A stretch of DNA of 64,000 nucleotides, taken from IMG/VR virus record IMGVR_UViG_3300028840_001395, positions 1 through 64,000 of that record; one strand, 5' to 3'. Positions within the stretch are counted from its first letter, which is position 1, and the number at the start of each line of letters is the position of its first letter. Position numbers and translations under genes: made by a program. This document shows positions 1 to 64,000 of the stretch, one piece after another. The notes beneath the pieces are model-generated. The model was given only the letters and a program-made list of their open reading frames with translations, had not been told where the DNA came from and did no database searches.

Positions 1-605
1 CCGACCTTCGTGGTCTGAGGCTCGGTGGCGGGGGCGGGTGGCGGAGCCGGGGTCTGGTACTCGACCTCGGTGGGGGGCTCCTCACTCACCGTCATCGTGG
101 CCTTCTCCGGCACCGGAGTGGAGGTGGCCTCTTCACCCGGAGCATAGGGCGCATCCTCGATGGGAGCGTCCACCGGGAGGGGGGGAGCGGTCTTGGTCGT
201 GGCCTGGGCCGGGTCGGGACGGGGCGGCGTGATGGCGGCAGCCTCTCGGGCCTCATCCTGGTGATTCTTGAACTTGTCCACCGAACCGACGATCTGCTCC
301 TCCTCGGAAGCCTCCTCCATCTGCATCGGCTCGCCCCGCTCGTTCCCCGCAGACTGGGCCGGACGCACCCGGACTCCGGCGGGCTGCGGGCGATACGTCG
401 AGGTCTGATCCTCGGCGGGCACGAGCCACCCAGCCCGGATACCTGCCTGCAACTGGGGAACCGTGTAGGTCTGGCCACCCCAGCGCATCACGGAGCCGTC
501 GAACTCCACGACGGTGCCCTCGGGGACATCCTGCTGAACCGCCCCCAGATGAACCTTGCTGGTGAAGCGGTAGGGCTTGAAAGTACCAGTCTCGAAATCC
601 GACAT
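1..605 (-). CDS. Hypothetical protein, Pro/Glu/Thr-rich C-terminal part, truncated at window edge
   Basis: ATG at 605 with GGAGGC upstream; frame MSDFETGTFKPYRFTSKVHLGAVQQD... stays open to base 1, so it is absent from the ORF track. Confidence 0.8.
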   Translation of the reverse strand, partial: MSDFETGTFKPYRFTSKVHLGAVQQDVPEGTVVEFDGSVMRWGGQTYTVPQLQAGIRAGWLVPAEDQTSTYRPQPAGVRVRPAQSAGNERGEPMQMEEASEEEQIVGSVDKFKNHQDEAREAAAITPPRPDPAQATTKTAPPLPVDAPIEDAPYAPGEEATSTPVPEKATMTVSEEPPTEVEYQTPAPPPAPATEPQTTKV

Positions 606-766
606 GACTCGCCTCCACGGTCAAATCCACTACATACTACCCCGGAAGTTCGGGGGGAGTTTCAGCTCAAGGTGGTTTAGTTTACCCCGACACCCGAAGG
701 TTGTCACGAATCCCAGCCTTAGATATCACGCAAAACCGGGCACGAAAGCCGGATGTCTCAATGATT

Positions 767-1150
767 TCAGGAACTTGCAAGAGGGGAGGTTCTCGGGATG
801 GTGTCGGGGATGCCCCGGTCAACCTCCAGGAGGTGCCATTTTTCCACCCCCAGGACTTCGATCAGGACGTTATGGGCAGCCATCGGGTCGCATTCTTCCC
901 CGTGAGTGAAGAAGTCACAGGCGACGTAGCCCTTCTCGGGCCAGGTGTGGATTGCGAAGTGAGACTCCTCGACCACGATGACCCCGGTGACGCCCTTGTG
1001 GTCGAACGTGTGAAAGACAGAATCGACGGCCTTGGCGTGAGCCACCCCGGCAGCCACGAGGAGGGCGTTCCGAAGCTGCTCTACATCACTGAGGAGGCTG
1101 GGATGGATACCCCAGTACTCTGCGAGGATGTGGGTGCTCTTGGTGTCCAC
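767..1150 (-). CDS. speD: Pyruvoyl-dependent S-adenosylmethionine decarboxylase family proenzyme (class 1b, SpeD/SpeH-like)
   Basis: HILAE, GVTGVIVVEE-SH self-cleavage site, IHTWPE.GY motifs; the usual FTCG reads FTHG. Confidence 0.88.
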   Translation of the reverse strand: MDTKSTHILAEYWGIHPSLLSDVEQLRNALLVAAGVAHAKAVDSVFHTFDHKGVTGVIVVEESHFAIHTWPEKGYVACDFFTHGEECDPMAAHNVLIEVLGVEKWHLLEVDRGIPDTIPRTSPLASS

Positions 1151-1186
1151 CTGCTCACCTCATACAAGACGGCAGGTATAGGAGAG

Positions 1187-1432
1187 CTAGCGGGCGTGGG
1201 CGACCCCTGCACTGGCCCACATCCGGGCCTCCTCGACCTTCTCGATGGCCAGCGTCAGTTCCCGGCTGGGGTTCGGACAGTGGATCATCAACTGGGTGGC
1301 GAACTCCATCGCCGCGTCCTGAATCGCCTTGTGATCTTCGACCTCCTCCTTGGAGGGGACCTTGTAGTACATCCGGTTCTTCAGGTCGGCATCGGTGATG
1401 GCTCTGTCACGAACGAACTTCCCGGCCATCAC
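1187..1432 (-). CDS. Small helical-hairpin protein resembling Acb2/Tad1-type nucleotide sponges
   Basis: 81 aa; CP.PSRELTLAIEKVEEARMWASAGVA resembles the RE.SLA.T.LEEA.MW hairpin of these phage proteins. Confidence 0.6.
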   Translation of the reverse strand: MMAGKFVRDRAITDADLKNRMYYKVPSKEEVEDHKAIQDAAMEFATQLMIHCPNPSRELTLAIEKVEEARMWASAGVAHAR

Positions 1433-2010
1433 ATCACCTCCCAGAGCTTCATCGGATTGTCGATGGTGTCATCCAGGCTCAGATCCTTGGGATACTTGCC
1501 GCTCCAGCGAGCGGCGAAGGGGTCAACCCCAATGCCGTCTGCGTCCATGTTGTCCGGGTGCAGCACACCACTCCCGACCAGCTTCAGATGCTCCACGTCC
1601 TCGGAAGTGAGGGTGAGAGTCGAGTAGGGATCACACTTCACCCCCCAAGTCCACTCCTCACCGTCATCGCTGTAGGGAACCGGCACGGGATCCTCGGTGG
1701 CGATGCAGACCTCGTTCTCGGTTCCCTGATCTGCGATGGTGCCGTCAGGCTCGACCACCCGGAAGATGTCACCCGTGCGAAGGGCGCTGAACCGTGTTCG
1801 ATGCCAGCAGACGACGCCCTCGGCGTCCATGTAGGCGATGTCGGCACCCCGGATCTTGAGGGACGACCCTGACCAGCCCGGATTCGGGGTGACCTTGATG
1901 TTGATCTTCTTGGGCGGCGACTCCTTGGCGTCCAGCTTGACCGGAAGGAGTCCGGCTCCGCCCAGCACCATCAGGCTGCCCAGAAATCCTCGACGGGTCA
2001 TGTCAGGCAT
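1429..2010 (-). CDS. Hypothetical protein with twin-arginine (Tat) signal peptide
   Basis: N-terminus MPDMTRRGFLGSLMVLGGAGLL..LDA; GGAGG RBS. Confidence 0.7.
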   Translation of the reverse strand: MPDMTRRGFLGSLMVLGGAGLLPVKLDAKESPPKKINIKVTPNPGWSGSSLKIRGADIAYMDAEGVVCWHRTRFSALRTGDIFRVVEPDGTIADQGTENEVCIATEDPVPVPYSDDGEEWTWGVKCDPYSTLTLTSEDVEHLKLVGSGVLHPDNMDADGIGVDPFAARWSGKYPKDLSLDDTIDNPMKLWEVM

Positions 2011-2034
2011 CGGTCACCTCCTCCCTGATTATAC

Positions 2035-2775
2035 CTACCCGAAAACGATGCGGGCCATGATCATCTGCCAGCCCCGATTGCTACTCCGATAGACGTGGAA
2101 CACCTCGTCGGGAAAGCTCTTGAGACCACATAGCTTTCCCAACGCCTCCCTGAAAGATTCCCGGCATTGCTGGATGGTTCTGCCATGCGAGGACCGGAAA
2201 ACCATGTTCAGGACCAGGAGGAATCGGCCCGTCTTGACCACCTGATCCTGGGCGAAGTGGACGAATGGGGCGCACCGCTGCAAGAGATGATGGTCACCCG
2301 TGGAGTAGTAGGAGTCCGCGATCAGGACACCAGTTCGTTCCAGCTCGGGCGTGAACAGGTAGTCCTCCAGCATCCCATAGAGCCACTGGGCTGTCCCCTC
2401 CTTGGTCTCCTTGGAGAAGAAGTCGGCGTTGTCACGGAGGATACCCTTCTTGACCGGATCGCGGACATGGACGTAGGTAGGGTCCGAATTCGCGGGGAAA
2501 GCAATGGTCAGCGGCTCCGTCCAACTGTCCTTGATCTGATTCTGGGGGACGACCACCAACACACCGTCGATCTCGCCCGACCGAATGAGGTCTTCAGCCA
2601 CCGTCCGGCAGATGATCGACTTCCCAGAGCCCATCTGGCTGCACAGGATGGCGTCTTTCTGATCGGGGTCCGACAGGTCAGCCCGCAGAAACTCTACCGC
2701 GTCTTCCTGGTATCCCCGAAGTGTGATGGAGGCCCCGAAGAGAAGATCTTCCAGCATCTCGAAGGCGTCGCGCAT
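2035..2775 (-). CDS. Truncated/degenerate SF2 helicase N-terminal domain
   Basis: Q motif LRGYQEDAV, Walker A QMGSGKS, motif Ia VVVP; Walker B-like position reads LIADS; no helicase C domain. Confidence 0.6.
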   Translation of the reverse strand: MRDAFEMLEDLLFGASITLRGYQEDAVEFLRADLSDPDQKDAILCSQMGSGKSIICRTVAEDLIRSGEIDGVLVVVPQNQIKDSWTEPLTIAFPANSDPTYVHVRDPVKKGILRDNADFFSKETKEGTAQWLYGMLEDYLFTPELERTGVLIADSYYSTGDHHLLQRCAPFVHFAQDQVVKTGRFLLVLNMVFRSSHGRTIQQCRESFREALGKLCGLKSFPDEVFHVYRSSNRGWQMIMARIVFG

Positions 2776-2820
2776 GATGACCCCGCAGAATTCCTCTGCG
2801 AGATACTACCCTTTCCCTGA

Positions 2821-2859
2821 GAAAAGAAACCGCCCCCCGGCCCGCGAGCCGGGGGGCGG
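2821..2859 (-). terminator. Rho-independent terminator after major capsid gene
   Basis: Perfect 12-bp stem ccgccccccggc/gccggggggcgg (2830-2841/2848-2859) followed on the minus strand by TTTCTTTTC. Confidence 0.88.
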
Positions 2860-2890
2860 CGAAAGCACTAGAAGCTCAGGTGCCGGTCAG

Positions 2891-3766
2891 CTACCGGGTG
2901 ATCGTGAGCCGGGTCAGACCACGGGGGTTGTAGGCCCCGATGCCCAGGTTCTCGAACACGCTGAAGCCGATGGTCCGCGCCTTCGGGTCGTCGGCGGAGA
3001 GCACGGTCAGCTCGGTGCGGACCGGAATCCGACCGAACATCTCGGGCTCGCAGCAGACGTAAACCGTCCCGACCGGAACCAGGCGGCTCGTCACGATCTG
3101 GGCTCCCCAGAGGGTCGCCATCAGGCCGGTCTTGAGCAGGGTCGCCTGGGTCTCGATGTCGAGGATGTCACGCCCGAACTTGCGGAGGTCGGCGTAGTCC
3201 CTCGCGTTCATGTACACGCGCGCGACCCGGAGGTCGTGGCGCTCGATGAGCGCGAAGGCGTCGGCCAGCACGGCACCGGACAGGGGAGCCACGACCGGGA
3301 TGTCGGGGTTCATCTGCGCCGGGAGGCTGTCGAAGCCCGCCGTGGCGATGCTGTCGAGGATGGCGAAGACGCGCTCGTCCTCGGCGGCCTGGATCTGGGC
3401 GCGAGCCAGATCCTGCGCCCGCTCGATGAGGTCGAAGCGACGCTCCTTGATCTGCGTCAGCGGGATCTCGGGGTTGCTGGCGACCTCGAACAGGGGGAAG
3501 ATCACGCGCCGGGGCTTGGTCACGGCGAGGATGTTCTCGCCCTCCTCGCCCACGATGTACGCGGTCACGTCCGGGTCCTTGTCGTAGATCGGCAGGGCAC
3601 CGTCCGGGAGCTGCTCCACCAGGAACGTCTTGCGTCCCACGGCGGCGTAGTCCCGACGAGTGCGGAGGGGCTGCGTCATCGACGCGGCGAGCTTCGCCCG
3701 ACCCTGCGGGGTCTTGACGTACTCACCGATGATGCGCTGCTTGACTGCGTTGCTCACGTTTGCCAT
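2891..3766 (-). CDS. Major capsid protein (HK97 fold)
   Basis: 291 aa, strongly biased codons; GRAKLAASM.QPLR..RDY..VGRK.FLV..LP.GALPIYDKD and terminal E.LGIG..NPRG typical of large-myophage MCPs; located after protease and scaffold, followed by terminator. Confidence 0.85.
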   Translation of the reverse strand: MANVSNAVKQRIIGEYVKTPQGRAKLAASMTQPLRTRRDYAAVGRKTFLVEQLPDGALPIYDKDPDVTAYIVGEEGENILAVTKPRRVIFPLFEVASNPEIPLTQIKERRFDLIERAQDLARAQIQAAEDERVFAILDSIATAGFDSLPAQMNPDIPVVAPLSGAVLADAFALIERHDLRVARVYMNARDYADLRKFGRDILDIETQATLLKTGLMATLWGAQIVTSRLVPVGTVYVCCEPEMFGRIPVRTELTVLSADDPKARTIGFSVFENLGIGAYNPRGLTRLTITR

Positions 3767-3781
3767 CGGTTACTCCCTCCC

Positions 3782-4474
3782 TCAGATGCGCTGGTCGTAG
3801 ACCAGTTCGGTCTGGACCGCATCCGGCGGCATCTTGAGGATGCCGATGACGGTGGACTGGTTGTCCGCCCCAGCCACGAAGGACTGCGCCGCGACGGCCT
3901 GCGAGTCGGTCGAGCTGATGGCGGGGCCTGCGATGACCTGCTCGGCGGGCATCAGGAAGCCGTTCCGGGACGAGATGAGCCGCATCCCCGTGGTGTACAC
4001 GAGCGCGGTTCCCGCGACCGGAGCGCCGCCGACGCCGTTGCCGATCATGGCCGTCTCGTAGAGCGCGTTGCCGTAGGTGCCCTGGGAGGACATGTACGGC
4101 CCCTTGCCCGACGCAACGCTCGGAAGGTTCTCGTAGGCGTGGCCATTGGCATCGTTGATGAAGCATCCGAGGACATCATACCCGATGGCCTGCGTCAGGT
4201 CCGCCGCGATGGCGGTCTGCACGGCATTCGAGCCCGGTCCTCCGATGAAGTTGCTCCCCGCGTCGGGCCGCGTGAACGCCACCGAGCCGGAGAGGACACC
4301 CGTCAGAGAGGTGTCAACCCGAGTCGAGACGTTGGTGGCGACCGCCGGGGGGTTGGTCTGGGTGAACGCATCGTCCGTCAGGACACCCACGGTGTTCCGC
4401 ACGCCAGCGTGCAGAAGCCGGAGCATCGAGGAACTCTCCGTCCAACCACCCGAAGCCTGTCCAAGCAGTGGCAT
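3782..4474 (-). CDS. Putative capsid decoration/cement protein
   Basis: Gly/Ala/Thr-rich 230 aa immediately upstream of MCP; C-terminal VIGILKMPP strand pattern. Confidence 0.6.
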   Translation of the reverse strand: MPLLGQASGGWTESSSMLRLLHAGVRNTVGVLTDDAFTQTNPPAVATNVSTRVDTSLTGVLSGSVAFTRPDAGSNFIGGPGSNAVQTAIAADLTQAIGYDVLGCFINDANGHAYENLPSVASGKGPYMSSQGTYGNALYETAMIGNGVGGAPVAGTALVYTTGMRLISSRNGFLMPAEQVIAGPAISSTDSQAVAAQSFVAGADNQSTVIGILKMPPDAVQTELVYDQRI

Positions 4475-4621
4475 GTTTCCTCCTCGCCGTCTGCTCCCTG
4501 TTTACAGGGCCTGGTGGTGGGGCCGTTTCTTACGACCCCGGTTTTCCAACCCACGGCGGTTTCGCGGAACCTCCGTGGAACTGCGTGGGACTCTCATCCC
4601 TTCTACATCTATGCCCATTTA

Positions 4622-4637
4622 ATAGAGCGACTATTGA
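4622..4637 (-). promoter_or_regulatory. Putative late promoter TCAAT-N7-CTAT
   Basis: One of 8-9 similar motifs upstream of structural genes; overlaps a 10-bp inverted repeat. Confidence 0.65.
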
Positions 4638-4655
4638 GAAAAGTCGCTCTACCGA

Positions 4656-4690
4656 GGGGTCAGGGCCGAGAAAGTTGTGGCCCTGACCCC
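4656..4690. repeat. 12-bp inverted repeat (hairpin) after scaffold gene
   Basis: ggggtcagggcc (4656-4667) / ggccctgacccc (4679-4690); no U-tract. Confidence 0.75.
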
Positions 4691-4703
4691 CGGAGAGAAC
4701 CTG

Positions 4704-6335
4704 CTACTCGGCGGAGCCCTTGACGCCGAAGACGCTGCTCACGTCCGGCTCGGAGTCCCAGAGCTGCGACAGCTCGTTGACCTCGTTGCCCCCGGCGGGG
4801 GCGGGCTGGACGTGCCCGACCTTGGCGACGCCCTTGGACGCCTTCTTGGGCTGCGGGCGCTGGGTGGCCTTCTTCTTGCCGCCCTCCTTCTCGTCCTTGT
4901 CCTTGGCCTCTTCCTCGTCCTCTTCCTGGATGGTCTCGGCGGCCTCTTCCTCGGCCTCCTCCTCATCCTCCTTCTTCTCTTCCTCGTCCTCGGACTTCTT
5001 GGACGCGACGCGCTCGATGTCGCCGCCGAAGATGTCCATCAGGAGCGAGTCGTCCTCGGTGATGACCGAGTCCTCGGTGGCCAGGCCCATCGGGTCGCCC
5101 TGCATCGAGAACATGTCGGCCTCGACGCTGGACTCCTTGTCGGAGTCCTCATCGGCCTCCTCGTCCTGGTCGTCGTCGCCGTTGTCGTCGCCGTTGTCGT
5201 CGTCCTCGTCATCCTCGGACTTCTTCTTGGCGGCCTCCTTGTCGGAGCTGTCGTCGTCCTCGTCATCCTCGGACTTCTTGGCGGACATGATCTCCATGCC
5301 CTCCTCGATCATCTCCTCCATGCCCTCGACGCCATCGTCCTCGTCCATCATCTCGGCCAGCATGGCGGCCTCGTCCGGATCGAGGTCGGTGTAGAGGTCA
5401 TCGACCATCACGTCCTGGGCGTAGAAGGAAGCGACCACCTCATCGCGGGCGATGATGCCGTCACCGTCGGTGTCGAGGCTGGCGAACACGGCCTTGCTTC
5501 CGCGCCACTCGTCCTGGCTGACGAAGCCATCGTTGTCCGTGTCGAACTGGTCGAACATCACGGCGATGGGGTTGTCCGGGCTGGCGGTGTGCTCGTCCTT
5601 CGCGGTCGCGGCACCCTCGGCACGCTCCTGCTCCTCGGTCTGGGGCTTGGGAGCGAGGGTGTCACCCTTGGGGTCGTTCTGGTCGGCGTTCTTGAGACCC
5701 TTCACCTCGGCGGTGAGGGCTTCGAGCTTCGCCATCACGGACTCGGCGGAGTACTTGGGGCCGCAGGCCATCTCGACGTCCTCCTCGACCTCGACCTCCT
5801 CGTCGTCCTCGGCCAGAAGCGCATCGACCATCTCGTCCTCGACCATGACCTCATCGTCCAGCATCAGGTCATCCTGGGCGAGGAAGCCGCCACCGAGGCG
5901 CTCCAGGGTCTTGTTGAGCTGCTCGTCGGGCATGTCCATGTAGTCGAGGGCCTGGTCCTCGACCATCTCGGTCGAAGCCTCCTTGCCCAGCGTGTGGCGG
6001 GCGAGGCGGATGCACTTGTCGGCCTTCTTGACGACCTGGGCGCGGAGGCTCTTGGCCGACTTCGGCAGGCGCGGCTGACGCTTGTGCGCCGGGTGATCCT
6101 GATCCTCGACATCGTAGCCAGGGTCTGCCGGAGGGTTGCCGTCCGGATAGGGCGGCGGATGGACATCCTCGGCCCACGAGGACGTGTCACCGTTCTCGTA
6201 CTGGCTGGCCTCGGGGTCCTCCTGGGTGTGCGCCGGGTGGCCCTGATCCTCTGTCCCGTAGCCAGGGGTTGCGGGCGGAGCAGACGCCTTGCGATCTGTC
6301 GCCTGCCGCCTCGTCATGCGGTTACGCTTGCTCAT
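4704..6335 (-). CDS. Acidic scaffold-like head protein with EF-hand pair
   Basis: Between protease and capsid genes; very D/E-rich; DTDNDGFVSQDE and DTDGDGIIARDE canonical EF loops. Confidence 0.65.
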   Translation of the reverse strand: MSKRNRMTRRQATDRKASAPPATPGYGTEDQGHPAHTQEDPEASQYENGDTSSWAEDVHPPPYPDGNPPADPGYDVEDQDHPAHKRQPRLPKSAKSLRAQVVKKADKCIRLARHTLGKEASTEMVEDQALDYMDMPDEQLNKTLERLGGGFLAQDDLMLDDEVMVEDEMVDALLAEDDEEVEVEEDVEMACGPKYSAESVMAKLEALTAEVKGLKNADQNDPKGDTLAPKPQTEEQERAEGAATAKDEHTASPDNPIAVMFDQFDTDNDGFVSQDEWRGSKAVFASLDTDGDGIIARDEVVASFYAQDVMVDDLYTDLDPDEAAMLAEMMDEDDGVEGMEEMIEEGMEIMSAKKSEDDEDDDSSDKEAAKKKSEDDEDDDNGDDNGDDDQDEEADEDSDKESSVEADMFSMQGDPMGLATEDSVITEDDSLLMDIFGGDIERVASKKSEDEEEKKEDEEEAEEEAAETIQEEDEEEAKDKDEKEGGKKKATQRPQPKKASKGVAKVGHVQPAPAGGNEVNELSQLWDSEPDVSSVFGVKGSAE

Positions 6336-7950
6336 GGTCTCCTCCTTGAGCTTCCCTTGACCCTCCCGAGGCCCTTCCCCTGGAGAGCAACTTGCTTAGA
6401 CGAAGAATAGTCTTGGATTCAGAAAGCGACGGCTCACGACCCATCGCGGTCGCACAGGCGCTCCTGAAATCCTCGACGGTGCGGTACTTGGTGTGGCGGC
6501 CAACTTCGAGGGCCACCCTGTAGATCGGAACGGGCACCTGGATGCCCGCACGAGCGTTGAACGAAGCCACGGCCTCCAGAAGCTCCACATCAGACCTCGC
6601 GGTCTTGGCCAGAGCATCCAGGCCAGCCAGGTAAGCCCGGCGGATTCTGGTGTTGGCCTCCTTGACCACGTTGTCATTGGGGGCCATCGAGGAATCTTCC
6701 AGGGCTTCGTCCACCGTGTCCTGGCGGAGCTTGTCCTTGATACGGGTCTTCACCCGGTCGAGAACGAACTGCTCCAGCTCCTGCTCGACATCTTCGAGCG
6801 GGGCCTTCGGTTCCTCCGCCTCGTCACCACCCTCATCTTCACCACCCTCGTCCTCGTCCATCCAGCCCGAGAGGAAGCCGTTGGCCTGGATCGGGTCGGT
6901 GATGGTGAACTTCTGACGGGCGGGGGTCTCGAACGTGGTTGAGATGATATCGGCACCCTTGGATGCCTGGCTGGCAAGCTGGGCGTCGCTCTGGGCCACT
7001 CGATCAGGAATGACAGCATCCGAGAATCGAGTGGGGACGACGCCTTCGGCCAGGTTGGCAGCCTTGAGCTGAGCGTCCGGCGACCACTCGGGCGGCGGAC
7101 TGGCCAGAACCTTGGCTGCCCGGCTGGTGATCTCCGGCGTCGGCTCCAAGATGTTTCGCATGACCGCGCCCGTGAAGGCCGGGACACCGACCCAGGAACC
7201 CTCCACGAACATCACGCCGCCCGTGGGGTCGAGATCCTGGTGCCCACACAGCTCCGCGATGAGGTGGCGTCCGCCCTGCTCATCGAAGAAGGTGTTGCCC
7301 TTCATATACTTGATATGAGGGCACATCTCGGTTTCGTCGGCTGCCCAGTGACCACACTTGGTGCAGATGGTGCCATCGACGGTGCAGCCCATTGACAGGG
7401 TGCCCATCTTGCCGTTCTCGATGGCCTTGATCAGCTCGGTGTGCTTGCGGTCGGTGGCGATGAGGATATCCACGTAGATCGAGTCCCCGATGTCGCGTGC
7501 GACGGCATCGATGATGCGACCCTTGGACAGCTCCTCGACCTGGACGTGCTCCACGAAGTTGTGGGCACCCACGAACGTCGGGTACGCCTTGGCCAGAACA
7601 TCACGGTTCCAGGCGTCCTTGTTGTTGTTGATGTACTTCTGGGTGCCCGGCGTGATGCGGAAATCCGGGTAGCGCAGATCCACCTTGAACCCATCCACGA
7701 CCTGGGAGCCCCTCTTGGTTCCCGGCGGAGTCACCGAGTCCACGGAGGCGATGATGGTGGCGTGGGTCAGGAGGAAGTCCTTGGGGCTGAAGGGCTTGGA
7801 GAAGAACTCGGAAGCCCGCTCGATGAGGTTGTCCTTCAACCCCTCTGCGGCGATCTTGGTGCCCTTCCCGGCGACCCGGATGTTCGCCCACTGGGTCTTG
7901 CTCACCGAAGGGTGAACCAGATGGGCGTCAGCGGTCTTGGGCATCGCCAT
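6322..7950 (-). CDS. Prohead maturation protease (HK97/assemblin-like) with Zn-binding insert
   Basis: NFVEH, GRIIDA, LSMGC, CTKCG..CPH, FVEGSWVGVPAF motifs; ATG at 7950 overlaps upstream stop. Confidence 0.8.
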   Translation of the reverse strand: MAMPKTADAHLVHPSVSKTQWANIRVAGKGTKIAAEGLKDNLIERASEFFSKPFSPKDFLLTHATIIASVDSVTPPGTKRGSQVVDGFKVDLRYPDFRITPGTQKYINNNKDAWNRDVLAKAYPTFVGAHNFVEHVQVEELSKGRIIDAVARDIGDSIYVDILIATDRKHTELIKAIENGKMGTLSMGCTVDGTICTKCGHWAADETEMCPHIKYMKGNTFFDEQGGRHLIAELCGHQDLDPTGGVMFVEGSWVGVPAFTGAVMRNILEPTPEITSRAAKVLASPPPEWSPDAQLKAANLAEGVVPTRFSDAVIPDRVAQSDAQLASQASKGADIISTTFETPARQKFTITDPIQANGFLSGWMDEDEGGEDEGGDEAEEPKAPLEDVEQELEQFVLDRVKTRIKDKLRQDTVDEALEDSSMAPNDNVVKEANTRIRRAYLAGLDALAKTARSDVELLEAVASFNARAGIQVPVPIYRVALEVGRHTKYRTVEDFRSACATAMGREPSLSESKTILRLSKLLSRGRASGGSREAQGGDHEQA

Positions 7951-8549
7951 CAGAGCGCCTCCAGCAGATCGGGGTCGGGCTGGAACTCCACGTAGGACGG
8001 ATCTCCCAGAATGTCCTCCCGCTTGATGAGGAACAGGCAGTTCCCGCATCCCAGCAGGGGGACACTCTGTCCGCTGCGCCGCTTGTAGATGGCCTTCCTC
8101 AGTGCCTCCTGCTTGCACTTGGGGCACAGGTAGCTGCCGGAGTCCAACTCCCCCTGCGTCGCCTTGTACTGCCGGTCGGCAGAAGCCCAGTAGATGGCCT
8201 TCTTGACGAAGGCTCGGGCCACCCGCTCACGGGTGTTGTGGTCAGACGAAGTGTGGGGGAGCTTGTCGGGGCCACCAGGGACATCCACCGTACCTGCTCC
8301 ACCGGGGATGTTGTCGTCCCCGACCTCGGGGGGCTGGTAGTCCTTGGACTCATACCGCTGGAGATCCTCGACAGCCATACGGGCGGAACCTGTGGAGAAC
8401 TCCACATCCACCATGCCGATTGCAGGCCAGACGGCCTGCACTCTCCCGCTCTGGGCCGCGTGCTCCAGGATGGGATACACGATGTCCCCGACCTGGAACT
8501 CCTTGGCCCGGCGCTGGTAATCGACGTATGCCTGCTTGGTCTTCGGCAC
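7950..8549 (-). CDS. Hypothetical virion protein, SH3-like N-terminus plus C4 zinc ribbon
   Basis: FQVGDIV..GRVQAVW; CPKC...CGNC; carries RERVARAFVKKA motif. Confidence 0.7.
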   Translation of the reverse strand: MPKTKQAYVDYQRRAKEFQVGDIVYPILEHAAQSGRVQAVWPAIGMVDVEFSTGSARMAVEDLQRYESKDYQPPEVGDDNIPGGAGTVDVPGGPDKLPHTSSDHNTRERVARAFVKKAIYWASADRQYKATQGELDSGSYLCPKCKQEALRKAIYKRRSGQSVPLLGCGNCLFLIKREDILGDPSYVEFQPDPDLLEAL

Positions 8550-8567
8550 GAGTATCTCCGAAGGCTG

Positions 8568-9269
8568 CTACGCGGTCAGGACGTAGCCGTGGGAGGCCTT
8601 CTTCTCCTTGGCCTCCTCTTCCTTCTCTTCCTGCATGGACTTGGCGGCCTCCTCCTCGGAGTCGTCGGCGGCCTTCTTCTTGCCGCCTTCCTTCTCGTCG
8701 CCGTCGTCCTTGTCCTTGGCCTCTTCCTTCTTCTTCTCGATGTTCTTCAGGAACTCGGGAGGAAGATCCTTCTTGGCCTGGCGAACGACGGTCGCGGCGA
8801 GGTTGAGCGCCTTCTCGACCTGGGCTGCGGCCTCCTTGGGGAGGTCACCCTCACCGATGGCGGCAGCGAGGCCACCGAGGGCAGCCTGGACGCCGGGGCG
8901 CGGGGCCTGGGGATCGGTCGTGATGCGGTCGGGGCCGATCTCGCCGCCCTGCTGCTTCTCGCGCAGCTCGCGGTTCTCCTGCTGCGAGAACTCGCCCTTC
9001 ATGTAGGCCTCATCCGGCTCGTCCTCCAAGGGACCGGCCTTCTCACGCCCGATGTCGTCGGGGTCGAAGCCCTGCTCCTTGACGACATCATCGCCGGTCA
9101 GTGCGACCTTCTCCAGATGATCGGAGAGCATGTCACACCGCAGCGAGAAATCGTGAGCGATCCGCTTCTCGACCCCGAGGGTCTGGAAGTCCACCTCGAA
9201 CAGGTTGGCGAGCCGATCCAGGTCCGCTGTCACGGCCTGTGCGCCCTTCTTGGTCAGCTTCTGGGTCAT
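8568..9269 (-). CDS. Hypothetical head-associated protein with charged C-terminal tail
   Basis: AGGAGG RBS before ATG 9269 (MTQKLTKK); late motif upstream; tail shared with the scaffold-like protein. Confidence 0.75.
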   Translation of the reverse strand: MTQKLTKKGAQAVTADLDRLANLFEVDFQTLGVEKRIAHDFSLRCDMLSDHLEKVALTGDDVVKEQGFDPDDIGREKAGPLEDEPDEAYMKGEFSQQENRELREKQQGGEIGPDRITTDPQAPRPGVQAALGGLAAAIGEGDLPKEAAAQVEKALNLAATVVRQAKKDLPPEFLKNIEKKKEEAKDKDDGDEKEGGKKKAADDSEEEAAKSMQEEKEEEAKEKKASHGYVLTA

Positions 9270-12200
9270 CGTCTGGTTCCTCCTCCGAGTTCCATCCGTG
9301 GAAGCTCTGCTTGGGCACACACTTGCCCTTCGCTTATAAGGTTCCACGTATAGAAAGAAGATTGAAAAACTTTGGGCGAAGATGCGAAACTTTGAGCCTC
9401 TTTGCCCTGCGACTTGTACTTCTTGTCGAGATTCCCGATGTCCTGTTCCTCGACCGTATCTCGAATTTGTGCCCCCGTCAGAGAGTCCGGAGCAGGTTCA
9501 CCTATGATCTCACGGGCAATATCCTGGGCAATCTCGACCTGCTGGACACGAGCCTTGTTCGAGACTTCGTTGCACTTATTGATCTTTTCCGGGTCACCCT
9601 CGGCATCTGCCAGGCACTTCATCAGCTCCTTCTGGATCTGGGCGAACCGCTTATCGTTCCGCAGCGCCCCCTGGGCCGACTTGACCTTTTCGTCAACCTC
9701 ATCCTGGTCGTCGGTGCCATTCTCCCCCTTCCGGGCCGTCTCGGTCAGGAAAGCGTGGATCGTGGTCATCCCGTCCAAGTGGAGGTCTTTCAGCATATCG
9801 GTCAGAACCTTGGCGGACTGCTTGTCCTCGTCCTCATCCGAGGAAGCCTTCTCCTTGATCACCTTGATCATGTCCTTGTAGGGGCCGTTTTCACCCCCTA
9901 CCAAGGAGTACAGCTCATCGTCGGACACCTCTGACATCACCCCCTGTACAAGTTCCCGGCCAGCCGGGCTGTGGAACTCATCCGTGGACATCCCGACGAG
10001 CTTCATCGCCTCGCCCTTCTTGTGAAGGGCCTTGACCAGGGCCTTCATCTCATCGGCGGGTTCCTCCCGGAGGGGGGATATCTTCTCGTCGTTGACCAGG
10101 GCGGCCATCGCCAGGCCATTGGCGATGTTCTGTAGCTCCGCGAACTTGTTCTCATCATCCGTATCTTCGAGCAGCTTCTCCATCTGGGCGATGGCAGCCC
10201 CTCGAAGTTCGGGGGTCATCTTGGAGTACTCCTGGAACGCCTGCTCGGTACGCTGGCGGAGAGCATCCGCGTCCTTGGGCTGGTCGTTGACCTTGGTGCC
10301 TCCAACCAGGGTGGGGTTGGAAACAACCTTCCTGGCCAGCGTCTTGGCAGCGAGGGCCTTGGCGCTGTCCCGGAGGTTCATCCCCTGGCCGAAAGTGTCC
10401 TTCTTCAGCGCCTTGGTGGCCTCTGCGATGGTCTTGTCGGAGAGAGCGTCCCCAGAGAACACGCCCGTCTTGAGCTTCTCAAGCTCATCGGCGTAGGCCA
10501 TGAGGATGGCCCGCTTGTCCTCGTCGCTCTCGACACCCTTGAGTTCCGCCGCGAAGTTGGTATCCCCGACCTGGCGGGCCACGTTGTCGATCTTGTCGAT
10601 GTCCGCCTGGAGCTTCTTCTTCTCGGCCTCGGCCTTCCGCTGCTCAGCCTCTTCCTCAAGGCGCTGCGCCTTCTGGGCGAGGGTTTCTTCCTCAACCTCG
10701 GTCTTCTCATCGGGTGTCAGAGGCTCTCCCTTGGCCTTCTCGGCATCAGAGAGAGCCTTGGACTTCTCAGCCAGGCTGAGACTGACTTCCTCATCCCCCT
10801 TGCCCTTTTCGGCATTCCTCTCATCTGCATCGTCAGGATCGAGCTTGCCCGCAGCCATCGCAGCGGCATTCGCCTCATTCTTGGCGTGGCTATACTCGCC
10901 ATCGGGGAGTCGGAGCCCCCACTCGCCGTTCTCCTTCTGCCAGTAGTCGCCGGGCTTCTTATCCTTGCTGTCCTCGGGAACCTTCCCGGCCAGCCGGTCG
11001 AGCCAGCGCATGGCAACCCGCTTGTAGTTGAGGGAGAGATCCTCGTCTGTGTCCGCCGTGCCGCCCTCGGTGTCCTCATCCCCCATGTCCACCCGCTTCT
11101 TCTTCAGATCCTTGCGGGGTGGCTTGAACTTCGGAGCGGGCTTGACGAGATCCTCGACAGCCTCATCTTCCTTCTCGGCGTGGGTCTTGGTGGCGCGGCG
11201 CGTCATGTAGGTGTGGCCCGGACCCTTGCCCGTCTCCACGAAGCCTCGCTGCTTGAGCATCCTCACGGCATGGGGATTCACGGCATCGAGGCAGAACTTG
11301 ATGTCTGGGAACGGATCGGTCAGGTCATCGTAGTTGCTGATGGCGATGTCCATCAGCTTGCTGCCCAACGCCTTGCGCTGCCAGGCGGGGTCCACCACGA
11401 TGTCGAACTCGTAGCACTCCCGGTCACCAGAATCCGACGAGTCGAACAGAGCTGCCACAAGCTGTCCGTCAACCTCGTATCCGGCTACCCAGTCCTGGTG
11501 AGACAGGACACGGATGCCTACCCGCTGTGCGAGATCCCACGGGTCGGAGCCACGAGGGATGCGCCAGACGAGCTTCGGGGATCCTGCGGTGAGGATGTCC
11601 TCGAACTCCTGGCGGTAGCGGTCGATGATCTCGATGACCTCTGCGAAGCCACCCCCTGCAGCCTGCTTGTCCAGCTTGGTCTTGACCTGGCCCGTCGCCA
11701 GGAAGGTGTCTTCGAGGCCCGGAACGAGATACTGGCTCTTGAGGGTCGAAGGCTCGTGGCCGACCTCCTTGGCGGTCTCTTCCAGAGCCTTCTTGAACTC
11801 CTCCTTGAACTTCTTCTCGCGTTCCTTCTTGTCGTCCGGGGCTGGGTTGCCCTTGTTCCGGATGGCCTTGAGCTTGTTCTGCATCACCCGGTTGGCGTGC
11901 AGCCCCCGGATGTCCTTGGCCGTGATATCCATCGGCTTGAGGTAGTCGTTGACCGTGGTGGAATCGACCTTCACGTCGTCCACCTCGAACACCGGATCGG
12001 TGCCGGACTTGTCCTTGACGGCCTCCCGCAAGACCCGGACGATATCCGGGTCACGGGTCTCCTTCTTCTGGCTCACCCCGGACTTGCCGACGTACTTGAT
12101 CGTGGCCTTGTCCTTACCCACCGTGACGTGCTTGGCCTGCCAGCCGGTGACACCGAAGTGACCTTCCTTGGCCGAGTCGGGGTTGCCCACGCGCTCGTAG

Positions 12201-15200
12201 GTGTCATTGATGAGACCCACAGCCAACGCCGTGAGACGGGTCTTGAGGTCGTCAGAGGACAGATCCTTCTTGACCTTCTTCTGGAGGTCACCGAGCTTCC
12301 CACGGAGCTTCTCGACCCGCTTGGCCTTCTCCCGGTTCCGATGCTGAACCTGGCCTTCCGAATACTCGTAGACTGTGGTGGTGCCCTTGCCGTCCGCCTT
12401 GGGCACTTCCTTCTTCTTCTGGTACTTGGCGGCTACTCGCTCCGCCGGAGTCGCGTTCGGGTGAAGCTCCCGCCACCGCTCGTAGGGAGTCACATTGTCG
12501 CAGTCCGTGGACTCCTCACCGTAGGGGGACTCGATCTCGATGTCCCCGACGCACTCATCGGTCGTCTCCAGAACCTCGGCCCAGACGTACTCGGGCTCGC
12601 CGGTCATCGGCCCGAACACGGCACGCTCACCTTCCTCGAAGGCTTCGCCGTCAGCGGCCATGCGGGAGGCGAAGCGGTCAGCCACGTTCTCGACCAGCGG
12701 GGCGTCGCTGATGAGGAGAGGCACCGAATCCTCGGGGATGACCCAAGAGCCGATCTCCTTGCCATCCTCATCATCGAGTTTCAACTCGGTGTACTTGACG
12801 TTAGCTGCAGCCCGCTTCTTGCGAGGTCTCTTACGGGGTTTCTTGCGGGGCTTCGGCTTGGGCTTGTCCTCGTCGCCTCCGCTTCCCCAGATGCGCTCGA
12901 AGTCCTCCAGATGCTCTTCGGGCAGCTTCTTCATCACGGCCAGCGCAGAGGCATCGCAGAAGTGCTCCTGGGGATGGGTCGATGAGTAGGGCGTCGGGTA
13001 GTTCTTGTTCGCCCGTGCTGACCGGAGCAGCACCTTGCGGATCTCATGAATGGGGATGGGGAGCACCCTGTCCTGGTTCGGAACCTGGAACCAGTAGTTT
13101 TGGTCGTCCATCTTCTCCACGAAGAACGGCCCCTTGATGCGGCGCATCCTGATGGGAAGCTCATCACCCACACCCGGCATCTCGATCTCGGGGGTCTTCT
13201 GACCCACCCGGATGTGGTGCATCTCCCACTCACGCTGGGCCTTCTTGTCCCCGAACTTCTGCCACCACCGATGCGACAATTCGTGGATGATGTTGTGAAC
13301 CACATCCATGTTGAACCGGGCGAAAGGCCGGATATACATGTCGTCCCGCTTGCCGTTGTACCAGGCCATTGTCTTGGCTTGCTGTAGCTGCGGGACGATG
13401 AACACGTCGCCGTAGAGGGTCTTCTTCAGAGTCGCCGGAACCTTGGCTGCCCGGATGAGCTTCGCGGCCTTGTTGATCGTCTTCTTGACGTTCTCCAGCT
13501 TCTTGCCCGTCAACCCCATCGTGTTGTGAACCATGAACGGGCCGAGCTTGAACTTCTCCTCCGTCCCCTCCACCTTGTCGCGCCAGTGCTGGGTCGCGTT
13601 GAGGAAGTCGATGTGCCGCTGGGTCTTCTCCATCCACGGCCCGAACTTGATCGGCATCCGGCGGGCGGACATGAAGTGCCGGGCCGCCAATTCCAGACCC
13701 TTGTGCTTCTTCGCTGGGACGTGCTTCAGGTCGAGCACGCCTTGGGCCACATTCCGGCCATGAACGACGAGCCAACCCCAGGGATTCTTGAGTTGCCTCT
13801 TGATATGGCGATTCTGGAGGGCCTCGGGAGGCACCTGGCGAAGAACGTCTTTCAGGGCCTTCCAGAGTCCCATCAACTCCTGATAGGAATTGGCCAGGTC
13901 TGCGGGGGTTGTGAGCGTCGCCTGCTTCTGGTATCGGAGGGCTACCCGCTCGGCAGATGCCTGCTTCTCCTCGGGCCACGGCTCGGGAGCCGGGCGGATC
14001 TTGAACAGCTTGAGTTCCTTGTTCTGCTTCCGGCCCTTGGGGTAGGGCTCGACCGTGACCACCACATCGCCTTTCGAGTCGGTCTTGAAGCCCTTGATCT
14101 TGCCCTTCTTGTTCTTGTACTTGCCGTAGAGAACCGAGTCTCCGATGTTCAGCTTGAATGTGGCTGCGATCTTCCCACCCTGCACCTCCGAGGGCACCTG
14201 GTAGTAGACGATATCGTCCTCATCGCGCACGTTCAGCCGGTGCGGGGTCTTCTTGAGCATCGAGACCCCCTTCTCGAAGGGAATCATCTTGGCGTTCTTC
14301 AGCACCACATCCCTGTTCCAGACCACCTCCTCGGGATACCCATACTTGGGCACCGTGGGAGTCTGGAACGTGATGGCAACGAGCTTCTCGCCCATCTCGG
14401 GCTTGATGTGCGTGGTCTGCACTCTGGGAACGAAGTGCCCCCAGCGGGACGACACGGCGGTCACGTTGTCCGTCCCGAACTTCTTGTATGGGGGCCTCAT
14501 CTTGAGCTTGCCGTCAGCCAGAATCAGGCGTGCCCGGCGGTTGGTCGTGAAGTGGACGAACGCATCGTCCTTCACGTCCATCAGGTAGTGGGTGTGCTGG
14601 TCTTGAATCGGCGTTCCCAGCCACACCATCCACTCGGGATGAGCCTCGGGAGCCCCTCGGAGGGCCATCTTCGTTCGCCCCCACTCACTGGCATCATCGA
14701 ACATCACAATGAACTCAGGCTGACCGCGAAGTGCCCCCGTGCGCCCCCCGCCCAGCGCCTGACGCACCTTCTTCTCCAGACGACGTGGATTGGCAGCCAG
14801 CACAGGGTCAATCAGGAGAGCCTGGCGGGCGGCCTCGGTGATCTTCTGGAACTCCTTGCCCGTCAGTCCGAACTCCGAAGCGAGTGCCCTCATGTCCATG
14901 ACCTTGCCCGGCTGGGCCAGGACAGCAACGAAGGCATCGGACTCATCGGCGCTCATCTGGACGGTGATCTCGCGGACACGCTGCCGCTGCCGGGCATCGA
15001 GGAACCCCAAACGCTTCCCGGTGGGCATACCCAAGTCCATCAGGTCGAACAAGGTCGCCAGGTCAGCCTTCTTCTCGGCCCAGTTGCCCAGTGCCGAGGC
15101 GAAGCCCTTGTCCTTGCGGGCGATGTCCTTGACCACATCGAGGAGACCCAGGCGCTTCATCTCCAGCAGGGCCTTCTTGCCCACTCCGCCCTCATAGAAC

Positions 15201-16693
15201 GTGTCGATGATCATGTTCGACAGGTGGGACGGCGGGACGTTCTGGAGCTTCTGCCTGTTCCGCTTGATGGAGGCTTCCACGTCCGGGGCGATCTTCAGGC
15301 CATACTTGAGCAAGAACTTGATGGCCCTCACCATCCGGCTCGGGTCGTCCGCGAACACCTTGTCAGGGTTCTGGGGGCACCGGGCAACGCCCTCCTGCAA
15401 GTCCCGCAGGCCACACCCCGTCAGGTCGATGATCTCGGCCTTGTCCGGCCCCTTGGCCAGGTCGAGCAGCCTCCACATCAGCGTGTTGAACGTGAACTCC
15501 CGACGAATCACGTCCTCCTCGATGGTCGAGGGCTCGACCATGTGGGGCTTGTAGCCCTTCCCGGCCTGACCGCCGTAGCTCTCCTTGCGGGCGTTGGCGA
15601 TCTCGATGACCTCACCGTCGAGGTTGGCCCCTCCGACCTCCCAGTCGCCCTTGATGGTCAGGATGGCCACGCCGTAGTTGTTCGTGGTCAGATTGGTCGG
15701 GACAGGAATCGCCCTCTGGAGCTTCTTGGCGAACCACTCCGAATCACGACCAGCCGCGATGGAGTCAATCACCACGTCGATGTCCTTGATAGGCTGGTTG
15801 ATCACGAAGTTGCGGACGGCTCCACCCACGACGTAGGTGTCCTTGGCGACCCCGAGCTTCCGGGCCACGTCCGAGAGGAACTTCATCAGCGCCCGGCTGG
15901 CCTGGTCGGTCATCTCGGACAGGTGTGTCGAAGCCACTCGATTGGCAGTGGCACTGCCAAAAGGAATGGTCTGGAGCTTCGGGAGCCCCCAGACCTCGAT
16001 GTTATCGAACTCCCAGTCGCCTTGGGGCACATCGCCCTTGTAGACCGCCGTGAGGCCGTCCAGGTAGGCCAGAGTGACGTGGGGGCGGTAGATGAGCGGG
16101 AACTTGTCGTCCACCCGAAGGCCTGCGTCAATGAGCTTGTCGCGGAGCTTCCAGCGAATCCCGGCCATGTCGTGACTGTAGCGGATGCCCATCAGGGCGA
16201 CCCTGCGGCCCTTGTCGGGATGGACGAAGTATTCGGGGCCTTGGAGATGGGCTCGAACGGGCTCCCGGATCTCCGCGAAAGCCTCCCGCGAAGCGTTGAG
16301 GAACGCTTCTTCCTGGTCTGCCGGGACGTTCCCGACGTAGAGGAATGTGGCGTGGGGCTTGGACTTGTCCTCGTCGCCCAGCGGGGGGAACTGGCCTGCA
16401 AGCTCCTTCGGGACAGGGATGAAGAATCCGACCCCGGTGCGGTCGCCGGTCTTCTTGCCGTCCTGGGAGTCGGCCTTCTTCTTCGGCTTTGCCGGATCCT
16501 CGCCGTACTTCTTGCCGACCTGGCCGCCCTCGACCTCGCGGTGCTTGACGATATCGCCCTCGTGCTCCTTGCTCCAGGACTTCCAGTGCTTGTCGCAGAA
16601 CCAGGCCCGGCCCCGGCCCTCGGCCCAGACACACTCATGGGTCGGGGGCTTGCTGCATTCCATGCACTTCGACATGGAATGGCGGCCAGCCAT
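9266..16693 (-). CDS. Giant polyvalent virion-associated protein: Zn finger, 2H phosphoesterase, CCA/poly(A) nucleotidyltransferase, ART-like, SH3-like, zincin, topoisomerase IB, GNAT, helical tail
   Basis: PHATF/PHVTL (2H); GGAVRN..KDID, RREFTFN, DDPSR (class II NTase); HFTT...I..G.L; HELSH..QEHF; YERVGN, GKSG, KDIRG, GH...QY (TopIB); VVDPAWQRKALGSKL (GNAT). Start chosen at ATG 16693 with GGAG. Confidence 0.85.
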   Translation of the reverse strand: MAGRHSMSKCMECSKPPTHECVWAEGRGRAWFCDKHWKSWSKEHEGDIVKHREVEGGQVGKKYGEDPAKPKKKADSQDGKKTGDRTGVGFFIPVPKELAGQFPPLGDEDKSKPHATFLYVGNVPADQEEAFLNASREAFAEIREPVRAHLQGPEYFVHPDKGRRVALMGIRYSHDMAGIRWKLRDKLIDAGLRVDDKFPLIYRPHVTLAYLDGLTAVYKGDVPQGDWEFDNIEVWGLPKLQTIPFGSATANRVASTHLSEMTDQASRALMKFLSDVARKLGVAKDTYVVGGAVRNFVINQPIKDIDVVIDSIAAGRDSEWFAKKLQRAIPVPTNLTTNNYGVAILTIKGDWEVGGANLDGEVIEIANARKESYGGQAGKGYKPHMVEPSTIEEDVIRREFTFNTLMWRLLDLAKGPDKAEIIDLTGCGLRDLQEGVARCPQNPDKVFADDPSRMVRAIKFLLKYGLKIAPDVEASIKRNRQKLQNVPPSHLSNMIIDTFYEGGVGKKALLEMKRLGLLDVVKDIARKDKGFASALGNWAEKKADLATLFDLMDLGMPTGKRLGFLDARQRQRVREITVQMSADESDAFVAVLAQPGKVMDMRALASEFGLTGKEFQKITEAARQALLIDPVLAANPRRLEKKVRQALGGGRTGALRGQPEFIVMFDDASEWGRTKMALRGAPEAHPEWMVWLGTPIQDQHTHYLMDVKDDAFVHFTTNRRARLILADGKLKMRPPYKKFGTDNVTAVSSRWGHFVPRVQTTHIKPEMGEKLVAITFQTPTVPKYGYPEEVVWNRDVVLKNAKMIPFEKGVSMLKKTPHRLNVRDEDDIVYYQVPSEVQGGKIAATFKLNIGDSVLYGKYKNKKGKIKGFKTDSKGDVVVTVEPYPKGRKQNKELKLFKIRPAPEPWPEEKQASAERVALRYQKQATLTTPADLANSYQELMGLWKALKDVLRQVPPEALQNRHIKRQLKNPWGWLVVHGRNVAQGVLDLKHVPAKKHKGLELAARHFMSARRMPIKFGPWMEKTQRHIDFLNATQHWRDKVEGTEEKFKLGPFMVHNTMGLTGKKLENVKKTINKAAKLIRAAKVPATLKKTLYGDVFIVPQLQQAKTMAWYNGKRDDMYIRPFARFNMDVVHNIIHELSHRWWQKFGDKKAQREWEMHHIRVGQKTPEIEMPGVGDELPIRMRRIKGPFFVEKMDDQNYWFQVPNQDRVLPIPIHEIRKVLLRSARANKNYPTPYSSTHPQEHFCDASALAVMKKLPEEHLEDFERIWGSGGDEDKPKPKPRKKPRKRPRKKRAAANVKYTELKLDDEDGKEIGSWVIPEDSVPLLISDAPLVENVADRFASRMAADGEAFEEGERAVFGPMTGEPEYVWAEVLETTDECVGDIEIESPYGEESTDCDNVTPYERWRELHPNATPAERVAAKYQKKKEVPKADGKGTTTVYEYSEGQVQHRNREKAKRVEKLRGKLGDLQKKVKKDLSSDDLKTRLTALAVGLINDTYERVGNPDSAKEGHFGVTGWQAKHVTVGKDKATIKYVGKSGVSQKKETRDPDIVRVLREAVKDKSGTDPVFEVDDVKVDSTTVNDYLKPMDITAKDIRGLHANRVMQNKLKAIRNKGNPAPDDKKEREKKFKEEFKKALEETAKEVGHEPSTLKSQYLVPGLEDTFLATGQVKTKLDKQAAGGGFAEVIEIIDRYRQEFEDILTAGSPKLVWRIPRGSDPWDLAQRVGIRVLSHQDWVAGYEVDGQLVAALFDSSDSGDRECYEFDIVVDPAWQRKALGSKLMDIAISNYDDLTDPFPDIKFCLDAVNPHAVRMLKQRGFVETGKGPGHTYMTRRATKTHAEKEDEAVEDLVKPAPKFKPPRKDLKKKRVDMGDEDTEGGTADTDEDLSLNYKRVAMRWLDRLAGKVPEDSKDKKPGDYWQKENGEWGLRLPDGEYSHAKNEANAAAMAAGKLDPDDADERNAEKGKGDEEVSLSLAEKSKALSDAEKAKGEPLTPDEKTEVEEETLAQKAQRLEEEAEQRKAEAEKKKLQADIDKIDNVARQVGDTNFAAELKGVESDEDKRAILMAYADELEKLKTGVFSGDALSDKTIAEATKALKKDTFGQGMNLRDSAKALAAKTLARKVVSNPTLVGGTKVNDQPKDADALRQRTEQAFQEYSKMTPELRGAAIAQMEKLLEDTDDENKFAELQNIANGLAMAALVNDEKISPLREEPADEMKALVKALHKKGEAMKLVGMSTDEFHSPAGRELVQGVMSEVSDDELYSLVGGENGPYKDMIKVIKEKASSDEDEDKQSAKVLTDMLKDLHLDGMTTIHAFLTETARKGENGTDDQDEVDEKVKSAQGALRNDKRFAQIQKELMKCLADAEGDPEKINKCNEVSNKARVQQVEIAQDIAREIIGEPAPDSLTGAQIRDTVEEQDIGNLDKKYKSQGKEAQSFASSPKVFQSSFYTWNLISEGQVCAQAELPRMELGGGTRR
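9350..9365 (-). promoter_or_regulatory. Putative late promoter TCAAT-N7-CTAT
   Basis: Minus strand tcaatcttctttctat, ~80 bp upstream of the 9269 start, inside the 3' end of the giant ORF. Confidence 0.6.
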
Positions 16694-16694
16694 C

Positions 16695-17666
16695 CTAGCT
16701 CCAGGAAACGACTTCAAGGGGCATCCCTTCCCAGACTCGACCCTCATAGAGCCTCATCAGCTTGTCCAGGAACCACTCGTGGGATGCCGGATCCCACGGG
16801 GCATTCCCATCCGCACCGGGCCAATCCGGATTCTGGACAGCGAACTGACCCTCCCGTGCCCCGCCTCGCCCCAGCGTTCGGGGGAGCATGTAGATGCTGT
16901 ACCCCTCGTCCTGGGCGATATCCTTCAGATATCGGTATAGATACGGAGCTTCCGGGCTGTCCCTGAAAGCTCCCTCGATGACGATAGGGACTCCGGGAGG
17001 CACGTCATCCTGCACGTTGATGGTGATGGAACCCTCTGGAACACGGGCCTTGATATACTTGGAGGCCACACGCCTCGATGTCCGCATCTGGAGGATCTTC
17101 CCCGCGTCCTCCTGGGCAAAGTGCCACATGGACTGGACGGTGGAGGCAAACGCCGAGTATAGCTCCTCGGCTGACCTCTCCTGCCCATGACAGGTGACAT
17201 CCGGGTCGTCACAGTGCCGGGCGTTCCGGTAGTCCAGATACATCTGGGCCAGCTCGTCCCGCTTCGCTTTCGGAAGGGCCATGAGGGACTTCATCGGGAC
17301 GCCCAGGATCTTGACCGCCTCATCCACCCACTCGTTCTTGGGCCAGCACACGGGGTTCTTGTCCTCGACACACCTGAAAACGAACTCGAAGACCGCCCGA
17401 AGCTCCTCGGGTTGAGCGGGCCGACCCCAGACGTAGCGGTAGGACTGATCGATGTCCGCCAGGACATCTCCCATCATGTCGGCAGGGCCATCCCCGTTGT
17501 ATAGCTCGGTGCCGTCGTATCTGCCGGGCGGCTCGACATGAGCACCAGGTTCGCCCGGCTGGATAGTCCACCAGCCCGCTGTCCGCTCCAAGTGCGCGAG
17601 AACCTTACGCATCTGGCTTCGGGCTGCGACTTTCTGGGACAGGATCTGGCGCACGCGGGCCTCCAT
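16695..17666 (-). CDS. Hypothetical virion protein (modular)
   Basis: Late motif upstream; QKVAAR and RRVASKYIKA motifs. Confidence 0.7.
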   Translation of the reverse strand: MEARVRQILSQKVAARSQMRKVLAHLERTAGWWTIQPGEPGAHVEPPGRYDGTELYNGDGPADMMGDVLADIDQSYRYVWGRPAQPEELRAVFEFVFRCVEDKNPVCWPKNEWVDEAVKILGVPMKSLMALPKAKRDELAQMYLDYRNARHCDDPDVTCHGQERSAEELYSAFASTVQSMWHFAQEDAGKILQMRTSRRVASKYIKARVPEGSITINVQDDVPPGVPIVIEGAFRDSPEAPYLYRYLKDIAQDEGYSIYMLPRTLGRGGAREGQFAVQNPDWPGADGNAPWDPASHEWFLDKLMRLYEGRVWEGMPLEVVSWS

Positions 17667-17697
17667 ACGGAGCTAACCTTCTGTATGGAGGGAGAAT

Positions 17698-17713
17698 ATA
17701 GGACTAGAAACGA
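17698..17713 (-). promoter_or_regulatory. Putative late promoter variant (TCGTT-N7-CTAT)
   Basis: Same spacing as the other copies; overlaps portal stop codon. Confidence 0.45.
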
Positions 17714-19401
17714 CCGCCCTCTTCCTCCGGCTTCTCGTACTTGAGCCCGAGGTTCTCGGCAATCTTCTCCGCAGCGTCCGAATTCTCGGCCAGAGCGTCG
17801 CCCGTCCGGCTGTAGATGCCACGGAGAGCCTCGTTGAACGTCGCGTCCTTGAGGGTGAACAGGTCGCGCTTGAGCTTCTCGTCCACCGTGTCCGGGTCGA
17901 GGTTGAGCAGGTCGAGGATGGTGTCGATGTCCAGCGACCCCTTCTGGTAGAGGTTGAACAGGGCATCGAACGTATCGCTGTTGTCCCGCAGAGCCAGGCG
18001 AGTGAACGAGAGCCGGGGGACGATGACTTCCAGATTCCCGTCCTCGTCCTCCTCCACGAAGCCCATTCGGCGGCACATCGGCTTGAAGAAGCCGTCCTCC
18101 ACCAGGTCTTGGAACAGCTCCCGCATGAGCATGTAGCGGGTGTTGATGACTTCCAGGTGAATCCGGTCGCCCGAGTAGGACGACTCGCCCGACAGAAGGC
18201 TCTCGGTCACGCCCAGGCCCGCATACATCTGCCGGTCGGTGAAGTCCCAGACCCACGACCAGTCGGGAAGCCGCTGGTCTGCTCCCATCTCTTCCCAGTT
18301 GACCTGGAAGTTGGTGATGATGGAGTAATCCGGGTCTTGCAGAGCGAGATCGACCTGCTCCCGAAGCTCCTCGGTCTGTTCCTCGTTCATGTCCTCGGCG
18401 TAGACGAGCCGGTAGGGCGTCATGTGCCGGGAAGCGATGGACGTGAGGCTCTGACGCACCTTGTCACGGAATACCAGCGTCCTCATGCACCGCTGGAGGA
18501 TGCTCTGACCCCGATCCTCGTAGTCCGCCCGCTTCCGCTGGAGGCAGTAGAGGTAGGAGCCCGCGTCAGGGTCCATGTTCAGCGGGATGTTCTCCCCCGC
18601 CTTGATGGACGCCACAACGCCCTCGGGCATCGAGTTGACGATACGGATGGCCTGAGCATCACCCTGCTCGGCCTTCTCGATGATGTTCTTCGTCTTGCTG
18701 TCGGGGATGAGTTCGACCAGCTTCTCATCGGTGAACGGGAAGCTCTCCATGTGGATCTGCTCGGGAGGGAGCACACGGATGGCCGTCCAGCCCTTGTAGT
18801 TCTTCTTCAGCCAGGCAACCTCGCGCTCATCGGCATCCTCGTAGACCTGCCACTTCTCGACGGTCTCGCCCTCGGCGGTGATCTCTCGGATGCACTCCTC
18901 ACGGATCTCGCGGGGCATCTCCGGCGACGTGTCCTCGCAGAAGATGTTGGCCTCGCCCAGCAGGTTGTAGTCGTGGCTGATGCTGATGAGCCGGTGCAGC
19001 AACTTGATGTTCTTCGCCCACCGCTCACAGAACCGCAGGGCCTTCTTCCCTAGCTCCTTGTCCTTGCACTTGGGCGGGGCCAGCCGGAGCTTCGACAGCG
19101 GCAACTCAGTGTGAAGATCGACCGCCTGACCGACGAAGGGCTCGTACTTGTAGAAGAATCGGTAGAAGTTCCGCTGCTCATCGATGCTCTGGGGAAGCTC
19201 AAGGAAGTCCGTGGACAGCTCGGGCGAATACCAGTTGCCGCCCATTCCCAAGACGGTCTGGCCACCGGCACCCCAGACCGAAGCGTTCTTCATCTTCATG
19301 GCGGAGGTGACAATCTTGCTGGGCTTGCCAACCGTGACGTTGCCCCTGACGGGCTTCATCTCTGCCACCTTGATGGTGTGCTCTGGGTCGTTCTTCGTCA
19401 T
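17704..19401 (-). CDS. Portal protein
   Basis: 565 aa downstream of TerL; RFFY..EPFV.QAVD.HTELPLS, RGQSILQR, GLGV...LLSGE.SYS patterns typical of large-phage portals. Confidence 0.8.
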   Translation of the reverse strand: MTKNDPEHTIKVAEMKPVRGNVTVGKPSKIVTSAMKMKNASVWGAGGQTVLGMGGNWYSPELSTDFLELPQSIDEQRNFYRFFYKYEPFVGQAVDLHTELPLSKLRLAPPKCKDKELGKKALRFCERWAKNIKLLHRLISISHDYNLLGEANIFCEDTSPEMPREIREECIREITAEGETVEKWQVYEDADEREVAWLKKNYKGWTAIRVLPPEQIHMESFPFTDEKLVELIPDSKTKNIIEKAEQGDAQAIRIVNSMPEGVVASIKAGENIPLNMDPDAGSYLYCLQRKRADYEDRGQSILQRCMRTLVFRDKVRQSLTSIASRHMTPYRLVYAEDMNEEQTEELREQVDLALQDPDYSIITNFQVNWEEMGADQRLPDWSWVWDFTDRQMYAGLGVTESLLSGESSYSGDRIHLEVINTRYMLMRELFQDLVEDGFFKPMCRRMGFVEEDEDGNLEVIVPRLSFTRLALRDNSDTFDALFNLYQKGSLDIDTILDLLNLDPDTVDEKLKRDLFTLKDATFNEALRGIYSRTGDALAENSDAAEKIAENLGLKYEKPEEEGGRF

Positions 19402-19736
19402 TCGCTACCCTGCACTGTCTGGGCTGCCTGCTCGTCCCTCGCTTCCCGCTCGGCCCGTGCGATCTCGGCAAGCTGCTCCTCGGAGAGCATATCCCGCTCG
19501 TCATGGTCGATTCTGGGGGTCAGGTAGCCGATGTTACTGACGAGCGACAGGGCTCTCTGAATGGTGTCCTGGGCGAGCTTGGCCCGACGAGCTTCCGTGC
19601 CTCGCCTCCGATTGGTGTTGATGACCTTCCCGCAAGAGTGGGCGGCCTTCCCCAGACACCTCTTGGCTTCTGCCAGGTGCGTCTGAAGTTCCCGGTCAGC
19701 TTCGCTGGCTGCCAGTCTGGCCCGAAGCCTAGTCAC
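19398..19736 (-). CDS. Hypothetical protein
   Basis: GTGA overlap start at 19736; coupled to portal. Confidence 0.6.
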   Translation of the reverse strand: MTRLRARLAASEADRELQTHLAEAKRCLGKAAHSCGKVINTNRRRGTEARRAKLAQDTIQRALSLVSNIGYLTPRIDHDERDMLSEEQLAEIARAEREARDEQAAQTVQGSE

Positions 19737-19990
19737 TTCGGCCCCCACTTGTGCTTCTTGGTCATCTGGCCCTTCTCGTAGGCGGCCTTGAGCACCTTCT
19801 TGAGCTTCCGGATATCGGTGGGGGAGCCCTTGAAAACCCGCTCCCACGACCCTCCGGCTCGCACAAACACGTCGGAGATCAAGCTGAACTCCTCCGGCAC
19901 GTATTCTACCTTACCCTCCAAGGTCGAAACTGTCAGCTTCTTGATGAACCGATGGTCGGCCCGAACAGGGCTACGGGGGTCAATGTCCAT
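19733..19990 (-). CDS. Hypothetical protein
   Basis: Translationally coupled to TerL. Confidence 0.65.
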   Translation of the reverse strand: MDIDPRSPVRADHRFIKKLTVSTLEGKVEYVPEEFSLISDVFVRAGGSWERVFKGSPTDIRKLKKVLKAAYEKGQMTKKHKWGPK

Positions 19991-21864
19991 CAGCGCCTCC
20001 CCCGAATCCGACCATGTGCGATGGGGGACCTCTGCCGATCTGGACTCGTGCCCAGCTTACGGGCGTTCAGCCGGGCCTTTCTCATGGCCGACTGCATCTG
20101 CTTCTGTCCTCGGATAGCCCCGGAGCGACCTCCCGTGTGGACACCCGTGATGTAGCGAGTGTTGCCGAGATTCTTGCTGGCGAGCCAAACCATACGGACG
20201 ATTGCGTCCGAACGGTCATCATGCTTTCCATCCACGTTGGGCGCAGCCACGGTGGTCACGTACTTGGAGTGATACTGGGCCTGCAGCTCCAGCATCTCCT
20301 GGATATAGTCGCAATGTTGCTTCCCGGCATCCTGTGGGATGGGCCAGTCATACAAGACCAGCCGCTTGTCCCACATCATGTCCTTGAAGTTGCGGAAGAT
20401 CTCGCTGGTCAGGTTCTTCGTGAAGTGCTCAGACCGAAGCTGCTTGAGGCCCTTCTTTGCCAGTGCCTGCTCGAACGCGATGCCGGACCACTGATCGAAC
20501 AACCCCTCGGTCATGTAGAAGCGCCGGGAGTAGTTGAACACCCACTGGGCGACCTCATCGAAGTCCAGCCGGTCCACGTTCTCGTAGTCGCCCTCCCCGG
20601 CCTTGATCTGCTCCACCAGGTCGAGGACAATCTTGGCCTCCCCGTCAATCATCTCGATGTGGCCGATGGCGATGGCCGATGCGTCACCCACCAGGCCCAG
20701 GTCGATGCCGACGAAGTGGGGTCGCTTGGCCGGAGCCTGGGTCATCGGACGGTGGCTCGGGTCCACACACTCGATGAGGTCTGACTCTCGCTCGATCCAG
20801 CCCTTCGTCCGGTCGGAGAACTCGCCCCCGAACTCGGTGAAGAACACCACCGGGTCTTTGACGTACTTGCTCTCAAAGTAGCTGCGGGGGATGGTCGGGT
20901 TGACCTCCCAAGACGGTGCTTGGATTGCCAGCATGTCCTGTGAAGCCCGGCCCCCGGCCATCGCCATCTGGTAGAGCTTGTAGAACTGCCCCTGACGGCC
21001 CAGCGGGGACGAGATGGAGAGGATACGACCCTCGACGCCTCCGATGGGGACGGTCGAGTCGTTGGGGTCTTTCTGGGAGAAGGTCGCGGTCGAGGGCGTA
21101 ATGGCGTCGTACACCGCCTGGGCCGACGACTGCTGGGTGCCGTCCGTGAAGTGGGCAAGCTCATCCAAGATGATGATCATGTTGCCCGGACCACGAAGTC
21201 CCTTGGCGATGCAAGAGCGGAAGCTCACCCGAAGAGAAGCCCGTGCTCCAGGGTTGTCGCAGTAGCGACCCGAGTGGTCGATGTCCGCCGGGGTCTGGAA
21301 CCGGGCGTAGGTCTGGGTGTTGTTCGCCGTGTAGGGGGAGAAGAAACCGCACTCGCTGAAGTAGGCCGACACGTCCCGATACAGGATGCCCGCCTGATCC
21401 TTGTCGGTAGCAACGGAGATGATGCCGATCTCCTTGCCAGGCGGGATTCCGTAGTAGCCCTGTGGGTCACCCTTCAGAAGGAGCTTGTAGGTCTCATAGG
21501 CACCCACGGCAGCGGCCAGGTAGGTCTTGCCGGAACGGCGACCGATGACAAGGACAAGCTCGGGACGGTCGTGATCGACCTCCTTGATGTTGCTCCGGCC
21601 CTCGTTGAACAGGTACTCCAGATACTCGCGCTCGGTGAAGTGCCAGTAGCCCGAAAGCTGCCAGTCCTTCGCCACCTTGAACCGCTTCCTGTCATCCAGT
21701 TCGATGCCGTAGTGGGCCTTGAGGATCACGCGCTGGACGGGGAACAGGTGGAGATTGACACCCCACCGAGACTCGCAGAACTCGATGATATTGGCGATCT
21801 GGGAAGTCGCACCCTTGACCGTCTGGCCGACGTTCAGGGCGATGTCAGAAAGCCCGCTCCCCAT
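19990..21864 (-). CDS. terL: Terminase large subunit
   Basis: Walker A GRRSGKT, Walker B IIILDELAHF, ISSP coupling motif, RNase H-like GIDLG and HDDRSDA. Confidence 0.92.
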   Translation of the reverse strand: MGSGLSDIALNVGQTVKGATSQIANIIEFCESRWGVNLHLFPVQRVILKAHYGIELDDRKRFKVAKDWQLSGYWHFTEREYLEYLFNEGRSNIKEVDHDRPELVLVIGRRSGKTYLAAAVGAYETYKLLLKGDPQGYYGIPPGKEIGIISVATDKDQAGILYRDVSAYFSECGFFSPYTANNTQTYARFQTPADIDHSGRYCDNPGARASLRVSFRSCIAKGLRGPGNMIIILDELAHFTDGTQQSSAQAVYDAITPSTATFSQKDPNDSTVPIGGVEGRILSISSPLGRQGQFYKLYQMAMAGGRASQDMLAIQAPSWEVNPTIPRSYFESKYVKDPVVFFTEFGGEFSDRTKGWIERESDLIECVDPSHRPMTQAPAKRPHFVGIDLGLVGDASAIAIGHIEMIDGEAKIVLDLVEQIKAGEGDYENVDRLDFDEVAQWVFNYSRRFYMTEGLFDQWSGIAFEQALAKKGLKQLRSEHFTKNLTSEIFRNFKDMMWDKRLVLYDWPIPQDAGKQHCDYIQEMLELQAQYHSKYVTTVAAPNVDGKHDDRSDAIVRMVWLASKNLGNTRYITGVHTGGRSGAIRGQKQMQSAMRKARLNARKLGTSPDRQRSPIAHGRIRGRR

Positions 21865-21871
21865 GAGGCAC

Positions 21872-22552
21872 CTACACGATGCTCTTCATGCGCCGCTTGG
21901 CTTCGGCCTCCCAGCCCTCATCGTTGAGGCTGCTGGCGAGCTTGGCGAACACGGTCTCGACCATCTCACCCGCCAGTCCGGAGTCCTCCAGGGCTCCTCG
22001 GAACGTGTTCATGATGAACTCGAACAGCACCTTGAAGGCCGGGGATTCCATGTCCACGCCTCGGGCCGAGATCTGCTCCTTGCGCTTGAGCCAGGTATCA
22101 CCAATGGCCTTGAGGGCGGCGATGCGCCGGTTGGAGATGAGGCTGGTCTCCTGGCCCTGACGCTCAGCTTCCTGACGCTCAAAGCCGATGCTGGCAGCTT
22201 CCTCGCCCAACGCGAGAAGGATCTGCTGCAGCACGTCGGGGGACTCGGGGTTATCACGGGCGACTTCGAGGATGGAATCGGTGTCGATGATCTCGTTCTT
22301 GCGCCGGATCTTCTCCGCCACCTCGGGCGTGGCGGGGTCGAGGGTCACGTCCTTCTTCCGACCAGGCTTGGTCAGCATGACGATGGGAGTGCCGTCCTTC
22401 TTGGTCTGGATCTCGTCCTTGTCGGCCAGGTCTGCGATCTCCTTGTACTTGATCTGGCCCATCTCGGTCTTGACCTGGACACGGGTAGCCCCGTCCGGCA
22501 CCTTGGCCAAGAGCTTGTCTCTCCTCCGCTTGTCTACCGTGCGTTTCGGCAC
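21872..22552 (-). CDS. Hypothetical protein, possible terminase small subunit
   Basis: Directly upstream of terL; helical; assignment is positional only. Confidence 0.5.
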   Translation of the reverse strand: MPKRTVDKRRRDKLLAKVPDGATRVQVKTEMGQIKYKEIADLADKDEIQTKKDGTPIVMLTKPGRKKDVTLDPATPEVAEKIRRKNEIIDTDSILEVARDNPESPDVLQQILLALGEEAASIGFERQEAERQGQETSLISNRRIAALKAIGDTWLKRKEQISARGVDMESPAFKVLFEFIMNTFRGALEDSGLAGEMVETVFAKLASSLNDEGWEAEAKRRMKSIV

Positions 22553-22562
22553 GACTTCCTCC

Positions 22563-23108
22563 CTACGTCAGCACTGGCGGCTCGATGTTCGGGCTCCCCG
22601 TGAACATCTCACCCGTGGGCGGGATGAATGGCGTGAAGTTGACCACCGTACCGTAGTGCTCAGCCCTGAAGTCAATCTCGTCCGCCGACCCGGAATAGTA
22701 GCCTACCACGACGTTGATACCGGCTGCCAAAGCGTCGAAGCCGGGCAGTCGGTCAATCGCCGCCGCAATCGCCAGGGCCGTCGCTGCAGCCCCCCCGCCG
22801 GGGATGAAGTCGATGTTGCTGATGAGCCGGTAGTTCCCAAGAACGAGAATTGCCCGACCCGTCGTGAAGTTGTTGTCCGCGACAGTGAACTGACCCACTG
22901 CGGGATAGGGGGTGAAAGGAGCCACCGGGTTGGTGTTGATCAGACCGTTCTGGATCTGGGCGTAGCCATCCTTGTGGATGGGGCCGTAGAGCACCGCCGT
23001 CCTGGTGTGGGCAGGCTGAAGCGGTGGGGAACGGTCAGGCTCGGTGTGGTGTGGGTAGGTCCCGACCAGAACCCGGAACGGCGTCGGTGCATGGACTCGT
23101 CTGTGCAT
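22563..23108 (-). CDS. Hypothetical structural protein
   Basis: GGAG RBS, beta-rich Gly/Ala composition, in late operon. Confidence 0.65.
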   Translation of the reverse strand: MHRRVHAPTPFRVLVGTYPHHTEPDRSPPLQPAHTRTAVLYGPIHKDGYAQIQNGLINTNPVAPFTPYPAVGQFTVADNNFTTGRAILVLGNYRLISNIDFIPGGGAAATALAIAAAIDRLPGFDALAAGINVVVGYYSGSADEIDFRAEHYGTVVNFTPFIPPTGEMFTGSPNIEPPVLT

Positions 23109-23117
23109 GACCTACTC

Positions 23118-25667
23118 CTACAGCTCGGTGCCCCCGAACAGGATGTCGCTCAGCACCTCCGCAGAGGCATCTTCTTCCAACTCCACTTCGCCGTCGAGCT
23201 GACTCTGGAGAGCGAATTCGCTCGGGTCGAACAGAGATGCCGTGACCTCATGGTCTGGGGCCTCGGACAGCTTGATGGAACGCTCCTGATACGCCTTCAC
23301 GTCCGCCACGGGCGGGGCGTCCACCAGCTTCTTGTTGTACTTCGCGCAGTAGCCGTCCGCGTTCTTCTGGGTACAGGAAGCGCAACGGTCCATCGCCATG
23401 ACGAACTTGAGACCGTTCGCCCGGTGCTTCAACGCACCCTTCTTGCACCCCTTCACCCCAGACGGGGAGGCATACGCCTCGGCGTCCACGTAGAGGAACC
23501 CGGCCAGACCCTCGTGAATCTCGCGGGCCTCCTTGATGACGGGAGCGGCAGCTTTGAGCAACGGCCCAGAGAACCGGGCCTTGAGCATCTGGTCAAGCTC
23601 CACGCCAGCGGTGCCTTCGCTCATCAGGCGACGCGACCAGTTCAGGAGACCCTGGATCTCGGCCACCTTCTGTCCGGACTTCTTCGCCAGAGCGGCGATG
23701 CGGTCAGTCCGGTCGTCCAAGACCTTCGGAGCAGGACGGCTCTGACCGGCTGCCTCGAAGTGCTGACCCTCGTAGTCACCCTTCTGGGCAAGCTGCCGGT
23801 CGTGCATGAGCTGTTCGGCAGCCGCATACATCTGCTCCGGAGTCTCACACGCCTTGCGGATCTTCTCGGCCTCGATCTTCTGGATCTTGCCCGCCTTGAC
23901 GAGCTTGTTCAGATGCCCCAGCGCCGCATCCCGAAGCTCCTTGGCCCGGTTATCCACGATGTTGCCTCGGGCGTTGCGGTCGAGGTTGCCCTCTGGCTTC
24001 GCCACGGCACCGGCACCGTCGTATTCGCCAGCCTCCTCGGTGGCGAGCTTCTCCTGGCGGCGCTGCTCCCCGATCTTCACCGCTGCTCCGGCCAGGCGCA
24101 TCAGTTCTGCCGGAGGCTTGTTGATCGCCAGAATTCGACCCACCTCTTCGCTGGTGAGCAGACCGGCGTTGATGGCCCGATTGAGGTACTTCTGGAGCTT
24201 GCCTGCCTCGCGCTTGGTGACCTCGGCCTCCCGCTCATCGAGCGAAGCCCCTGCCGATTCACGCTCCGCCTGGGCCTGGGCGACACCCTCACCCGTCCCG
24301 GCGTAGGATGCCTGCTTGTTCTGCCGGGCCTGCATGAGCCGGGCAGCCGCCTTGAGCATCACCGCAGGAGTGCCCCCAGACTGACGGATCTCCTGGGCCT
24401 CCGCCTGTGTGAGCAGATCCTCCTTGACCCACTTGGCCAGCTTGACCAAAGCAGCCTTGCGCCGCTTGTCAATGGCCTTGTCCTCGGAGCCCTGAACGGT
24501 CGTCGGAGGTGTCGCTGCCTGCCCCAGAGCCTCGGTGGCCTCCTTCTCGGTAGCCACGACGGGCTTGACGACCGGCTTCGGAGTCGGGTCGTGCTGCTTC
24601 TCTTCGGGGCCACGGAGGAAGGCTTCCCGCAGGATGGTCTTGGGGTCACCCTCACTGGCGACCTTGTAGCCAGCCAGACCCAGCCACTCACGGTAGTAGC
24701 TCAGAGCACTGTCCCACGGAACCTCGGAGACAGCGGCCATCCCCAGCTTCTTGCCCACCGTATCATCGTCGGTGATGACGTAGTGGGCTGTCCGTGCGAT
24801 CTTCTTCAGCTCCTTCGACCACTTGCCGTTCTTGAGCCCAGGGAAGGCATTGGCCCGGACGAATACCTTGCCCGCCAGACCATGCTCCCGTTCGATGATC
24901 TCCACCGCCTTGACAGTGCGACGGGCATCGTGACCAAGCTGCCTGACCAGGCCCCGCTTGATGTCCAGCATGTCAGCACCGTAGTGCGACTGACGCATGG
25001 CCCACAGAATCGCGTCCTTGACCTCTTCGGCGGTCTTGGACGCAGGCTGCGGGAGACCAGACTCCGGCCCCTCCTTGATGGACTCGTTGTACTGGGCGAC
25101 TTCGCGGTCAGTGACGTTCGGGATGATGTTGATGCCGTCCGTGCGACGGTCAACGCCCCACGCATCCTCAAGCTCGGGCGAACTGTCCAGCGGAGGCCGG
25201 TCGGGGAGAAGCTCCTTCGGGAGCCGGTCGGGATCTTGCTTCTGGGTCGGGTCGAGCCACTGAAGGTCGGCCAGAGAAGCCGCCTGCTTCTCCTGGGGGG
25301 TCATGGGGAGGGCACCCTCATCTTCGGAGAGCATCGAACCCAGGAGCGTCCCATCATGGTCGGTCGGCGTGGGCATCGCTCCATCCTCGAACACGCCGTC
25401 GAGGTAGAGGCCCTCTCCACCTTCGGAGGAGGACTCCATGAAGAAGCTGTCGTCGTCCTCGCTGCCCCCTTCCACGATGCCGTCAGGCAGCCCCGCGAGG
25501 CCCTTGGCCTCGGGCAGTCGAGCGCCCTGCTCGACCCCCTCGTTGGGCGGGGTGTAGAAGTCGTAGCCGTCGAGTCCGAAGTTCGAGCCATCGGTGAAGG
25601 TGAACTCGTCGGCAGGGAGCCCGGACTCGCCCAGGTGGTCAGTCCAATCGCTATTCTTCTTGGTCAC
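23118..25667 (-). CDS. Large hypothetical virion protein with three helical repeats and Cys-rich C-terminus
   Basis: GTGA overlap start; repeats L..(L/W)VK.(G/D)L(L/I)...EA..IR....P..M..AA each ending in Y.G; C-terminal C..C...C. Confidence 0.75.
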   Translation of the reverse strand: MTKKNSDWTDHLGESGLPADEFTFTDGSNFGLDGYDFYTPPNEGVEQGARLPEAKGLAGLPDGIVEGGSEDDDSFFMESSSEGGEGLYLDGVFEDGAMPTPTDHDGTLLGSMLSEDEGALPMTPQEKQAASLADLQWLDPTQKQDPDRLPKELLPDRPPLDSSPELEDAWGVDRRTDGINIIPNVTDREVAQYNESIKEGPESGLPQPASKTAEEVKDAILWAMRQSHYGADMLDIKRGLVRQLGHDARRTVKAVEIIEREHGLAGKVFVRANAFPGLKNGKWSKELKKIARTAHYVITDDDTVGKKLGMAAVSEVPWDSALSYYREWLGLAGYKVASEGDPKTILREAFLRGPEEKQHDPTPKPVVKPVVATEKEATEALGQAATPPTTVQGSEDKAIDKRRKAALVKLAKWVKEDLLTQAEAQEIRQSGGTPAVMLKAAARLMQARQNKQASYAGTGEGVAQAQAERESAGASLDEREAEVTKREAGKLQKYLNRAINAGLLTSEEVGRILAINKPPAELMRLAGAAVKIGEQRRQEKLATEEAGEYDGAGAVAKPEGNLDRNARGNIVDNRAKELRDAALGHLNKLVKAGKIQKIEAEKIRKACETPEQMYAAAEQLMHDRQLAQKGDYEGQHFEAAGQSRPAPKVLDDRTDRIAALAKKSGQKVAEIQGLLNWSRRLMSEGTAGVELDQMLKARFSGPLLKAAAPVIKEAREIHEGLAGFLYVDAEAYASPSGVKGCKKGALKHRANGLKFVMAMDRCASCTQKNADGYCAKYNKKLVDAPPVADVKAYQERSIKLSEAPDHEVTASLFDPSEFALQSQLDGEVELEEDASAEVLSDILFGGTEL

Positions 25668-26296
25668 GATGCGCTCCTCTGGAGATACCGATGTGCCACC
25701 CGTCTTGCTAGAATACCCCGGACGCCAGAAGCCATCTTGCTCCGAGCCACCTTGCCTGGAGCCTCGTCCATCTCCGCTTCTTCTTCCTCGGCCCATTCCT
25801 CGGGATTCTCCCGAATCTCGTCCACATCCTCCATGATCTCAACGACTTCCTCGCGCTCACGAGGGCTCTGCTCCTCGACAGCGGGGTTCCAGTGCGGGGC
25901 GTTGATCTCGTCGTAGAGGGTGTCGGTGAAGGCGGACAATGCCTCGGAAACATTCATCATCTGGCGGCGCATGTCCGAGATCTTCTGAATGTATCCCTTG
26001 CCGCCGAGACTTCCATCGGGGCTGACACGGGCGGACTTGATCTTGGTGAACTGGGTATAGGCCGACTGGGCGTGTCCCAGTGCCGAGAGAGCAGCGCGAA
26101 GAGTCTTCGCAAGAGGCTTGAGGTTTTTGGGCTGGAACTCGAAATCCCCAACGATTTCGCGCTCCGTTGGGCCAGGAGAGCCCCAGCCCCACTCGTTCTT
26201 GTCCCCACCACGATCCTTGATGAAGCGGACTTCACCAGCCGTTTTGACGCGCCGCGCCGTGTGTCGGGCTGCTACTTTCTGCGCTGGGGTGGCCAT
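25664..26296 (-). CDS. Hypothetical virion protein
   Basis: GGAGG RBS; N-terminal QKVAARH..RVKTA and C-terminal RRVAHRY motifs. Confidence 0.75.
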   Translation of the reverse strand: MATPAQKVAARHTARRVKTAGEVRFIKDRGGDKNEWGWGSPGPTEREIVGDFEFQPKNLKPLAKTLRAALSALGHAQSAYTQFTKIKSARVSPDGSLGGKGYIQKISDMRRQMMNVSEALSAFTDTLYDEINAPHWNPAVEEQSPREREEVVEIMEDVDEIRENPEEWAEEEEAEMDEAPGKVARSKMASGVRGILARRVAHRYLQRSAS

Positions 26297-26331
26297 TCGT
26301 GCCTCCACACTTCTCCTACAGACTCCGACCT

Positions 26332-26347
26332 ATAGAGTGAATATCAG
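26332..26347 (-). promoter_or_regulatory. Putative late promoter (CTGAT-N7-CTAT)
   Basis: Intergenic copy of the motif. Confidence 0.55.
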
Positions 26348-26351
26348 AAAC

Positions 26352-27206
26352 CTACCCGAGCACCGGAATGACCTCATCTGGCTGATCTACTCCCATTTTC
26401 TGCCAGTGGACAACGATATTGCCTCGTGCCCAGGTGACGAACTTCTTCACCGCCAGGTAGATGATCCTGCCGATAAAGGTGACTGGGAGGGCTCCATAAC
26501 CCAGCCCCGCCATTGCAGCCAGGAGCCCGATACCGGACTCGGGGAGGGTGGAGAGTAGCTCCCCGAAACCCATCCCTCCGGTGAATCCCTGGATGAGCCC
26601 TTCCATGTCCCAGGACAGCTCGGCCACGTTGAACCAGATCCAGATGAAGATGGCTGCCACGATGGGCCGTCGCATGGTCTTCAGGACGCGAGACTTCTCC
26701 ACGAAGTCGTCCAGGGGCTTGACGAAGCTCTTGGCTCCGGCGAGCGCCTTGGCCACCCACGGCGCGTTGCCGGTGATGCGATTCATGAGGTCGGTGAGGC
26801 CCGGCATCTTGTTCTTCGGCACGAAGTAGAGCGAGAGTGGGAACGTCTCGGCCATCTTACGGAAGACCTTGATGATGGCCTGCTTGCCCTTCTTCGCCCA
26901 CTCCTTGATCTTCTTCGGGATGTCCGCCAGACCCTTGATGCCGAGGAACTGCTTGATGCGCTCCCACACCTTCGGCACCTTCTTGAACAGCTCGACCAGC
27001 TTCTTCAGCTTGCGGACGAGGCCCCCGAAGGCCACGCGATTCTGGTGGGTCGGCAGGTAGAAGGCTTCCCCGAAGGCTTCCAGCACCTCGGGGGTCAGGT
27101 CATGGAGGGCGGCTGTCCGGCGCTTGAATGTCTTGGAGGCGCAGACCTCGCGGACAGCGAGACGCACCTGGTAGCGGTCAGCGATCTGCTGGGCGAGAGC
27201 GGCCAT
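26352..27206 (-). CDS. Hypothetical protein with C-terminal hydrophobic (membrane) segments
   Basis: IVAAIFIWIWFNVA and GIGLLAAMAGLGYGALPVTFIG; N-terminal QIADRY motif. Confidence 0.7.
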   Translation of the reverse strand: MAALAQQIADRYQVRLAVREVCASKTFKRRTAALHDLTPEVLEAFGEAFYLPTHQNRVAFGGLVRKLKKLVELFKKVPKVWERIKQFLGIKGLADIPKKIKEWAKKGKQAIIKVFRKMAETFPLSLYFVPKNKMPGLTDLMNRITGNAPWVAKALAGAKSFVKPLDDFVEKSRVLKTMRRPIVAAIFIWIWFNVAELSWDMEGLIQGFTGGMGFGELLSTLPESGIGLLAAMAGLGYGALPVTFIGRIIYLAVKKFVTWARGNIVVHWQKMGVDQPDEVIPVLG

Positions 27207-27207
27207 C

Positions 27208-27555
27208 CTACCGGGTCGAGTCCGACGCTTCCCTGACTGTCGGCCCCCACTGGGCGGACAGGTCAGAGGCGAACATCATGCTCGGGAGCTTCATGCCCAG
27301 GCTGTTGGCAGCCTTGAAGATGTTGTTCCGCAGGAGAGCCACATCCCAGTTGGCTCCTCTGGAGGAGATGTCCTGTAGCCGAGACAGGGCCTCCTGTGCG
27401 CCACGGGACATATCAAGCTCATCTGTGATCCTGTCCCACACGTCCCGCATGAGGTCAGCCGACTGGGCATCCTCCTTACGGAGACGGCTATGGAGTTTCA
27501 CGAACCCCCTGTAGTCCACAAGGCTCCGAAGAATATCGGTCCCGCTCATAGACAT
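27208..27555 (-). CDS. Hypothetical protein
   Basis: ORF in operon with AGGAG RBS. Confidence 0.65.
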   Translation of the reverse strand: MSMSGTDILRSLVDYRGFVKLHSRLRKEDAQSADLMRDVWDRITDELDMSRGAQEALSRLQDISSRGANWDVALLRNNIFKAANSLGMKLPSMMFASDLSAQWGPTVREASDSTR

Positions 27556-27565
27556 CTCTGACTCC

Positions 27566-28129
27566 TCAGACCTTCAGGGGCTTGCCCGTGTCATCGAACA
27601 GCCGCTCGATGATGAACTGTTCACCGTCCTGCTTGAACGCCCACAGGTCTTGCGTGCTCTTGTGAACCAGTTCGTCCTCGCGCCCCGCCGACTGGAAGAA
27701 GCCCGAGAGATCCCCGAGGTCAGAGACGACCATCCTGACGTTCGCGGCCTGCTTCTTCGATGCCTTGGCCAGACGGAGATGCTCCGCCAGGATGGGCCGG
27801 AACTTGCCGTCATCCCACTGGACGAACACCCGCTCATCGAGCGAGGTGGAGTGTCCGGCTCCGGTCTTGACGGTGACGACCGTTCCCTCCATCCCATCGT
27901 CGGGGATGTCGCTGTAGGACAGCACCGACCCCAGGTTGGCGATGAAACGCACCCGAACTCCGGCATCCACCGGGAGCCGGAGGGCGTTGGCGGCTCTGGA
28001 CTTGTCGGTCAGATCCCGCATCGAGCGGGACGATGAGCCGTCCTCCTCATTGGCCTGAAGGTGCTGATCGAGTGCCGACTCGACCGAGAATACACCGCTC
28101 ATCCCGTCCCAGAAATCCTGATCACCCAT
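27566..28129 (-). CDS. Hypothetical protein with SH3-like domain
   Basis: GVRVRF...EGTVV...VFVQWDDG. Confidence 0.65.
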   Translation of the reverse strand: MGDQDFWDGMSGVFSVESALDQHLQANEEDGSSSRSMRDLTDKSRAANALRLPVDAGVRVRFIANLGSVLSYSDIPDDGMEGTVVTVKTGAGHSTSLDERVFVQWDDGKFRPILAEHLRLAKASKKQAANVRMVVSDLGDLSGFFQSAGREDELVHKSTQDLWAFKQDGEQFIIERLFDDTGKPLKV

Positions 28130-28141
28130 CTTGCGCTCCCG

Positions 28142-29398
28142 TTAGTTCGTCGCTCCGCCCATGACGCGGTGGACAGTCCACTCCACACCCAGCGTCTGGG
28201 GAGCCGTGAACACGATGTTGAAGCCAGTCGTGCTCTTGCCCGTGATGGCCCAGGAAGTCGTCGGCCCCGCGTCAGCCTCGATGCTCACCGTGTAGTTGGC
28301 GTCTGGCTGCGGGGTGACGAAAGCCACCGACTTCGACAGGTCTGCCGCAAAGGCCACGGTGCCCCGCTGAACCGGCTCCTCCAGAGAGGCTGTCCCGCCC
28401 GAGGTCACGGTGCCCTTCTTCGATCCCGCGATGGACACGGCAATCGAATTGAGCATGTTGATGTTGCCGACCTCGGAACCCCGGATGACCACCGACCGAT
28501 CTCCCGCTAGGCGAAGGTCCGGTCCTCCCGAGCAGCCCACGATGGAGAGCTTGCCCTGGGTGTTCAGCGTTGAGTTCACGGGCGGTGACAGGCTGCCACG
28601 TCCCAGGTTCGGGCAACCGACAAGCTGGTAGTCCGAAGTCGTGATGGAGGGCACATCCCCGCCGTTGTAGTCCAGTTGGAGGTTCGGCACACTGTCCACG
28701 GTGGACAGTACGAAGCTGGCGCACATCTCGGCCATGACCAGAGAAGTGGCGCTGCTCTCGGCCATGCTGCCGCCCTGGATGAGCACGTTGTTGACCGACG
28801 TGGCCCGCACCGGGCGTCCCGCACCCGAGTTGATGATGTCACAACCCCGGAAGGCGATGACATTCTCGCCCACCTCGGAACCCGCGCCACCATCGATCCT
28901 GACGGCAGCGTAGGCGTCATGGGCGTTGGTGATGCGGAAGCCGGAGAGGGTGACGTACTTGGGGATGGTGCCCAGCGCCGCCTGGATGACCAGCGTATGA
29001 TAGGCCCCAGGGCCGTTCGGATTGTCCTCGGCCAGTGACGCCAGCGTGGCCCCGAAGCCGATGAGATGAACGCCGTCACGGACCAGGTTGAGGGTCTCCT
29101 TGTAGCGACCCGGCCCGACCAGGACGAAGTAGGGGTTCAGGACGCTCGACGTGGCCGGGATGGCGTCCAGAGCGGACTGGACGGTCGAGTACTCGGCTCC
29201 GGCACCGCTCTGGCCGACCACGAGGAGGTTGCCGATGGAGCGGAGGCCAGCAAGCTGGGCCACGGTGATGCCCCCGGTGACCACGGCGTCCACGAACTCG
29301 ATGGAACCGTCCGCAGCGGCCCGGATGAGCCGGTCTCCGCCCGCAGTTGCGCCCGGCTCGATCTCGATCTGGTCAACCAGAAGTGGGTCTTGTGCCAT
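28142..29398 (-). CDS. Putative fibre/spike protein: pectin-lyase-like beta-helix plus C-terminal beta-sandwich
   Basis: VVGQSG..EYSTVQSALDA...VLVGPGRYKE beta-helix cap; C-terminal V.F.TP..DANY.V...KSTTGF module. Confidence 0.6.
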   Translation of the reverse strand: MAQDPLLVDQIEIEPGATAGGDRLIRAAADGSIEFVDAVVTGGITVAQLAGLRSIGNLLVVGQSGAGAEYSTVQSALDAIPATSSVLNPYFVLVGPGRYKETLNLVRDGVHLIGFGATLASLAEDNPNGPGAYHTLVIQAALGTIPKYVTLSGFRITNAHDAYAAVRIDGGAGSEVGENVIAFRGCDIINSGAGRPVRATSVNNVLIQGGSMAESSATSLVMAEMCASFVLSTVDSVPNLQLDYNGGDVPSITTSDYQLVGCPNLGRGSLSPPVNSTLNTQGKLSIVGCSGGPDLRLAGDRSVVIRGSEVGNINMLNSIAVSIAGSKKGTVTSGGTASLEEPVQRGTVAFAADLSKSVAFVTPQPDANYTVSIEADAGPTTSWAITGKSTTGFNIVFTAPQTLGVEWTVHRVMGGATN

Positions 29399-29407
29399 CG
29401 ACTACCT

Positions 29408-29620
29408 CTACATCACCTTCTTGACGGCCTCTTCGAGCTTGAACAGAGCCTTGCTCACCGCAACGCTCTCCCGATGAATGGCCCGAGGGTCGGAGACACG
29501 CCGCTTGATCTGGGCGAGCAGATCCGACATGCCATAGGTCATATCGAGAACGGTGTCCCCAGGGTAGGAGAACGTCCCCGCCTCCTTGATCGTCGGCCCC
29601 CACTGCTCTTTCAAGCCCAT
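29408..29620 (-). CDS. Hypothetical protein
   Basis: GGAGG RBS; fills operon gap. Confidence 0.55.
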   Translation of the reverse strand: MGLKEQWGPTIKEAGTFSYPGDTVLDMTYGMSDLLAQIKRRVSDPRAIHRESVAVSKALFKLEEAVKKVM

Positions 29621-29629
29621 CTTGCCCTC

Positions 29630-30310
29630 CTACACGAACACGTCGAACCCGACTTCGGCGGTGGCCCCTGTCTCCAGGGTATATCCAAGCTCCACCGTGA
29701 AGCCGGTCTTGGTCTTGTTGATGACACGAGCCAGGTAGAAGTCATCCGCTGTCAGAATCACCCGGTAGTCATCCGTGGTGAACGGCGTCGAGAACGTCAC
29801 CGCCTTCTGGCCCATGTCGAAGTCCTGGAACGTCAGGAAGCCGCTTGTGGTGCTCGCCTGCTGGGTGGCTACCAGGACGACGTACTCGACGTTCTTCGGC
29901 TCTGTGGGCGAGCCATACATGCAGGGGGCCACGATCTTGAAGCTCGTGAGGGTCTTGTCCTCGGTCTTGAGCACCACGTTGTCGGGCACCGAGTAGGCCA
30001 CCCGGTAGTTGGTGTTGTTCAAGACCCCCGCCGGGATGCTGACCGTCTGTTCAGTCTGTCCAGTGAAGACCACGATGCCGTTGGCCACGGCGGTCTCGGC
30101 CACCTGTTGCTGGACGATGTACTTGGCTCGCTCGATGTCGTTGAGGACGTACTCGGGGATGCTGGTGGCGCAGTCCACGGCTCCGTAGGCGGCTCGGATG
30201 TTCCGCACCGATACGAGCCCCTGGGCGTCCACCACGATGTCGAAGTAGTACGCCGTTCCGCCCGATGACGACTCGTAGGTGAAGACTGACTGTTGCCTGA
30301 TGAGCGTCAT
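29630..30310 (-). CDS. Putative fibre-associated protein with two beta-sandwich modules
   Basis: Two G...F....V.....NYRV....KT.T(S/G)F repeats related to the 28142 gene C-terminus. Confidence 0.6.
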   Translation of the reverse strand: MTLIRQQSVFTYESSSGGTAYYFDIVVDAQGLVSVRNIRAAYGAVDCATSIPEYVLNDIERAKYIVQQQVAETAVANGIVVFTGQTEQTVSIPAGVLNNTNYRVAYSVPDNVVLKTEDKTLTSFKIVAPCMYGSPTEPKNVEYVVLVATQQASTTSGFLTFQDFDMGQKAVTFSTPFTTDDYRVILTADDFYLARVINKTKTGFTVELGYTLETGATAEVGFDVFV

Positions 30311-30312
30311 CG

Positions 30313-31044
30313 TCAGACTGCCTTCACCGCCGCCTTGAGCGCCTTGTCCAGCTTGCCCTTGAGATCACGCAGATCCTTGAACACGAAGGTCGTCTCGAAG
30401 GGTGTGACCATCTGATTGGGCAGGTAACGACCATCTGGATCGATGGCCGAGAACACGTACATGTTGTTCATGCCACGCTTCTTCACCCACGGACTCGTGC
30501 TGTCCGGGTCATAGAAGAAAGCCCCGATGCGGACCCCAAAGCCCTCATCGACATAGAGTTCCCGCATGGCCTCATCGAACTCCTCGGCCAGAGAGTAGTC
30601 GATCTCCTCAAGGTCGTGATAGCTGATGTCATTGGGCGCGAGACCCAGTTCCGGGTGCCTCTTCGCAAACCACTTCGCGGTCTCATCGTGGATCTTGTCG
30701 TCGGCACCTGACCGCATGGACTCAGCCTTGGAGTTGCTGAAGCCATACCCCGTGCTGATAGTGTATTCTAGTGGAACCCAGCACTCAGCACCCCAACCCC
30801 CATCAGAGCCAGAACCGAACTTGGAGTTCCGCTGACCCTTGACGACAGGGAGCAAGGTCGCGTCAGACTCCCAACGGGAGCAGAGATCGTCAGCGGCATC
30901 TTCCACAGCCCGGCGGACGATCTTGTCCATCTCGGGGTCATCGAGGGCCTGGCGGGCAGCGAACTTCCGCAGCAGCGGCACCAGATGCCGTCGAAGTTCG
31001 GGCTTCTCATGGGCCAGCTTGACCAGTTCTCCACGAAGACCCAT
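30313..31044 (-). CDS. Hypothetical virion protein with amphipathic leader
   Basis: Leader LRGELVKLAHEKPELRRHLVPLLRKFAA precedes an unrelated body. Confidence 0.7.
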   Translation of the reverse strand: MGLRGELVKLAHEKPELRRHLVPLLRKFAARQALDDPEMDKIVRRAVEDAADDLCSRWESDATLLPVVKGQRNSKFGSGSDGGWGAECWVPLEYTISTGYGFSNSKAESMRSGADDKIHDETAKWFAKRHPELGLAPNDISYHDLEEIDYSLAEEFDEAMRELYVDEGFGVRIGAFFYDPDSTSPWVKKRGMNNMYVFSAIDPDGRYLPNQMVTPFETTFVFKDLRDLKGKLDKALKAAVKAV

Positions 31045-31355
31045 CACCAGACTCCCGTTGTCTCGAAGCCCCGCTTCTCGAACCAGGCTGCCAGCTTCAC
31101 CAGCGCCTCCCGATTCCGAGACCAGACCTCGACAGAATCGAAGGTATCCTTGACCCCCAGGTCAGGGATTGAGTCCACCTCGGCCATCGCCACCTTGCCG
31201 TCGCGGAACGAGCGCAGCAGGTTGGGGAGATTCTTGATCTCTCGGATGCCGTAGAGGACTTGGAAGCGATACTCGGGCGTGGAGAACTTCCCGACCCAGC
31301 GCCGGGCCACCCGCTTCGCCATCACGACCCGCTTCTTGGACTCTTGTTCTGCCAT
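31044..31355 (-). CDS. Hypothetical protein
   Basis: First gene after late motif; KRVARRW motif. Confidence 0.7.
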   Translation of the reverse strand: MAEQESKKRVVMAKRVARRWVGKFSTPEYRFQVLYGIREIKNLPNLLRSFRDGKVAMAEVDSIPDLGVKDTFDSVEVWSRNREALVKLAAWFEKRGFETTGVW

Positions 31356-31387
31356 AGCCCTCTCCAAAGCTCTACTCCTATGTACGC

Positions 31388-31403
31388 ATAGGGCGATTAT
31401 CGA
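31388..31403 (-). promoter_or_regulatory. Putative late promoter TCGAT-N7-CTAT
   Basis: tcgataatcgccctat at the head of the structural region. Confidence 0.65.
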
Positions 31404-31415
31404 CTGAGGAGGGGT

Positions 31416-32021
31416 CTACGCGATGCGGTGAGCCACGACGTTGCAGCCGGAGGGACGCTGGACTTCACGGAGGATGTTGAGGTTGCTGGCGACATACTGG
31501 AACAATTCCACGTATTTGCCGAACTTGACGTTGGCCCCCATGCGCTTCAGGGACCGGAGGAAGCGGTGTCGGACAAGCCCTTGGCTGACTCCAAGCTGCT
31601 TGGCTACCTCGGACTGGCAGGTCGTCTGCCACATCAGGAGCATGATCTGGACATCCAAGGGGTCGGAGAGGAAACCCGTCAGGTCTTTCTCCATCTTCTT
31701 CTTCGGGATATCGGGGAGGTTGAGGAGGAAGCGGATTCTGTCAGCGGCCCGCATCAGGCGATAACAGACCGTGGGCTGACTCACCCCGAAGATCAGGGCG
31801 ATGTCTGTCTGCCGGAGCCGTTTGAAGTAGTAGAGGTCTACGAAGTCGGCCTCTCGGTCGGGTAGCAGGTTGAGGATATCCTGAATCTGCTCGATCTGCT
31901 TGAGGTCATCTTCGGAGGGTTCGGTGAAGATGGAGTCCATATACGCCATCGAATCCTCGTTGGCGAACCGGGATTCCATCTCCGTAGGGTCGATTGTGTG
32001 ATGACCTGACCATGAAGTCAT
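31416..32021 (-). CDS. Sigma-70 region-4-like protein with two tandem HTHs (candidate late transcription factor)
   Basis: LPDREADFVDLYYF...QTDIALIFGVSQPTVCYRL and QSEVAKQLGVSQGLVRHRF. Confidence 0.75.
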   Translation of the reverse strand: MTSWSGHHTIDPTEMESRFANEDSMAYMDSIFTEPSEDDLKQIEQIQDILNLLPDREADFVDLYYFKRLRQTDIALIFGVSQPTVCYRLMRAADRIRFLLNLPDIPKKKMEKDLTGFLSDPLDVQIMLLMWQTTCQSEVAKQLGVSQGLVRHRFLRSLKRMGANVKFGKYVELFQYVASNLNILREVQRPSGCNVVAHRIA

Positions 32022-32077
32022 TTCTCACGCCTCCTGGAGAAGGACCAGTTACAGCGCGAGAAGCTCAGGGTGCCCCC

Positions 32078-32105
32078 ATTATACCGTTCGACGGTGATTT
32101 GTCAC
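32078..32105 (-). promoter_or_regulatory. Host sigma70-type promoter with palindromic spacer
   Basis: GTGACA-N16-TATAAT; ACCGT-TCG-ACGGT palindrome at 32083-32095. Confidence 0.65.
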
Positions 32106-32644
32106 CCCTCATTCTCGATTGCCTCAAGAAATACGAGAGGGATGGTGGCAATGACCCGTAGGGAGCGGAGCTTGATCTTCACGAAAGCGTCCTCTCCATC
32201 CTTCCCCAGCACGACACCTTCGAGCATCCGGTAGGTGCCCTCGATGACTCGAACCTCGTCGTGGATCTCGATATCGGAGCTGACCAGCTCCTTGAATTGC
32301 TGTTTTAGCTCATCGATTTTCTTGTTCGGGATGGTGCTCAGGACGCGAATGGAGTGAGGGCCGGAGTTGGAGGACATGACCTGGTTGATATAGGGCTTCC
32401 GTTCCAGGTCGAAGTAGGCCGTCTCTGGAAGCCCTGTGGCCAGAAAGACGTATCCCTCCATCAACTGGACGGTGAACTTGCGCTTGCCCTTGCTGTAGGT
32501 GACGGCGGGGATGAAGATGGGGAAGTCTGGGCCGATATTGAGGTCTGATCGGAGGGTATCTTCTAGAACGCCATCCTCGACCTTCGTTTCTCCCATCCGG
32601 GAGAGTTCAACGGCTATCCAAGTGGTTTCGTCCCGGCGGTCCAA
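32102..32644 (-). CDS. nusG: NusG/RfaH-family transcription elongation factor
   Basis: NGN: W.AV, IFIP...LMEGYVFL; KOW: DEVRVIEGTY..LEGVV; probable TTG start at 32644. Confidence 0.8.
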   Translation of the reverse strand: MDRRDETTWIAVELSRMGETKVEDGVLEDTLRSDLNIGPDFPIFIPAVTYSKGKRKFTVQLMEGYVFLATGLPETAYFDLERKPYINQVMSSNSGPHSIRVLSTIPNKKIDELKQQFKELVSSDIEIHDEVRVIEGTYRMLEGVVLGKDGEDAFVKIKLRSLRVIATIPLVFLEAIENEG

Positions 32645-34025
32645 TCGAATCCCCGTCCAATTCTGCCACTCGTAGCGCAAGAAGCGTGCAAAACTGGTCG
32701 GGGCCGAATACGTCCTGGGAAACTTTCTGCCCTTGATCCCCCTGATGAGCAGAACTTCCAGGCTTCGCCACCGCCCTTGGGTCTACTTCGACCTCTCCTT
32801 TGAGCATTGGAGGGGCCGAACCCCTAGATAGTTTACCAGAGTCAGGTGAAAGTTTTGCAGAAGTTTTCTCATCCTCGGAGGATGCCTTGTCGCCCGCCGA
32901 TTTCTCGGGGGGAGTTCCAGTCTGGACGACAACCATCTCGGGCTGACTTCCAACGACGGAACCTCCAACATGGTGAAGATGGCCCAGGTCACAGACCAAC
33001 ATGGCCTCGGTCGGGCGTCCGGGGCGGCTCGACAGCCGGGCGGCGAACCCCAGCAGATTGGCCTGGTGCTGATCATAGATGCTCTGGAGTCGGTCGGCGT
33101 CCCAGTAGGCGTCGGGGGTGGTGGCCTTGATGCCGACCTCGTAGATGGTCACGGCGGTCTTGGCCAAAGCCGTGTAGCAGGTCAGCGGGGACGTGCGCTT
33201 CATCAGGTCGCGGGCCGACTTGATCACCACGGACAGATCTCGACCCAGATTCTCCAAGATGTCGAGGTAGACCTCGTTGTGGTCGAGGTGCAGGTAGGAG
33301 GTGACGTTCTCCTTGTTGATCACACCCAGCATCGAGACACCCTCGATAGCCTTGAGGGCATCTCGGATGTGGCATTCGGTGATCTCTGCGATGAGCTGAA
33401 GCATCCCGTCCTCGTACTTGATGCCCTCCTGGTCGCAGATGTAGGTCAGTCGCTTGGCGATATCTTCTGGCTCGACGGCCTGAATCACGAACGCGGGGGC
33501 GCAGCGAGACAGAATCGTAGTCCGCATCTTCTCGGGCTCGGTGGTGCAGAAGATACAGACCAGCTTCTTGTCGTCGGAGTCCGGGTTGTTCTCTTCCAGG
33601 GGCTTGAGCAGGGCATCCAAGGCATCCCTGCTCAACTGGTGGGACTCATCGAACAGGTAGATCTGCTTGCGCCCTGTGAACGTGTGATACTGGATCTCGT
33701 CCACGACCTGTCGGATGGCGTCCTTGCCCGAGTTCGTGGCGGCGTCAACCTCGATGAAGTCCACCGAGGTTCCCAGGCTCAGCAGCGACTTGCAGGACTC
33801 GCACTGATCGCAGGGGTCGCCCTCGTCGGTCGGGCTCTCACACAGCAGGGCTCGGGCCAGAATCCGGCCCAAGGTGGTCTTGCCAGAGCCGAAGGGGCCA
33901 GCGAAGAGGTAGGACTGTCGCCTGCCGGTGCCCTTGGCGATGAAGTTCCGCAGAACGCGAATGGTGGCGTCCTGGCCGAGCACGTCATCGAAGCGGGTGG
34001 GCCGGTACTTGGTATCGAGGCTCAT
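32607..34025 (-). CDS. dnaX: DNA polymerase III clamp loader subunit gamma/tau
   Basis: KYRP.RFDDVLGQ, GPFGSGKTT, C4 zinc, EVDAA, DESH.LS..A..ALLK.LEE, TILSRC. Confidence 0.93.
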   Translation of the reverse strand: MSLDTKYRPTRFDDVLGQDATIRVLRNFIAKGTGRRQSYLFAGPFGSGKTTLGRILARALLCESPTDEGDPCDQCESCKSLLSLGTSVDFIEVDAATNSGKDAIRQVVDEIQYHTFTGRKQIYLFDESHQLSRDALDALLKPLEENNPDSDDKKLVCIFCTTEPEKMRTTILSRCAPAFVIQAVEPEDIAKRLTYICDQEGIKYEDGMLQLIAEITECHIRDALKAIEGVSMLGVINKENVTSYLHLDHNEVYLDILENLGRDLSVVIKSARDLMKRTSPLTCYTALAKTAVTIYEVGIKATTPDAYWDADRLQSIYDQHQANLLGFAARLSSRPGRPTEAMLVCDLGHLHHVGGSVVGSQPEMVVVQTGTPPEKSAGDKASSEDEKTSAKLSPDSGKLSRGSAPPMLKGEVEVDPRAVAKPGSSAHQGDQGQKVSQDVFGPDQFCTLLALRVAELDGDSIGPPGRNHLDSR

Positions 34026-34078
34026 CGTGCCCCCTGGTGCTTTCTTCTACTACCCGAACAGGGGGCTAGATAGACCTC

Positions 34079-34531
34079 CTAGTCGTCCCCGAACAGCTCC
34101 TGGATGTGGTTCGGCTCGGGAGCCGCTCCGCTCGTCCGCCAGTAGCCGTGGCGCTCGACTTCCTCCTTGTAGAAGGACACGTCGGGGAGCCGGACGTAGA
34201 ACTTGAGGTCGCCGTCCTTCTCGTTCTCCTCGGCCCCACAGGCGCAGAGGTGGTGGTCGAGCAGGGCGACCTTCTGCTTGTCGGTCATCTCCTGCCACTC
34301 ATCCTGGGCCAGGGTGATGACGAACTTCCAGTCGGTCTCGCCCAGGATGCCCAGGAGCGGAGGTGCCTTGGCGGTCTTGCCCGCGATCACGGCGTCCCCG
34401 ACCTGGGTGGCCTTCTCCTTGAACACCACGGCGATCTCGTCCGCTACCGACGCCAGCCGGGGGTGGAACTTGGAGATCAGATCCTTGACGGTCTTGTGGA
34501 TGTCCTCGCCTGCCTTGAACTGTGCTCCCAT
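34079..34531 (-). CDS. Putative phage metallopeptidase-family protein (degenerate)
   Basis: W......K.ALLDHHLCAC...DV..Y.EEVERHG.W pattern; HExxH replaced by HHLCA. Confidence 0.6.
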   Translation of the reverse strand: MGAQFKAGEDIHKTVKDLISKFHPRLASVADEIAVVFKEKATQVGDAVIAGKTAKAPPLLGILGETDWKFVITLAQDEWQEMTDKQKVALLDHHLCACGAEENEKDGDLKFYVRLPDVSFYKEEVERHGYWRTSGAAPEPNHIQELFGDD

Positions 34532-34541
34532 AACTCGCCTC

Positions 34542-35255
34542 CTACAGCAAGAAAGAAGACCGGAGGGCTGTCTCGCCCCCTCGGTCCCAAATCTCTCCGG
34601 GGTCTGAACCCCCCGAGTAAGTCACTTCACGACACTCTAACCCTACCCTCTTGAGCGAGGCCAGTGCCCCCCATCGGCGTTTTCCAGTCGAATCAGTGTA
34701 TCCGTGGACACCTTTCCGGCCCGCCTCGTCTCGGTCATAGACCATGTGTACCCACCCCTTGCAGAAGCGCCGGAGGAACTCGACGTGCCACCAGGACAGC
34801 TTCGCCCGAACCGAGGCCAATACGGCATCCCCTTCGGGCACAACCCACTGCATCGGGCTCAAGTCGAACAACCCCTCGGTGACCCACACGTCACCACCGG
34901 CCCAGATGAGGGGCATGGCCGTCCGAAGCCCCAGCCAGAAGGGGTTCCAGGCAGCCTCATCCAGCCTGTAGTCGGTGATCTTCTTGATCCCCGTGTGTCG
35001 GCCCTCGAAACCAATGACGCGGCCTCTGGGCGAGTACACGGGGCAGATGAGCCAGCCGTCCAGGGCATCCCCGTAGTCCCCGTATCGCTTCCGAAAGGTC
35101 TTGTCGGGGACGGGATTCGAGGTTGGCGTCCAGATGGTGATACCTTCGGACTCGATGAACTCGGGCCGGACACCCCGACCCAGGAGGTAGCCCTCGCCTT
35201 CTTCGGTCAGCTCGCATCCTGCGAGAGCGTCATCCAGCCAACTCACTGGCACCAT
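34542..35255 (-). CDS. DnaG-like primase catalytic (TOPRIM) domain lacking zinc-binding domain
   Basis: YL.GRG, P....G.VIGFEGR, VTEG.FD, YDRDEAG, DPGE. Confidence 0.85.
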   Translation of the reverse strand: MVPVSWLDDALAGCELTEEGEGYLLGRGVRPEFIESEGITIWTPTSNPVPDKTFRKRYGDYGDALDGWLICPVYSPRGRVIGFEGRHTGIKKITDYRLDEAAWNPFWLGLRTAMPLIWAGGDVWVTEGLFDLSPMQWVVPEGDAVLASVRAKLSWWHVEFLRRFCKGWVHMVYDRDEAGRKGVHGYTDSTGKRRWGALASLKRVGLECREVTYSGGSDPGEIWDRGGETALRSSFLL

Positions 35256-35829
35256 TCCAGGCCACGGCGATGCTCCGACTCGGGTTGTGAGCGACGGCAG
35301 CGACCTTCTTGGGGGTGATGTGGTTCAGAAGACCCACGAAGTCCCTGTCCTTGGGGACTACCACGGCACAGTCGTCGGGGATCCACGAGGACGGACGGAC
35401 AGGGAAGCCCAGGGTGTCCGGCTGGAGCCAGTCAGGCCGTTGATACGGGCCAAGCTCGTTATCTTCCTCCCGCACTCGGGGGGCCAGGATTTCCAGATCG
35501 CCCAGGTCGTAGTCTTCGAGGTGCATCGTCGCGGCGATCACGCCGCCCTTGGAAAAGGGCTGGACGTTCCCCCACTCGTCACGTAGGCCCCGGTGGACGA
35601 CCGAGAGAGTCATGGCCCAGAACAGGTCTCCGGGGGTCGTGATCTCCCGGATTGCGGCTTTCACGATGTCGCCAGGGTGGGGCTCCTCAATCCACATGAG
35701 CCCTTCCGATGAGGTGACCAGGTAGGGGACAGTCTCCGGCGATACGTGGAACTCCATGATAAGGGGGACGTTCCCCTTCTTGGCTGCCGCCTTGGAGTGA
35801 ACTCGGACGACTTGCAGAAGATTGCTCAC
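35230..35829 (-). CDS. Hypothetical protein
   Basis: Coupled ORF in replication operon. Confidence 0.65.
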   Translation of the reverse strand: MSNLLQVVRVHSKAAAKKGNVPLIMEFHVSPETVPYLVTSSEGLMWIEEPHPGDIVKAAIREITTPGDLFWAMTLSVVHRGLRDEWGNVQPFSKGGVIAATMHLEDYDLGDLEILAPRVREEDNELGPYQRPDWLQPDTLGFPVRPSSWIPDDCAVVVPKDRDFVGLLNHITPKKVAAVAHNPSRSIAVAWNGASELAG

Positions 35830-36266
35830 TGCCACAGCTCCTCATCAGGAATCTGATCGATGGCGTTGTCCACCTCGTTGCAGTCCTCGGTCACATCCGG
35901 GCTGTCGAGCACCCAGAGCAATGCCGCTATGTCAGGATACTCCGAAGCCACTGGCCCTCGGGCCTTCGAGTTGACAAGATCGTAGAAGGCCCCCTTGATA
36001 CGGGCCTTCTCTTGTCGGGCCTCCCAGAGAGGGCATTCACGGGCATTCTCCGGACACCCCTCTACCCGCATGTCGCAGATGGGACGCCCCTTGACATCAG
36101 GATGGTTGCAGAATCCGACCTGTCGGCTCGGGTCACCCCCCACGGGCACCATCTTGTTGAACTTGCAGGTGTGGGGCTGCTTGCGGAAGTTGTCCTTCAG
36201 GAGCTTCTTCAGGTGCCGGTAGCAGACCTGCTTGAACTTCTGCCGGATGGTGGACTCATCACGCAC
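35826..36266 (-). CDS. Hypothetical Cys-rich protein
   Basis: Several Cys residues; coupled ORF. Confidence 0.65.
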   Translation of the reverse strand: MRDESTIRQKFKQVCYRHLKKLLKDNFRKQPHTCKFNKMVPVGGDPSRQVGFCNHPDVKGRPICDMRVEGCPENARECPLWEARQEKARIKGAFYDLVNSKARGPVASEYPDIAALLWVLDSPDVTEDCNEVDNAIDQIPDEELWQ

Positions 36267-36870
36267 GCATCAACTCCTGCCAACTCCACTTACTCCCCAG
36301 AGCGTCCTGGATGTCAACCGGAAGCTGCTCCCAGCCGATGACCTTGTTGTCGTAGAGATAGACATGGGAAGGCACCTTCAGCAGTCGCTTGACGAACTTG
36401 ATACCCTTCTCGGTCGGCTTCCACAGCCCCGAATCCTTCTTGTCCTGGGATCGGGTCGCGGGAGCCGTGATGGCGAGCCCCCATTTGGTGATGTAGGAAT
36501 AGTCCCGCCCCTCACCCTCCGAACGGATGTCGGTGTACTTCACCCAGTCCTGGGTCTCCCCGAAGCGACGAACTAGCCGGATGAGGAAGCGAGCCATGTT
36601 GGCGTTGAGCTTCCGGCGATAGACCTTGATGTTCTGGCCACAGCACGGACACTCACCCCCATCACCTTCCAGGCACATCGTCACCTGACGAACGGCATCC
36701 TCGTGGGTCAGATCCGACCGAGGGGCGGGGAGGACACCATCCAGGTCACTGTGCGGGTACTCGCTCCGGGGAAAGAGCGCCCCTTCATCCTCATCTTCGT
36801 CGTCGTTGAGGCCCAGAAGGTCATCGATGTCCAGGGGCTCTCGGCCTGCGAAGGGGTCTCTGGTGCTCAT
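36259..36870 (-). CDS. Hypothetical phage protein (CPCCG motif, possible winged helix)
   Basis: ATGA overlap start at 36870; CPCCGQ..KVYRRKL, WGL, GLWKPT.KG. Confidence 0.7.
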   Translation of the reverse strand: MSTRDPFAGREPLDIDDLLGLNDDEDEDEGALFPRSEYPHSDLDGVLPAPRSDLTHEDAVRQVTMCLEGDGGECPCCGQNIKVYRRKLNANMARFLIRLVRRFGETQDWVKYTDIRSEGEGRDYSYITKWGLAITAPATRSQDKKDSGLWKPTEKGIKFVKRLLKVPSHVYLYDNKVIGWEQLPVDIQDALGSKWSWQELMRA

Positions 36871-37502
36871 CGGACAGCCTCGAACCGAGCGGCACCGTTC
36901 TTCTTGACGATGCGGTATGCCTGGTCGGCAGCCTCGACCAGCGCCGGGTTGTGGGTCACCAGCAGGATGTCCAGCCCCAGCCGCTCGCACAGGACGGACA
37001 TGAAACGGCCCATGTTGGCGACGTAGTTGCCGTCGAAAGCCGGAAGAGACTCATCCAGCAGCAGGACAGGTCGGAGTCCACGACGGAGGATGATGATGAC
37101 CCGGAGCAGGATGGACTGAACAGTCGCCACAGCCCCGCCAAAGGCGTCGTTGCTCATGCCTTCGACTTCGGCCCCGCCGGGATGTGTCTGTGAGGTCACC
37201 AGATCCACCGTGACCTTGCCCCGCTGGACATCCACGTTGGCCTTGACCCGAAGATCCTGGTCATCGAACACGGTCTGTAGCCCCTCGGTCTGGAGCTTCT
37301 CGACTGCCTCAACCCCGACCGTGACCTCCTGGTCGATGAGTTGCCGGAGCAGCCCGGCCACGAGGTCGAGCAGTGCCTCTTCGTTCTCCAGGGTGCGGAT
37401 GTCACTCTCGACGGTATTCAGCCGCGAGGCGACTCCATCTCGGAGACCGATGGCCCGGTCGAGCTTCGACCGCAGCTCGGTCGCTGTAGGGAGGGAAGGC
37501 AT
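36867..37502 (-). CDS. SbcC/Rad50-like ABC ATPase, C-terminal half
   Basis: Short coiled coil, signature-like AFGG, Walker B/D-loop LLLDESLPAFD, H-loop LVTH; no Walker A. Confidence 0.8.
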   Translation of the reverse strand: MPSLPTATELRSKLDRAIGLRDGVASRLNTVESDIRTLENEEALLDLVAGLLRQLIDQEVTVGVEAVEKLQTEGLQTVFDDQDLRVKANVDVQRGKVTVDLVTSQTHPGGAEVEGMSNDAFGGAVATVQSILLRVIIILRRGLRPVLLLDESLPAFDGNYVANMGRFMSVLCERLGLDILLVTHNPALVEAADQAYRIVKKNGAARFEAVR

Positions 37503-37506
37503 CCCG

Positions 37507-38673
37507 TCACCGGAGCCACGCCGCAACGGTCAGGTACTCGTCGCCGCCCTTGCCTTCCTCGTCCGCGAACAGGACATCCACGAACCGCAGGTAGCCACCC
37601 TTCTTGCGACGGCTGACGCCGAACTTGATGGTGTCCGACTTCACGAAGTCGAGGATCTTGGTCAGGTTCGGGTAGGCCAGGGTGAAACCCTCATCCGGGA
37701 GAGGGTCAGCGTCGGGCTCGGAGCCCGACTCCACACAGGTCACCTTCTGCTCCGCCGTCCCACCCGTGGCGGTCTGCATCGAGAGGATGACAGGCCGCTC
37801 CGTGTCGTCCGGGTCGCCGGGTCGGGTGAAGCGGAGGCGGTCATCCTCTCGCTGGGCACCCGACTCCAGGAAGGGGATGGCGTTCCGAAGCTCCTCGGTG
37901 TCGAGCACCCACCAGTGCGGATCCTTGTCCGGAGGGCGGTTGAAGACCGGGAAGTTGGCATCGAACCGGCTCTCCTCGAACACGGCCCCGTCCGACCGGC
38001 GGAGGAACAGGCACTTGTCGTGCTCCAGCACTTCCACGTCGTCCTTGATCGTGGCCAGGAAGCTCAGGATGGCCCCCGCATCCTTGGAGTGGACGCGCAT
38101 CGAGGAGTCCTTGAGAGCCGCCACCGACACCAGGGTCGCCGTCCGCTTGTTCGTGCTGGCGAGCACCCCCTCCTTGACCTCGCAGACGCACAGCTCCGGC
38201 TGACGGCTCTCGTCCGCCGACGCGAAGTTGCGGGAGTAGTCGATGGCCCGGTGCAGCCGCTCGGCGGGCATCAGGGCGATGATCTTGGCATCCCCCAGCG
38301 CCTTGTCCCAGAACGGGAACTTGCTCGGGTCGAGCGACTGGAACTTCTGCGTGCCCTTGCCAGGGCAGACCGCCTCGACCACGGCCCCGTCGAACTCGAA
38401 GGTCAGGGCAGCGTCCGGCAGCTTGCTGAGCCACTTCTTGAGCCGCCAGCCCTCGATGGTGAAGGCGTCGAAGTCCGACTCATCCACTGTCGCTGTCACC
38501 GGGCACAGGGCCGAGATGCGGGTCGAGTAGGTCATCACCTGGATCTTCTCGCGGTCGGCGGGATCACGCCGGAACAGGAAGTGAACCGACAGATCGCTGC
38601 CCGTCCCTGCCAGGCATGAGGCCACCACGTCCAGCGCGTTCTCCAAATCCTGCTTCGCCACCTGAATCTTCAT
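37507..38673 (-). CDS. dnaN: DNA polymerase III beta sliding clamp
   Basis: 388 aa; MK..V.K.DL..AL, NFASADESR.PEL, ASTN, ANFP patterns of the beta clamp. Confidence 0.8.
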   Translation of the reverse strand: MKIQVAKQDLENALDVVASCLAGTGSDLSVHFLFRRDPADREKIQVMTYSTRISALCPVTATVDESDFDAFTIEGWRLKKWLSKLPDAALTFEFDGAVVEAVCPGKGTQKFQSLDPSKFPFWDKALGDAKIIALMPAERLHRAIDYSRNFASADESRQPELCVCEVKEGVLASTNKRTATLVSVAALKDSSMRVHSKDAGAILSFLATIKDDVEVLEHDKCLFLRRSDGAVFEESRFDANFPVFNRPPDKDPHWWVLDTEELRNAIPFLESGAQREDDRLRFTRPGDPDDTERPVILSMQTATGGTAEQKVTCVESGSEPDADPLPDEGFTLAYPNLTKILDFVKSDTIKFGVSRRKKGGYLRFVDVLFADEEGKGGDEYLTVAAWLR

Positions 38674-38942
38674 GCTTCCTCCAGAAACGGGCGCACCTCA
38701 CCCTCAGCGGTCTCGATGCGCTGCGTCAAATCCTTCACTTCCTGGTCGAACCTATCTTCGAGCTTCTCGATGGCCCCGTCGAGCTTCTCGGGGGCCACCT
38801 TGCGCTTCTTGCATTCGGCCTCGATGCTCTCCACGTCCTCGCGGGCAGCCGTCAGACGCCCCTTGACGTTGCTCACGCTTTCCTTGGCGTCATCCCGGCG
38901 TCCCAGCAGGGCATCGAGCATCGCACGCTTCTCATCGGCCAT
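38670..38942 (-). CDS. Small coiled-coil protein
   Basis: Heptad pattern across 90 aa; GGAGG RBS. Confidence 0.7.
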   Translation of the reverse strand: MADEKRAMLDALLGRRDDAKESVSNVKGRLTAAREDVESIEAECKKRKVAPEKLDGAIEKLEDRFDQEVKDLTQRIETAEGEVRPFLEEA

Positions 38943-38962
38943 TTCAACCTCCGCAGCTAGTC

Positions 38963-38995
38963 CTACTACCCCTTGTCTCCGGAAGTTGACCCCCC
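38963..38995 (-). promoter_or_regulatory. Putative middle promoter GGGGGTCAA-N16-GTAGTAG
   Basis: Same bipartite motif and spacing as copies at 50708, 52040, 54946. Confidence 0.6.
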
Positions 38996-39973
38996 ATCGA
39001 AACTGAGAAGCTGGAATCCCTCCACACCGTCGAGCATCTCATCGGTGTTCCGGGGCTTGCGGCGATTCTTGGACTTCTGGGCCTGGCGGTCGGGGCAGAC
39101 GCTCTCGTAGTCACAGAACCGGCAGGTCTTCCAGTGGGGCTTGGCGTCGAACTTCTCCTTGTCCATCGCCTTGCGGACATCCACGGCCCGCTGGGCGAGC
39201 CCCTTGACATCCTCCTTGGAACACTCGACCCACTCGATCCCCTCCTCCTTGACCTCGTTGCCCTCGTCGTCCAGCACGGGCTTTCCATCTACATCGAGGA
39301 CCGTCGCGCCGTAGGGGTAACGGTAGTAGCAGAAGCCCAGACGGTCAGGCATCTGCTTGTAGCACAGGTAGAAACAGAGGGCGTACCAGCGCAACTGGTC
39401 GGGGTCGGTGTAGGTCATCAACCCACCCTTGCCGTCCTTGTAACGCCGGGAGTTCTTGCCGTCGATGATGGTGACCCCGGTGTCCTCGCGCTTGACGATG
39501 AGGTCAGCACGACCACCGATGGGCGTGTACTTGTTGGCGTAGGCCACCATGTCCTGCTCGGCCTTCGAGTAGGGGCCGATGAGCCGATGGGCCTTCATGG
39601 TCTTCATGTAGCCCAACACCCCGGCCTTGATGACCTCCAGCATCTCTTCCCTGGGAGGGGCCTGTCGCCAGTCGATGTAGTTCCGGGCCGCTTCGAGCTT
39701 GAAGTTCTGCTCGCACATCTCCAGCAGCCGCTCGATGAGCTGATCCTTGGACAGGAGCTTCCACAGCTCGTCGTTGTAGAACCGCTCGATGACCCACTGG
39801 ATGACGACGCCCATCAGGGCGTGATGCCAGGACTTCTGGAAGGGCTTGGGCTTCTTCCTGCCCGGCCCACCACCGACATCGATGGCTCCCCACCCCTTCG
39901 ACCAGAGGAAATTCTGCGGGCAATCTTCATACTTGGCGAGGCTTGACCAGTAGAGCGTGAATTCCCGTGCCAT
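38966..39973 (-). CDS. PD-(D/E)XK nuclease, AddB/Cas4-like Fe-S type
   Basis: S.L..Y..CP, GRADL...IIDGK, QL..Y, C..C.Y...C. Confidence 0.85.
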   Translation of the reverse strand: MAREFTLYWSSLAKYEDCPQNFLWSKGWGAIDVGGGPGRKKPKPFQKSWHHALMGVVIQWVIERFYNDELWKLLSKDQLIERLLEMCEQNFKLEAARNYIDWRQAPPREEMLEVIKAGVLGYMKTMKAHRLIGPYSKAEQDMVAYANKYTPIGGRADLIVKREDTGVTIIDGKNSRRYKDGKGGLMTYTDPDQLRWYALCFYLCYKQMPDRLGFCYYRYPYGATVLDVDGKPVLDDEGNEVKEEGIEWVECSKEDVKGLAQRAVDVRKAMDKEKFDAKPHWKTCRFCDYESVCPDRQAQKSKNRRKPRNTDEMLDGVEGFQLLSFDGGSTSGDKG

Positions 39974-40026
39974 ACCACTCCTACCCTTTCTCCGAGGTAT
40001 CTTATCCTACCCCGAAGCGGGCGGAG

Positions 40027-41184
40027 TCAAACAGGATTTTCCACGGCCCAGATGAGGTTCTGACACAGCTCGTCCAGCTTGGCGAAGTCAGGTGTCCGGG
40101 GAAGAGAGGACTTCCGCCACACCTCGATGAGATCCTTGTCCTGCTCCTCGGCCCAGGAGTCGAGGTAGTCGAAGGCCCACTCGCCGTTGAGCACGCCCCT
40201 CAGCTTGGGCGCGTCGTGTACCCTCTTGACGATGACGTCACCCGTGGTGCCTATCTCCCGGCACATAGTCATGAGCCGGACAAGGTGCATCCCGTGCTTG
40301 GTGTCGTACCCGAACTTCTTCTCCAAGGCGGCACGGGCCGGGTTCCGGTGCTTCTTCCAGTTCTGGTAGTGCTCCCAGTCCAGCACGGCCTGCCGCCACT
40401 GCTTCTCCCTGGTGAGCATCTCCAGGAAGTTCTCCTCGTAGCCCAGGAGGCGTCCGGCGGCGGCGAACTGCTCGTCGTCCGCGATCTCCAACTCGGTCAG
40501 ACGACGGTACATCTGCTCCTTGACGTAGATCTTCTCGGCGTCGTCCATCTGGCCGAAGTCGATCTCCCAGGAGTCGATCTGCTTCTGGATGCGGCTCATC
40601 GCAGCGTTGAGCTGATCCTTGGAGATGGCCACCATGTCCGAGAGGCCGAACTCCGACCGCAGCGGCCTGTGGGTCGGCGGGTCAAGCAGCCAGCGGCGGT
40701 GCCGCTTGATGCGCTTGATCTGCGACATCGCATAGCCCCGGAAGCTGGCGCTGGCCTTCTTCGAGAGGAAGTCCTGCCGGGCGTTCCGAAGGATCTGGCC
40801 GACGTGGTTGCAAACCACGAGGTCATCGCCGTGGGCGAACAGCACATCGAGGATGTTCGGGTTGCAGGCTGCCGCCATCTGAACGAACTTGATCACGTTG
40901 AAGATGGTGCAATCGATGGGCTGCTTGACCTCCAGTTGGTCGAACTTGTGCAGGAAGCCCATCCGATACTGATGGGGCGGCACGCAGACGCCCTTGTAGT
41001 CGTAGTCCGAGTCGGGCCGATTCGTCCCGTAGGCCCGGCTGCCCGTGACCGCGACCAGAATCAGGCGGTCCTTCTCGCCCATCCACCTCATGTGGGAGCG
41101 GGACTTGTCGCTCAAGAGAGACGCAATGTTGAACAGGGTGTGGAGGTTGCCCTCGGCCTCCGGCCCCTTGACGATTCCATCCAT
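40027..41184 (-). CDS. RlaP-like (Pol-beta superfamily) nucleotidyltransferase
   Basis: GSRAYGTN.PDSD.D.KGV, NPNILD.LF, GYA..Q, GYDTKHGMHLVRL. Confidence 0.85.
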   Translation of the reverse strand: MDGIVKGPEAEGNLHTLFNIASLLSDKSRSHMRWMGEKDRLILVAVTGSRAYGTNRPDSDYDYKGVCVPPHQYRMGFLHKFDQLEVKQPIDCTIFNVIKFVQMAAACNPNILDVLFAHGDDLVVCNHVGQILRNARQDFLSKKASASFRGYAMSQIKRIKRHRRWLLDPPTHRPLRSEFGLSDMVAISKDQLNAAMSRIQKQIDSWEIDFGQMDDAEKIYVKEQMYRRLTELEIADDEQFAAAGRLLGYEENFLEMLTREKQWRQAVLDWEHYQNWKKHRNPARAALEKKFGYDTKHGMHLVRLMTMCREIGTTGDVIVKRVHDAPKLRGVLNGEWAFDYLDSWAEEQDKDLIEVWRKSSLPRTPDFAKLDELCQNLIWAVENPV

Positions 41185-41531
41185 CAGATCACCTCGTAAT
41201 CCTCCAGGGCCATCGGCCCTTCGAGCTTGAACGTGCCCTTCTGCTTCCCGTTGGGATCCCACCCCTGCGTCAGGGCGGAGAGAATGAGCTTCTTCGCGTC
41301 CTTGGGCGTCACCGCCGCCTTCAGATCCTCGTCGGGCATCTCCGGCCCACGGTCATGCACCATGAGCTTAGCCTGCAAGGTCGCCCCGTGATCCTTGATG
41401 TCCTCGTGGGCCAGGAACCAGACCACATCGGGAGCCGCTCCTGGAAGGGTCTTGTGGTGGTTCCCCAGCGCCCAGCGGAAAGCTCTGTCCTCGATCTCGA
41501 TGCGCCTCGACTTCTTTCTCGGTAGTGTCAT
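41184..41531 (-). CDS. Hypothetical protein
   Basis: SRRI.I....FRW; VTP.....LI..AL..GWDP. Confidence 0.7.
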   Translation of the reverse strand: MTLPRKKSRRIEIEDRAFRWALGNHHKTLPGAAPDVVWFLAHEDIKDHGATLQAKLMVHDRGPEMPDEDLKAAVTPKDAKKLILSALTQGWDPNGKQKGTFKLEGPMALEDYEVI

Positions 41532-41544
41532 GCGTCACCTCTTG

Positions 41545-41578
41545 CCTAGACTACTCTCTCGAAAGGTCTGATGAGCTA
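41545..41578 (-). promoter_or_regulatory. Island repeat/promoter copy 1
   Basis: cctagactactctctcgaaaggtctgatgagcta. Confidence 0.7.
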
Positions 41579-42127
41579 CTGTTTCCCCAGGTACTCCGGC
41601 GGAACATGATCGGTGAGCCAGACCCCATTGTCGCTCACGAAGAACTCGAAACCATCCCTGAACATCCGCCCAGCCTGAACCTTGAACATGATGGGGCGGC
41701 CCCCGCGTCGCAGACCCACCGTATGGGCGGTCTGTGGGTCCGGGGAGAGATGGACGTGGTGGCGCTCCATCTTCTTCAATCCCTCCCGCTCAATGGCCTC
41801 CCTCACCTTCGGGTAGCTCCCGTGGTAGAGATACTCGGGCGGCTCGGAGGGCTGGTATCCCAGGTTGACCTTGACGGAGTGGCCCTGGCTGGCCCGGATA
41901 CGCTTGCCATCCTCGGACATGGCGAACCGCTTCTTGTTGTTCTCGGCCACCGCTTGCAGGATGAGTTGCCGGGTCATCCAGTTCGGAGACTTCTCGACCA
42001 GCGTGTTGAAGTCCGTCCAGCCCTGGTCATCGAGGGTGATGCCGATCTTCTCGGGCTTGTGTCGGAGCACCAGGCTCATGAACTTGCTGGCCCTGACGAC
42101 CGGGTTCTGGCTTCTCTTGCCAGCCAT
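41576..42127 (-). CDS. kptA: RNA 2'-phosphotransferase (Tpt1/KptA)
   Basis: SKFMSLVLRH, KKRF, IRASQGHS, LYHGS, RHHVHLS, NGVWL. Confidence 0.95.
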   Translation of the reverse strand: MAGKRSQNPVVRASKFMSLVLRHKPEKIGITLDDQGWTDFNTLVEKSPNWMTRQLILQAVAENNKKRFAMSEDGKRIRASQGHSVKVNLGYQPSEPPEYLYHGSYPKVREAIEREGLKKMERHHVHLSPDPQTAHTVGLRRGGRPIMFKVQAGRMFRDGFEFFVSDNGVWLTDHVPPEYLGKQ

Positions 42128-42159
42128 CTTTCTATCTCCCGTGGGTGGCTGCCAGCACA

Positions 42160-42420
42160 TCAGGATTCGTGGAACTCGTGGCACTTCCCGCAGTACTTGT
42201 GGCGAACATCGTTGGGGTTGTAGGAAGTCATCCCGCACTTGAGGCACTTGATGGCCATATCCCCATGAGCACCCTCGACCGGGATGATCTTGTAGGTCTT
42301 GCGGGTCTTCTCCGCCGGGGGCTCGGCCTTGGGAGGAGGAGCCGCCCTCCGCGTCGGCAGCGGCGCTCTCCGGCCACTCCTGCTACGTCTGCCGCCTCTG
42401 CAACAACCCATCAGTGCCAC
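42160..42420 (-). CDS. Small zinc-ribbon protein
   Basis: IKCLKCG.TSYNPND....YCGKCH. Confidence 0.65.
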   Translation of the reverse strand: MALMGCCRGGRRSRSGRRAPLPTRRAAPPPKAEPPAEKTRKTYKIIPVEGAHGDMAIKCLKCGMTSYNPNDVRHKYCGKCHEFHES

Positions 42421-42755
42421 GTCACATTCTCGGGAATCTCATCGTCATCGTCACCGAAGATGCGATCCCAGCCGTCCCGATACGCCCTGGACGCTACGCG
42501 GGCAGGCCCCTTGTGACCTGTCCCCTCCTGGACCACCTCGACATCGTAGAGCGGACTGCCCTCACGCCTCTTGACGTTGATGATCTCCTTGCCGTCCATC
42601 TCTTCCTCGGTCATCGAGTCGGTGTTCTTGACCCTTCCGACCTCGATAGACCGCTGACCTTCCTCGTTCTGGCGAAGGCGCATGATCTGGGCTTCATCCT
42701 TGTCCTCACCGAGGATGATGGCCTGGTCGATCTTCTTGGCCTTCTTCTCGCTCAC
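42411..42755 (-). CDS. Hypothetical protein
   Basis: GGAGG RBS; AYRDGWDRIFG motif. Confidence 0.7.
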   Translation of the reverse strand: MSEKKAKKIDQAIILGEDKDEAQIMRLRQNEEGQRSIEVGRVKNTDSMTEEEMDGKEIINVKRREGSPLYDVEVVQEGTGHKGPARVASRAYRDGWDRIFGDDDDEIPENVTWH

Positions 42756-42786
42756 GACCTCGCCTCCGTGGAGGATTCTACCACAC

Positions 42787-43026
42787 CTATAGCCCCATGA
42801 CCTTGGATACGAACTTCTTCACGACCTCCACCACCTCGACAGCCGACCGATCTCCCCGGTCATAGGCATCGAAAGCCTCCCTGGAATAGGGGTCAGCCGC
42901 TCGGGCGTAGTCGAGGTAGTCCCGTTTCTTCTCCGCAGAGAGGTTCCCGCCCCAGGCTCGGACGAATGGCCCGAGATACCACTCACGGTGAGGACGGTCA
43001 CCTGGCCTGCACTCTCCCTCTGCCAT
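42787..43026 (-). CDS. Hypothetical protein
   Basis: ATG immediately after PNK stop. Confidence 0.5.
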   Translation of the reverse strand: MAEGECRPGDRPHREWYLGPFVRAWGGNLSAEKKRDYLDYARAADPYSREAFDAYDRGDRSAVEVVEVVKKFVSKVMGL

Positions 43027-43027
43027 G

Positions 43028-43999
43028 TCAGGCTCCGAAGAACTCGTGCGCCCAGGCGAACTGGAATCCACACCGCTCCGCGAAGGTCTTGTCCTTGGTC
43101 ATGTCGCCCACGAAAATGGTCTGGCTCGGGTCGAGCTTGTATTTCTCGATGAACCACACGCCCATGCCGGGGCACGGCTTCGGCCAGTACGACTGCGGGA
43201 CGCCGCCCCGCTCGGTCGAGTAGATGTAGTCGATGTCCACGCCCAGGAGCCGGTTGGTCTCATCGAACGCCTCGATGGCCCCCTGCTCGGGCACGTACTT
43301 CTTGTCACCCGGCTTCTTGGCGATGCCAGACTGGTTGCTGGCCCCACACAGGATGAAGCCCTCGCGCTGCTTGGCCTGGAGCAGATCCCGGCGACCATCC
43401 ATGATCTGCACCTCGACGGCGCAGGTCGGAGAGGGGTTGTCCGGGTTACTCGACGTGCGGAGGGTGCCGTCGTAGTCGAGGATGATGGCCCGGTTGGTGT
43501 AATCGTCTGGCAGGGTGATCTCGACCGGGACAGTCTCGATGGCCGTGAACCCCTCGGACTGCTCGGGCATCACCAGTCGCTTGAACCAGGCGAACTGGGC
43601 CACGGGCGGGAACATGTTGGGGTCATCCTTGTGAGCCTTGTAGTCCTCCTTGCGGAACAGCTTGCCGTAGCGCCGGATCTGACGCAGAGCGGCGAGGAAC
43701 TGGCACTGTTCCTTGGTGGCGTCCAGCCACACGAGCCGGACGGGGAGCCCCAGCTCCTGACCCACAGCCAGGAGCGTCTCTCGGGCCTCCACGGTGCCGT
43801 AGGTGTTGTCCAGGACGAACAACCGCTTGCCCTGTGCGTGCAGCTCGCGGACTCGCTGGTAGACCTGGCCTCCATCCTTGAGGGAGCCTCCCAGCTCGTC
43901 CCGGTTCACCCGGATGTAGCCCACCTTCTCGAAGCGTGCGGTCTCCCGTGTCTTGCCCGAAGCCATCGGGCCACCCACGGCCACAATTTCACCGCTCAT
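43028..43999 (-). CDS. Polynucleotide kinase / HAD phosphatase (PNKP-like)
   Basis: P-loop GPMASGKT, RVNRDELG, LDNT; HAD DYDGT, SNQSGI, KP.PGM, FVGD..D. Confidence 0.88.
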   Translation of the reverse strand: MSGEIVAVGGPMASGKTRETARFEKVGYIRVNRDELGGSLKDGGQVYQRVRELHAQGKRLFVLDNTYGTVEARETLLAVGQELGLPVRLVWLDATKEQCQFLAALRQIRRYGKLFRKEDYKAHKDDPNMFPPVAQFAWFKRLVMPEQSEGFTAIETVPVEITLPDDYTNRAIILDYDGTLRTSSNPDNPSPTCAVEVQIMDGRRDLLQAKQREGFILCGASNQSGIAKKPGDKKYVPEQGAIEAFDETNRLLGVDIDYIYSTERGGVPQSYWPKPCPGMGVWFIEKYKLDPSQTIFVGDMTKDKTFAERCGFQFAWAHEFFGA

Positions 44000-44012
44000 G
44001 CGATACCTCCTA

Positions 44013-44047
44013 CCTAGACTACTCTCTCGGAGAGCGAGATAAGCCTA
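44013..44047 (-). promoter_or_regulatory. Island repeat/promoter copy 2
   Basis: cctagactactctctcggagagcgagataagccta. Confidence 0.7.
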
Positions 44048-44821
44048 GTCCAGCAAGTCCATGATGTCGGTAGGTTCAAAATCATGGAGGGGTCTGTCCC
44101 CAGCAGCTTCCAGACGTTTCCGAGCCACATCGCAGTAGCCAGGCTCCTTCTCAATCAGGACATATCCCCGTCCCATCTGCTGGGCCACGACCCCCACAGT
44201 GCCGCTTCCGGCGAAGGGGTCGAGAACCACATCCTCGGGGTCTGTGTACACTTCAAGAACCCGCTGGACAAGAGACTCGGGGAAGGCTGCGGGGTGTTCC
44301 ACCGCCATGTGCTTCTCACCGACCGTGCTCCACACGGCCCGCTGGCTCAACTGGCGGTTCCTGATCTTCTGCTCCTTGGGCGCACCCTCGATCTTGCGGA
44401 AGGTGTAGAGGTGCTCGAACTCGGGGACAGGGCGAGGGGCAGAGATGGCGTGCTTGCCCCCGGTGATCTTGGAGAAGTCCTTGTGCCAGACCCGCTGGGC
44501 CTGGAGGACAAGTCCGTTGGCGAGGCCCTGCGACCAGTAGATCCAGCCCATCGGCATCTCGCACGGGGCCTCTGTCCCCAGAATCTCTCGGGCCGGGATG
44601 ATGTCTCCGAAGTTGAACACGGCGTAGCCACCACGCTTGAGGACGCGCCGACACTCCCTGAAGGTCTCGTTGAGCAGTTGCAGCAGGACGCCGATTCGGA
44701 TGTCCGGCTCGTAGTCCTTTCCAACCGCATAGGGCGGTGACGTGAACACGAGAGCCACTGATTCGGAGGGGATCTTGGGCAGCACGTCTTCACTACGACC
44801 ACAGATCAGAGTGTTCTTCAC
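44045..44821 (-). CDS. Orphan beta-class N4-cytosine/N6-adenine DNA methyltransferase
   Basis: N-terminal TSPPY, HPAAFP, C-terminal DPFAGSGT; GTG start 44821 with AGGAG. Confidence 0.9.
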   Translation of the reverse strand: MKNTLICGRSEDVLPKIPSESVALVFTSPPYAVGKDYEPDIRIGVLLQLLNETFRECRRVLKRGGYAVFNFGDIIPAREILGTEAPCEMPMGWIYWSQGLANGLVLQAQRVWHKDFSKITGGKHAISAPRPVPEFEHLYTFRKIEGAPKEQKIRNRQLSQRAVWSTVGEKHMAVEHPAAFPESLVQRVLEVYTDPEDVVLDPFAGSGTVGVVAQQMGRGYVLIEKEPGYCDVARKRLEAAGDRPLHDFEPTDIMDLLD

Positions 44822-45309
44822 GGGATCGGAACTCCTACGGACAAGAGCCAGGACAGGTCGAGAGTCCACTCATGGACGCTGCGCTCGTTCCAGATCCGGG
44901 CCGCATCGCGGACATGCTCCCGCGCCTGGCGCTCCGTCCAGCCGTTGACCTCCATCATGTGAGCGATGGCCTCGTCCGCGAACCCCTGGGTCTGGGTGAA
45001 CCCGAAGTGCTTGACCCCGTGGCAGGCCGGACAGAGCGCGATGAGCCGGACGAGTTTCTGGACGTGAGTCTTCTCATCGTAGTCCCAGATCTCGTGACAC
45101 TCGACTGGATGCTTCGGCCCCTTCCCACCACAGATCTCGCAGTGGTATCCGGCTGCCGCGTAGGTCATCTTGCGGAGCTTGTCCCAGTCCTTCCTCGGGA
45201 GGTCAGAGCGCAGGTTCTTCCCCCACGCCGTCGAGGGAACCAGTTCGACAGTCAGAGTCTCGGTCGGAGACGTGTCGTTGAGGTCGAACTCCTGAAAGCC
45301 GTCAGCCAT
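44818..45309 (-). CDS. HNH-like nuclease
   Basis: CEICG..ECHE.W...LCPACH.VKH. Confidence 0.8.
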   Translation of the reverse strand: MADGFQEFDLNDTSPTETLTVELVPSTAWGKNLRSDLPRKDWDKLRKMTYAAAGYHCEICGGKGPKHPVECHEIWDYDEKTHVQKLVRLIALCPACHGVKHFGFTQTQGFADEAIAHMMEVNGWTERQAREHVRDAARIWNERSVHEWTLDLSWLLSVGVPIP

Positions 45310-45823
45310 CTCCAAACCTCTCCCGAAGGCGCTTCCGGACGGCGGGGGGCACCATCCGATCCACCACCTCGCGCCAGCCGTTCGGGCCGATGAGTCCCTT
45401 GACCAGACTGGACGACACCTCGCAGTATTCACGGGGCGGAATGAGATACACGCTCTCGACTTCGGGGTCGATGTCCTCGTTGACGTGCCTCATCATCTTC
45501 TCGAAGGCCAGATCCTCGGCTGACCGGACACCCCGAACCAGATGCGTAGCCCCTACCTTGGATGCGTAGCGGACGAGGTAGTCGCCTCCGAATCCGGCAA
45601 CCTCGACCTTCTTGCCCTCGGGCCAGATGATGACCTTCTCCAGCAGCATGTCCACAGTCTCTTGGAGCATGTCCATGCGCTCCTCCAGACTGAACATCGG
45701 TGTCTTGTCCGGGTTGACCCCGACCGCGATCACCAGATCATCGAAGAGGGTGATCGCCTGTTGCATGACCCAGACGTGGCCCACGGTGGGAGGGTCGAAA
45801 CTGCCTGCGTAGATGGCTTTCAT
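45302..45823 (-). CDS. coaD: Pantetheine-phosphate adenylyltransferase
   Basis: AIYAGSFDPPTVGH, NPDK..MFSLEER, VRGVR...D..FE, VSSSLVK. Confidence 0.92.
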   Translation of the reverse strand: MKAIYAGSFDPPTVGHVWVMQQAITLFDDLVIAVGVNPDKTPMFSLEERMDMLQETVDMLLEKVIIWPEGKKVEVAGFGGDYLVRYASKVGATHLVRGVRSAEDLAFEKMMRHVNEDIDPEVESVYLIPPREYCEVSSSLVKGLIGPNGWREVVDRMVPPAVRKRLRERFGDG

Positions 45824-45834
45824 GAGACCTCCGC

Positions 45835-45869
45835 CCTAGACTACTCTGCCGAGATCGGGGATAAGCCTA
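45835..45869 (-). promoter_or_regulatory. Island repeat/promoter copy 3
   Basis: cctagactactctgccgagatcggggataagccta. Confidence 0.7.
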
Positions 45870-46886
45870 TGCCCCCGCCTTCTCCAGGTAGAGGATAGCC
45901 CGCTCTCGCACCTCGTCCTCGATCCCGTCCATCCCCTCAATGGTCTCCCGAAGTGACACGTCATCCTGTCGGGTGAGCACATCTCGGAGCCCCTCCACGA
46001 AGGTCTCGATGTTCATCTGTCGAGCCTCAGCCCGGACGCGACCCTCGATGTCGAATACCTCCTTGGCAGGCTGCACCCGCAAGGGCTTCTCCTCGATGCT
46101 GAAGACCTCCTTGCCTGGGCCGAAACGGAGGATCGCACAGGATGGCGTCCGTTTCAGGTCATCCTCGACCAGCGCCCCGCGAGCCAGGCTGCCGATGTTG
46201 ACCACCCACTTACCGTGGGCGATCTCGGTGACCCCCTGGTTCTTGTGCCAGTGTCCGAAGCACCACACGTCCGGGTCGAGGTTGGCCAGGTCAGAGTAAT
46301 TCAGCACATCCTCGGCCCCGAAGAATTCGCCCCCCTCCTCGCTGGCCAGACAGTGAGCCACCACGACCAGATGATCCTCGTCGCCCTTGGTGATAGCGTT
46401 GAAGCGGTTCACGTCATACTGGGTGCCGTGATAGGGAATGCCCACCACCCGGACGCGGAGCTTGGGCTTGGTCGTCCCGTCCACCTTCACCGCGTCCGGC
46501 CAGATCGTGAAACGGGCCTCGTGCTCATCGAACAAAGGCACGAACGTCCGGGTCTTGAACAGCACCCCCAGAGGGCTCTCTTCCAGGTATTCCAGGCTCC
46601 CGTACTTCACGTCATGGTTGCCCACGGTAGCATGGACTGTCACGCTCTGGTGGACTTCTGCGACCCGCTGGATGAGCTTGTGGCTGTTCCTGACCGGGCT
46701 CTTGATGTGAAAGAGGTCGCCGCCGTCGAGAATGGCCTCGGCATTCTCGTCCAGGGCGATCTCCACCGTCTGGGACAGCTTGTCCAGAATCGTAGCGGCC
46801 CAGTCGTCTGTCCGCGACTGGGGTGGTTGGTCAGCCAGGTGGGCATCGGAGCGCCAGATCAGGGTGATGGTGTCGTCAGTGCTCAT
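45867..46886 (-). CDS. sbcD: SbcD/Mre11-like metallophosphoesterase nuclease
   Basis: SDAH, GGDLFH, GNHD, AH, GHWH, NIGSL. Confidence 0.88.
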   Translation of the reverse strand: MSTDDTITLIWRSDAHLADQPPQSRTDDWAATILDKLSQTVEIALDENAEAILDGGDLFHIKSPVRNSHKLIQRVAEVHQSVTVHATVGNHDVKYGSLEYLEESPLGVLFKTRTFVPLFDEHEARFTIWPDAVKVDGTTKPKLRVRVVGIPYHGTQYDVNRFNAITKGDEDHLVVVAHCLASEEGGEFFGAEDVLNYSDLANLDPDVWCFGHWHKNQGVTEIAHGKWVVNIGSLARGALVEDDLKRTPSCAILRFGPGKEVFSIEEKPLRVQPAKEVFDIEGRVRAEARQMNIETFVEGLRDVLTRQDDVSLRETIEGMDGIEDEVRERAILYLEKAGA

Positions 46887-47964
46887 GGTCATCCCCCAGC
46901 ACCGAACCGCAGACCGGGCATTCCCCAAGCTCCTCCAGAAGCTCGGCCACAGCCTTCTCGGCACTATCCAGACTTGCCTGTTCCGCAACCAGCTTCTCTT
47001 CCAGGGTGGCAACCCTCTTGGTGGCCGCAGCGTGCCGGGCCTTGAGGTCTTGCAGCACACCCAGGGCGTCGAGGAACCGGGTTGCCGGGGTGAAGTCGAT
47101 GTCCACCTCGATGTTCTCGACCCCAGCGAGGGACTCGACCCGCTCCACCGCGTCTGTGTAGCGGGTCTGCAACTCCCGCAGGTCGTCGGATTCATCGAGG
47201 ATGGCCTGGAGAGAGTCGAAGTCCTGGTCACCCGGCACTTCGACATCCTCGATGCCTTCCAGGGCTTCCACCGCCGCTGTGGCGGAGTTCTTCCTGTCCC
47301 GCAGGTCAGAGAGCCCGAGAATGGCCTTTTCGACCACAGCGGCCTTCTGAAGCCCCTGCTCGATGCTCTGGACTTCACCCTCCAGGTCGTCCAGGCCGTC
47401 GAACCGCCCAAGCTCCTCTTGGAGCGTCTGCCTGTCAGACATCCGCACCTTGAGTGTCGAACCAGCCGAACGCCGGTCAGACTCGGACAGCTTGAGCGCC
47501 TGATTGAGCTGAGTCACCCGCTCCACGTCGGCCACAGCCTCGGCCAGCACACTTCCGGGCTGGTCGAGCAGGAAGATCTGGCCGGTGAACTGGGGGGCGA
47601 ACTGGGGCCAGATCTCCCGACCCCCGGCCTGGATGGGTCGGATGCCCAGGTCACGCACCTCGTCGGGAACATGCTGACCCGGATGGATGGGCGACCCATC
47701 GTTGATCACGTAGGTCGGCTTGGCCTTCTTCGCCTTGCCCTTCGACCATTCCAGCTTGCCGTCCGGGAACTGGACTTCGACGGTGGCCTTGGGCTTCTTG
47801 TGCCGGACGAACCCGGTGCCACGGGTGTTCTGGAAGGCTCCCCGAATGGCCCGCATCAGGGCGGACTTGCCCGAGTTGTTCGGGCCGGTGATGACTGTGA
47901 AGCCATTCACCTCGATGGACGCATCTGCGATGCTTTGGAAGTTCTGGACGCGGACCTTGAACAT
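46876..47964 (-). CDS. sbcC: SbcC/Rad50-like ATPase, N-terminal half ending at zinc hook
   Basis: VQNFQS, GPNNSGKS, Q-loop, coiled coil, terminal CPVCG. Confidence 0.85.
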   Translation of the reverse strand: MFKVRVQNFQSIADASIEVNGFTVITGPNNSGKSALMRAIRGAFQNTRGTGFVRHKKPKATVEVQFPDGKLEWSKGKAKKAKPTYVINDGSPIHPGQHVPDEVRDLGIRPIQAGGREIWPQFAPQFTGQIFLLDQPGSVLAEAVADVERVTQLNQALKLSESDRRSAGSTLKVRMSDRQTLQEELGRFDGLDDLEGEVQSIEQGLQKAAVVEKAILGLSDLRDRKNSATAAVEALEGIEDVEVPGDQDFDSLQAILDESDDLRELQTRYTDAVERVESLAGVENIEVDIDFTPATRFLDALGVLQDLKARHAAATKRVATLEEKLVAEQASLDSAEKAVAELLEELGECPVCGSVLGDDHEH

Positions 47965-47987
47965 CGGTCACCCGCCTTTCAGAGCTA

Positions 47988-49241
47988 CTACTCCTCGACG
48001 GTCTCTTCCGAGTCCCCCTTGGAGGACTGGTTGCCCGTGAGGATGGCGTCGATGTCCGCGAAGTCGTCCTCCTCCGGCTGCGGGATGTTCTCGACCTTCC
48101 CGGAGGACATCGCCACCATGACGGCCTTGTACAGCTCAGGCCACGCCCCCTCAACCTGGGCGATCTCCTCCTTGAACTTGGACATGCCCTGACCACGGAT
48201 CTCGGTGCCGTCCTTGCGCTCCCAGGTGAGCCACGCGCCGCCCTTCTTCACGACCCCGTGGGACGAGGCCGTCTCGATGACGGAGCGGATGTCGTCAATC
48301 CCCTCCCCGAACCGGATGTAGAGATCATCTTCGAGGCCCTGGCTGCCCGCGACCTTGCACTTGTCGATCTTGAGCCGAACCACCGCGCCAGAAGCGGCAT
48401 CGACCTTCTGGTGCTTGCGGGGATCGTAGGCCTTCTCCTTCAAGGACTTGACCCGCTTGAGCCGCAGACGCAGGGCGGAGTAGAACTTCCAGGCGTTGCC
48501 GCCCGCTGTGGTGGTCTTGTCCCCGTAGCCCGACATGTTGATCTTGTCCCGAAGCTGGCTGACACCGATCACGCAGGAGCCAGTCCGGGTGATCACGGTC
48601 TGAAGCTGCGGGAGGAACTGCGACCAGATCCGGGCGACGTTGCCCAATCCACCACCGCCACCGCCCGTGTCGCCCTTGTCGTCAAGCTCCTGGGACATCA
48701 CGGCCTCGGGAATACCGGCGCTCACCGAGTCCACGATGATGAGGGTGACCCCGGCCTTGGCCATCGCCCACAGAACCTTGATGCCCTTCTCCAGGCTGTC
48801 GGGCTGGACGAGCATGAACTTCTTGGGATCCTGCACCGGGACACCGATGGTCGTCGCGTAGGCCAGGTCGATGGCGTGCTCCCAGTCGATGAAGCACACG
48901 GTGCCGCCCTTGGCGATGGTCGTGGCGGAGGCGGTCAGGGCCAGGGTGGTCTTGCCTGCCGACTCCATGCCGTAGAGATTGACGATGCGACCACGGGGGA
49001 GGCCGGGACACGGCATCACACCGAAGCGATTGGTGCGACCCCCGATGAGGAAGTCGGCCACGATAGACCCCGTGGGGAGGTGAGGGATGGACTTCTTGAG
49101 CCGCCCCTCGTTGACCTCCACGAAGGAGTCATCCTTGAGCACACTCGACACGATCTTCTTGCCCGCCAGCAGCGGGTTCGGAGACCCCTGCTTCTCATCC
49201 TTGTCCTTCTTGGTGGACTTCTTCGCCTTCGCCTTCGCCAT
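47988..49241 (-). CDS. recA: RecA recombinase
   Basis: TGS...D, GLPRGRIV..YG.ESAGKTT, FID.EHA, IVDSV, QLR.KI, GG.A.KFY, GAW. Confidence 0.95.
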   Translation of the reverse strand: MAKAKAKKSTKKDKDEKQGSPNPLLAGKKIVSSVLKDDSFVEVNEGRLKKSIPHLPTGSIVADFLIGGRTNRFGVMPCPGLPRGRIVNLYGMESAGKTTLALTASATTIAKGGTVCFIDWEHAIDLAYATTIGVPVQDPKKFMLVQPDSLEKGIKVLWAMAKAGVTLIIVDSVSAGIPEAVMSQELDDKGDTGGGGGGLGNVARIWSQFLPQLQTVITRTGSCVIGVSQLRDKINMSGYGDKTTTAGGNAWKFYSALRLRLKRVKSLKEKAYDPRKHQKVDAASGAVVRLKIDKCKVAGSQGLEDDLYIRFGEGIDDIRSVIETASSHGVVKKGGAWLTWERKDGTEIRGQGMSKFKEEIAQVEGAWPELYKAVMVAMSSGKVENIPQPEEDDFADIDAILTGNQSSKGDSEETVEE

Positions 49242-49887
49242 CGTCTTCCTCCTGCGACCATAGGAAAAATCGTTCATCCTCCCGGTAGAGGATACCTTTC
49301 AAAGCTGTCTCGCCAGCCCGCTTGCCCCGAGAGTACTTGTGGATCTCGGTGAACTGCTTCTTCTCCAAGGGTGTCAGGTCACTGACCCCTATTACCCCAT
49401 CATGGAGCAACCAGAACCTAGCTGCCGACCTGGCGACCCAGTAGGCGTCTGCCTCGTTGTGGTTCCAGCGGCCCTTGCCGCCCGTGTCGGCCTTGGCAGC
49501 CTCCACCATGTCGGGCTTGTTCATCTTCCAGCCCTTCGGTCGCTCAAGGAACCGATGGGCGTGGGCCTTGATCTGGCCGGGCGAGAAGAACACCACGTCC
49601 ACCTTCTCCATCCGGAGAGCCTCACAGGTGAACAGGAAGAGACCATACATGCCCTCTGACCAGAGATCGTTGAACACGGGATACTCGACCCCGAGCTTCT
49701 TCACGTCGAGTGACTGGACGAGGGCTTGGACGTGAGATCGCATCTCGACGTAGCGGTCAACGAAGAGGGTCTTGGCCGAAGTCTGGAATCGACCGCGCTC
49801 AAGACAACGGCCAGGCCCTGCACCATCGGTATCGTGCAGAGCCCAGCCGAAGTTCGTCAATGAGGGGTCAAATCCGAGGACGCGCAT
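49195..49887 (-). CDS. RuvC-like Holliday junction resolvase
   Basis: VLGFDPSLTNFG, GVE, P..IK, NEADA. Confidence 0.8.
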   Translation of the reverse strand: MRVLGFDPSLTNFGWALHDTDGAGPGRCLERGRFQTSAKTLFVDRYVEMRSHVQALVQSLDVKKLGVEYPVFNDLWSEGMYGLFLFTCEALRMEKVDVVFFSPGQIKAHAHRFLERPKGWKMNKPDMVEAAKADTGGKGRWNHNEADAYWVARSAARFWLLHDGVIGVSDLTPLEKKQFTEIHKYSRGKRAGETALKGILYREDERFFLWSQEEDDGEGEGEEVHQEGQG

Positions 49888-49908
49888 CGGCCCCCTCCGG
49901 GCCGAAGG

Positions 49909-50646
49909 CTAGTCGAGAAGGTCGTCCACCAGGTCATCGATCTCGCCCGTGGTGGCCGTGGACGGGGCCGTCGCACCGCCGCCACCCGCCGTCGCTCCGG
50001 TGCCGCCCGCGAGCTTGTCCTTGACCTGCTCGATGGTCATCTCGCGGCCCACCTCGCCCTGGATGCTGCTGACGACCTGCTTGGCGGCGTCGATCATCTT
50101 GGTGACCAGCTCCTTGGCCTTGTCGCTCTCCATCAGCTTCCGCAGGAGGTTCTCCTTGCACGGGGAGAAGGTGAGCTTCTGGAACTTCGCCTCGGTGCAG
50201 GTGATCGTGATGTCGTGCATCCCGAAGTTGAACTCCTTGTGGATCTGCTGGAGCGACTTGTACTTGTCCGCCGAGAAGACCCAGGGCATCACCTCGGCCT
50301 CACCGCCCATGAGCCGGGACTTGTCCACGTCGCCCATCTTGTCGGTGGGCCACATGATGACCGCCGTGGCCACGCGGGTCTTGGGCGGGCTGCCCGCGAG
50401 CTTGGTGTACTCCGGCCCCTTGTTGACGACGTACCCGACGCCCTGGATGTAGTGGATGGGAGCACCGACGAACTTGGGAGCCACGGGGTTGTCCGCGTCA
50501 CCCATCTCGGGCTTGTCCGCGTCGAGGCCCTCCCACCAGACGAAGGACACCCGGTAGGTCTTGCCCTCCTCGAACTTGGCACGCTTGCCCTTGTTGCCGA
50601 TGTTCTCGTCGTTCTGACCGAAACTGAACTCCTGGAAACCGCTCAT
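49909..50646 (-). CDS. Putative single-stranded DNA-binding protein
   Basis: Beta-rich core (DITIT.....FQK), Gly/Ala linker and acidic tail IDDLVDDLLD; in recombination operon. Confidence 0.6.
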   Translation of the reverse strand: MSGFQEFSFGQNDENIGNKGKRAKFEEGKTYRVSFVWWEGLDADKPEMGDADNPVAPKFVGAPIHYIQGVGYVVNKGPEYTKLAGSPPKTRVATAVIMWPTDKMGDVDKSRLMGGEAEVMPWVFSADKYKSLQQIHKEFNFGMHDITITCTEAKFQKLTFSPCKENLLRKLMESDKAKELVTKMIDAAKQVVSSIQGEVGREMTIEQVKDKLAGGTGATAGGGGATAPSTATTGEIDDLVDDLLD

Positions 50647-50707
50647 GGCTCTCGCCTCCTTTTGGGACGGAACTAGGTCATCTTGGACAGGTTCCGTCAG
50701 TCTGTAT

Positions 50708-50740
50708 CTACTACACCCAGCCTCAGAAAATGAACCCCCC
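50708..50740 (-). promoter_or_regulatory. Putative middle promoter GGGGGGTTCA-N16-GTAGTAG
   Basis: Intergenic, conserved spacing. Confidence 0.65.
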
Positions 50741-50742
50741 AA

Positions 50743-51579
50743 TCAGTCCATTTTCTCGAATGAGGACAGTATTTCATCCACCGCCGACTCGTCCAGGTCA
50801 GGTTTGTCGCCTTCGGGAACGATGTCATCTTCGAGGAAACTGTCGATTTCCTCGGTGGTTGCGGTGGAAGGAAGCTCCTTGTCCAGGTCTGCGGACTCGG
50901 GCTCCTCGGGGGTCTCTTCTTCCTCGGCTTCCTCGGGCTGCTCCATCGGCTCGGGGTCTTCCCAATCTCCCGACTGCTGGGCCACATGGATCTCGCCGTC
51001 CACTCCTTGGAGGATGTCGTCCACGTCCTTCAACTCGGCAGCCGCACCCGTGGGCTTGATGTCCGGGGCGTCCGGGGCTCTCGACCCCCAGCGGTTCCCC
51101 AGCCCGATCTCTTCCTGGCAGAGCTTGAGCTGATCGCGGAGGCGTCCCTGGGTGTCCTTGAGGTCGGTGCGCTTGGCCTTGACCACTGTGAGGGCCGATT
51201 CCAGAGACATCTGCACCTGCTCCAGCCGGTTCGCCTCCTGCACCTCGTTCTTCAGCTTGCCGCTGGCAATGGCCTCGCGGTCGGACACACTACGCCCCGC
51301 CCTCGTCTCCGGGTCGCTGGCGAAGAGATCCTTCTTCGCCAGATCGAGTTCGGTGTTGGCCACGAGCAGGCGACGCCGGACAGCGTGAAGCCGCTGGGAC
51401 ACGTCGAGGAAGATACGCTCACAGCGGTCGAGCATCTTCCTGGCTTCGGCCACCTTGTTGTTGAGCCGCTTGGGGCCATAGACGAGAGGGTCGGAGTCCA
51501 ATTCGACGGACAGATCCCGAAGCTCCTCGTAGATGGCGTCCGCCTCGGCCTGCGAAAAGGTCAGGACTGGTGTGGTCAT
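50743..51579 (-). CDS. Coiled-coil protein with acidic tail (possible recombination mediator)
   Basis: Helical N-half, acidic C-half; function inferred from context only. Confidence 0.6.
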   Translation of the reverse strand: MTTPVLTFSQAEADAIYEELRDLSVELDSDPLVYGPKRLNNKVAEARKMLDRCERIFLDVSQRLHAVRRRLLVANTELDLAKKDLFASDPETRAGRSVSDREAIASGKLKNEVQEANRLEQVQMSLESALTVVKAKRTDLKDTQGRLRDQLKLCQEEIGLGNRWGSRAPDAPDIKPTGAAAELKDVDDILQGVDGEIHVAQQSGDWEDPEPMEQPEEAEEEETPEEPESADLDKELPSTATTEEIDSFLEDDIVPEGDKPDLDESAVDEILSSFEKMD

Positions 51580-52004
51580 CAGCTCTCCCCGTTACCGTTC
51601 CCGTTGCGGAGCACCTCGACCATGAGCTTGGTGTAGTTGCCCTTGATGGCCCGCCGGGCGTTGTCGAGCTGGTCGGAGGACAGGTTCGCACCCGCCGTCG
51701 CGTGCTCGTGCGCCGCCAGGTCAGCCTGCATCCCGACCACCAGAGCCGCGATGCGCCCCTCCTTGAGCGTCATGCCACCCTTCTGGGCCAGGGCCACATC
51801 ACCATCCTGGGCCGAGTTCAGGTCAGCCCCGCCGCCCGCGTCGTCCTGAATCGTGTCCCAGGCGGCGCTGAATCCGACGTAGTGATCGCCACCACGGCCC
51901 TTGACCGACCGGGTGCAGACGACCTTGGTGATGCGGACACCCTTCTTCACCTTGTCCAAGGTCTCCGTCAGGGCCTTCTTCTCATCGTCCGTCAGCTTGC
52001 TCAT
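51579..52004 (-). CDS. Hypothetical protein
   Basis: GGAGG RBS, biased codons. Confidence 0.7.
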   Translation of the reverse strand: MSKLTDDEKKALTETLDKVKKGVRITKVVCTRSVKGRGGDHYVGFSAAWDTIQDDAGGGADLNSAQDGDVALAQKGGMTLKEGRIAALVVGMQADLAAHEHATAGANLSSDQLDNARRAIKGNYTKLMVEVLRNGNGNGES

Positions 52005-52039
52005 CTTTCCAGCCTCCAATCAGGCGGTAGTTCACCACT

Positions 52040-52070
52040 TACTACCCCTCCCGATTGGAGATGACCCCCC
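52040..52070 (-). promoter_or_regulatory. Putative middle promoter GGGGGGTCA-N16-GTAGTA
   Basis: Intergenic, conserved spacing. Confidence 0.65.
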
Positions 52071-52075
52071 TATTT

Positions 52076-54418
52076 TTAGGCGGCATCGGGAACAATACGC
52101 TCCTTGAACAGCGTGTTTCTCTGGTCTTCCCGGTCGTTGGCGACGGCACGGGCCAGCGCAGAGTGAGTTCCGACCAGGATGACCTTCTGCTTGGCCCGAG
52201 TCACCGCCGTGTAGAGCAGGTTGCGCTGAAGCTGGTGGCTGAAGCTGTCCACGATGGGCATCACGATCACGTCGTATTCAAGCCCCTGCGCCTTGTGAAC
52301 CGTACAGGTGTAGGCCAACCTCACCAGCCGGGGCACATCCTTGAACGGAACCCGGACGAACAGCGGAGGATCACCGAAGATCTTCAGTTCAACCTCCTTG
52401 GCCTTCCGGTCAATTCGGGACACCTTGCCCACATCACCGTTGTACACGCCCAGCCGGTAGTTGTTCTTGACGACCATGATACGGTCATCCTCCCGCATCA
52501 TGTCCTGGCCGATACGGGCCTCGGCCAGCCCACTGCGCTGCGGGTTGAGCAACTCCCGAAGGGCCACGTTGAGGCTCGTCACACCCACCGTCCCCGCATG
52601 GCGAGGGGACAAGATCTGGAAATTCCTTCGCTTGTCGTAGAGCTTCTCGGCCAACTGCATGATGACCTGTTGAACCTTCTCTTCAGACCCCACCTGGACA
52701 AGCGAGAAGTCCGAGGGCGGCTGGCACTCGGGAACCTTGCCGTGGTAGATGTCGTGGGCCGCGAACACGATGTCGCTGGTGTCCTTCTGCCGGAAGATCT
52801 CGGTGAGGTTGACCACCGGGAAGTTGCCCGAGTTGATGAGATCCCGCAGCACGTTCCCCGGCCCGACCGAAGGAAGCTGGGCCGCATCCCCGACGATGAC
52901 CATCCGACACTGGGGCGAAGTGCAGGTCAACAGCCTGAAGATGAGATGCTGGTCGAGCATCGAAGCCTCATCGACCACCACGACCTGGGCCGGATGCGGG
53001 TTGTCCGGGTCATAGCCCCACAGACTATCGGCCTCGCCCCCCTTGAGGTCACGTTCCGAGTCACCCACAATGCCCGCGTAGGTGGACTCCCGCTTCTCAT
53101 CGCTCTTGCCCTTGGCCGAGAACGCCCGGTGGATGGTGTAGGCGTGGGCTCCCGTGAGCTTGGCCAGGTTCTTGGCTGCGATGCCCGTGGGGGCACAGAG
53201 AAGGAACGTGACCCCGGCCTCCTGAAGGATGTTCACCACGGCCCGCAAGCTGGTGGTCTTCCCCGTTCCAGGCAGGCCCGTCAAAACGCTGACGGGCTGC
53301 GTGAGAGCGTTCAAGACGCCCTCTTTCTGGGTGTCCGACAGCTTGAGGTGCTGGGCTTCACCCCACTCCTGAATGGCTGTCTCGACCACCTTGTCGAGCC
53401 GGGGACGCTTGAGCTTGGACTTCTTCTCGGTCTTGGGGCCAACCGACCCGAGCTGGCTGATATAGGGCTTCTTGTCGAGACCCCCACGCCGGAACCCCGC
53501 CGCCTTCTGCCGGTCGAGAAGAAGAGAAGCCGCCTCCTGCTCCATCTTCCAGTAGGAAGGCTCATAGATGGCGAGGGTGCCCTGCTTGGTGTCCCGGTCG
53601 AGGATGATATCCTCCGTCTTGTGCAACTCGGTCAGAGCCGTGGCGACATCCTTCTTGTCCACATCCGGAATGAGTGACTGAATCTCACCGAACATCTGTC
53701 CAGTAGTCATGTAGAGATGTCCGAAGTTCCGCTGGTTCTTGCACGAGTAGAGGACAGCCCCACGGATACGGTCGGGCACGTTCACGTCCAGCCCGAGCTT
53801 CATCGCCACCGCGTCGGCCTGGTGAAAGGAGATCCCGTCCACCCGTACCAGCGCCCACGGGTTGCTGCTCAAGACGTGTTCGGCATCATCCCCGAACACC
53901 GTCCAGACCTCGCGGACCTTTCCGGTCGGGAGGCCCAGGTCGTTGAGGAAGTCCAGGGTCTTGAAGTACGCCTGGACGGTCTCCCACCGCTGGACGATGT
54001 ACATGGCGGTGAAGGAGTTGACTCCGGGCACTTCTTCGAGCTTCGCCTTGTCGGCCAACACCTTGAGGAACTCGTCATCCCCGAAGTGACCCCGGATCTG
54101 AAGCAAGACCCGTGAGCCGACCCCGTGAGAGACCAGCACCTTCTCGGCGTTGTCAGGATCCCACCCTCCCTTGAACACCGGAGCCTTGGTGATGGCAAGC
54201 TGCTTGCCATACTTGGAGTGGTTCTTCCACTCGGCCTCGAACCCGAACCAGGTGCCGACCTTGATGACCAGACCCTGAACATGCCCCCGCACGGTAACCT
54301 GCTGCTTCTGGAACACCAAGGCTTCCGCCTCGTCCGAGTCGAGAAGCACCTTCAAGATGTAGAAGCCCTGTGCAGGCTCCTCAAAAAGGACAGCATTCAC
54401 TCGTCCAGAGAAGTACAT
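52076..54418 (-). CDS. recD2: RecD2-like SF1B helicase
   Basis: N-terminal OB/HhH, GLPGTGKTT, APTG.AA, TIHR, VDEASM, GD..QLPSVGPG, TVHKAQG.E, YTAVTRAK. Confidence 0.93.
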   Translation of the reverse strand: MYFSGRVNAVLFEEPAQGFYILKVLLDSDEAEALVFQKQQVTVRGHVQGLVIKVGTWFGFEAEWKNHSKYGKQLAITKAPVFKGGWDPDNAEKVLVSHGVGSRVLLQIRGHFGDDEFLKVLADKAKLEEVPGVNSFTAMYIVQRWETVQAYFKTLDFLNDLGLPTGKVREVWTVFGDDAEHVLSSNPWALVRVDGISFHQADAVAMKLGLDVNVPDRIRGAVLYSCKNQRNFGHLYMTTGQMFGEIQSLIPDVDKKDVATALTELHKTEDIILDRDTKQGTLAIYEPSYWKMEQEAASLLLDRQKAAGFRRGGLDKKPYISQLGSVGPKTEKKSKLKRPRLDKVVETAIQEWGEAQHLKLSDTQKEGVLNALTQPVSVLTGLPGTGKTTSLRAVVNILQEAGVTFLLCAPTGIAAKNLAKLTGAHAYTIHRAFSAKGKSDEKRESTYAGIVGDSERDLKGGEADSLWGYDPDNPHPAQVVVVDEASMLDQHLIFRLLTCTSPQCRMVIVGDAAQLPSVGPGNVLRDLINSGNFPVVNLTEIFRQKDTSDIVFAAHDIYHGKVPECQPPSDFSLVQVGSEEKVQQVIMQLAEKLYDKRRNFQILSPRHAGTVGVTSLNVALRELLNPQRSGLAEARIGQDMMREDDRIMVVKNNYRLGVYNGDVGKVSRIDRKAKEVELKIFGDPPLFVRVPFKDVPRLVRLAYTCTVHKAQGLEYDVIVMPIVDSFSHQLQRNLLYTAVTRAKQKVILVGTHSALARAVANDREDQRNTLFKERIVPDAA

Positions 54419-54930
54419 CAATCGCCCTTCATATCCCGCAGAAAGTCCCGCAATCCTGTGATCATCTCTCTCATCTGCGAGGCCCGGCCCCCCAGGGTTT
54501 CCAAGTCGTCGGTGTTGAGCATCCCCCGCAAAGCATCTCGGTCGAACTTCGTCACGGCAGCCAGTCGAGACCGATGCCCCAACAGCATCGCCAGGTCAAC
54601 ATTCTGACCCTCAACCTCCCATCCCTGATCCGTCTGCTTGAGGGTTCCCTCGGCAGAGAAGTTGAACAGGAACGCCTGATCTTCGTGATGACCCGCCGGA
54701 CACTTCCCGGCGGACTCCCACATGCAACAACCACCGCCCCAGCGAGTCTCATCAACGGGTTCGGTGGGATGATGGTGGATGGCCAGAATGACCTGCTCAT
54801 CGAGGAATGGGGCCAGAGCTTCCCGAACGGACACAGGCGTCGGATGCTGATCGGTCTGGACTAGGATCTCCGTATCACCCTCATGGGTGTAGAAGATACC
54901 CTCCAGCAACAGTGTCCGAAGCTCGCCCAT
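54418..54930 (-). CDS. Hypothetical protein
   Basis: GGAGGAG RBS; CC.W....CP.GH motif. Confidence 0.7.
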   Translation of the reverse strand: MGELRTLLLEGIFYTHEGDTEILVQTDQHPTPVSVREALAPFLDEQVILAIHHHPTEPVDETRWGGGCCMWESAGKCPAGHHEDQAFLFNFSAEGTLKQTDQGWEVEGQNVDLAMLLGHRSRLAAVTKFDRDALRGMLNTDDLETLGGRASQMREMITGLRDFLRDMKGD

Positions 54931-54945
54931 GCACTCCTCCGCCTA

Positions 54946-54978
54946 CTTCTACACCCCTACGCGAAGAATGAACCCCCC
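54946..54978 (-). promoter_or_regulatory. Putative middle promoter GGGGGGTTCA-N16-GTAGAAG
   Basis: Intergenic, conserved spacing. Confidence 0.65.
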
Positions 54979-55011
54979 TATAGTGGTTCAGACGGAGGAT
55001 TACCACTACAT

Positions 55012-57855
55012 CTAGGGGCGGCGAAGCTCGCACTTGTCCCCGGAGCAGAACTTGTCATCGACCTCGTGCTGGGAGCCGGTCATGTCGATGGGGGAGATGC
55101 GGGCAGCCATCTCCTTGTACTCGTCCTCGGAGATAGCCTGGTAGGGCGGGTGCTTGTATCCGTGGTCAGCATCTTCCAGGGGAAGCATCGAGACACCCTT
55201 GAGCCGATCCTCGAAGGATTCCAGGCACGACTGGATGTCCCGGACTTCCTCCTTGTTGAAGGTCACGGTCACGCTGACGGCATTGTTCGCCCAGTGGCGC
55301 TGCATGTCGGCGGCGTTGACGAACTGCTCCCAGATGGTCGCCTCGCACTTGCCCTTGACGAAGTGTTTCTCCGCCACCGGGAAGGCCACGACCGAGGTGT
55401 CATCCGCGTAGTCGTCCGGCTCGACCGTGTACCCGGCCTTCCGGGCAGCCTCGACCAGCGGGCTCGTGTTCGCCACCCGGATGTGCCGGACGTAGAACGG
55501 CGCGTGCGGGTAGTGGATGCCCGGCGTCGCCCCGCAGAGAAGAGACGTGGTGCCGGACGGCTTGACCGTGGTGGTCTTGATGGACAGCGGGACACCCAGC
55601 CAGTCCGAGTAGATGCGGTCGAGCCGGTGGATGTAGTCGTATCCCTTGTCACACCACTGGAGGAAGCCCCGACGCCCGAGCTTCACCATCGCCTGAATGA
55701 TACCGGACATCGAGCAACCGATTCTGCGGTTCCGGGTCATCACCGCGTTGGCCCGAGGAACGTGCGTCGGGACCAGCGTCACCGTCTTGGCGTAGAGGTA
55801 GGCCATCTTCAGGGTGCGCTCGTAGTCGTCGTAGTCGTCATGGTGGGCAGGGAAGGTCTCGACCAGGTTGCACAGTTCGTGGGACTCCAGAAGCTGCTCA
55901 CCGCAGGGGTTGGACCCCATCACGCGCCAGTCCTTGTTGTCCGGCACCCCATCCATCCGCGAGAAGGCCCGAGCGTTCTCCAGCCAAAGGACTCCAGGCT
56001 CGCCGTTGTCCGCGATGCGGGCGGCGACGGTGCTGTAGTCCATGCCCTGGTAGGCATAGACGCTGTTGTTGCTGGCCCAGCGGCGGTCTTCCAGAGCCTT
56101 CTGGTCGCTCTTGAGGTTGATGAACTCATCATCATCGGGCTCACCGAACATGATCTCCGCCGTCCGGCGAATACCTCCGGCGACCACGCCCTTCCCGATG
56201 TAGTTGAAGATGTCCACGATGATGGCCGAGGTGATGCGGTAGGGCTCGCCCGACCCGCTGAACTTCACCTTGGTCACGTCGATCTTTCCGGTGTCCTGAT
56301 GATAGGGCACATTGAACTTGACCTTGACGCCCTTCGGGAGCAACAGGCGGGTGAGGTTCTCCACCATGTCCTGCAAGGGCTTGGGGCCAGAGGCCGTCCC
56401 GCCGAAGGTCTTGAGCGGAACACCACGGCCACGGATCTGCGTGTAGTCGATGTTCAGCGGGTAGTGACCCTTGCCGACGAAGGTGTTGAGGATGACCCTG
56501 ATCAACTCGACCCAACCCTCACGGCTGTCCTCGACCACGTAGGGTTCCTCGGTCGTCCGGGGCATCTGGAGCTTGACCTTGCCAGCCCCCTTGGTGTCCG
56601 CCCCGGTGCCGACGCCGAGCATCGACATATCCATGAGGAAGCAGAAGGGGTCAGCGAAGTCCTCGGAGATGCCCTCGCTCGACACGAAAGCGCAGTTCTG
56701 AAGAGAGGCAGCGCCCCGCTCGTACACCACGTCCGTGCCCATCATCCAGAGGCCACGGCCAGGCGGGAGGAATTTGAAGGCCCACATGCGCTCGAACATG
56801 TCCTGGGCGGACTTCTGCGCTTTCTGCTCGTTCCAGGGCAATCCCATCTGACGGCAGTGGATCTTCTGGATGTTGTAGCATCCCTCCACGACCCGGCGAC
56901 AGGTCTCCCAGAACTCCTCCGTGCGGTCTTCACCCTCGACCTGCCGGGCGTAGGTGTTGTGGCTGGCAAACCCACCCGTAAAATGAGTCTGGATATCTGT
57001 GCTAAGAACAGCGATTTCCTTCTTTCCAGCGGGAAATACACGAACCACCCTAACAATATCATCAGGATCACAGCGGAATGCCCCACCACCCTTCGCTTGG
57101 AGATTCCTTTTGAACACCTCCAACAGACGCTGTGGCTGGAAGATCCCAAGTAGGCGGAACAAGGTTCGTCTTCGATGGGTTCTAAGGTTGTAGACCTGCT
57201 GACGACCCTCTACTTTCTTTCTCATCCCCTTGGTGTAAGGGATGCCCCACTCATCCAACAGGGATTCAACCTTCCGCAACATGGGATTGTCCACCTGAAT
57301 GAACTGAACGCTGTTCATTCGGTCGAAACACCCTTCCCCATCATACGCTGCTGAAAGGTATCCCCCAGAGAAGCTGGTATCAGTGTCCCATACTGGCCCG
57401 AAAGGACGAAGGAGATGAACAGCCCCTCCCTTATGAGTCCCCCCTAACTCTTGTGTCTCCTTCCAATAAAGGCGATTGTCAGTTTCGGACAATTTCACGA
57501 GCCAGGGGTGATCAGGGGTCGCATAAAGGACAGTCCCGTCCTCCAACTCCACCCCAAGAACTTCAGCATCTTCCGTCTCGTTGTGCATCACGATGCCGTG
57601 TCTCAGATGTCTGAGAGCCCGACCTTTGCGCTCAGGGTCAAATCCAATGATGCCCTGACCCACCTGAAGCTCTCCCGCAGGCCTCCATACAAGGTCATCA
57701 CAAAGGACGGGTGTGTCCACCGTGACACACCTCTTGTAGGTGAAGTAGCCCACCGGCCCCCACTCGGGCTGCTTGTCCTTGTACTGATCGAGGAAGTCGG
57801 TGGAGAGGGAGAATACGCGAACCTTGCGGTCTGCCGCAACCTGCTCAAAAATCAT
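55012..57855 (-). CDS. nrdJ: Class II (adenosylcobalamin) monomeric ribonucleotide reductase with intein
   Basis: PPGRGLW, NC.F, GG.RR.A, NPCGEQ, LCNL.E, TTVKPSGT, terminal CSGDKC. Confidence 0.93.
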   Translation of the reverse strand: MIFEQVAADRKVRVFSLSTDFLDQYKDKQPEWGPVGYFTYKRCVTVDTPVLCDDLVWRPAGELQVGQGIIGFDPERKGRALRHLRHGIVMHNETEDAEVLGVELEDGTVLYATPDHPWLVKLSETDNRLYWKETQELGGTHKGGAVHLLRPFGPVWDTDTSFSGGYLSAAYDGEGCFDRMNSVQFIQVDNPMLRKVESLLDEWGIPYTKGMRKKVEGRQQVYNLRTHRRRTLFRLLGIFQPQRLLEVFKRNLQAKGGGAFRCDPDDIVRVVRVFPAGKKEIAVLSTDIQTHFTGGFASHNTYARQVEGEDRTEEFWETCRRVVEGCYNIQKIHCRQMGLPWNEQKAQKSAQDMFERMWAFKFLPPGRGLWMMGTDVVYERGAASLQNCAFVSSEGISEDFADPFCFLMDMSMLGVGTGADTKGAGKVKLQMPRTTEEPYVVEDSREGWVELIRVILNTFVGKGHYPLNIDYTQIRGRGVPLKTFGGTASGPKPLQDMVENLTRLLLPKGVKVKFNVPYHQDTGKIDVTKVKFSGSGEPYRITSAIIVDIFNYIGKGVVAGGIRRTAEIMFGEPDDDEFINLKSDQKALEDRRWASNNSVYAYQGMDYSTVAARIADNGEPGVLWLENARAFSRMDGVPDNKDWRVMGSNPCGEQLLESHELCNLVETFPAHHDDYDDYERTLKMAYLYAKTVTLVPTHVPRANAVMTRNRRIGCSMSGIIQAMVKLGRRGFLQWCDKGYDYIHRLDRIYSDWLGVPLSIKTTTVKPSGTTSLLCGATPGIHYPHAPFYVRHIRVANTSPLVEAARKAGYTVEPDDYADDTSVVAFPVAEKHFVKGKCEATIWEQFVNAADMQRHWANNAVSVTVTFNKEEVRDIQSCLESFEDRLKGVSMLPLEDADHGYKHPPYQAISEDEYKEMAARISPIDMTGSQHEVDDKFCSGDKCELRRP
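56956..57729 (-). mobile_element. Intein with LAGLIDADG-type endonuclease (258 aa)
   Basis: Begins C-VTVDT after YKR; block B ATPDHPW; YLSAAYDGEG; ends SHN before Thr; visibly lower GC than flanks. Confidence 0.93.
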
Positions 57856-57978
57856 GTACTACTCGCTCCCGTTGAAAGAACACCCTGGTTCCCATCTGCG
57901 AAGATTTGGATTCCCCGTCCCCGCAGATGTACGTCCATAGAACAGATCCTATCAATGGACTATCGAACCAGGATCACC

Positions 57979-58965
57979 CTACCCGCAGATCGCAAGAAGG
58001 CGCGCGGTCAAACCTGTCCACGGTGCAACATGACCCGACAACACCGCCCGCTGAGATTCTCCAATGACCTTCAACAATCTGACGACTTCTTCTCTCTTCC
58101 AACCCCGCACCTGGGGCAACAATTTGTTCTTGTAAAACCAAGGGTTCTCTCGAAGCATGTCGGCTGCTTCGTCTGGACTCCTATCCCGGACTTCGATGGC
58201 CCCCAGCCAGCGCACCGCTGTCCGCCCCAGCCAGCCGCACACGGCCATTGTCGGGTCGCCCTTGTGCGTGTTCTTCACCCTGGTCAATGCCCTCGATACA
58301 CCCACAGCTTTCTTGGTTGAGAGTGCCTCGGTGATCGGGGACAGCGAAGCCTCCATCATGGGAGCCATCATGGGCTTGATCTGCGCCCCGGTCAGCTCAT
58401 CCACCCCATCGAGGTCGGCCAGCAAGCACATCTTCATCAGCTCGAACGAGAGCACCCCGAAGTCTGACCCACACCTGGTCACGAGGGCTCGGGCCAGACG
58501 CTCGGAGAGCTTCTTCTTGTATCGCTTGACCTCCGTGACACAGAACTCCACCGCCTGGGCTTCGGCTTCCCAGGGCTTACTCGCCGGGGCGGCGGGGTAG
58601 TTCCGATGGAGATTGGCCGGGAGCTTCTTGAGCCACTTGCCGAACTTGGTGTTGCCCTTGGGGTCATCCGCGTAGTCGAGCAAGAGGACGATGCCCTCAT
58701 CGCCGTCATCAAGATGCTCCTGAAGCAAGGTCAAGTCGGCCTTCTCGGGCTTGCTGACCACGACTAGAATCTGGGTCTCATCATCGAACAGCAATCCAGC
58801 CTGGGACAGCGCCGCCCGTAGGTCGGACTTACTCGACCCATCCACGTAGTCGATTCTCCAGCCCGCCTTCTTCTGAACCTTGATGGCCTCGGCCACAGCC
58901 CGTCGCTGCAGGAGTCCTTGCGACCCAGAGATAGCGGTGATGGTGACGGGCTTCTTCTCGGCCAT
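57979..58965 (-). CDS. holA: DNA polymerase III delta subunit-like
   Basis: 328 aa; GLLF..LVVV, A..LV.RCGSDF..L..ELMK..L...I...I pattern. Confidence 0.72.
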   Translation of the reverse strand: MAEKKPVTITAISGSQGLLQRRAVAEAIKVQKKAGWRIDYVDGSSKSDLRAALSQAGLLFDDETQILVVVSKPEKADLTLLQEHLDDGDEGIVLLLDYADDPKGNTKFGKWLKKLPANLHRNYPAAPASKPWEAEAQAVEFCVTEVKRYKKKLSERLARALVTRCGSDFGVLSFELMKMCLLADLDGVDELTGAQIKPMMAPMMEASLSPITEALSTKKAVGVSRALTRVKNTHKGDPTMAVCGWLGRTAVRWLGAIEVRDRSPDEAADMLRENPWFYKNKLLPQVRGWKREEVVRLLKVIGESQRAVLSGHVAPWTGLTARLLAICG

Positions 58966-59270
58966 CAGACGACCGACCGCAGCCCTTCCTTGAGCGCACG
59001 GACTCGGGCCGAAGGAGGCCGCTCGGGCACCGGGATACTCCAGTAGGAGTCGGGATACACGGGCCGGAGGATGGACTCCATGAAAGGAATCTCACTGAAT
59101 CCAGCAAAGGCCACCGATACCGGGATCTCATGGTGGGTGTCGTCGTCCAGATCCCAGAACCCGAACAGGGCCTCCTTGGGTGAGTCCGACCACCCAAGTT
59201 CGTGTCCGTTCTCCCGACGCAGCTCGAACTCGTCTATCCAGGCTCGCAGGCTGTCATACTTGATGCTCAT
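58965..59270 (-). CDS. Hypothetical protein
   Basis: Coupled between holB-like and holA-like genes. Confidence 0.55.
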   Translation of the reverse strand: MSIKYDSLRAWIDEFELRRENGHELGWSDSPKEALFGFWDLDDDTHHEIPVSVAFAGFSEIPFMESILRPVYPDSYWSIPVPERPPSARVRALKEGLRSVV

Positions 59271-59884
59271 CAGGTTCCCTCCACCAGAGCGGCAGCAATC
59301 TCTATCTGCGTCGGGTTCCGCCACCGAGTCACGGGACGAAGGCGCTCCCACAAGGCCAACTTTGCCGGATCATCGAGGTCAGCACTCAAGACGCCCGCGA
59401 TGGCGTTGAGCAACTCGACCTCCTTGCCCTTGACCCGGAAGAGAGCGGAACCGACTCGGTAGGTCTCGTTGAGGGTCACGGCCTCGACTAGCTCCCAGGC
59501 TGCCGTGACGACATCCTCATCTTCCTCGACATCTTCCAGGGTCGGAGCCCAGCGTTCCAGACAGCGAGAACGGATGGTCGGGGATACTCCGCCGAGATCG
59601 TTGGCCCACAGGATAGGGGTCACCACCTCGGGGTTGAACTCCTCGATGCGCTTGAGCAGCACGTCGCTGGCCTTGGGCCAAGCCAGATCCATCGGCCCGA
59701 CCACGAGGACACCGGCTTCCATGCCCACGGGAGGGGAGAGAAGAGAGGCTACGACCTCGCGGGCTTCGGCGGCTTTGAGCCCGTCGTCACCGAAGGGGGG
59801 AGCCACCAGACGCCCCAACGTAGGGGCTTCTGCGAGGGCAGCTTCTCTTGCTCCGGGGCCGTGGAACAGAATGCAGGATGCCAC
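59270..59884 (-). CDS. holB: Shortened DNA polymerase III delta-prime-like subunit
   Basis: ILFHGPG, A...LLK.IEE, V.PTIRSRC. Confidence 0.72.
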   Translation of the reverse strand: MASCILFHGPGAREAALAEAPTLGRLVAPPFGDDGLKAAEAREVVASLLSPPVGMEAGVLVVGPMDLAWPKASDVLLKRIEEFNPEVVTPILWANDLGGVSPTIRSRCLERWAPTLEDVEEDEDVVTAAWELVEAVTLNETYRVGSALFRVKGKEVELLNAIAGVLSADLDDPAKLALWERLRPVTRWRNPTQIEIAAALVEGT

Positions 59885-59931
59885 CAGGTCACCTCTCTAG
59901 ACCTTCTACCCCACGCGAGGGGTGAATGACT

Positions 59932-60135
59932 CTAGGTGGTGACGTGAAAAGGCTGTCCGCAGGTGAGGCACTTGTAGCGGATGGTACGACCCCCGGCTGC
60001 GGGGTTGAATGCTCCTCGGTGAGAGGGTGCGCCATGACCTCGCATGAACACGATCTCGGCCTGCTGACCCTCACAGTCGTTCTTCGCCCGACAGGCGACC
60101 CACACCTTGTCTCCGACCTTGGGCTTGTCCGCCAT
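59932..60135 (-). CDS. Small zinc-ribbon protein
   Basis: C....C...YKC..C. Confidence 0.65.
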   Translation of the reverse strand: MADKPKVGDKVWVACRAKNDCEGQQAEIVFMRGHGAPSHRGAFNPAAGGRTIRYKCLTCGQPFHVTT

Positions 60136-60656
60136 CAGTCCTCCACGATGGGGTAGTTCAAATCCCCGGCCTCGTCATCCACGATAGGGAAACCAGAGTC
60201 ACCGATAGACCCTACCCGGACAATGGGGTCTCCATCACCTTCCAGGTCAGAATCTTCGGTCACCATGCTCTCGGGGTCGGGAGGGATGAAGCCCAGCTCT
60301 TGAAGCCTGCGACGAAGGGTACCTGCCAGGTAGTCGATGTAGGTGTTGTAGTCCCCTCGACCGACCAGGTTCAGGTTGTTCTGGTTCCGGGTGCCATCCG
60401 AGTGGAATACCTGGTTGGCGGGATCTTTCAGCATGGGGACGACCCCGAACTGCCAGACATCCCACCTGACACTGAAGGGGAAGAAGGCAGTATCCCCTGA
60501 ACGGAGTACCTCTGGCCCTCCCCAGTTGACCACGACTTCCTCGGAGGGTCGAGAACGAAAGCTACCAGGGAAGTTGATCTGGGCTCTCCGCATGAGGATA
60601 TAGAAGCATCCCACAGCAATCTGGTAGATCTCACTATCCGACAGGGCAAGAGCCAT
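60135..60656 (-). CDS. Hypothetical protein
   Basis: GGAGG RBS; late-type motif upstream (60685-60700). Confidence 0.65.
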   Translation of the reverse strand: MALALSDSEIYQIAVGCFYILMRRAQINFPGSFRSRPSEEVVVNWGGPEVLRSGDTAFFPFSVRWDVWQFGVVPMLKDPANQVFHSDGTRNQNNLNLVGRGDYNTYIDYLAGTLRRRLQELGFIPPDPESMVTEDSDLEGDGDPIVRVGSIGDSGFPIVDDEAGDLNYPIVED

Positions 60657-60710
60657 CTTTTGGCCTCCCTATCTACTCTGCCCTATAGACAGACTCTCGG
60701 ACACTTCCTT

Positions 60711-60822
60711 CAAACCTTGAACCCCGTATCTCGAAACTTTCTATCCACTAGGGACAGATATATTGAAACTTTGCGATGAAAGTCTGTTCTTTTTAGAGAA
60801 TTGACGAAACTTTCGGAATTTT
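60711..60822. repeat. AT-rich tract with GAAACTTT direct repeats
   Basis: Exact copies at 60733, 60765, 60806; degenerate copies at 60711, 60815. Confidence 0.65.
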
Positions 60823-60829
60823 GATAGAC

Positions 60830-61400
60830 CCCGACCAAGGAAGCAAGGGCTTCCGGGGTGCTTCTTCCTGTCATCCGGTCTTTCTGCTCCGTGTAGGATT
60901 GGAAAGAGAAGATGAAGAGGAAGTAGCTTTGATGCTGCTTCTGTTTCTACGGTCGTCCTTCGGACTTCCTCTCTCCTCTCTCTTAGTAGAGGTCGGTCAG
61001 AGGTCGGAGGATAGGTTCTCCGAGGACAGGAGAGCTACTCAACCAGAAGGCGTCCTTCTTCCTTCTGGTGGCTCTCTCCCAGACCCTCTCACCCATGACA
61101 TTCTGGATGAGTAGGGTACGCCGCTTGGCTGCCTCCCTCTCTGAGGTCTTGAAGGACAAGATGCAAGAGAGGGTTGGTGGAAGGCTGACTTGTCAGAGAG
61201 CCAGGAACCGATTCAAGGGGCGCTCACATCTAGCTCAATGGCTTCCCCTCCGGTTACCCAGATACCAGTCATCGGAGAGATCCAGACCGACCTGGAAGCT
61301 CACCTAGCCCCCTGAACTGTATCCCGTAGTGGGAAATTGAGCCGAGGCGCTACTGGTACGCTTGCCTGTAAAGAACAAGAGAATCGGTTCTTCCGAATGA
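60830..61400. other. Structured non-coding region (candidate ncRNA, leader or origin)
   Basis: No convincing CDS; many hairpins, e.g. accagaagg/ccttctggt, gaagtagc/gctgcttc, ggaagc/gcttcc, tcggag/ctccga. Confidence 0.5.
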
Positions 61401-61402
61401 TC

Positions 61403-61431
61403 AAGATGCCAGAGCGTCACAGACCTGTCAA
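61403..61431 (-). promoter_or_regulatory. Sigma70-type promoter pointing into the non-coding region
   Basis: TTGACA-N17-CATCTT with TG at the extended -10 position. Confidence 0.55.
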
Positions 61432-61452
61432 GAACGTAGTGTGGAAAGCCTG

Positions 61453-63540
61453 TCAGGGGGCGGAGTTGGCCCACTCCTCGTAGGATGAAGGTTGGCCGAA
61501 CCAGCGGGTGATCTCCTGGTCGGTCTTGCCTTCCATCCAGCGGGTCGTGATCCGCTCGATCATCACGTCGGAGGCCCGACGCTTCCGCTTCTGCTTCTTG
61601 ATCACGTCGGCCCAGTCGGGCTTCTTCTGGAACCAGGGGATGCGGTTGGACTCGAACTTCTGCTGAATCTCACCCAGGATGGAACTGTTGCTCCACAGGG
61701 CATCGAAGAACAGCTTCCAGCCCTTGGGCCAGTACTTCTGGCTCAAGTCTGTCGGCTGAACGCCGACCACTTGGGCCACTTCCTTCTTGGCGGGGATGCG
61801 GCTCTGGTTGACCACGATGTCCAGCCAGGCGGACATCACATCTTCAGTCTTGCCCTTCCCCTGCCAGGAACGCCGCATCACGTCACGGATCTTCTTCCCG
61901 AGGGGATCCTTGCTCCAGAGGACGAGATCCATCAGGTAGGAGCCAGCCTCCCGCTTCTCAGCCTCGGTGTCCGCGATCTCCAGTTCCTCGCCCTCGACGC
62001 CCACGGGAACCTGCTGGTGATACTTCTGGATGGTCTTGGCCTCGTTGACCACCTTCCGGCCCAGGTAGGCCTTGAGCTTGCCCCCGGCGACGGACTTGGG
62101 GGTCTCCGCGCCCTTCTTGATCTTGTCGCCTAGATTCTTCCCGGCCTCGTAGGGGGGACGCTTGAGGCCGGACTCGGAACCATCGAAGCTGAGGCCCATC
62201 AGCGCGGAGTTGAGGATGTCGAAGGGCTCGATGGGCACGCTGTAGGTTCTGGCGGTCGCCTTGATCGCCATCTCCAGGATGCCATACATCCCCGAGTACT
62301 TCTTGTCGAACCACTCCGGCTGGACAGAGAAGCCGTTGTCCGCGAACCAGGCCCGTGCCTGGTCGAGTCCACGCTGGCCCTTGTCGAACCAGGTGCCCAC
62401 CTTGACTCCGGCAGCCCCTTCGAGCACCTGGGCGCGGAGCATCTTGTCGTAATCGTCCGCCATCGAGGCCAGAATCCAGCGTGCGGCGACTCGGAAACGG
62501 GCATCCTTGATGCTGGCTGCCCTGAGCAGCTTGAGCACGGTTCTCGCGGTCTTGATGTTCATTTCACACCTATCCGATCTTGATGCCTTACGTCGGCGGA
62601 ACTTCTTGGAAAAGAGTATCTCGGGGTCAGGCCTCTGTTGGAACCAGGGGAGCCCTTCCATCTCGTATCGCTTCTGGAGCTGTGCCTGGAGACTCTGATT
62701 GGCCCAAAGGGCGTCGAACACCCTTCGCCAAGCCCTTGGCCAGTACTTCTGGCTCAAGTCCTGTGGGAGGACTCCGGCTCGTTGAGCGACTTCCTTCTTC
62801 GGGGGGATACGCTTCTCGGTCTCCACGATGTCGAGCCAGGTGTTCATCACCTCTTCGGTGCGGCCCGTGCCCGCCCAGGTTTTCCTCATGAAGTCGCGGA
62901 TCTTCCTGCCCAGTGAATCTTGAGGTTGTCTGAAGATGATCTCCAAGAGGAAATCTCCGGCTTCCTCATCGCTGGCTGGCACAGGGGCGTCGTAGTCTTC
63001 AGGCAGGGATTCAAACTTCTTCTGTCGATTGGCCTCGGTGTATATCCCTCTTACCATGTAGCCCTGAAGGTCACGGTTGGCGGCCACGTTTGGACTCATC
63101 CTTCCAGAGAGGATAGCCTCAGCCTGATTCTTCCCGGCCTCGAAGACGGGACGCGACTTCTTCAGCTTCTCCGGGTCGATGATGCTCAGACCCATGAGGT
63201 AGTCGTGGATGACCTCGTAGGGGTCGAGCGACAAGTTGAGCCTCTTGAGTGCCCGCTGGATCTCCTTCATCACGATGTTGTAGACCACGGTGGAATCCAT
63301 GTCGAACCAGCGAGGGTCGAGTTCGTATCCTCGGTCGAGGAAGTACTTCTCGGCCTGCTGGAGACCCTTCTTTCCACGCTTCCACCAGGTATCGGGACGG
63401 ACTCCAGCGACCCCTTCAAGCATCTGCGTCCGCATGAAACGGTCGTATTCGGTGGACATCGAGGCCAGAATCACCCGAACACGGGGGTCTGATCTCCCGA
63501 GGAGCTTGATGATCGCTGCCGCTACACGAATATCCATCAT
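61453..63540 (-). CDS. Internally duplicated protein with two HTH-containing units
   Basis: Two ~330-aa homologous halves, each with IP.KKEVAQ..GV.P.DLSQKYWP; late motif upstream (63574-63589). Confidence 0.8.
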   Translation of the reverse strand: MMDIRVAAAIIKLLGRSDPRVRVILASMSTEYDRFMRTQMLEGVAGVRPDTWWKRGKKGLQQAEKYFLDRGYELDPRWFDMDSTVVYNIVMKEIQRALKRLNLSLDPYEVIHDYLMGLSIIDPEKLKKSRPVFEAGKNQAEAILSGRMSPNVAANRDLQGYMVRGIYTEANRQKKFESLPEDYDAPVPASDEEAGDFLLEIIFRQPQDSLGRKIRDFMRKTWAGTGRTEEVMNTWLDIVETEKRIPPKKEVAQRAGVLPQDLSQKYWPRAWRRVFDALWANQSLQAQLQKRYEMEGLPWFQQRPDPEILFSKKFRRRKASRSDRCEMNIKTARTVLKLLRAASIKDARFRVAARWILASMADDYDKMLRAQVLEGAAGVKVGTWFDKGQRGLDQARAWFADNGFSVQPEWFDKKYSGMYGILEMAIKATARTYSVPIEPFDILNSALMGLSFDGSESGLKRPPYEAGKNLGDKIKKGAETPKSVAGGKLKAYLGRKVVNEAKTIQKYHQQVPVGVEGEELEIADTEAEKREAGSYLMDLVLWSKDPLGKKIRDVMRRSWQGKGKTEDVMSAWLDIVVNQSRIPAKKEVAQVVGVQPTDLSQKYWPKGWKLFFDALWSNSSILGEIQQKFESNRIPWFQKKPDWADVIKKQKRKRRASDVMIERITTRWMEGKTDQEITRWFGQPSSYEEWANSAP

Positions 63541-63628
63541 CCACCCACACCAGGTTCCTGTCTTTACAGGGATATAGGCGGGCAACCGAAAAAGTTGTCG
63601 CCTCCCCCCGATTTCTTGGTGTCAGAGG

Positions 63629-63656
63629 TTGACTTGTCAGGGGGGTCTGGTATTGT
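63629..63656 (+). promoter_or_regulatory. Sigma70-type promoter for divergent gene
   Basis: TTGACT-N16-TATTGT with TG extension. Confidence 0.55.
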
Positions 63657-63761
63657 GGTCTGCAAGCTACGACCCGGACCCGCTGGTCATTAAGCTCAGT
63701 CCTGTCGTGGCCCGATACATAACCGTGGCTCAGGCCAATGGCCCCAGCCCAGGAGGAAGCG

Positions 63762-64000
63762 ATGCCCCAGTCCAGAGATCCCAGTCTCCCCCCTGTTCTG
63801 ACCATCTTCATCGAGCCGTTGCTCAAGGTGCTCGGTCGAAAGGTCAACTTCAAACCCGGCGTGTTCGTCAATCGCAAAGAGGTCATCCACGACGCCATCC
63901 GTGAAGCCGGTTTCGACCCCGACAATCTGGCCCAGTACGGCGACCCCGACAAGGGCTGGAAGTTCAGTGGGCAGAAGCCGATGGGGTTCCAGCGCCGTGT
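63762..64000 (+). CDS. Hypothetical protein (possible winged helix), truncated at window edge
   Basis: AGGAGG RBS; MPQSRDPSLPPVLTIFIEPLLKVLG... open to the end. Confidence 0.75.
   Translation, partial: MPQSRDPSLPPVLTIFIEPLLKVLGRKVNFKPGVFVNRKEVIHDAIREAGFDPDNLAQYGDPDKGWKFSGQKPMGFQRR

What the first reader, a model, noticed from the sequence alone, without database searches (positions are those of the whole stretch)
14760..16440. 2H phosphoesterase fused to CCA-adding enzyme: tRNA 3'-end repair or anti-CBASS module
Seen: two HxT motifs directly before a class II NTase that keeps DxD, the flexible loop (RKESY...P) and DDPSR, with RRD changed to RRE. Known: some CCA enzymes use an HD domain to heal cyclic-phosphate ends; 2H enzymes hydrolyse 2',3'-cyclic phosphates, and phage Acb1 is a 2H enzyme that degrades CBASS signals. 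Inference: 2H replaces HD for repair of toxin-clipped tRNA ends, or acts independently as an Acb1-like protein.
Basis: partly seen in the sequence, partly recalled or inferred. Interest (0 to 1): 0.72.

Follow-up and report, generated by a model that had tools for sequence, protein, structure and literature searches.

The report
Huge-phage head protein with tRNA-end repair module
The 2H phosphoesterase and CCA-type nucleotidyltransferase are real, but they are only the front end of a roughly 2,470-residue multi-enzyme protein encoded beside the portal gene of a 436-kb phage, and they most likely heal and rebuild clipped tRNA 3' ends, a possible viral answer to bacterial defences that cut tRNA tails.

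Summary
However, the 2H–nucleotidyltransferase pair is only residues ~100–690 of one 2,469–2,493-aa ORF (window 9266–16747, minus strand). That ORF also carries a zincin-like HExxH region, a type IB topoisomerase, a GNAT acetyltransferase and a conserved C-terminal region. It lies between the portal and the protease/capsid genes of a 435,804-bp phage that has about 65 tRNA genes.

The 2H domain resembles LigT/ThpR-type RNA 2',3'-cyclic phosphodiesterases (Z 13–15) more than Acb1 (Z 9.2). The transferase has the full class II head-to-tail architecture, but CCA-adding versus poly(A) activity is unresolved.

The same cassette sits in the same head-module position in at least 40 uncultured phage contigs. 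It appears either as one giant gene or split, and about 18 loci keep the 2H–transferase pair together in an ORF that lacks the topoisomerase. Relatives swap in RNA-repair domains: HAD_SAK_1, RNA ligase, kinases and pyrophosphatase. The genome also encodes Tpt1, RlaP, Pnkp, RtcB and HAD_SAK_1.

Best reading (~0.5): a tRNA 3'-end healing and CCA-rebuilding module of a probably virion-delivered polyvalent protein. Main caveat: the same 2H clade often occurs without the transferase.

Verdict: a new variant of a known kind, of moderately high interest.

The parts
9266..16747 (-). Giant ORF (2,493 aa from the first ATG; likely start at M19, 16693, or M25, 16675). It holds all the domains listed below.
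   Evidence: (database copy 2,469 aa)
16586..16666 (-). N-terminal Cys-rich motif (CxxC...C...CxxH), possibly a zinc ribbon. It also occurs in several homologues.
   Evidence: function not tested
15938..16450 (-). 2H phosphoesterase domain (aa ~100-270), LigT/ThpR-like.
16346..16354 (-). HxT motif 1 (H132-A-T134), invariant in homologues.
16073..16081 (-). HxT motif 2 (H223-V-T225), invariant in homologues.
14678..15880 (-). Class II (CCA-adding / poly(A) polymerase family) nucleotidyltransferase, head-neck-body-tail (aa ~290-690).
15764..15826 (-). Motif A (GGAVRN) and the catalytic carboxylate pair (KDIDVVID).
15530..15592 (-). Loop between motifs A and B (ARKESY...KPHMVEP).
15482..15505 (-). 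Motif B variant RREFTFNT. In at least 13 homologues an intein is inserted directly after it.
15314..15349 (-). Motif D, DDPSR (the (E/D)DxxR nucleotide-selecting motif).
13868..14665 (-). Conserved region of unknown function (aa 695-960), including a short lysine-rich segment shared by many relatives.
12758..13870 (-). Zincin-like metallopeptidase region (aa 960-1330). HELSH lies at 13271-13285, and the HExxH is invariant in 20 homologues.
   Evidence: weak MPTase-PolyVal and Peptidase_Mx1 hits in some homologues
11735..12346 (-). Type IB DNA topoisomerase catalytic domain (aa 1468-1671).
   Evidence: E 3.2e-24
11237..11491 (-). GNAT acetyltransferase domain (aa 1753-1837).
   Evidence: E 3.2e-5, above cut-off
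9269..11170 (-). Acidic, helix-rich C-terminal region (aa 1860-2493). It sits at the C-terminus of all 25 listed giant relatives.
   Evidence: no family found
17704..19401 (-). Portal protein gene, upstream of the giant ORF; a 323-aa ORF (16695-17666) lies between them.
19990..21864 (-). Large terminase subunit gene.
6322..8127 (-). Head maturation protease-like gene, downstream of the giant ORF.
2891..3766 (-). Major head protein gene.
   Evidence: E 3.7e-50
41576..42247 (-). Tpt1/KptA RNA 2'-phosphotransferase gene. It may remove a 2'-phosphate left by a 2H-type cyclic phosphodiesterase.
   Evidence: E 3e-46
40027..41262 (-). RlaP-family RNA-repair nucleotidyltransferase gene.
43028..43999 (-). 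Polynucleotide kinase / 3'-phosphatase-like gene (AAA_33 + PNK3P).

Best explanation
The 2H-nucleotidyltransferase pair is the RNA-end repair module of a giant multi-enzyme ('polyvalent'-type) protein encoded in the head-gene block of a 436-kb phage.

Proposed mechanism:
1. [quoted passage not shown] Metal-independent nucleases such as HEPN RNases leave a 2',3'-cyclic phosphate.
2. The LigT-like 2H domain opens the cyclic phosphate and regenerates a 3'-OH.
3. The class II transferase rebuilds the missing C, C and A.
4. A residual phosphate is removed by other phage enzymes: Tpt1 if it is a 2'-phosphate, or the Pnkp or HAD_SAK_1 phosphatases.

Because the gene sits between the portal and the protease/capsid genes and carries typical injected-effector domains, the protein is probably packed in the capsid. 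It would then enter the cell with the DNA, possibly after cleavage by the head protease, so that repair is in place before host defences fire.

Shown: domain identities, conserved catalytic motifs, gene position, conservation of the cassette, and the RNA-repair gene set of the genome.
Inferred: the substrate (tRNA ends), CCA specificity, coupling of the two activities, packaging, and the link to Tpt1.
For: Domains:
- The 2H fold is confident (pLDDT 84). Best matches are RNA 2',3'-cyclic phosphodiesterases: D. radiodurans CPDase Z 14.9, YjcG 14.6 and E. coli LigT 12.9. Acb1 scores 9.2 at rank 39.
- The 2H profile hits LigT-type proteins at E 1e-5 and Acb1 at 0.4.
- The transferase aligns over 400-470 columns with full-length CCA-adding, A-adding and poly(A) enzymes.
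- All catalytic motifs are invariant in 17 homologues.
- At least 13 homologues carry an intein directly after motif B, a sign of a strongly conserved site.

The phage's own tRNAs:
- The genome has about 65 tRNA genes, and nearly all encode their CCA. The enzyme is therefore not needed for de novo maturation, which points to repair.
- It is the only PF01743 protein in the genome.

Linkage of the two domains:
- 93 of 212 proteins of this transferase clade carry the 2H domain, on either side of the transferase (60 N-terminal, 33 C-terminal).
- In 27 of 33 phage loci that have the 2H, it lies in the same ORF as the transferase. In 18 of those 27 loci the topoisomerase lies outside that ORF.

RNA-repair company:
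- Relatives carry HAD_SAK_1, RNA ligase, tRNA-ligase-type kinase, Zeta/AAA_33 kinase and InPase.
- This genome has RtcB, Tpt1, RlaP and Pnkp and HAD_SAK_1 next to the tRNA array. It has no other 2H.
- Tpt1 was found in 5 of 11 related records with this 2H clade and in 0 of 10 without it.

Head-module position: the order TerL, portal, cassette, protease, EF-hand protein, capsid is conserved in at least 40 loci.

Host attacks on tRNA tails exist:
- Cas12a3 cleaves CCA tails, and its authors call viral counters 'yet unknown' (PMC12851939).
- LbaCas13a cuts at A|CCA, and its authors infer a cyclic-phosphate product for the HEPN mechanism (bioRxiv 10.64898/2025.12.03.690598).
- Over-expressed CCA enzyme counteracts the MenT3 toxin (PMC11541572).
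Against: - There is no biochemical or proteomic evidence. No close relative exists among deposited phage genomes.
- From the 2H side the linkage is loose. Only 37 of the 150 best representatives of this 2H clade carry the transferase, although many of the rest look truncated.
- The same 2H clade is fused directly to the topoisomerase, to HAD_SAK_1 plus topoisomerase, or to ART-PolyVal. Two loci have a 2H-topoisomerase gene after the portal and no transferase nearby.
- Polyvalent proteins often join functionally unrelated domains.
- CCA-adding versus poly(A) polymerase is unresolved. The best solved match is E. coli poly(A) polymerase, and NCBIfam scores for PcnB and CCA models are similar and far below their cut-offs.
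- Motifs A and B deviate from the canonical forms (GGAVRN, RRE).
- From general knowledge, LigT-type enzymes leave a 2'-phosphate, which may hinder extension.
- Tpt1 sits 25 kb away in a cluster with RlaP and Pnkp and may serve another pathway.
- The Tpt1 association rests on few, related and incomplete records.
- No MuF domain or other packaging signal was detected.
Confidence: 0.5

Rival explanations
1. The two domains act independently. The 2H domain is an injected degrader of host immune nucleotide signals (Acb1-like, or a 2'-5' oligoadenylate-type phosphodiesterase). The transferase does something unrelated, such as routine tRNA upkeep.
For: - The polyvalent-protein study predicted that 2H domains in such proteins act as signal degraders or RNases (PMC5512222).
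- The same 2H clade frequently occurs without the transferase, next to the topoisomerase or ART domains.
- Acb1 and poxvirus cGAMP phosphodiesterases share the fold at Z 8.5-9.2.
Against: - The nearest structures and profile matches are RNA 2',3'-cyclic phosphodiesterases, not Acb1.
- This 2H clade, unlike those described in 2017, does occur with RNA ligase, HAD_SAK_1 and kinase domains.
- The 2H usually stays in the transferase's ORF even where the topoisomerase lies outside that ORF.
Confidence: 0.17
2. Housekeeping rather than counter-defence. The protein is a late-expressed, non-packaged tRNA quality-control enzyme that keeps the 3' ends of the phage's ~65 tRNAs, and of host tRNAs, intact during a long infection.
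For: - The phage carries a near-complete tRNA set, a tmRNA and further RNA-repair genes.
- Stand-alone CCA-adding enzymes are common in jumbo phages (PMC7824862; PMC7162821).
- Nothing here shows packaging directly.
Against: - The strictly conserved position inside the head-gene block, fused or adjacent to topoisomerase, zincin, GNAT and ART-type effector domains, is not what a housekeeping enzyme needs.
- The phage tRNA genes encode CCA, and the host normally supplies a CCA enzyme.
Confidence: 0.18
3. The transferase is not a tRNA enzyme. It acts as a poly(A) or other RNA-tailing polymerase that marks host or phage RNAs, for example to speed host mRNA decay. The 2H domain would trim or prepare RNA ends, Usb1-like.
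For: - The best solved-structure sequence match is E. coli poly(A) polymerase I (E 3.7e-16).
- The PcnB subfamily model scores slightly higher than the CCA models.
- Usb1 is among the structural matches of the 2H domain (Z 12.7).
Against: - All hits are partial and far below the family cut-offs.
- The fold search does not separate poly(A), CCA-adding and A-adding enzymes.
- The loop between motifs A and B (R-x-E-x-Y ... K-P-x-x-V) looks like CCA/A-adding enzymes rather than the poly(A) polymerase aligned. The comparison with CCA enzymes rests on my recollection of their sequences.
- The company of tRNA-repair domains fits tRNA better.
Confidence: 0.1

Closest known systems
Polyvalent proteins of phages and conjugative elements (Iyer, Burroughs, Anand, de Souza, Aravind 2017; PMC5512222)
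   Same: One polypeptide carries many conflict-type enzymatic domains (2H, GNAT, zincin-like peptidase; ART and InPase in relatives). It is encoded next to head and portal genes and shows extensive domain shuffling between relatives.
   Different: That paper never mentions a CCA-type transferase, and the word topoisomerase occurs only in its reference list. It states that its 2H domains never associate with RNA ligases. Here the core is transferase plus type IB topoisomerase, and relatives do carry RNA ligase and HAD_SAK_1. No MuF domain was detected.
E. coli-type multifunctional CCA-adding enzyme with a C-terminal HD domain (general knowledge: Yakunin et al. 2004; NCBIfam 'multifunctional CCA addition/repair protein')
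   Same: A class II transferase is fused to a phosphoesterase that can act on 2',3'-cyclic phosphates, which implies healing plus rebuilding of tRNA ends.
   Different: The healing domain is a 2H fold, not HD, and is placed N-terminal here (either side in relatives). The match to the E. coli model is only 46.7 bits against a cut-off of 451. It is part of a phage head-module giant protein.
Yeast/plant tRNA ligase Trl1 (ligase-kinase-2H CPDase) with Tpt1, and phage T4 Pnkp/Rnl1 (general knowledge)
   Same: The logic is heal the broken end, then restore the RNA. A 2H cyclic phosphodiesterase is paired with an enzyme that uses the regenerated 3'-OH, and a Tpt1 gene is present in the same genome.
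   Different: The end-using enzyme here is a template-independent transferase, not a ligase. No ATP-dependent RNA ligase was found in this genome, only RtcB.
Acb1 anti-CBASS 2H phosphodiesterase (PDB 7T26/7T27)
   Same: 2H fold with two HxT motifs, encoded by a phage.
   Different: Acb1 is a clearly weaker match than LigT-type enzymes (Z 9.2 against 12.9-14.9; profile E 0.4 against 1e-5). Acb1 is a small stand-alone protein, whereas this is a domain of a giant protein.
Stand-alone CCA-adding enzymes of jumbo and huge phages (PMC7824862; PMC7162821; PHROG 2244)
   Same: Same enzyme family, in phages rich in tRNA genes, with a proposed role in restoring tRNA 3' ends.
   Different: Deposited phage enzymes are at most 35% identical, cover only the transferase and lack the 2H. 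Here the enzyme sits in the structural gene block as part of a multi-enzyme protein.
'Swiss Army Knife' RNA-repair proteins (named in Pfam HAD_SAK_1; Burroughs & Aravind 2016, not available to me)
   Same: Mosaic proteins that combine RNA-end-processing domains. Relatives of this cassette carry HAD_SAK_1, RNA ligase and kinase domains.
   Different: This protein itself has no HAD_SAK_1; the genome has a separate copy. I could not check whether that paper already describes 2H-CCA fusions.

Membership tests
Class II nucleotidyltransferases (CCA-adding / A-adding / poly(A) polymerase; Pfam PF01743) | Head domain matches the family model above its curated cut-off. | tested here: met
   58.1 bits against a cut-off of 23, E 1.5e-15; 63.3 bits in the genome search.
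Class II nucleotidyltransferases (CCA-adding / A-adding / poly(A) polymerase; Pfam PF01743) | Motif A glycine-rich segment and the two catalytic carboxylates (GGxVRD ... DxD). | tested here: met
   GGAVRN (Asn in place of Asp) and KDIDVVID, invariant in 17 homologues.
Class II nucleotidyltransferases (CCA-adding / A-adding / poly(A) polymerase; Pfam PF01743) | Motif B RRD (ribose recognition). | tested here: inconclusive
   RRE in place of RRD, invariant across the clade. The change is conservative and its effect on activity is unknown.
Class II nucleotidyltransferases (CCA-adding / A-adding / poly(A) polymerase; Pfam PF01743) | Motif D (E/D)DxxR, the protein 'template' for CTP/ATP. | tested here: met
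   DDPSR aligns with EDPVR of E. coli poly(A) polymerase. D-D-x-x-R is invariant.
Class II nucleotidyltransferases (CCA-adding / A-adding / poly(A) polymerase; Pfam PF01743) | Helical neck, body and tail domains after the head. | tested here: met
   The model (pLDDT 81) aligns over 400-470 columns with full-length solved enzymes.
CCA-adding enzyme proper (as opposed to poly(A) polymerase, A-adding or CC-adding enzymes) | Adds exactly C-C-A to tRNA 3' ends. | not testable with these tools
   Sequence and fold matches do not separate the subtypes.
2H phosphoesterases, LigT/ThpR-like branch | Two HxT/S motifs on a duplicated alpha+beta lobe fold. | tested here: met
   H132-x-T134 and H223-x-T225 are invariant. 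The fold matches LigT-type enzymes at Z 12.9-14.9.
2H phosphoesterases, LigT/ThpR-like branch | Match to the family models. | tested here: inconclusive
   PF13563 scores 26.7 bits (cut-off 27) in the whole-protein scan and 30.2 bits in the six-frame search. TIGR02258 scores 24.5 bits against 65.7. This is a divergent member.
2H phosphoesterases, LigT/ThpR-like branch | Hydrolysis of RNA 2',3'-cyclic phosphate ends. | not testable with these tools
   Needs an enzyme assay.
Acb1 anti-CBASS phosphodiesterases | Closest sequence and structure relatives are Acb1 proteins; a small stand-alone protein. | tested here: not met
   Acb1 7T26 scores Z 9.2 at rank 39, and profile E 0.4 covering only the second HxT. 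Here it is a domain of a ~2,470-aa protein.
Acb1 anti-CBASS phosphodiesterases | Cleavage of cyclic di- and trinucleotide signals. | not testable with these tools
   Needs an enzyme assay.
Polyvalent proteins (Iyer et al. 2017) | Two to fifteen conflict-related domains in one polypeptide of a phage or conjugative element. | tested here: met
   2H, class II transferase, zincin-like region, type IB topoisomerase and GNAT lie in one ORF of a 436-kb phage.
Polyvalent proteins (Iyer et al. 2017) | Hallmark domains such as MuF, MPTase-PolyVal or ART-PolyVal. | tested here: inconclusive
   No MuF was found. The zincin region gives MPTase-PolyVal hits only in 5 of 20 homologues, at E >= 0.01. ART-PolyVal occurs in relatives, not here.
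Polyvalent proteins (Iyer et al. 2017) | Packaged in the virion and delivered with the DNA. | not testable with these tools
   Only the gene position between portal and protease/capsid supports this. That position is conserved in at least 40 loci.
E. coli-type multifunctional CCA enzyme | C-terminal HD phosphohydrolase domain. | tested here: not met
   No HD family hit in Pfam or NCBIfam.

The most novel reading that the evidence does not exclude
A large clade of uncultured huge phages injects, together with its DNA, a ready-made tRNA-tail repair enzyme. The repair would be ligase-independent:
1. The 2H domain opens the cyclic phosphate to a 3'-OH/2'-phosphate end.
2. The class II transferase rebuilds CCA across that end.
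3. The phage Tpt1 removes the internal 2'-phosphate.

This would be the so far unknown viral counter to defences that clip the universal CCA tail (Cas12a3, acceptor-end-cutting Cas13a and HEPN toxins). It would also give bacterial-type Tpt1 a natural substrate.
Probability: 0.15. Interest if true: 0.85.

Novelty: new variant of a known kind. Interest (0 to 1): 0.62.

Why it matters
Bacterial defences that cut the universal 3' CCA tail of tRNAs have only just been described. Their authors state that phage tRNAs cannot evade them and that viral counters are unknown (PMC12851939).

A conserved phage module that joins a cyclic-phosphate-opening enzyme to a CCA-type transferase is a concrete, testable candidate for such a counter. 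It sits in a protein that is probably delivered with the DNA.

The finding also extends the polyvalent-protein concept to huge phages, with a new core (class II transferase plus type IB topoisomerase). It yields a family of several hundred uncharacterised enzymes. It may also suggest a source of 2'-phosphate RNA substrates for phage and bacterial Tpt1.

Tried and rejected
- Close relatives among deposited phage genomes: none. DNA gave one 57-bp hit. Protein hits were at most 35% identical, covered only the transferase and had no 2H. No virion proteomics can therefore be borrowed.
- ATP-dependent RNA ligases in the genome: PF09414 is absent. PF09511 is also absent, but the control search found nothing anywhere, so that result is uninformative.
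- Region aa 695-960: no Pfam, NCBIfam or PHROG match. The Atlas gave only unnamed viral clusters at scores up to 0.86.
- C-terminal region aa 1860-2493: no family and no usable Atlas hit.
- Zincin region against solved structures by profile: nothing.
- The 323-aa ORF between the portal and the giant gene: no family.
- Deciding CCA-adding versus poly(A) polymerase from NCBIfam models or the fold search: not possible.
- Relative orientation of the 2H and transferase domains in the model: overall pTM is 0.56 and no inter-domain error map is available, so nothing is claimed.
- Burroughs & Aravind 2016, the source of the 'Swiss Army Knife' term: not held. I could not check whether 2H-CCA fusions are described there.
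- A strict 2H-transferase coupling: rejected after the search from the 2H side.
- Maturation of phage tRNAs as the main role: unlikely, because nearly all the phage tRNA genes encode CCA.
Full report
**What is at the coordinates**

The finding's interval (14760-16440) lies inside a single minus-strand ORF, window 9266-16747, of 2,493 codons from the first ATG. The public protein collection holds the same protein with 2,469 residues, which corresponds to a start at M25 (16675). An ATG at M19 follows a GGAG. The interval corresponds to residues ~103-663.

- HxT motif 1: H132-A-T134.
- HxT motif 2: H223-V-T225.
- Motif A: GGAVRN.
- Carboxylate pair: KDIDVVID.
- Loop: ARKESY...KPHMVEP.
- Motif B: RREFTFNT.
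- Motif D: DDPSR.

Profile matches for the whole ORF:

| Domain | Residues | Score |
|---|---|---|
| 2_5_RNA_ligase2 (2H) | 128-234 | 26.7 bits, cut-off 27; 30.2 bits in the six-frame genome search |
| PolyA_pol head | 304-454 | E 1.5e-15 |
| Type IB topoisomerase | 1468-1671 | E 3.2e-24 |
| GNAT | 1753-1837 | E 3.2e-5 |
| PHROG 'tRNA nucleotidyltransferase' | 303-506 | E 2.8e-26 |

The unit, however, is the N-terminal quarter of a giant multi-enzyme protein.

**The genome and the neighbourhood**

The window is the first 64 kb of a 435,804-bp virus record with direct terminal repeats and 62% G+C. The genome has about 65 tRNA genes and a tmRNA gene.

Around the giant ORF, all on the same strand, lie:
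- the large terminase (19990-21864);
- the portal (17704-19401);
- a 323-aa ORF of unknown function;
- the giant ORF;
- two small ORFs;
- a head-maturation-protease-like gene (6322-8127);
- an EF-hand protein (4704-6335);
- the major head protein (2891-3766).

The giant gene is thus part of the head-assembly block.

**The two domains**

*The 2H domain.* Modelled alone with 16 homologues, it is confident (pLDDT 84). Its structural and profile matches are:

| Match | Structure (Z) | Profile vs solved structures (E) |
|---|---|---|
| D. radiodurans CPDase | 14.9 | 0.034 |
| B. subtilis YjcG | 14.6 | – |
| T. thermophilus TT0787 | 13.6 | 0.01 |
| P. horikoshii PH0099 | 13.0 | 1.3e-5 |
| E. coli LigT/ThpR | 12.9 | – |
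| Phage Acb1 (7T26) | 9.2, rank 39 | 0.4, second HxT only |

So the domain belongs with the LigT-type RNA end-processing branch. This does not prove its substrate.

*The transferase.* The model of residues 95-700 (pLDDT 81) aligns over 400-470 columns with full-length class II enzymes. These include E. coli poly(A) polymerase, Thermotoga and Bacillus CCA-adding enzymes and the Aquifex A-adding enzyme. Head, neck, body and tail are all present.

Sequence searches likewise hit all subtypes with similar, partial scores. CCA-adding versus poly(A) activity therefore cannot be decided here. From my recollection of CCA-enzyme sequences, the loop pattern R-x-E-x-Y...K-P-x-x-V resembles CCA and A-adding enzymes rather than the poly(A) polymerase aligned. 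This is a lead, not a test.

RRE in place of RRD, and GGAVRN in place of GGxVRD, are invariant in the clade. They are clade features, not decay.

At least 13 homologues carry an intein with a homing endonuclease inserted directly after RREFTFNT. This is typical of a strongly conserved functional site.

**The family**

The module has hundreds of metagenomic relatives at 45-70% identity. None is closer than about 35% among deposited phage genomes, and those cover the transferase only.

Relatives range from ~400-aa stand-alone transferases to giants of up to 4,243 aa on contigs of up to 528 kb. Most giants combine the transferase with the type IB topoisomerase. Variable extras are:
- 2H, DUF5661, ART-PolyVal and inteins;
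- NUDIX, RNA ligase, HAD_SAK_1 and InPase;
- PAP2 phosphatase, superoxide dismutase and ChaC;
- a tRNA-ligase-type kinase, a Zeta/AAA_33 kinase, cREC and GNAT.

In 79 IMG/VR loci, I searched the translated DNA with this window's proteins. The order TerL, portal, cassette, two small ORFs, protease, EF-hand protein, small ORF, capsid recurs in at least 40 loci.

The cassette is fused in some phages (3,381 aa in L005). In others it is split into a 691-aa 2H-transferase gene, a 445-aa gene and a 1,359-aa topoisomerase gene (L004). In 27 of 33 loci that have the 2H, it lies in the transferase's ORF. In 18 of these the topoisomerase lies outside that ORF. The C-terminal region of this protein sits at the C-terminus of all 25 listed giant relatives.

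**How tight is the 2H-transferase link?**

Seen from the transferase side, 93 of 212 clade members carry this 2H: 60 upstream (44 directly abutting) and 33 downstream. That sample was retrieved with a query that contained the 2H, so it is biased.

Seen from the 2H side, an exhaustive profile search found 246 representatives at E <= 1e-30. Only 37 of the best 150 contain the transferase. Many of the others look truncated, but 36 have at least 300 residues after the 2H with no transferase.

Sampling these shows 2H-topoisomerase, 2H-HAD_SAK_1-topoisomerase and 2H...ART-PolyVal proteins. Two of their loci have the same position after the portal and no transferase nearby.

The 2H is therefore a mobile member of this head-module cassette. 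It is often, but not obligatorily, joined to the transferase. This weakens the coupling argument and keeps the independent-function rival alive. Even so, its non-transferase partners again include an RNA-end phosphatase (HAD_SAK_1).

**RNA-repair context in this genome**

- Nearly all phage tRNA genes encode their CCA. The transferase, the only PF01743 protein in the genome, is therefore not needed for primary maturation.
- The genome encodes RtcB.
- It has a stand-alone HAD_SAK_1 right beside the tRNA array.
- Inside the window it has a cluster of RlaP, Tpt1/KptA (E 3e-46) and a Pnkp-like kinase/phosphatase.
- No Rnl2-type ligase was found.
- No second 2H was found.

From general knowledge, LigT-type 2H enzymes open a 2',3'-cyclic phosphate to a 2'-phosphate/3'-OH end, and Tpt1 removes internal 2'-phosphates. 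RtcB ligation produces none. The only evident source of Tpt1 substrates in this phage would then be the 2H domain.

Among 21 related records, Tpt1 was present in 5 of the 11 with a strong hit to this 2H clade and in none of the other 10. Adding this genome gives 6 of 12 against 0 of 10, one-sided Fisher p = 0.012. Dropping one of a near-identical pair gives p = 0.023. The records are related to one another and mostly incomplete, so this is only suggestive. Tpt1 also sits with RlaP and Pnkp, so it may serve another pathway.

**Best explanation and rivals**

I consider it most likely (about 0.5) that the pair is a tRNA 3'-end healing and rebuilding module. The 2H would open cyclic-phosphate ends left by metal-independent nucleases. 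The transferase would restore C, C and A. The phage's phosphate-removing enzymes would finish the job.

The position in the head block, the effector-type partner domains and the adjacent protease suggest that the protein is packed into the capsid and delivered with the DNA, as proposed for polyvalent proteins (PMC5512222). This step is inferred only.

Targets for such repair are now known:
- Cas12a3 cleaves tRNA CCA tails. Its authors state that viral tRNAs cannot circumvent this and that counters are unknown (PMC12851939).
- LbaCas13a cuts at A|CCA, and the authors infer a cyclic-phosphate product for the HEPN mechanism (bioRxiv 10.64898/2025.12.03.690598).
- Over-expressed CCA-adding enzyme counteracts the tail-extending toxin MenT3 (PMC11541572).

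The rivals are:
- independent action of the 2H as a signal degrader (0.17);
- a non-packaged housekeeping enzyme (0.18);
- an RNA-tailing enzyme that does not act on tRNA (0.10).

**Comparison with what is known, and novelty**

CCA-adding enzymes in jumbo phages and their proposed repair role are known (PMC7824862; PMC7162821). Polyvalent proteins with 2H, GNAT and zincin domains are known (PMC5512222). Automatic annotations already label some relatives 'tRNA nucleotidyltransferase/2'-5' RNA ligase'.

Three things appear not to be described in the papers I could read:
- a class II transferase as a core domain of head-module polyvalent proteins;
- its pairing with a type IB topoisomerase;
- a LigT-like 2H clade that, unlike the 2017 description, keeps company with RNA-repair domains.

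I could not read Burroughs & Aravind 2016, which may mention related fusions.

I rate this a new variant of a known kind. Interest is moderately high because it offers a testable candidate for the missing viral counter to tRNA-tail cleavage.

Noticed in passing
window 40027-43999, minus strand: An RNA-repair gene cluster: an RlaP-family nucleotidyltransferase (40027-41262), a Tpt1/KptA 2'-phosphotransferase (41576-42247) and a Pnkp-like kinase plus 3'-phosphatase (43028-43999). No RNA ligase was detected beside them, and the 780-bp gap 42247-43028 holds only short ORFs.
   Followed up: partly
window 11735-12346 and 11237-11491, minus strand: A type IB DNA topoisomerase and a GNAT acetyltransferase lie in the same giant ORF. 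The transferase-topoisomerase pairing is the commonest core of the giant relatives. From general knowledge, poxviruses package a type IB topoisomerase in their virions, which may be a parallel.
   Followed up: partly
window 4704-6335, minus strand: A 543-aa head-module protein with a canonical EF-hand calcium-binding loop (aa 260-278, E 2.6e-9). tblastn found homologues in the same position in 23 related loci.
   Followed up: no
window 16586-16666, minus strand: A Cys-rich N-terminal motif (CxxC-x8-C-x12-CxxH) precedes the 2H domain. It is shared by several homologues, some of which have long inserts between it and the 2H. It may be a zinc ribbon; its role is unknown.
   Followed up: no
homologues P0123, P0132, P0139, P0151 and others; corresponds to window ~15480: At least 13 homologues carry an intein with a LAGLIDADG endonuclease inserted at the same point, directly after motif B (RREFTFNT) of the transferase. 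Inteins also sit in terminase-like and portal-like genes of some relatives (L087, L088).
   Followed up: partly
genome G000:C1 85246-122868, 90688-91048 and 241943-242033 (outside the window): Two large tRNA arrays (about 65 genes) and a tmRNA gene. A lone tRNA with anticodon CUA (amber suppressor type, called 'Pyl' by ARAGORN) lies at 241943-242033. Several tRNA-like genes have odd anticodon loops. I did not examine whether TAG is recoded anywhere; the 323-aa ORF next to the giant gene ends in TAG.
   Followed up: no
genome G000:C1 84063-84449 and 101242-102504 (outside the window): A stand-alone HAD_SAK_1 phosphatase directly beside the first tRNA array, and an RtcB RNA ligase between the two arrays.
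   Followed up: partly
window 12758-13870, minus strand: A zincin-like region with an invariant HExxH (HELSH at 13271-13285) and a conserved downstream EEHF. Its position within the giant protein varies between relatives. It gives only weak matches to MPTase-PolyVal and Peptidase_Mx1.
   Followed up: partly
window 32607-49277, minus strand: Replication and recombination genes surround the repair cluster: clamp loader, primase-like protein, sliding-clamp-like protein, PD-(D/E)XK nuclease, N6/N4 DNA methylase, HNH endonuclease, calcineurin-like phosphoesterase and RecA.
   Followed up: no

What the first reader, a model, noticed from the sequence alone, without database searches (positions are those of the whole stretch)
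36867..47964. SbcC/Rad50 split at the zinc hook into genes ~9 kb apart
Seen: the N-half (46876-47964: Walker A, coiled coil) ends at CPVCG. The C-half (36867-37502: signature, Walker B, H-loop) has only a short coil. A 90-aa pure coiled-coil gene (38670-38942) lies between them. Known: Rad50 is normally one chain folding back at the hook. Inference: a two- or three-piece Rad50 assembled in trans.
Basis: partly seen in the sequence, partly recalled or inferred. Interest (0 to 1): 0.6.

Follow-up and report, generated by a model that had tools for sequence, protein, structure and literature searches.

The report
Rad50/SbcC encoded in three pieces
A huge phage (436 kb) encodes its Rad50/SbcC DNA-end-processing ATPase as separate genes, a front half ending at the zinc hook, a back half and probably a small helical third piece; the same split recurs in over a thousand phage protein clusters and I found no paper describing it.

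Summary
The window is the first 64 kb of a complete 435.8 kb phage genome.

- **N piece** (46876-47964, minus strand, 362 aa): Rad50-type N-lobe, a helical arm, and an end at ECPVCG plus 8 residues.
- **C piece** (36867-37502, 211 aa): a 60-residue coil plus the C-lobe, with an FGG signature-like motif, Walker B LLLDE and H-loop LVTHN.

The genome has no other Rad50-like gene. A complex prediction puts N and C together as a Rad50 head with an antiparallel coil (score 0.79, best control 0.00).

The split is not a local accident:
- All 175 N-piece relatives examined end 8-26 residues after a CxxC.
- An exhaustive search finds 1063 clusters of the C piece at E<=1e-10. The best 150 are all stand-alone and none is Rad50-sized; almost all are about 200-230 aa.
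- The split recurs in Tunturiibacter phage Tunturi_5 (halves 108 kb apart), Bacillus phages 0305phi8-36 and vB_BboS-125, and a Microbacterium phage.

The 90-aa gene (38670-38942) is a conserved family. Its homologues lie between the N and C genes in the Bacillus phages, so a three-piece enzyme is plausible, but I could not test its binding.

The 9 kb distance reflects interleaved genes and lineage-specific cargo inside a compact operon. Verdict: a new variant of a known kind.

The parts
46876..47964 (-). N piece of the split Rad50/SbcC: N-lobe (residues 1-135, Walker A at 27-34, invariant Q125/Q129), helical arm (helices 137-186, 192-235, 246-278, 292-346) and a terminal CPVCG hook motif (349-353) followed by an 8-residue tail
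45867..46892 (-). SbcD/Mre11-type nuclease. Its ATG (46892 or 46886) overlaps the last codons of the N piece, which suggests translational coupling
   Evidence: Metallophos 1e-10; weak Mre11/SbcD NCBIfam hits; junction read
38670..38942 (-). S piece: a 90-aa helix-loop-helix protein with a conserved loop ...EC(K/R)xKxxDPxxLD and a terminal L-x-P-F. It is the candidate third subunit
   Evidence: Present in 60 of 62 related loci just upstream of clamp and C. Its profile hits vB_BboS-125 gp34 and 0305phi8-36 ORF007, which lie between the N and C genes. Predicted as a hairpin in the ESM Atlas
37507..38673 (-). Sliding clamp (DNA polymerase processivity factor) interleaved between S and C. Its start overlaps the S stop, and its stop lies 4 nt before the C start
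   Evidence: phrog_947 4e-14; junctions read; the order S-clamp-C is conserved
36867..37502 (-). C piece of the split Rad50/SbcC: coil (residues 7-67) plus C-lobe with FGG (121-123), Walker B LLLDE (147-151), D-loop and H-loop LVTHN (181-185)
38966..39973 (-). Cas4-like PD-(D/E)XK exonuclease, a conserved member of the same operon (between SbcD and S in the relatives)
   Evidence: PDDEXK_1 2e-18; synteny
39974..45866 (-). Lineage-specific cargo between SbcD and the Cas4-like gene. It accounts for most of the 9 kb distance and is absent from compact relatives
47988..49887 (-). RecA/UvsX-like recombinase (47988-49277) and RuvC-like resolvase (49195-49887) directly upstream of the N piece. They give the recombination context
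   Evidence: RecA 2e-45; synteny in relatives and in Tunturi_5

Best explanation
This is a naturally fragmented Rad50/SbcC.

Proposed assembly:
- The N piece supplies the Walker A lobe, the ascending arm and the CxxC hook.
- The C piece supplies a 60-residue descending coil and the signature/Walker B/H-loop lobe.
- The two assemble non-covalently into one ATPase head.
- The C coil pairs antiparallel with the first ~65 residues of the N arm.
- Two such heads presumably dimerise around ATP and work with the SbcD nuclease, whose gene overlaps the end of the N gene. The role would be processing DNA ends and hairpins for recombination-dependent replication, as gp46/gp47 do in T4.
- The 90-aa helix-loop-helix protein S is probably a third subunit that packs against the distal ~140 residues of the N arm, which otherwise have no partner. 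The CxxC at the free C-terminus probably still joins two arms through zinc.

Shown here: the motif complement, the predicted N-C interface, co-occurrence, and conservation of the split and of S.

Inferred: S binding, zinc binding, dimerisation, and nuclease and ATPase activity.
For: 1. Complementary halves of one fold.
- The N profile hits Rad50 N segments and the Rad50 hook structures 1l8d and 6zff.
- The C profile hits P. furiosus Rad50 C segments best, at 3.5e-5.
- Foldseek's best match to the N model is 1f2u_A.
- In the NCBIfam Rad50 model PRK03918, N residues 150-361 align with profile positions 247-450 of 878, so the match runs up to the profile's midpoint.

2. Complex prediction.
- Score 0.79; best of 3 controls 0.00.
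- The mark was reached by 58 of 80 solved complexes and by 2 of 110 mismatched pairs. These counts hold only roughly because my own alignments were used.
- The three runs agree in at least 93% of contacts, and the partner's pLDDT is at least 80.
- The interface is the Rad50 head sheet (C 178-182 with N 21-25; C 146-150 with N 120-123) plus an antiparallel coil (C 7-67 with N 140-205).

3. One N piece, one C piece and no other Rad50-like gene in the complete genome.

4. Conservation.
- 62 IMG/VR loci carry C; 60 also have S, and 55 have an N piece ending in CxxC 3.4-9.5 kb upstream on the same strand.
- The C profile finds 2916 clusters at E<=1e-3 and 1063 at E<=1e-10. The best 150 are all stand-alone; apart from fragments and a few of 265-324 aa they are about 200-230 aa.
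- The split also occurs in LR745208, Tunturi_5 (opposite strands, 108 kb apart), vB_BboS-125, phBC6A51, PHBA67-T, 0305phi8-36 and Magritte.

5. The gene order N-S-C is colinear in the Bacillus phages, and the S profile hits their small genes at 3.8e-9 and 1.2e-8.

6. The N and SbcD genes overlap.

7. Two relatives carry an intein in the Walker A of the N piece. By general knowledge of inteins, not tested here, this is typical of a functional active site.
Against: - No experiment of any kind supports the model.
- The complex score may partly reflect the model's memory of solved Rad50 N+C segment structures, so it shows likeness rather than binding.
- The signature motif is FGG (RGGG in the Bacillus phages), not SGG.
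- S stays at about 78-97 aa while N arms range from ~200 to ~330 residues, so S cannot simply complete the coil.
- Tunturi gp180 matches the S profile only weakly (E 0.12).
- Magritte's N piece lacks the CxxC.
Confidence: 0.78

Rival explanations
1. The enzyme has only two pieces. S is an unrelated neighbour, for example a replication or clamp accessory protein, and the distal N arms pair with each other as a parallel homodimeric coil stapled by zinc.
For: - S does not scale in length with the N arm.
- In the huge phages S is coupled to the clamp gene.
- S has no detectable relative in the PDB.
- S alone is predicted as a self-contained hairpin.
Against: - The S family is found next to the split pair in phages that share little else.
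- In two Bacillus phages it lies exactly between N and C, with no clamp nearby.
- It is present in 60 of 62 loci.
Confidence: 0.3
2. The C piece belongs to a different ABC-type system, for example one working with the adjacent clamp. The N piece acts without it.
For: - C is translationally coupled to the clamp.
- Pfam finds no domain in C.
- NCBIfam's best matches for C are transporter ATPases, all weak.
Against: - N has no signature, Walker B or H-loop lobe of its own, and C has no Walker A.
- The predicted head and coil interface scores 0.79 against 0.00 for controls.
- In the Bacillus phages C sits beside N and S with no clamp.
- The C profile's best PDB hits are Rad50 C segments.
Confidence: 0.04
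3. The pieces are remnants of a Rad50 gene broken by cargo insertion, or they are rejoined into one chain by RNA or protein splicing, frameshifting or another genetic code.
For: About 6 kb of lineage-specific cargo lies within the interval.
Against: - Both pieces are intact and conserved in length and motifs across hundreds of clusters.
- Functional genes lie between them.
- In Tunturi_5 the pieces are on opposite strands, 108 kb apart.
- No Rfam intron family matches 36000-48500.
- The 8-residue tail of N and the coil start of C leave no room for split-intein halves (sequence).
Confidence: 0.01
4. The module is a Lamassu-like (LmuB) or other SMC-type conflict system rather than a recombination nuclease.
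For: In PADLOC the N piece matches LmuB over residues 18-358 (1e-12) and matches many defence ATPases over the P-loop.
Against: - The N gene overlaps an SbcD/Mre11-type phosphoesterase gene.
- The module sits in a conserved RuvC-RecA-N-SbcD-Cas4-S-clamp-C operon.
- No LmuA or LmuC-like partner was seen.
- It is a core gene set of a large phage clade.
Confidence: 0.04

Closest known systems
Rad50/SbcC with Mre11/SbcD (T4 gp46/gp47, E. coli SbcCD, P. furiosus Mre11-Rad50)
   Same: - The ABC head is built from an N-lobe and a C-lobe.
- An antiparallel coil emerges from the head.
- The CPxCG hook motif is followed by ...H, much like the archaeal and bacterial hooks (the comparison with those hook sequences is from my own knowledge).
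- A phosphoesterase nuclease gene lies adjacent.
- The genes sit in a recombination context.
   Different: - The chain ends about 10 residues after the CxxC.
- The C-lobe is a separate 211-aa protein with only ~60 residues of coil.
- The signature is FGG, not SGG.
- The N arm consists of 4 or more helical segments of ~45 aa separated by G-x-x-x-V-x-V-P-like linkers, and the number of segments varies.
- A conserved 90-aa hairpin protein accompanies the pair.
Engineered two-chain Rad50 catalytic domains (PDB 1F2T/1F2U, 1II8, 3QKR; N and C segments as separate chains)
   Same: They show that the N and C segments of Rad50 assemble into an active head without a covalent link (from knowledge of these entries). 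The chains listed are separate A and B segments, and they are the best sequence matches to the two pieces here.
   Different: Those are laboratory truncations lacking the arm and hook. Here the division is natural, and the N piece keeps the whole ascending arm and the hook.
Mre11-Rad50 fusion of Bacillus phage 0305phi8-36 (Yoshida et al. 2011, PMC3175470)
   Same: ORF008 is a member of this family: SbcD fused to the N piece, ending at CPTCN plus a tail.
   Different: The paper reported that one P-loop NTPase segment 'was not observed'. Here the missing segment is identified as ORF005, with ORF007 as the small piece.
Other phage genes in pieces (T4 topoisomerase genes 39 and 60; split DNA polymerase genes), cited from my own knowledge
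   Same: An enzyme that is elsewhere one chain is encoded by separate genes whose products assemble in trans.
   Different: This case concerns an SMC-type protein, whose single-chain fold-back has been regarded as a defining trait. The pieces can be interleaved with other genes or lie 108 kb apart.

Membership tests
Rad50/SbcC (SMC-like ABC ATPases of the Mre11 complex) | N-lobe with Walker A and Q-loop | tested here: met
   GPNNSGKS; invariant Q125/Q129; Pfam AAA_23 above its cut-off; closest folds are Rad50, SMC and RecF heads, with Rad50 1f2u_A first in Foldseek
Rad50/SbcC (SMC-like ABC ATPases of the Mre11 complex) | C-lobe with signature motif, Walker B, D-loop and H-loop | tested here: inconclusive
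   Walker B LLLDE, D-loop DESLPAFD and H-loop LVTHN are invariant or nearly so. The signature is F/Y-G-G (R-G-G-G in the Bacillus phages) rather than S-G-G. The profile's best PDB hits are Rad50 C segments at 3.5e-5. The lobe lies on a separate polypeptide.
Rad50/SbcC (SMC-like ABC ATPases of the Mre11 complex) | One chain that folds back on itself, with a long intramolecular antiparallel coiled coil between the lobes | tested here: not met
   The two lobes are separate genes 9374 bases apart, as in all relatives examined. The antiparallel coil is predicted between chains and covers only N 140-205 and C 7-67. The distal N arm shows no confident fold-back.
Rad50/SbcC (SMC-like ABC ATPases of the Mre11 complex) | CxxC zinc hook at the arm apex | tested here: inconclusive
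   C349, P350 and C352 are invariant, and 175 of 175 relatives carry the motif. Matches to Pfam Rad50_zn_hook (0.002, below cut-off) and to the hook structures 1l8d and 6zff are weak. Apex position and zinc binding cannot be tested here.
Rad50/SbcC (SMC-like ABC ATPases of the Mre11 complex) | Partner Mre11/SbcD phosphoesterase | tested here: met
   A Metallophos protein (1e-10) whose start overlaps the end of the N gene. It is adjacent or nearby in relatives and fused to N in 0305phi8-36.
Rad50/SbcC (SMC-like ABC ATPases of the Mre11 complex) | ATP-dependent head dimerisation, DNA binding and stimulation of the nuclease | not testable with these tools
   Needs biochemistry.
Lamassu LmuB | SMC-like ATPase encoded with LmuA effector and LmuC partner in a defence locus | tested here: not met
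   PADLOC gives an LmuB hit of 1e-12 for N only. The neighbours are SbcD, RecA, RuvC, a Cas4-like nuclease and the clamp.

The most novel reading that the evidence does not exclude
A widespread phage lineage builds a working Rad50 from three polypeptides.
- The ascending arm ends in a zinc hook at a free C-terminus.
- A separate hairpin protein (S) packs on the distal arm.
- A separate C-lobe carries only the head-proximal coil.

The arm would then not be a closed intramolecular coiled coil. It could open, or exchange subunits, in ways a one-chain SMC-type protein cannot. This would be a natural test of what chain continuity and the hook contribute to Mre11-Rad50 function.
Probability: 0.45. 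Interest if true: 0.75.

Novelty: new variant of a known kind. Interest (0 to 1): 0.62.

Why it matters
- **Mechanism.** Rad50 and the SMC proteins are textbook examples of one chain folding back on itself. The role of the coiled coil and the hook in passing signals between the apex and the head is still debated. A natural enzyme in which the ascending strand plus hook, a middle piece and the descending strand plus C-lobe are separate proteins offers a ready-made system. The pieces could be mixed, omitted or swapped to ask what continuity is for.
- **Annotation.** Thousands of phage genes are now labelled 'exonuclease', 'ATPase', 'chromosome segregation ATPase' or 'hypothetical'. The missing half of the 0305phi8-36 Mre11-Rad50 fusion, reported as not observed in 2011, is identified here.
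- **Genome evolution.** The three parts of one enzyme can be interleaved with a nuclease and the sliding clamp, or moved 108 kb apart, without being lost.

Tried and rejected
- **Other Rad50-like gene in the genome.** Searches with PF13558, PF02463 and PF13476 found only the N piece, the clamp loader (weak) and a complete 293-aa small ABC ATPase at 87920-88801, which has both lobes and is unrelated.
- **RNA splicing.** No Rfam family matches 36000-48500.
- **Split intein at the junction.** Rejected from the sequence, because the termini are too short.
- **Unsplit close relatives.** The exhaustive C-profile search lists only stand-alone proteins among its best 150. Two of them (P0361, 299 aa; P0380, 313 aa) have ~90-aa coiled N-terminal extensions that could be S-C fusions, but the S profile does not match them. 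Where unsplit relatives begin further down the list could not be seen.
- **Fold-back of the distal N arm onto itself**, which would put the CxxC next to the start of C. AF2 of residues 190-362 alone gives three helices with pTM 0.37, and structural matches are only to single ~57-residue helices. There is therefore no support, and this is weak evidence against it.
- **S against the PDB by profile.** Only coiled-coil noise.
- **Scaling of S length with N-arm length.** None found.
- **Literature.** Six of the seven full-text searches targeted a description of the split; none found one. The seventh, on Tunturiibacter phage, returned no paper.
Full report
**What the window is.** The window is bases 1-64000 of a complete 435,804-base virus record with direct terminal repeats. 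It is therefore a 'huge phage'. GC content is about 62% and nearly all genes in the region lie on the minus strand.

The N piece (46876-47964, 362 aa):
- It has Walker A GPNNSGKS and Pfam AAA_23, AAA_15 and SMC_N matches.
- It has a weak Rad50_zn_hook match at residues 336-360.
- It ends ...GECPVCGSVLGDDHEH.

The C piece:
- Read from the ATG at 37502 it is 211 aa, the length of its homologues.
- Invariant or nearly invariant positions include F121-G122-G123, L149-D150-E151, L153-P154-A155-F156-D157 and H184-N185. These correspond to a degenerate signature, Walker B, D-loop and H-loop.
- Pfam finds no domain, but PHROG 15167 ('ATPase', 211 positions) matches end to end. The N piece matches PHROG 16465 ('exonuclease').

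Gene junctions, read directly from the sequence:
- The SbcD-like gene starts at ATG 46892 (or 46886), inside the last codons of the N gene.
- The 90-aa gene has a GGAGG site, and its stop overlaps the clamp gene's ATG.
- The clamp stop lies 4 nt before the C start.

**Are the two halves parts of one Rad50-type ATPase?**
- A profile of 39 C-piece homologues hits the C-terminal segments of P. furiosus Rad50 best (3.5e-5; transporter ATPases follow).
- A profile of 47 N-piece homologues hits Rad50 N segments. With its last 60 positions it also hits the Rad50 zinc-hook structures 6zff and 1l8d.
- The AF2 model of N has pLDDT 81.8 and helices at 137-186, 192-235, 246-278 and 292-346. Its closest fold is the Rad50 N segment 1f2u_A, followed by SMC, RecN and RecF heads.
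- The NCBIfam archaeal Rad50 model PRK03918 aligns N residues 150-361 with profile positions 247-450 of 878. The match therefore runs up to the profile's midpoint.

The complex prediction for N+C gave a score of 0.79 against 0.00 for the best of three controls:
- The mark was reached by 58 of 80 solved complexes and by 2 of 110 mismatched pairs. These counts hold only roughly, because my own alignments were used.
- The three runs agree in at least 93% of contacts, and the partner's pLDDT is at least 80.
- The interface is that of a Rad50 head. C strand 178-182 lies beside N strand 21-25, and C 146-150 beside N 120-123.
- It also includes an antiparallel coil, C 7-67 with N 140-205.
- Two-chain Rad50 heads have been solved, so the pass may partly come from the model's memory. 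It shows likeness, not binding.

The complete genome holds one N piece, one C piece and no other Rad50-like gene. The only other hit is a self-contained 293-aa ABC ATPase outside the window.

**Is the split conserved?** Yes, and very widely.
- The word-based search found 666 clusters of the C piece; the 120 listed are almost all about 200-225 aa. It found 469 clusters of the N piece; the 120 listed are 353-459 aa. Both occur on contigs of up to 536 kb.
- All 120 listed N pieces end 8-26 residues after a CxxC, most often ECPVCGS.
- The exhaustive profile search with C found 2916 clusters (50% identity) at E<=1e-3 and 1063 at E<=1e-10. The best 150 are all stand-alone; none approaches the length of a one-chain Rad50.
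- In 62 IMG/VR loci around a C piece, 60 have the small gene and 55 have an N piece ending in CxxC on the same strand. Of the other seven, three are cut by a contig end and four have the N piece beyond the 10 kb fetched.

Among cultured or named phages:
- LR745208 has N (455 aa) ending CPVCG and C about 6.3 kb downstream of the N stop.
- Tunturiibacter phage Tunturi_5 has gp181 (485 aa, ending CGKCG) and gp14 (221 aa) on opposite strands, 108 kb apart.
- Bacillus phage vB_BboS-125 has gp32 and gp35.
- phBC6A51 and PHBA67-T carry matches to both halves.
- Bacillus phage 0305phi8-36 has ORF008 and ORF005.
- Microbacterium phage Magritte has gp155 and gp2. Here the N piece has lost the CxxC.
- Every phage with a long match to the N piece (38-89% of the query) also has a C piece.

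**The operon and the '9 kb'.** Across the huge-phage relatives the gene order is RuvC, RecA/UvsX, N, SbcD, Cas4-like nuclease, S, clamp, C. In the most compact loci these genes are contiguous (for example L048 and L055). The distance from the N stop to the C start ranges from 3.4 kb, which is just those four intervening genes, to 9.5 kb. At 9.4 kb the window is near the top of the range. The reason is about 6 kb of cargo between SbcD and the Cas4-like gene.

**The small piece (S).**
- S is a family of about 85-100 aa proteins. Conserved features are K-R-R-D, G-R-L, a loop ...EC(R/K)xKxxDPxxLD and a terminal L-x-P-F.
- On its own it is predicted as a helical hairpin.
- A profile built only from the huge-phage members was searched against all 322 ORFs of the distant phage loci. 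It picked vB_BboS-125 gp34 (3.8e-9) and 0305phi8-36 ORF007 (1.2e-8), with the next hit at 0.016.
- Those two genes lie between the N and C genes: N, AP2-domain gene, S, C in vB_BboS-125, and SbcD::N, S, gp6, C in 0305phi8-36.
- In Tunturi_5 a 97-aa helix-loop-helix gene (gp180) directly follows the N gene, but it matches the profile only weakly (0.12).
- The order N-S-C is what fission of one ancestral gene would leave. Its survival in phages that share little else argues that S belongs to the enzyme. This is inference; I could not test binding.

**What remains open: the arm.**
- C pairs with only the first ~65 residues of the N arm.
- The remaining ~140 residues in the window (up to ~240-270 in relatives) form helical segments of about 45 aa. 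They are separated by G-x-x-x-V-x-V-P-like linkers, and their number varies. N lengths cluster at ~350-370 and ~396-416 aa, with a few at 427-461.
- S has two helices of about 40 residues and does not lengthen with the arm. It therefore cannot be a simple descending strand for the whole arm.
- AF2 of the distal arm alone gives three helices without confident mutual packing (pTM 0.37). Structural matches are only to single helices. A fold-back that would bring the CxxC down to the start of C is thus not supported.
- The likeliest arrangements are that S bundles with the hook-proximal helices, that two N arms pair in parallel, or both, with the two CxxC motifs sharing a zinc ion. These are hypotheses.
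- In 72 of the 120 N pieces the tail after the CxxC holds two or more His or Cys residues. They might add zinc ligands.

**Rivals.**
- Remnants of a broken gene, or rejoining by splicing, are excluded by the conservation of both pieces, the intervening functional genes, the Tunturi_5 arrangement, the absence of intron families and the lack of room for split-intein halves.
- A different partner system for C is unlikely. N and C each lack what the other has, and the Bacillus phages have no clamp at the locus.
- A Lamassu-like reading (PADLOC LmuB 1e-12) does not fit the SbcD, RecA and RuvC context.

**Comparison with what is known.**
- It works like Rad50/SbcC with Mre11/SbcD. It meets the tests for the head motifs and the nuclease partner.
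- It fails the family's one-chain fold-back architecture, and its signature motif is atypical.
- Laboratory two-chain Rad50 heads show that such assembly is feasible (my knowledge of PDB 1F2T and related entries, whose separate A and B chains appear).
- Yoshida et al. [quoted passage not shown] That segment is ORF005.
- The jumbo-phage survey PMC7824862 treats SbcC and SbcD as practically universally conserved but, in the passages read, does not mention a split.
- No searched paper describes the split. Closed-access literature was not searched.

**Verdict.** This is a natural, ancient and widespread fragmentation of Rad50/SbcC into two certain pieces and one probable third. It is a new variant of a known kind. 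Confidence is 0.78 for the trans-assembled enzyme and about 0.5 for S as a subunit.

Noticed in passing
window 39974-45866 (-): The cargo block between SbcD and the Cas4-like nuclease looks like an RNA-repair and modification set. It holds an RlaP/pol-beta-type nucleotidyltransferase (40027-41262), a Tpt1/KptA RNA 2'-phosphotransferase (41576-42247), a polynucleotide kinase plus 3'-phosphatase (43028-43999), an N6/N4 DNA methylase (44045-44869) and a cytidylyltransferase-like protein (45302-45823). Compact relatives lack the block.
   Followed up: partly
L034:3397-5643 and L035:2644-4764: Two relatives carry an intein (Hint plus LAGLIDADG) inserted at the Walker A of the N piece, which makes those ORFs 748 and 706 aa long.
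   Followed up: partly
N pieces of relatives: N-piece lengths are bimodal, at ~350-370 and ~396-416 aa, with a few at 427-461 aa. The steps of about 45 aa correspond to one arm repeat (a helix plus a G-x-x-x-V-x-V-P-like linker).
   Followed up: partly
L006:3978-6287 (Bacillus phage 0305phi8-36 ORF008); L007:3992-5044 (Microbacterium phage Magritte gp155): In 0305phi8-36 the SbcD nuclease is fused to the N piece. In Magritte the N piece has no CxxC, and the C piece (gene 2) lies at the other end of the genome.
   Followed up: partly
G000:C1:87920-88801 (outside the window; L071:1405-2286): A complete small ABC ATPase of 293 aa with a lysine-rich tail. It has Walker A, Walker B and an H-loop in one chain and is unrelated to the split pair.
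   Followed up: no
P0361 (299 aa) and P0380 (313 aa): These C-piece relatives from an AT-rich lineage have a ~90-100 aa coiled N-terminal extension. They may be natural S-C fusions, but the S profile does not detect the extension.
   Followed up: partly
window 36259-36990 (-) and 35826-36266 (-): Directly downstream of the C piece lies a gene matching PHROG 2693 (unknown function, 1e-30), whose long-ORF call overlaps the end of the C gene. It is followed by a Cys-rich 146-aa ORF with no family match.
   Followed up: no
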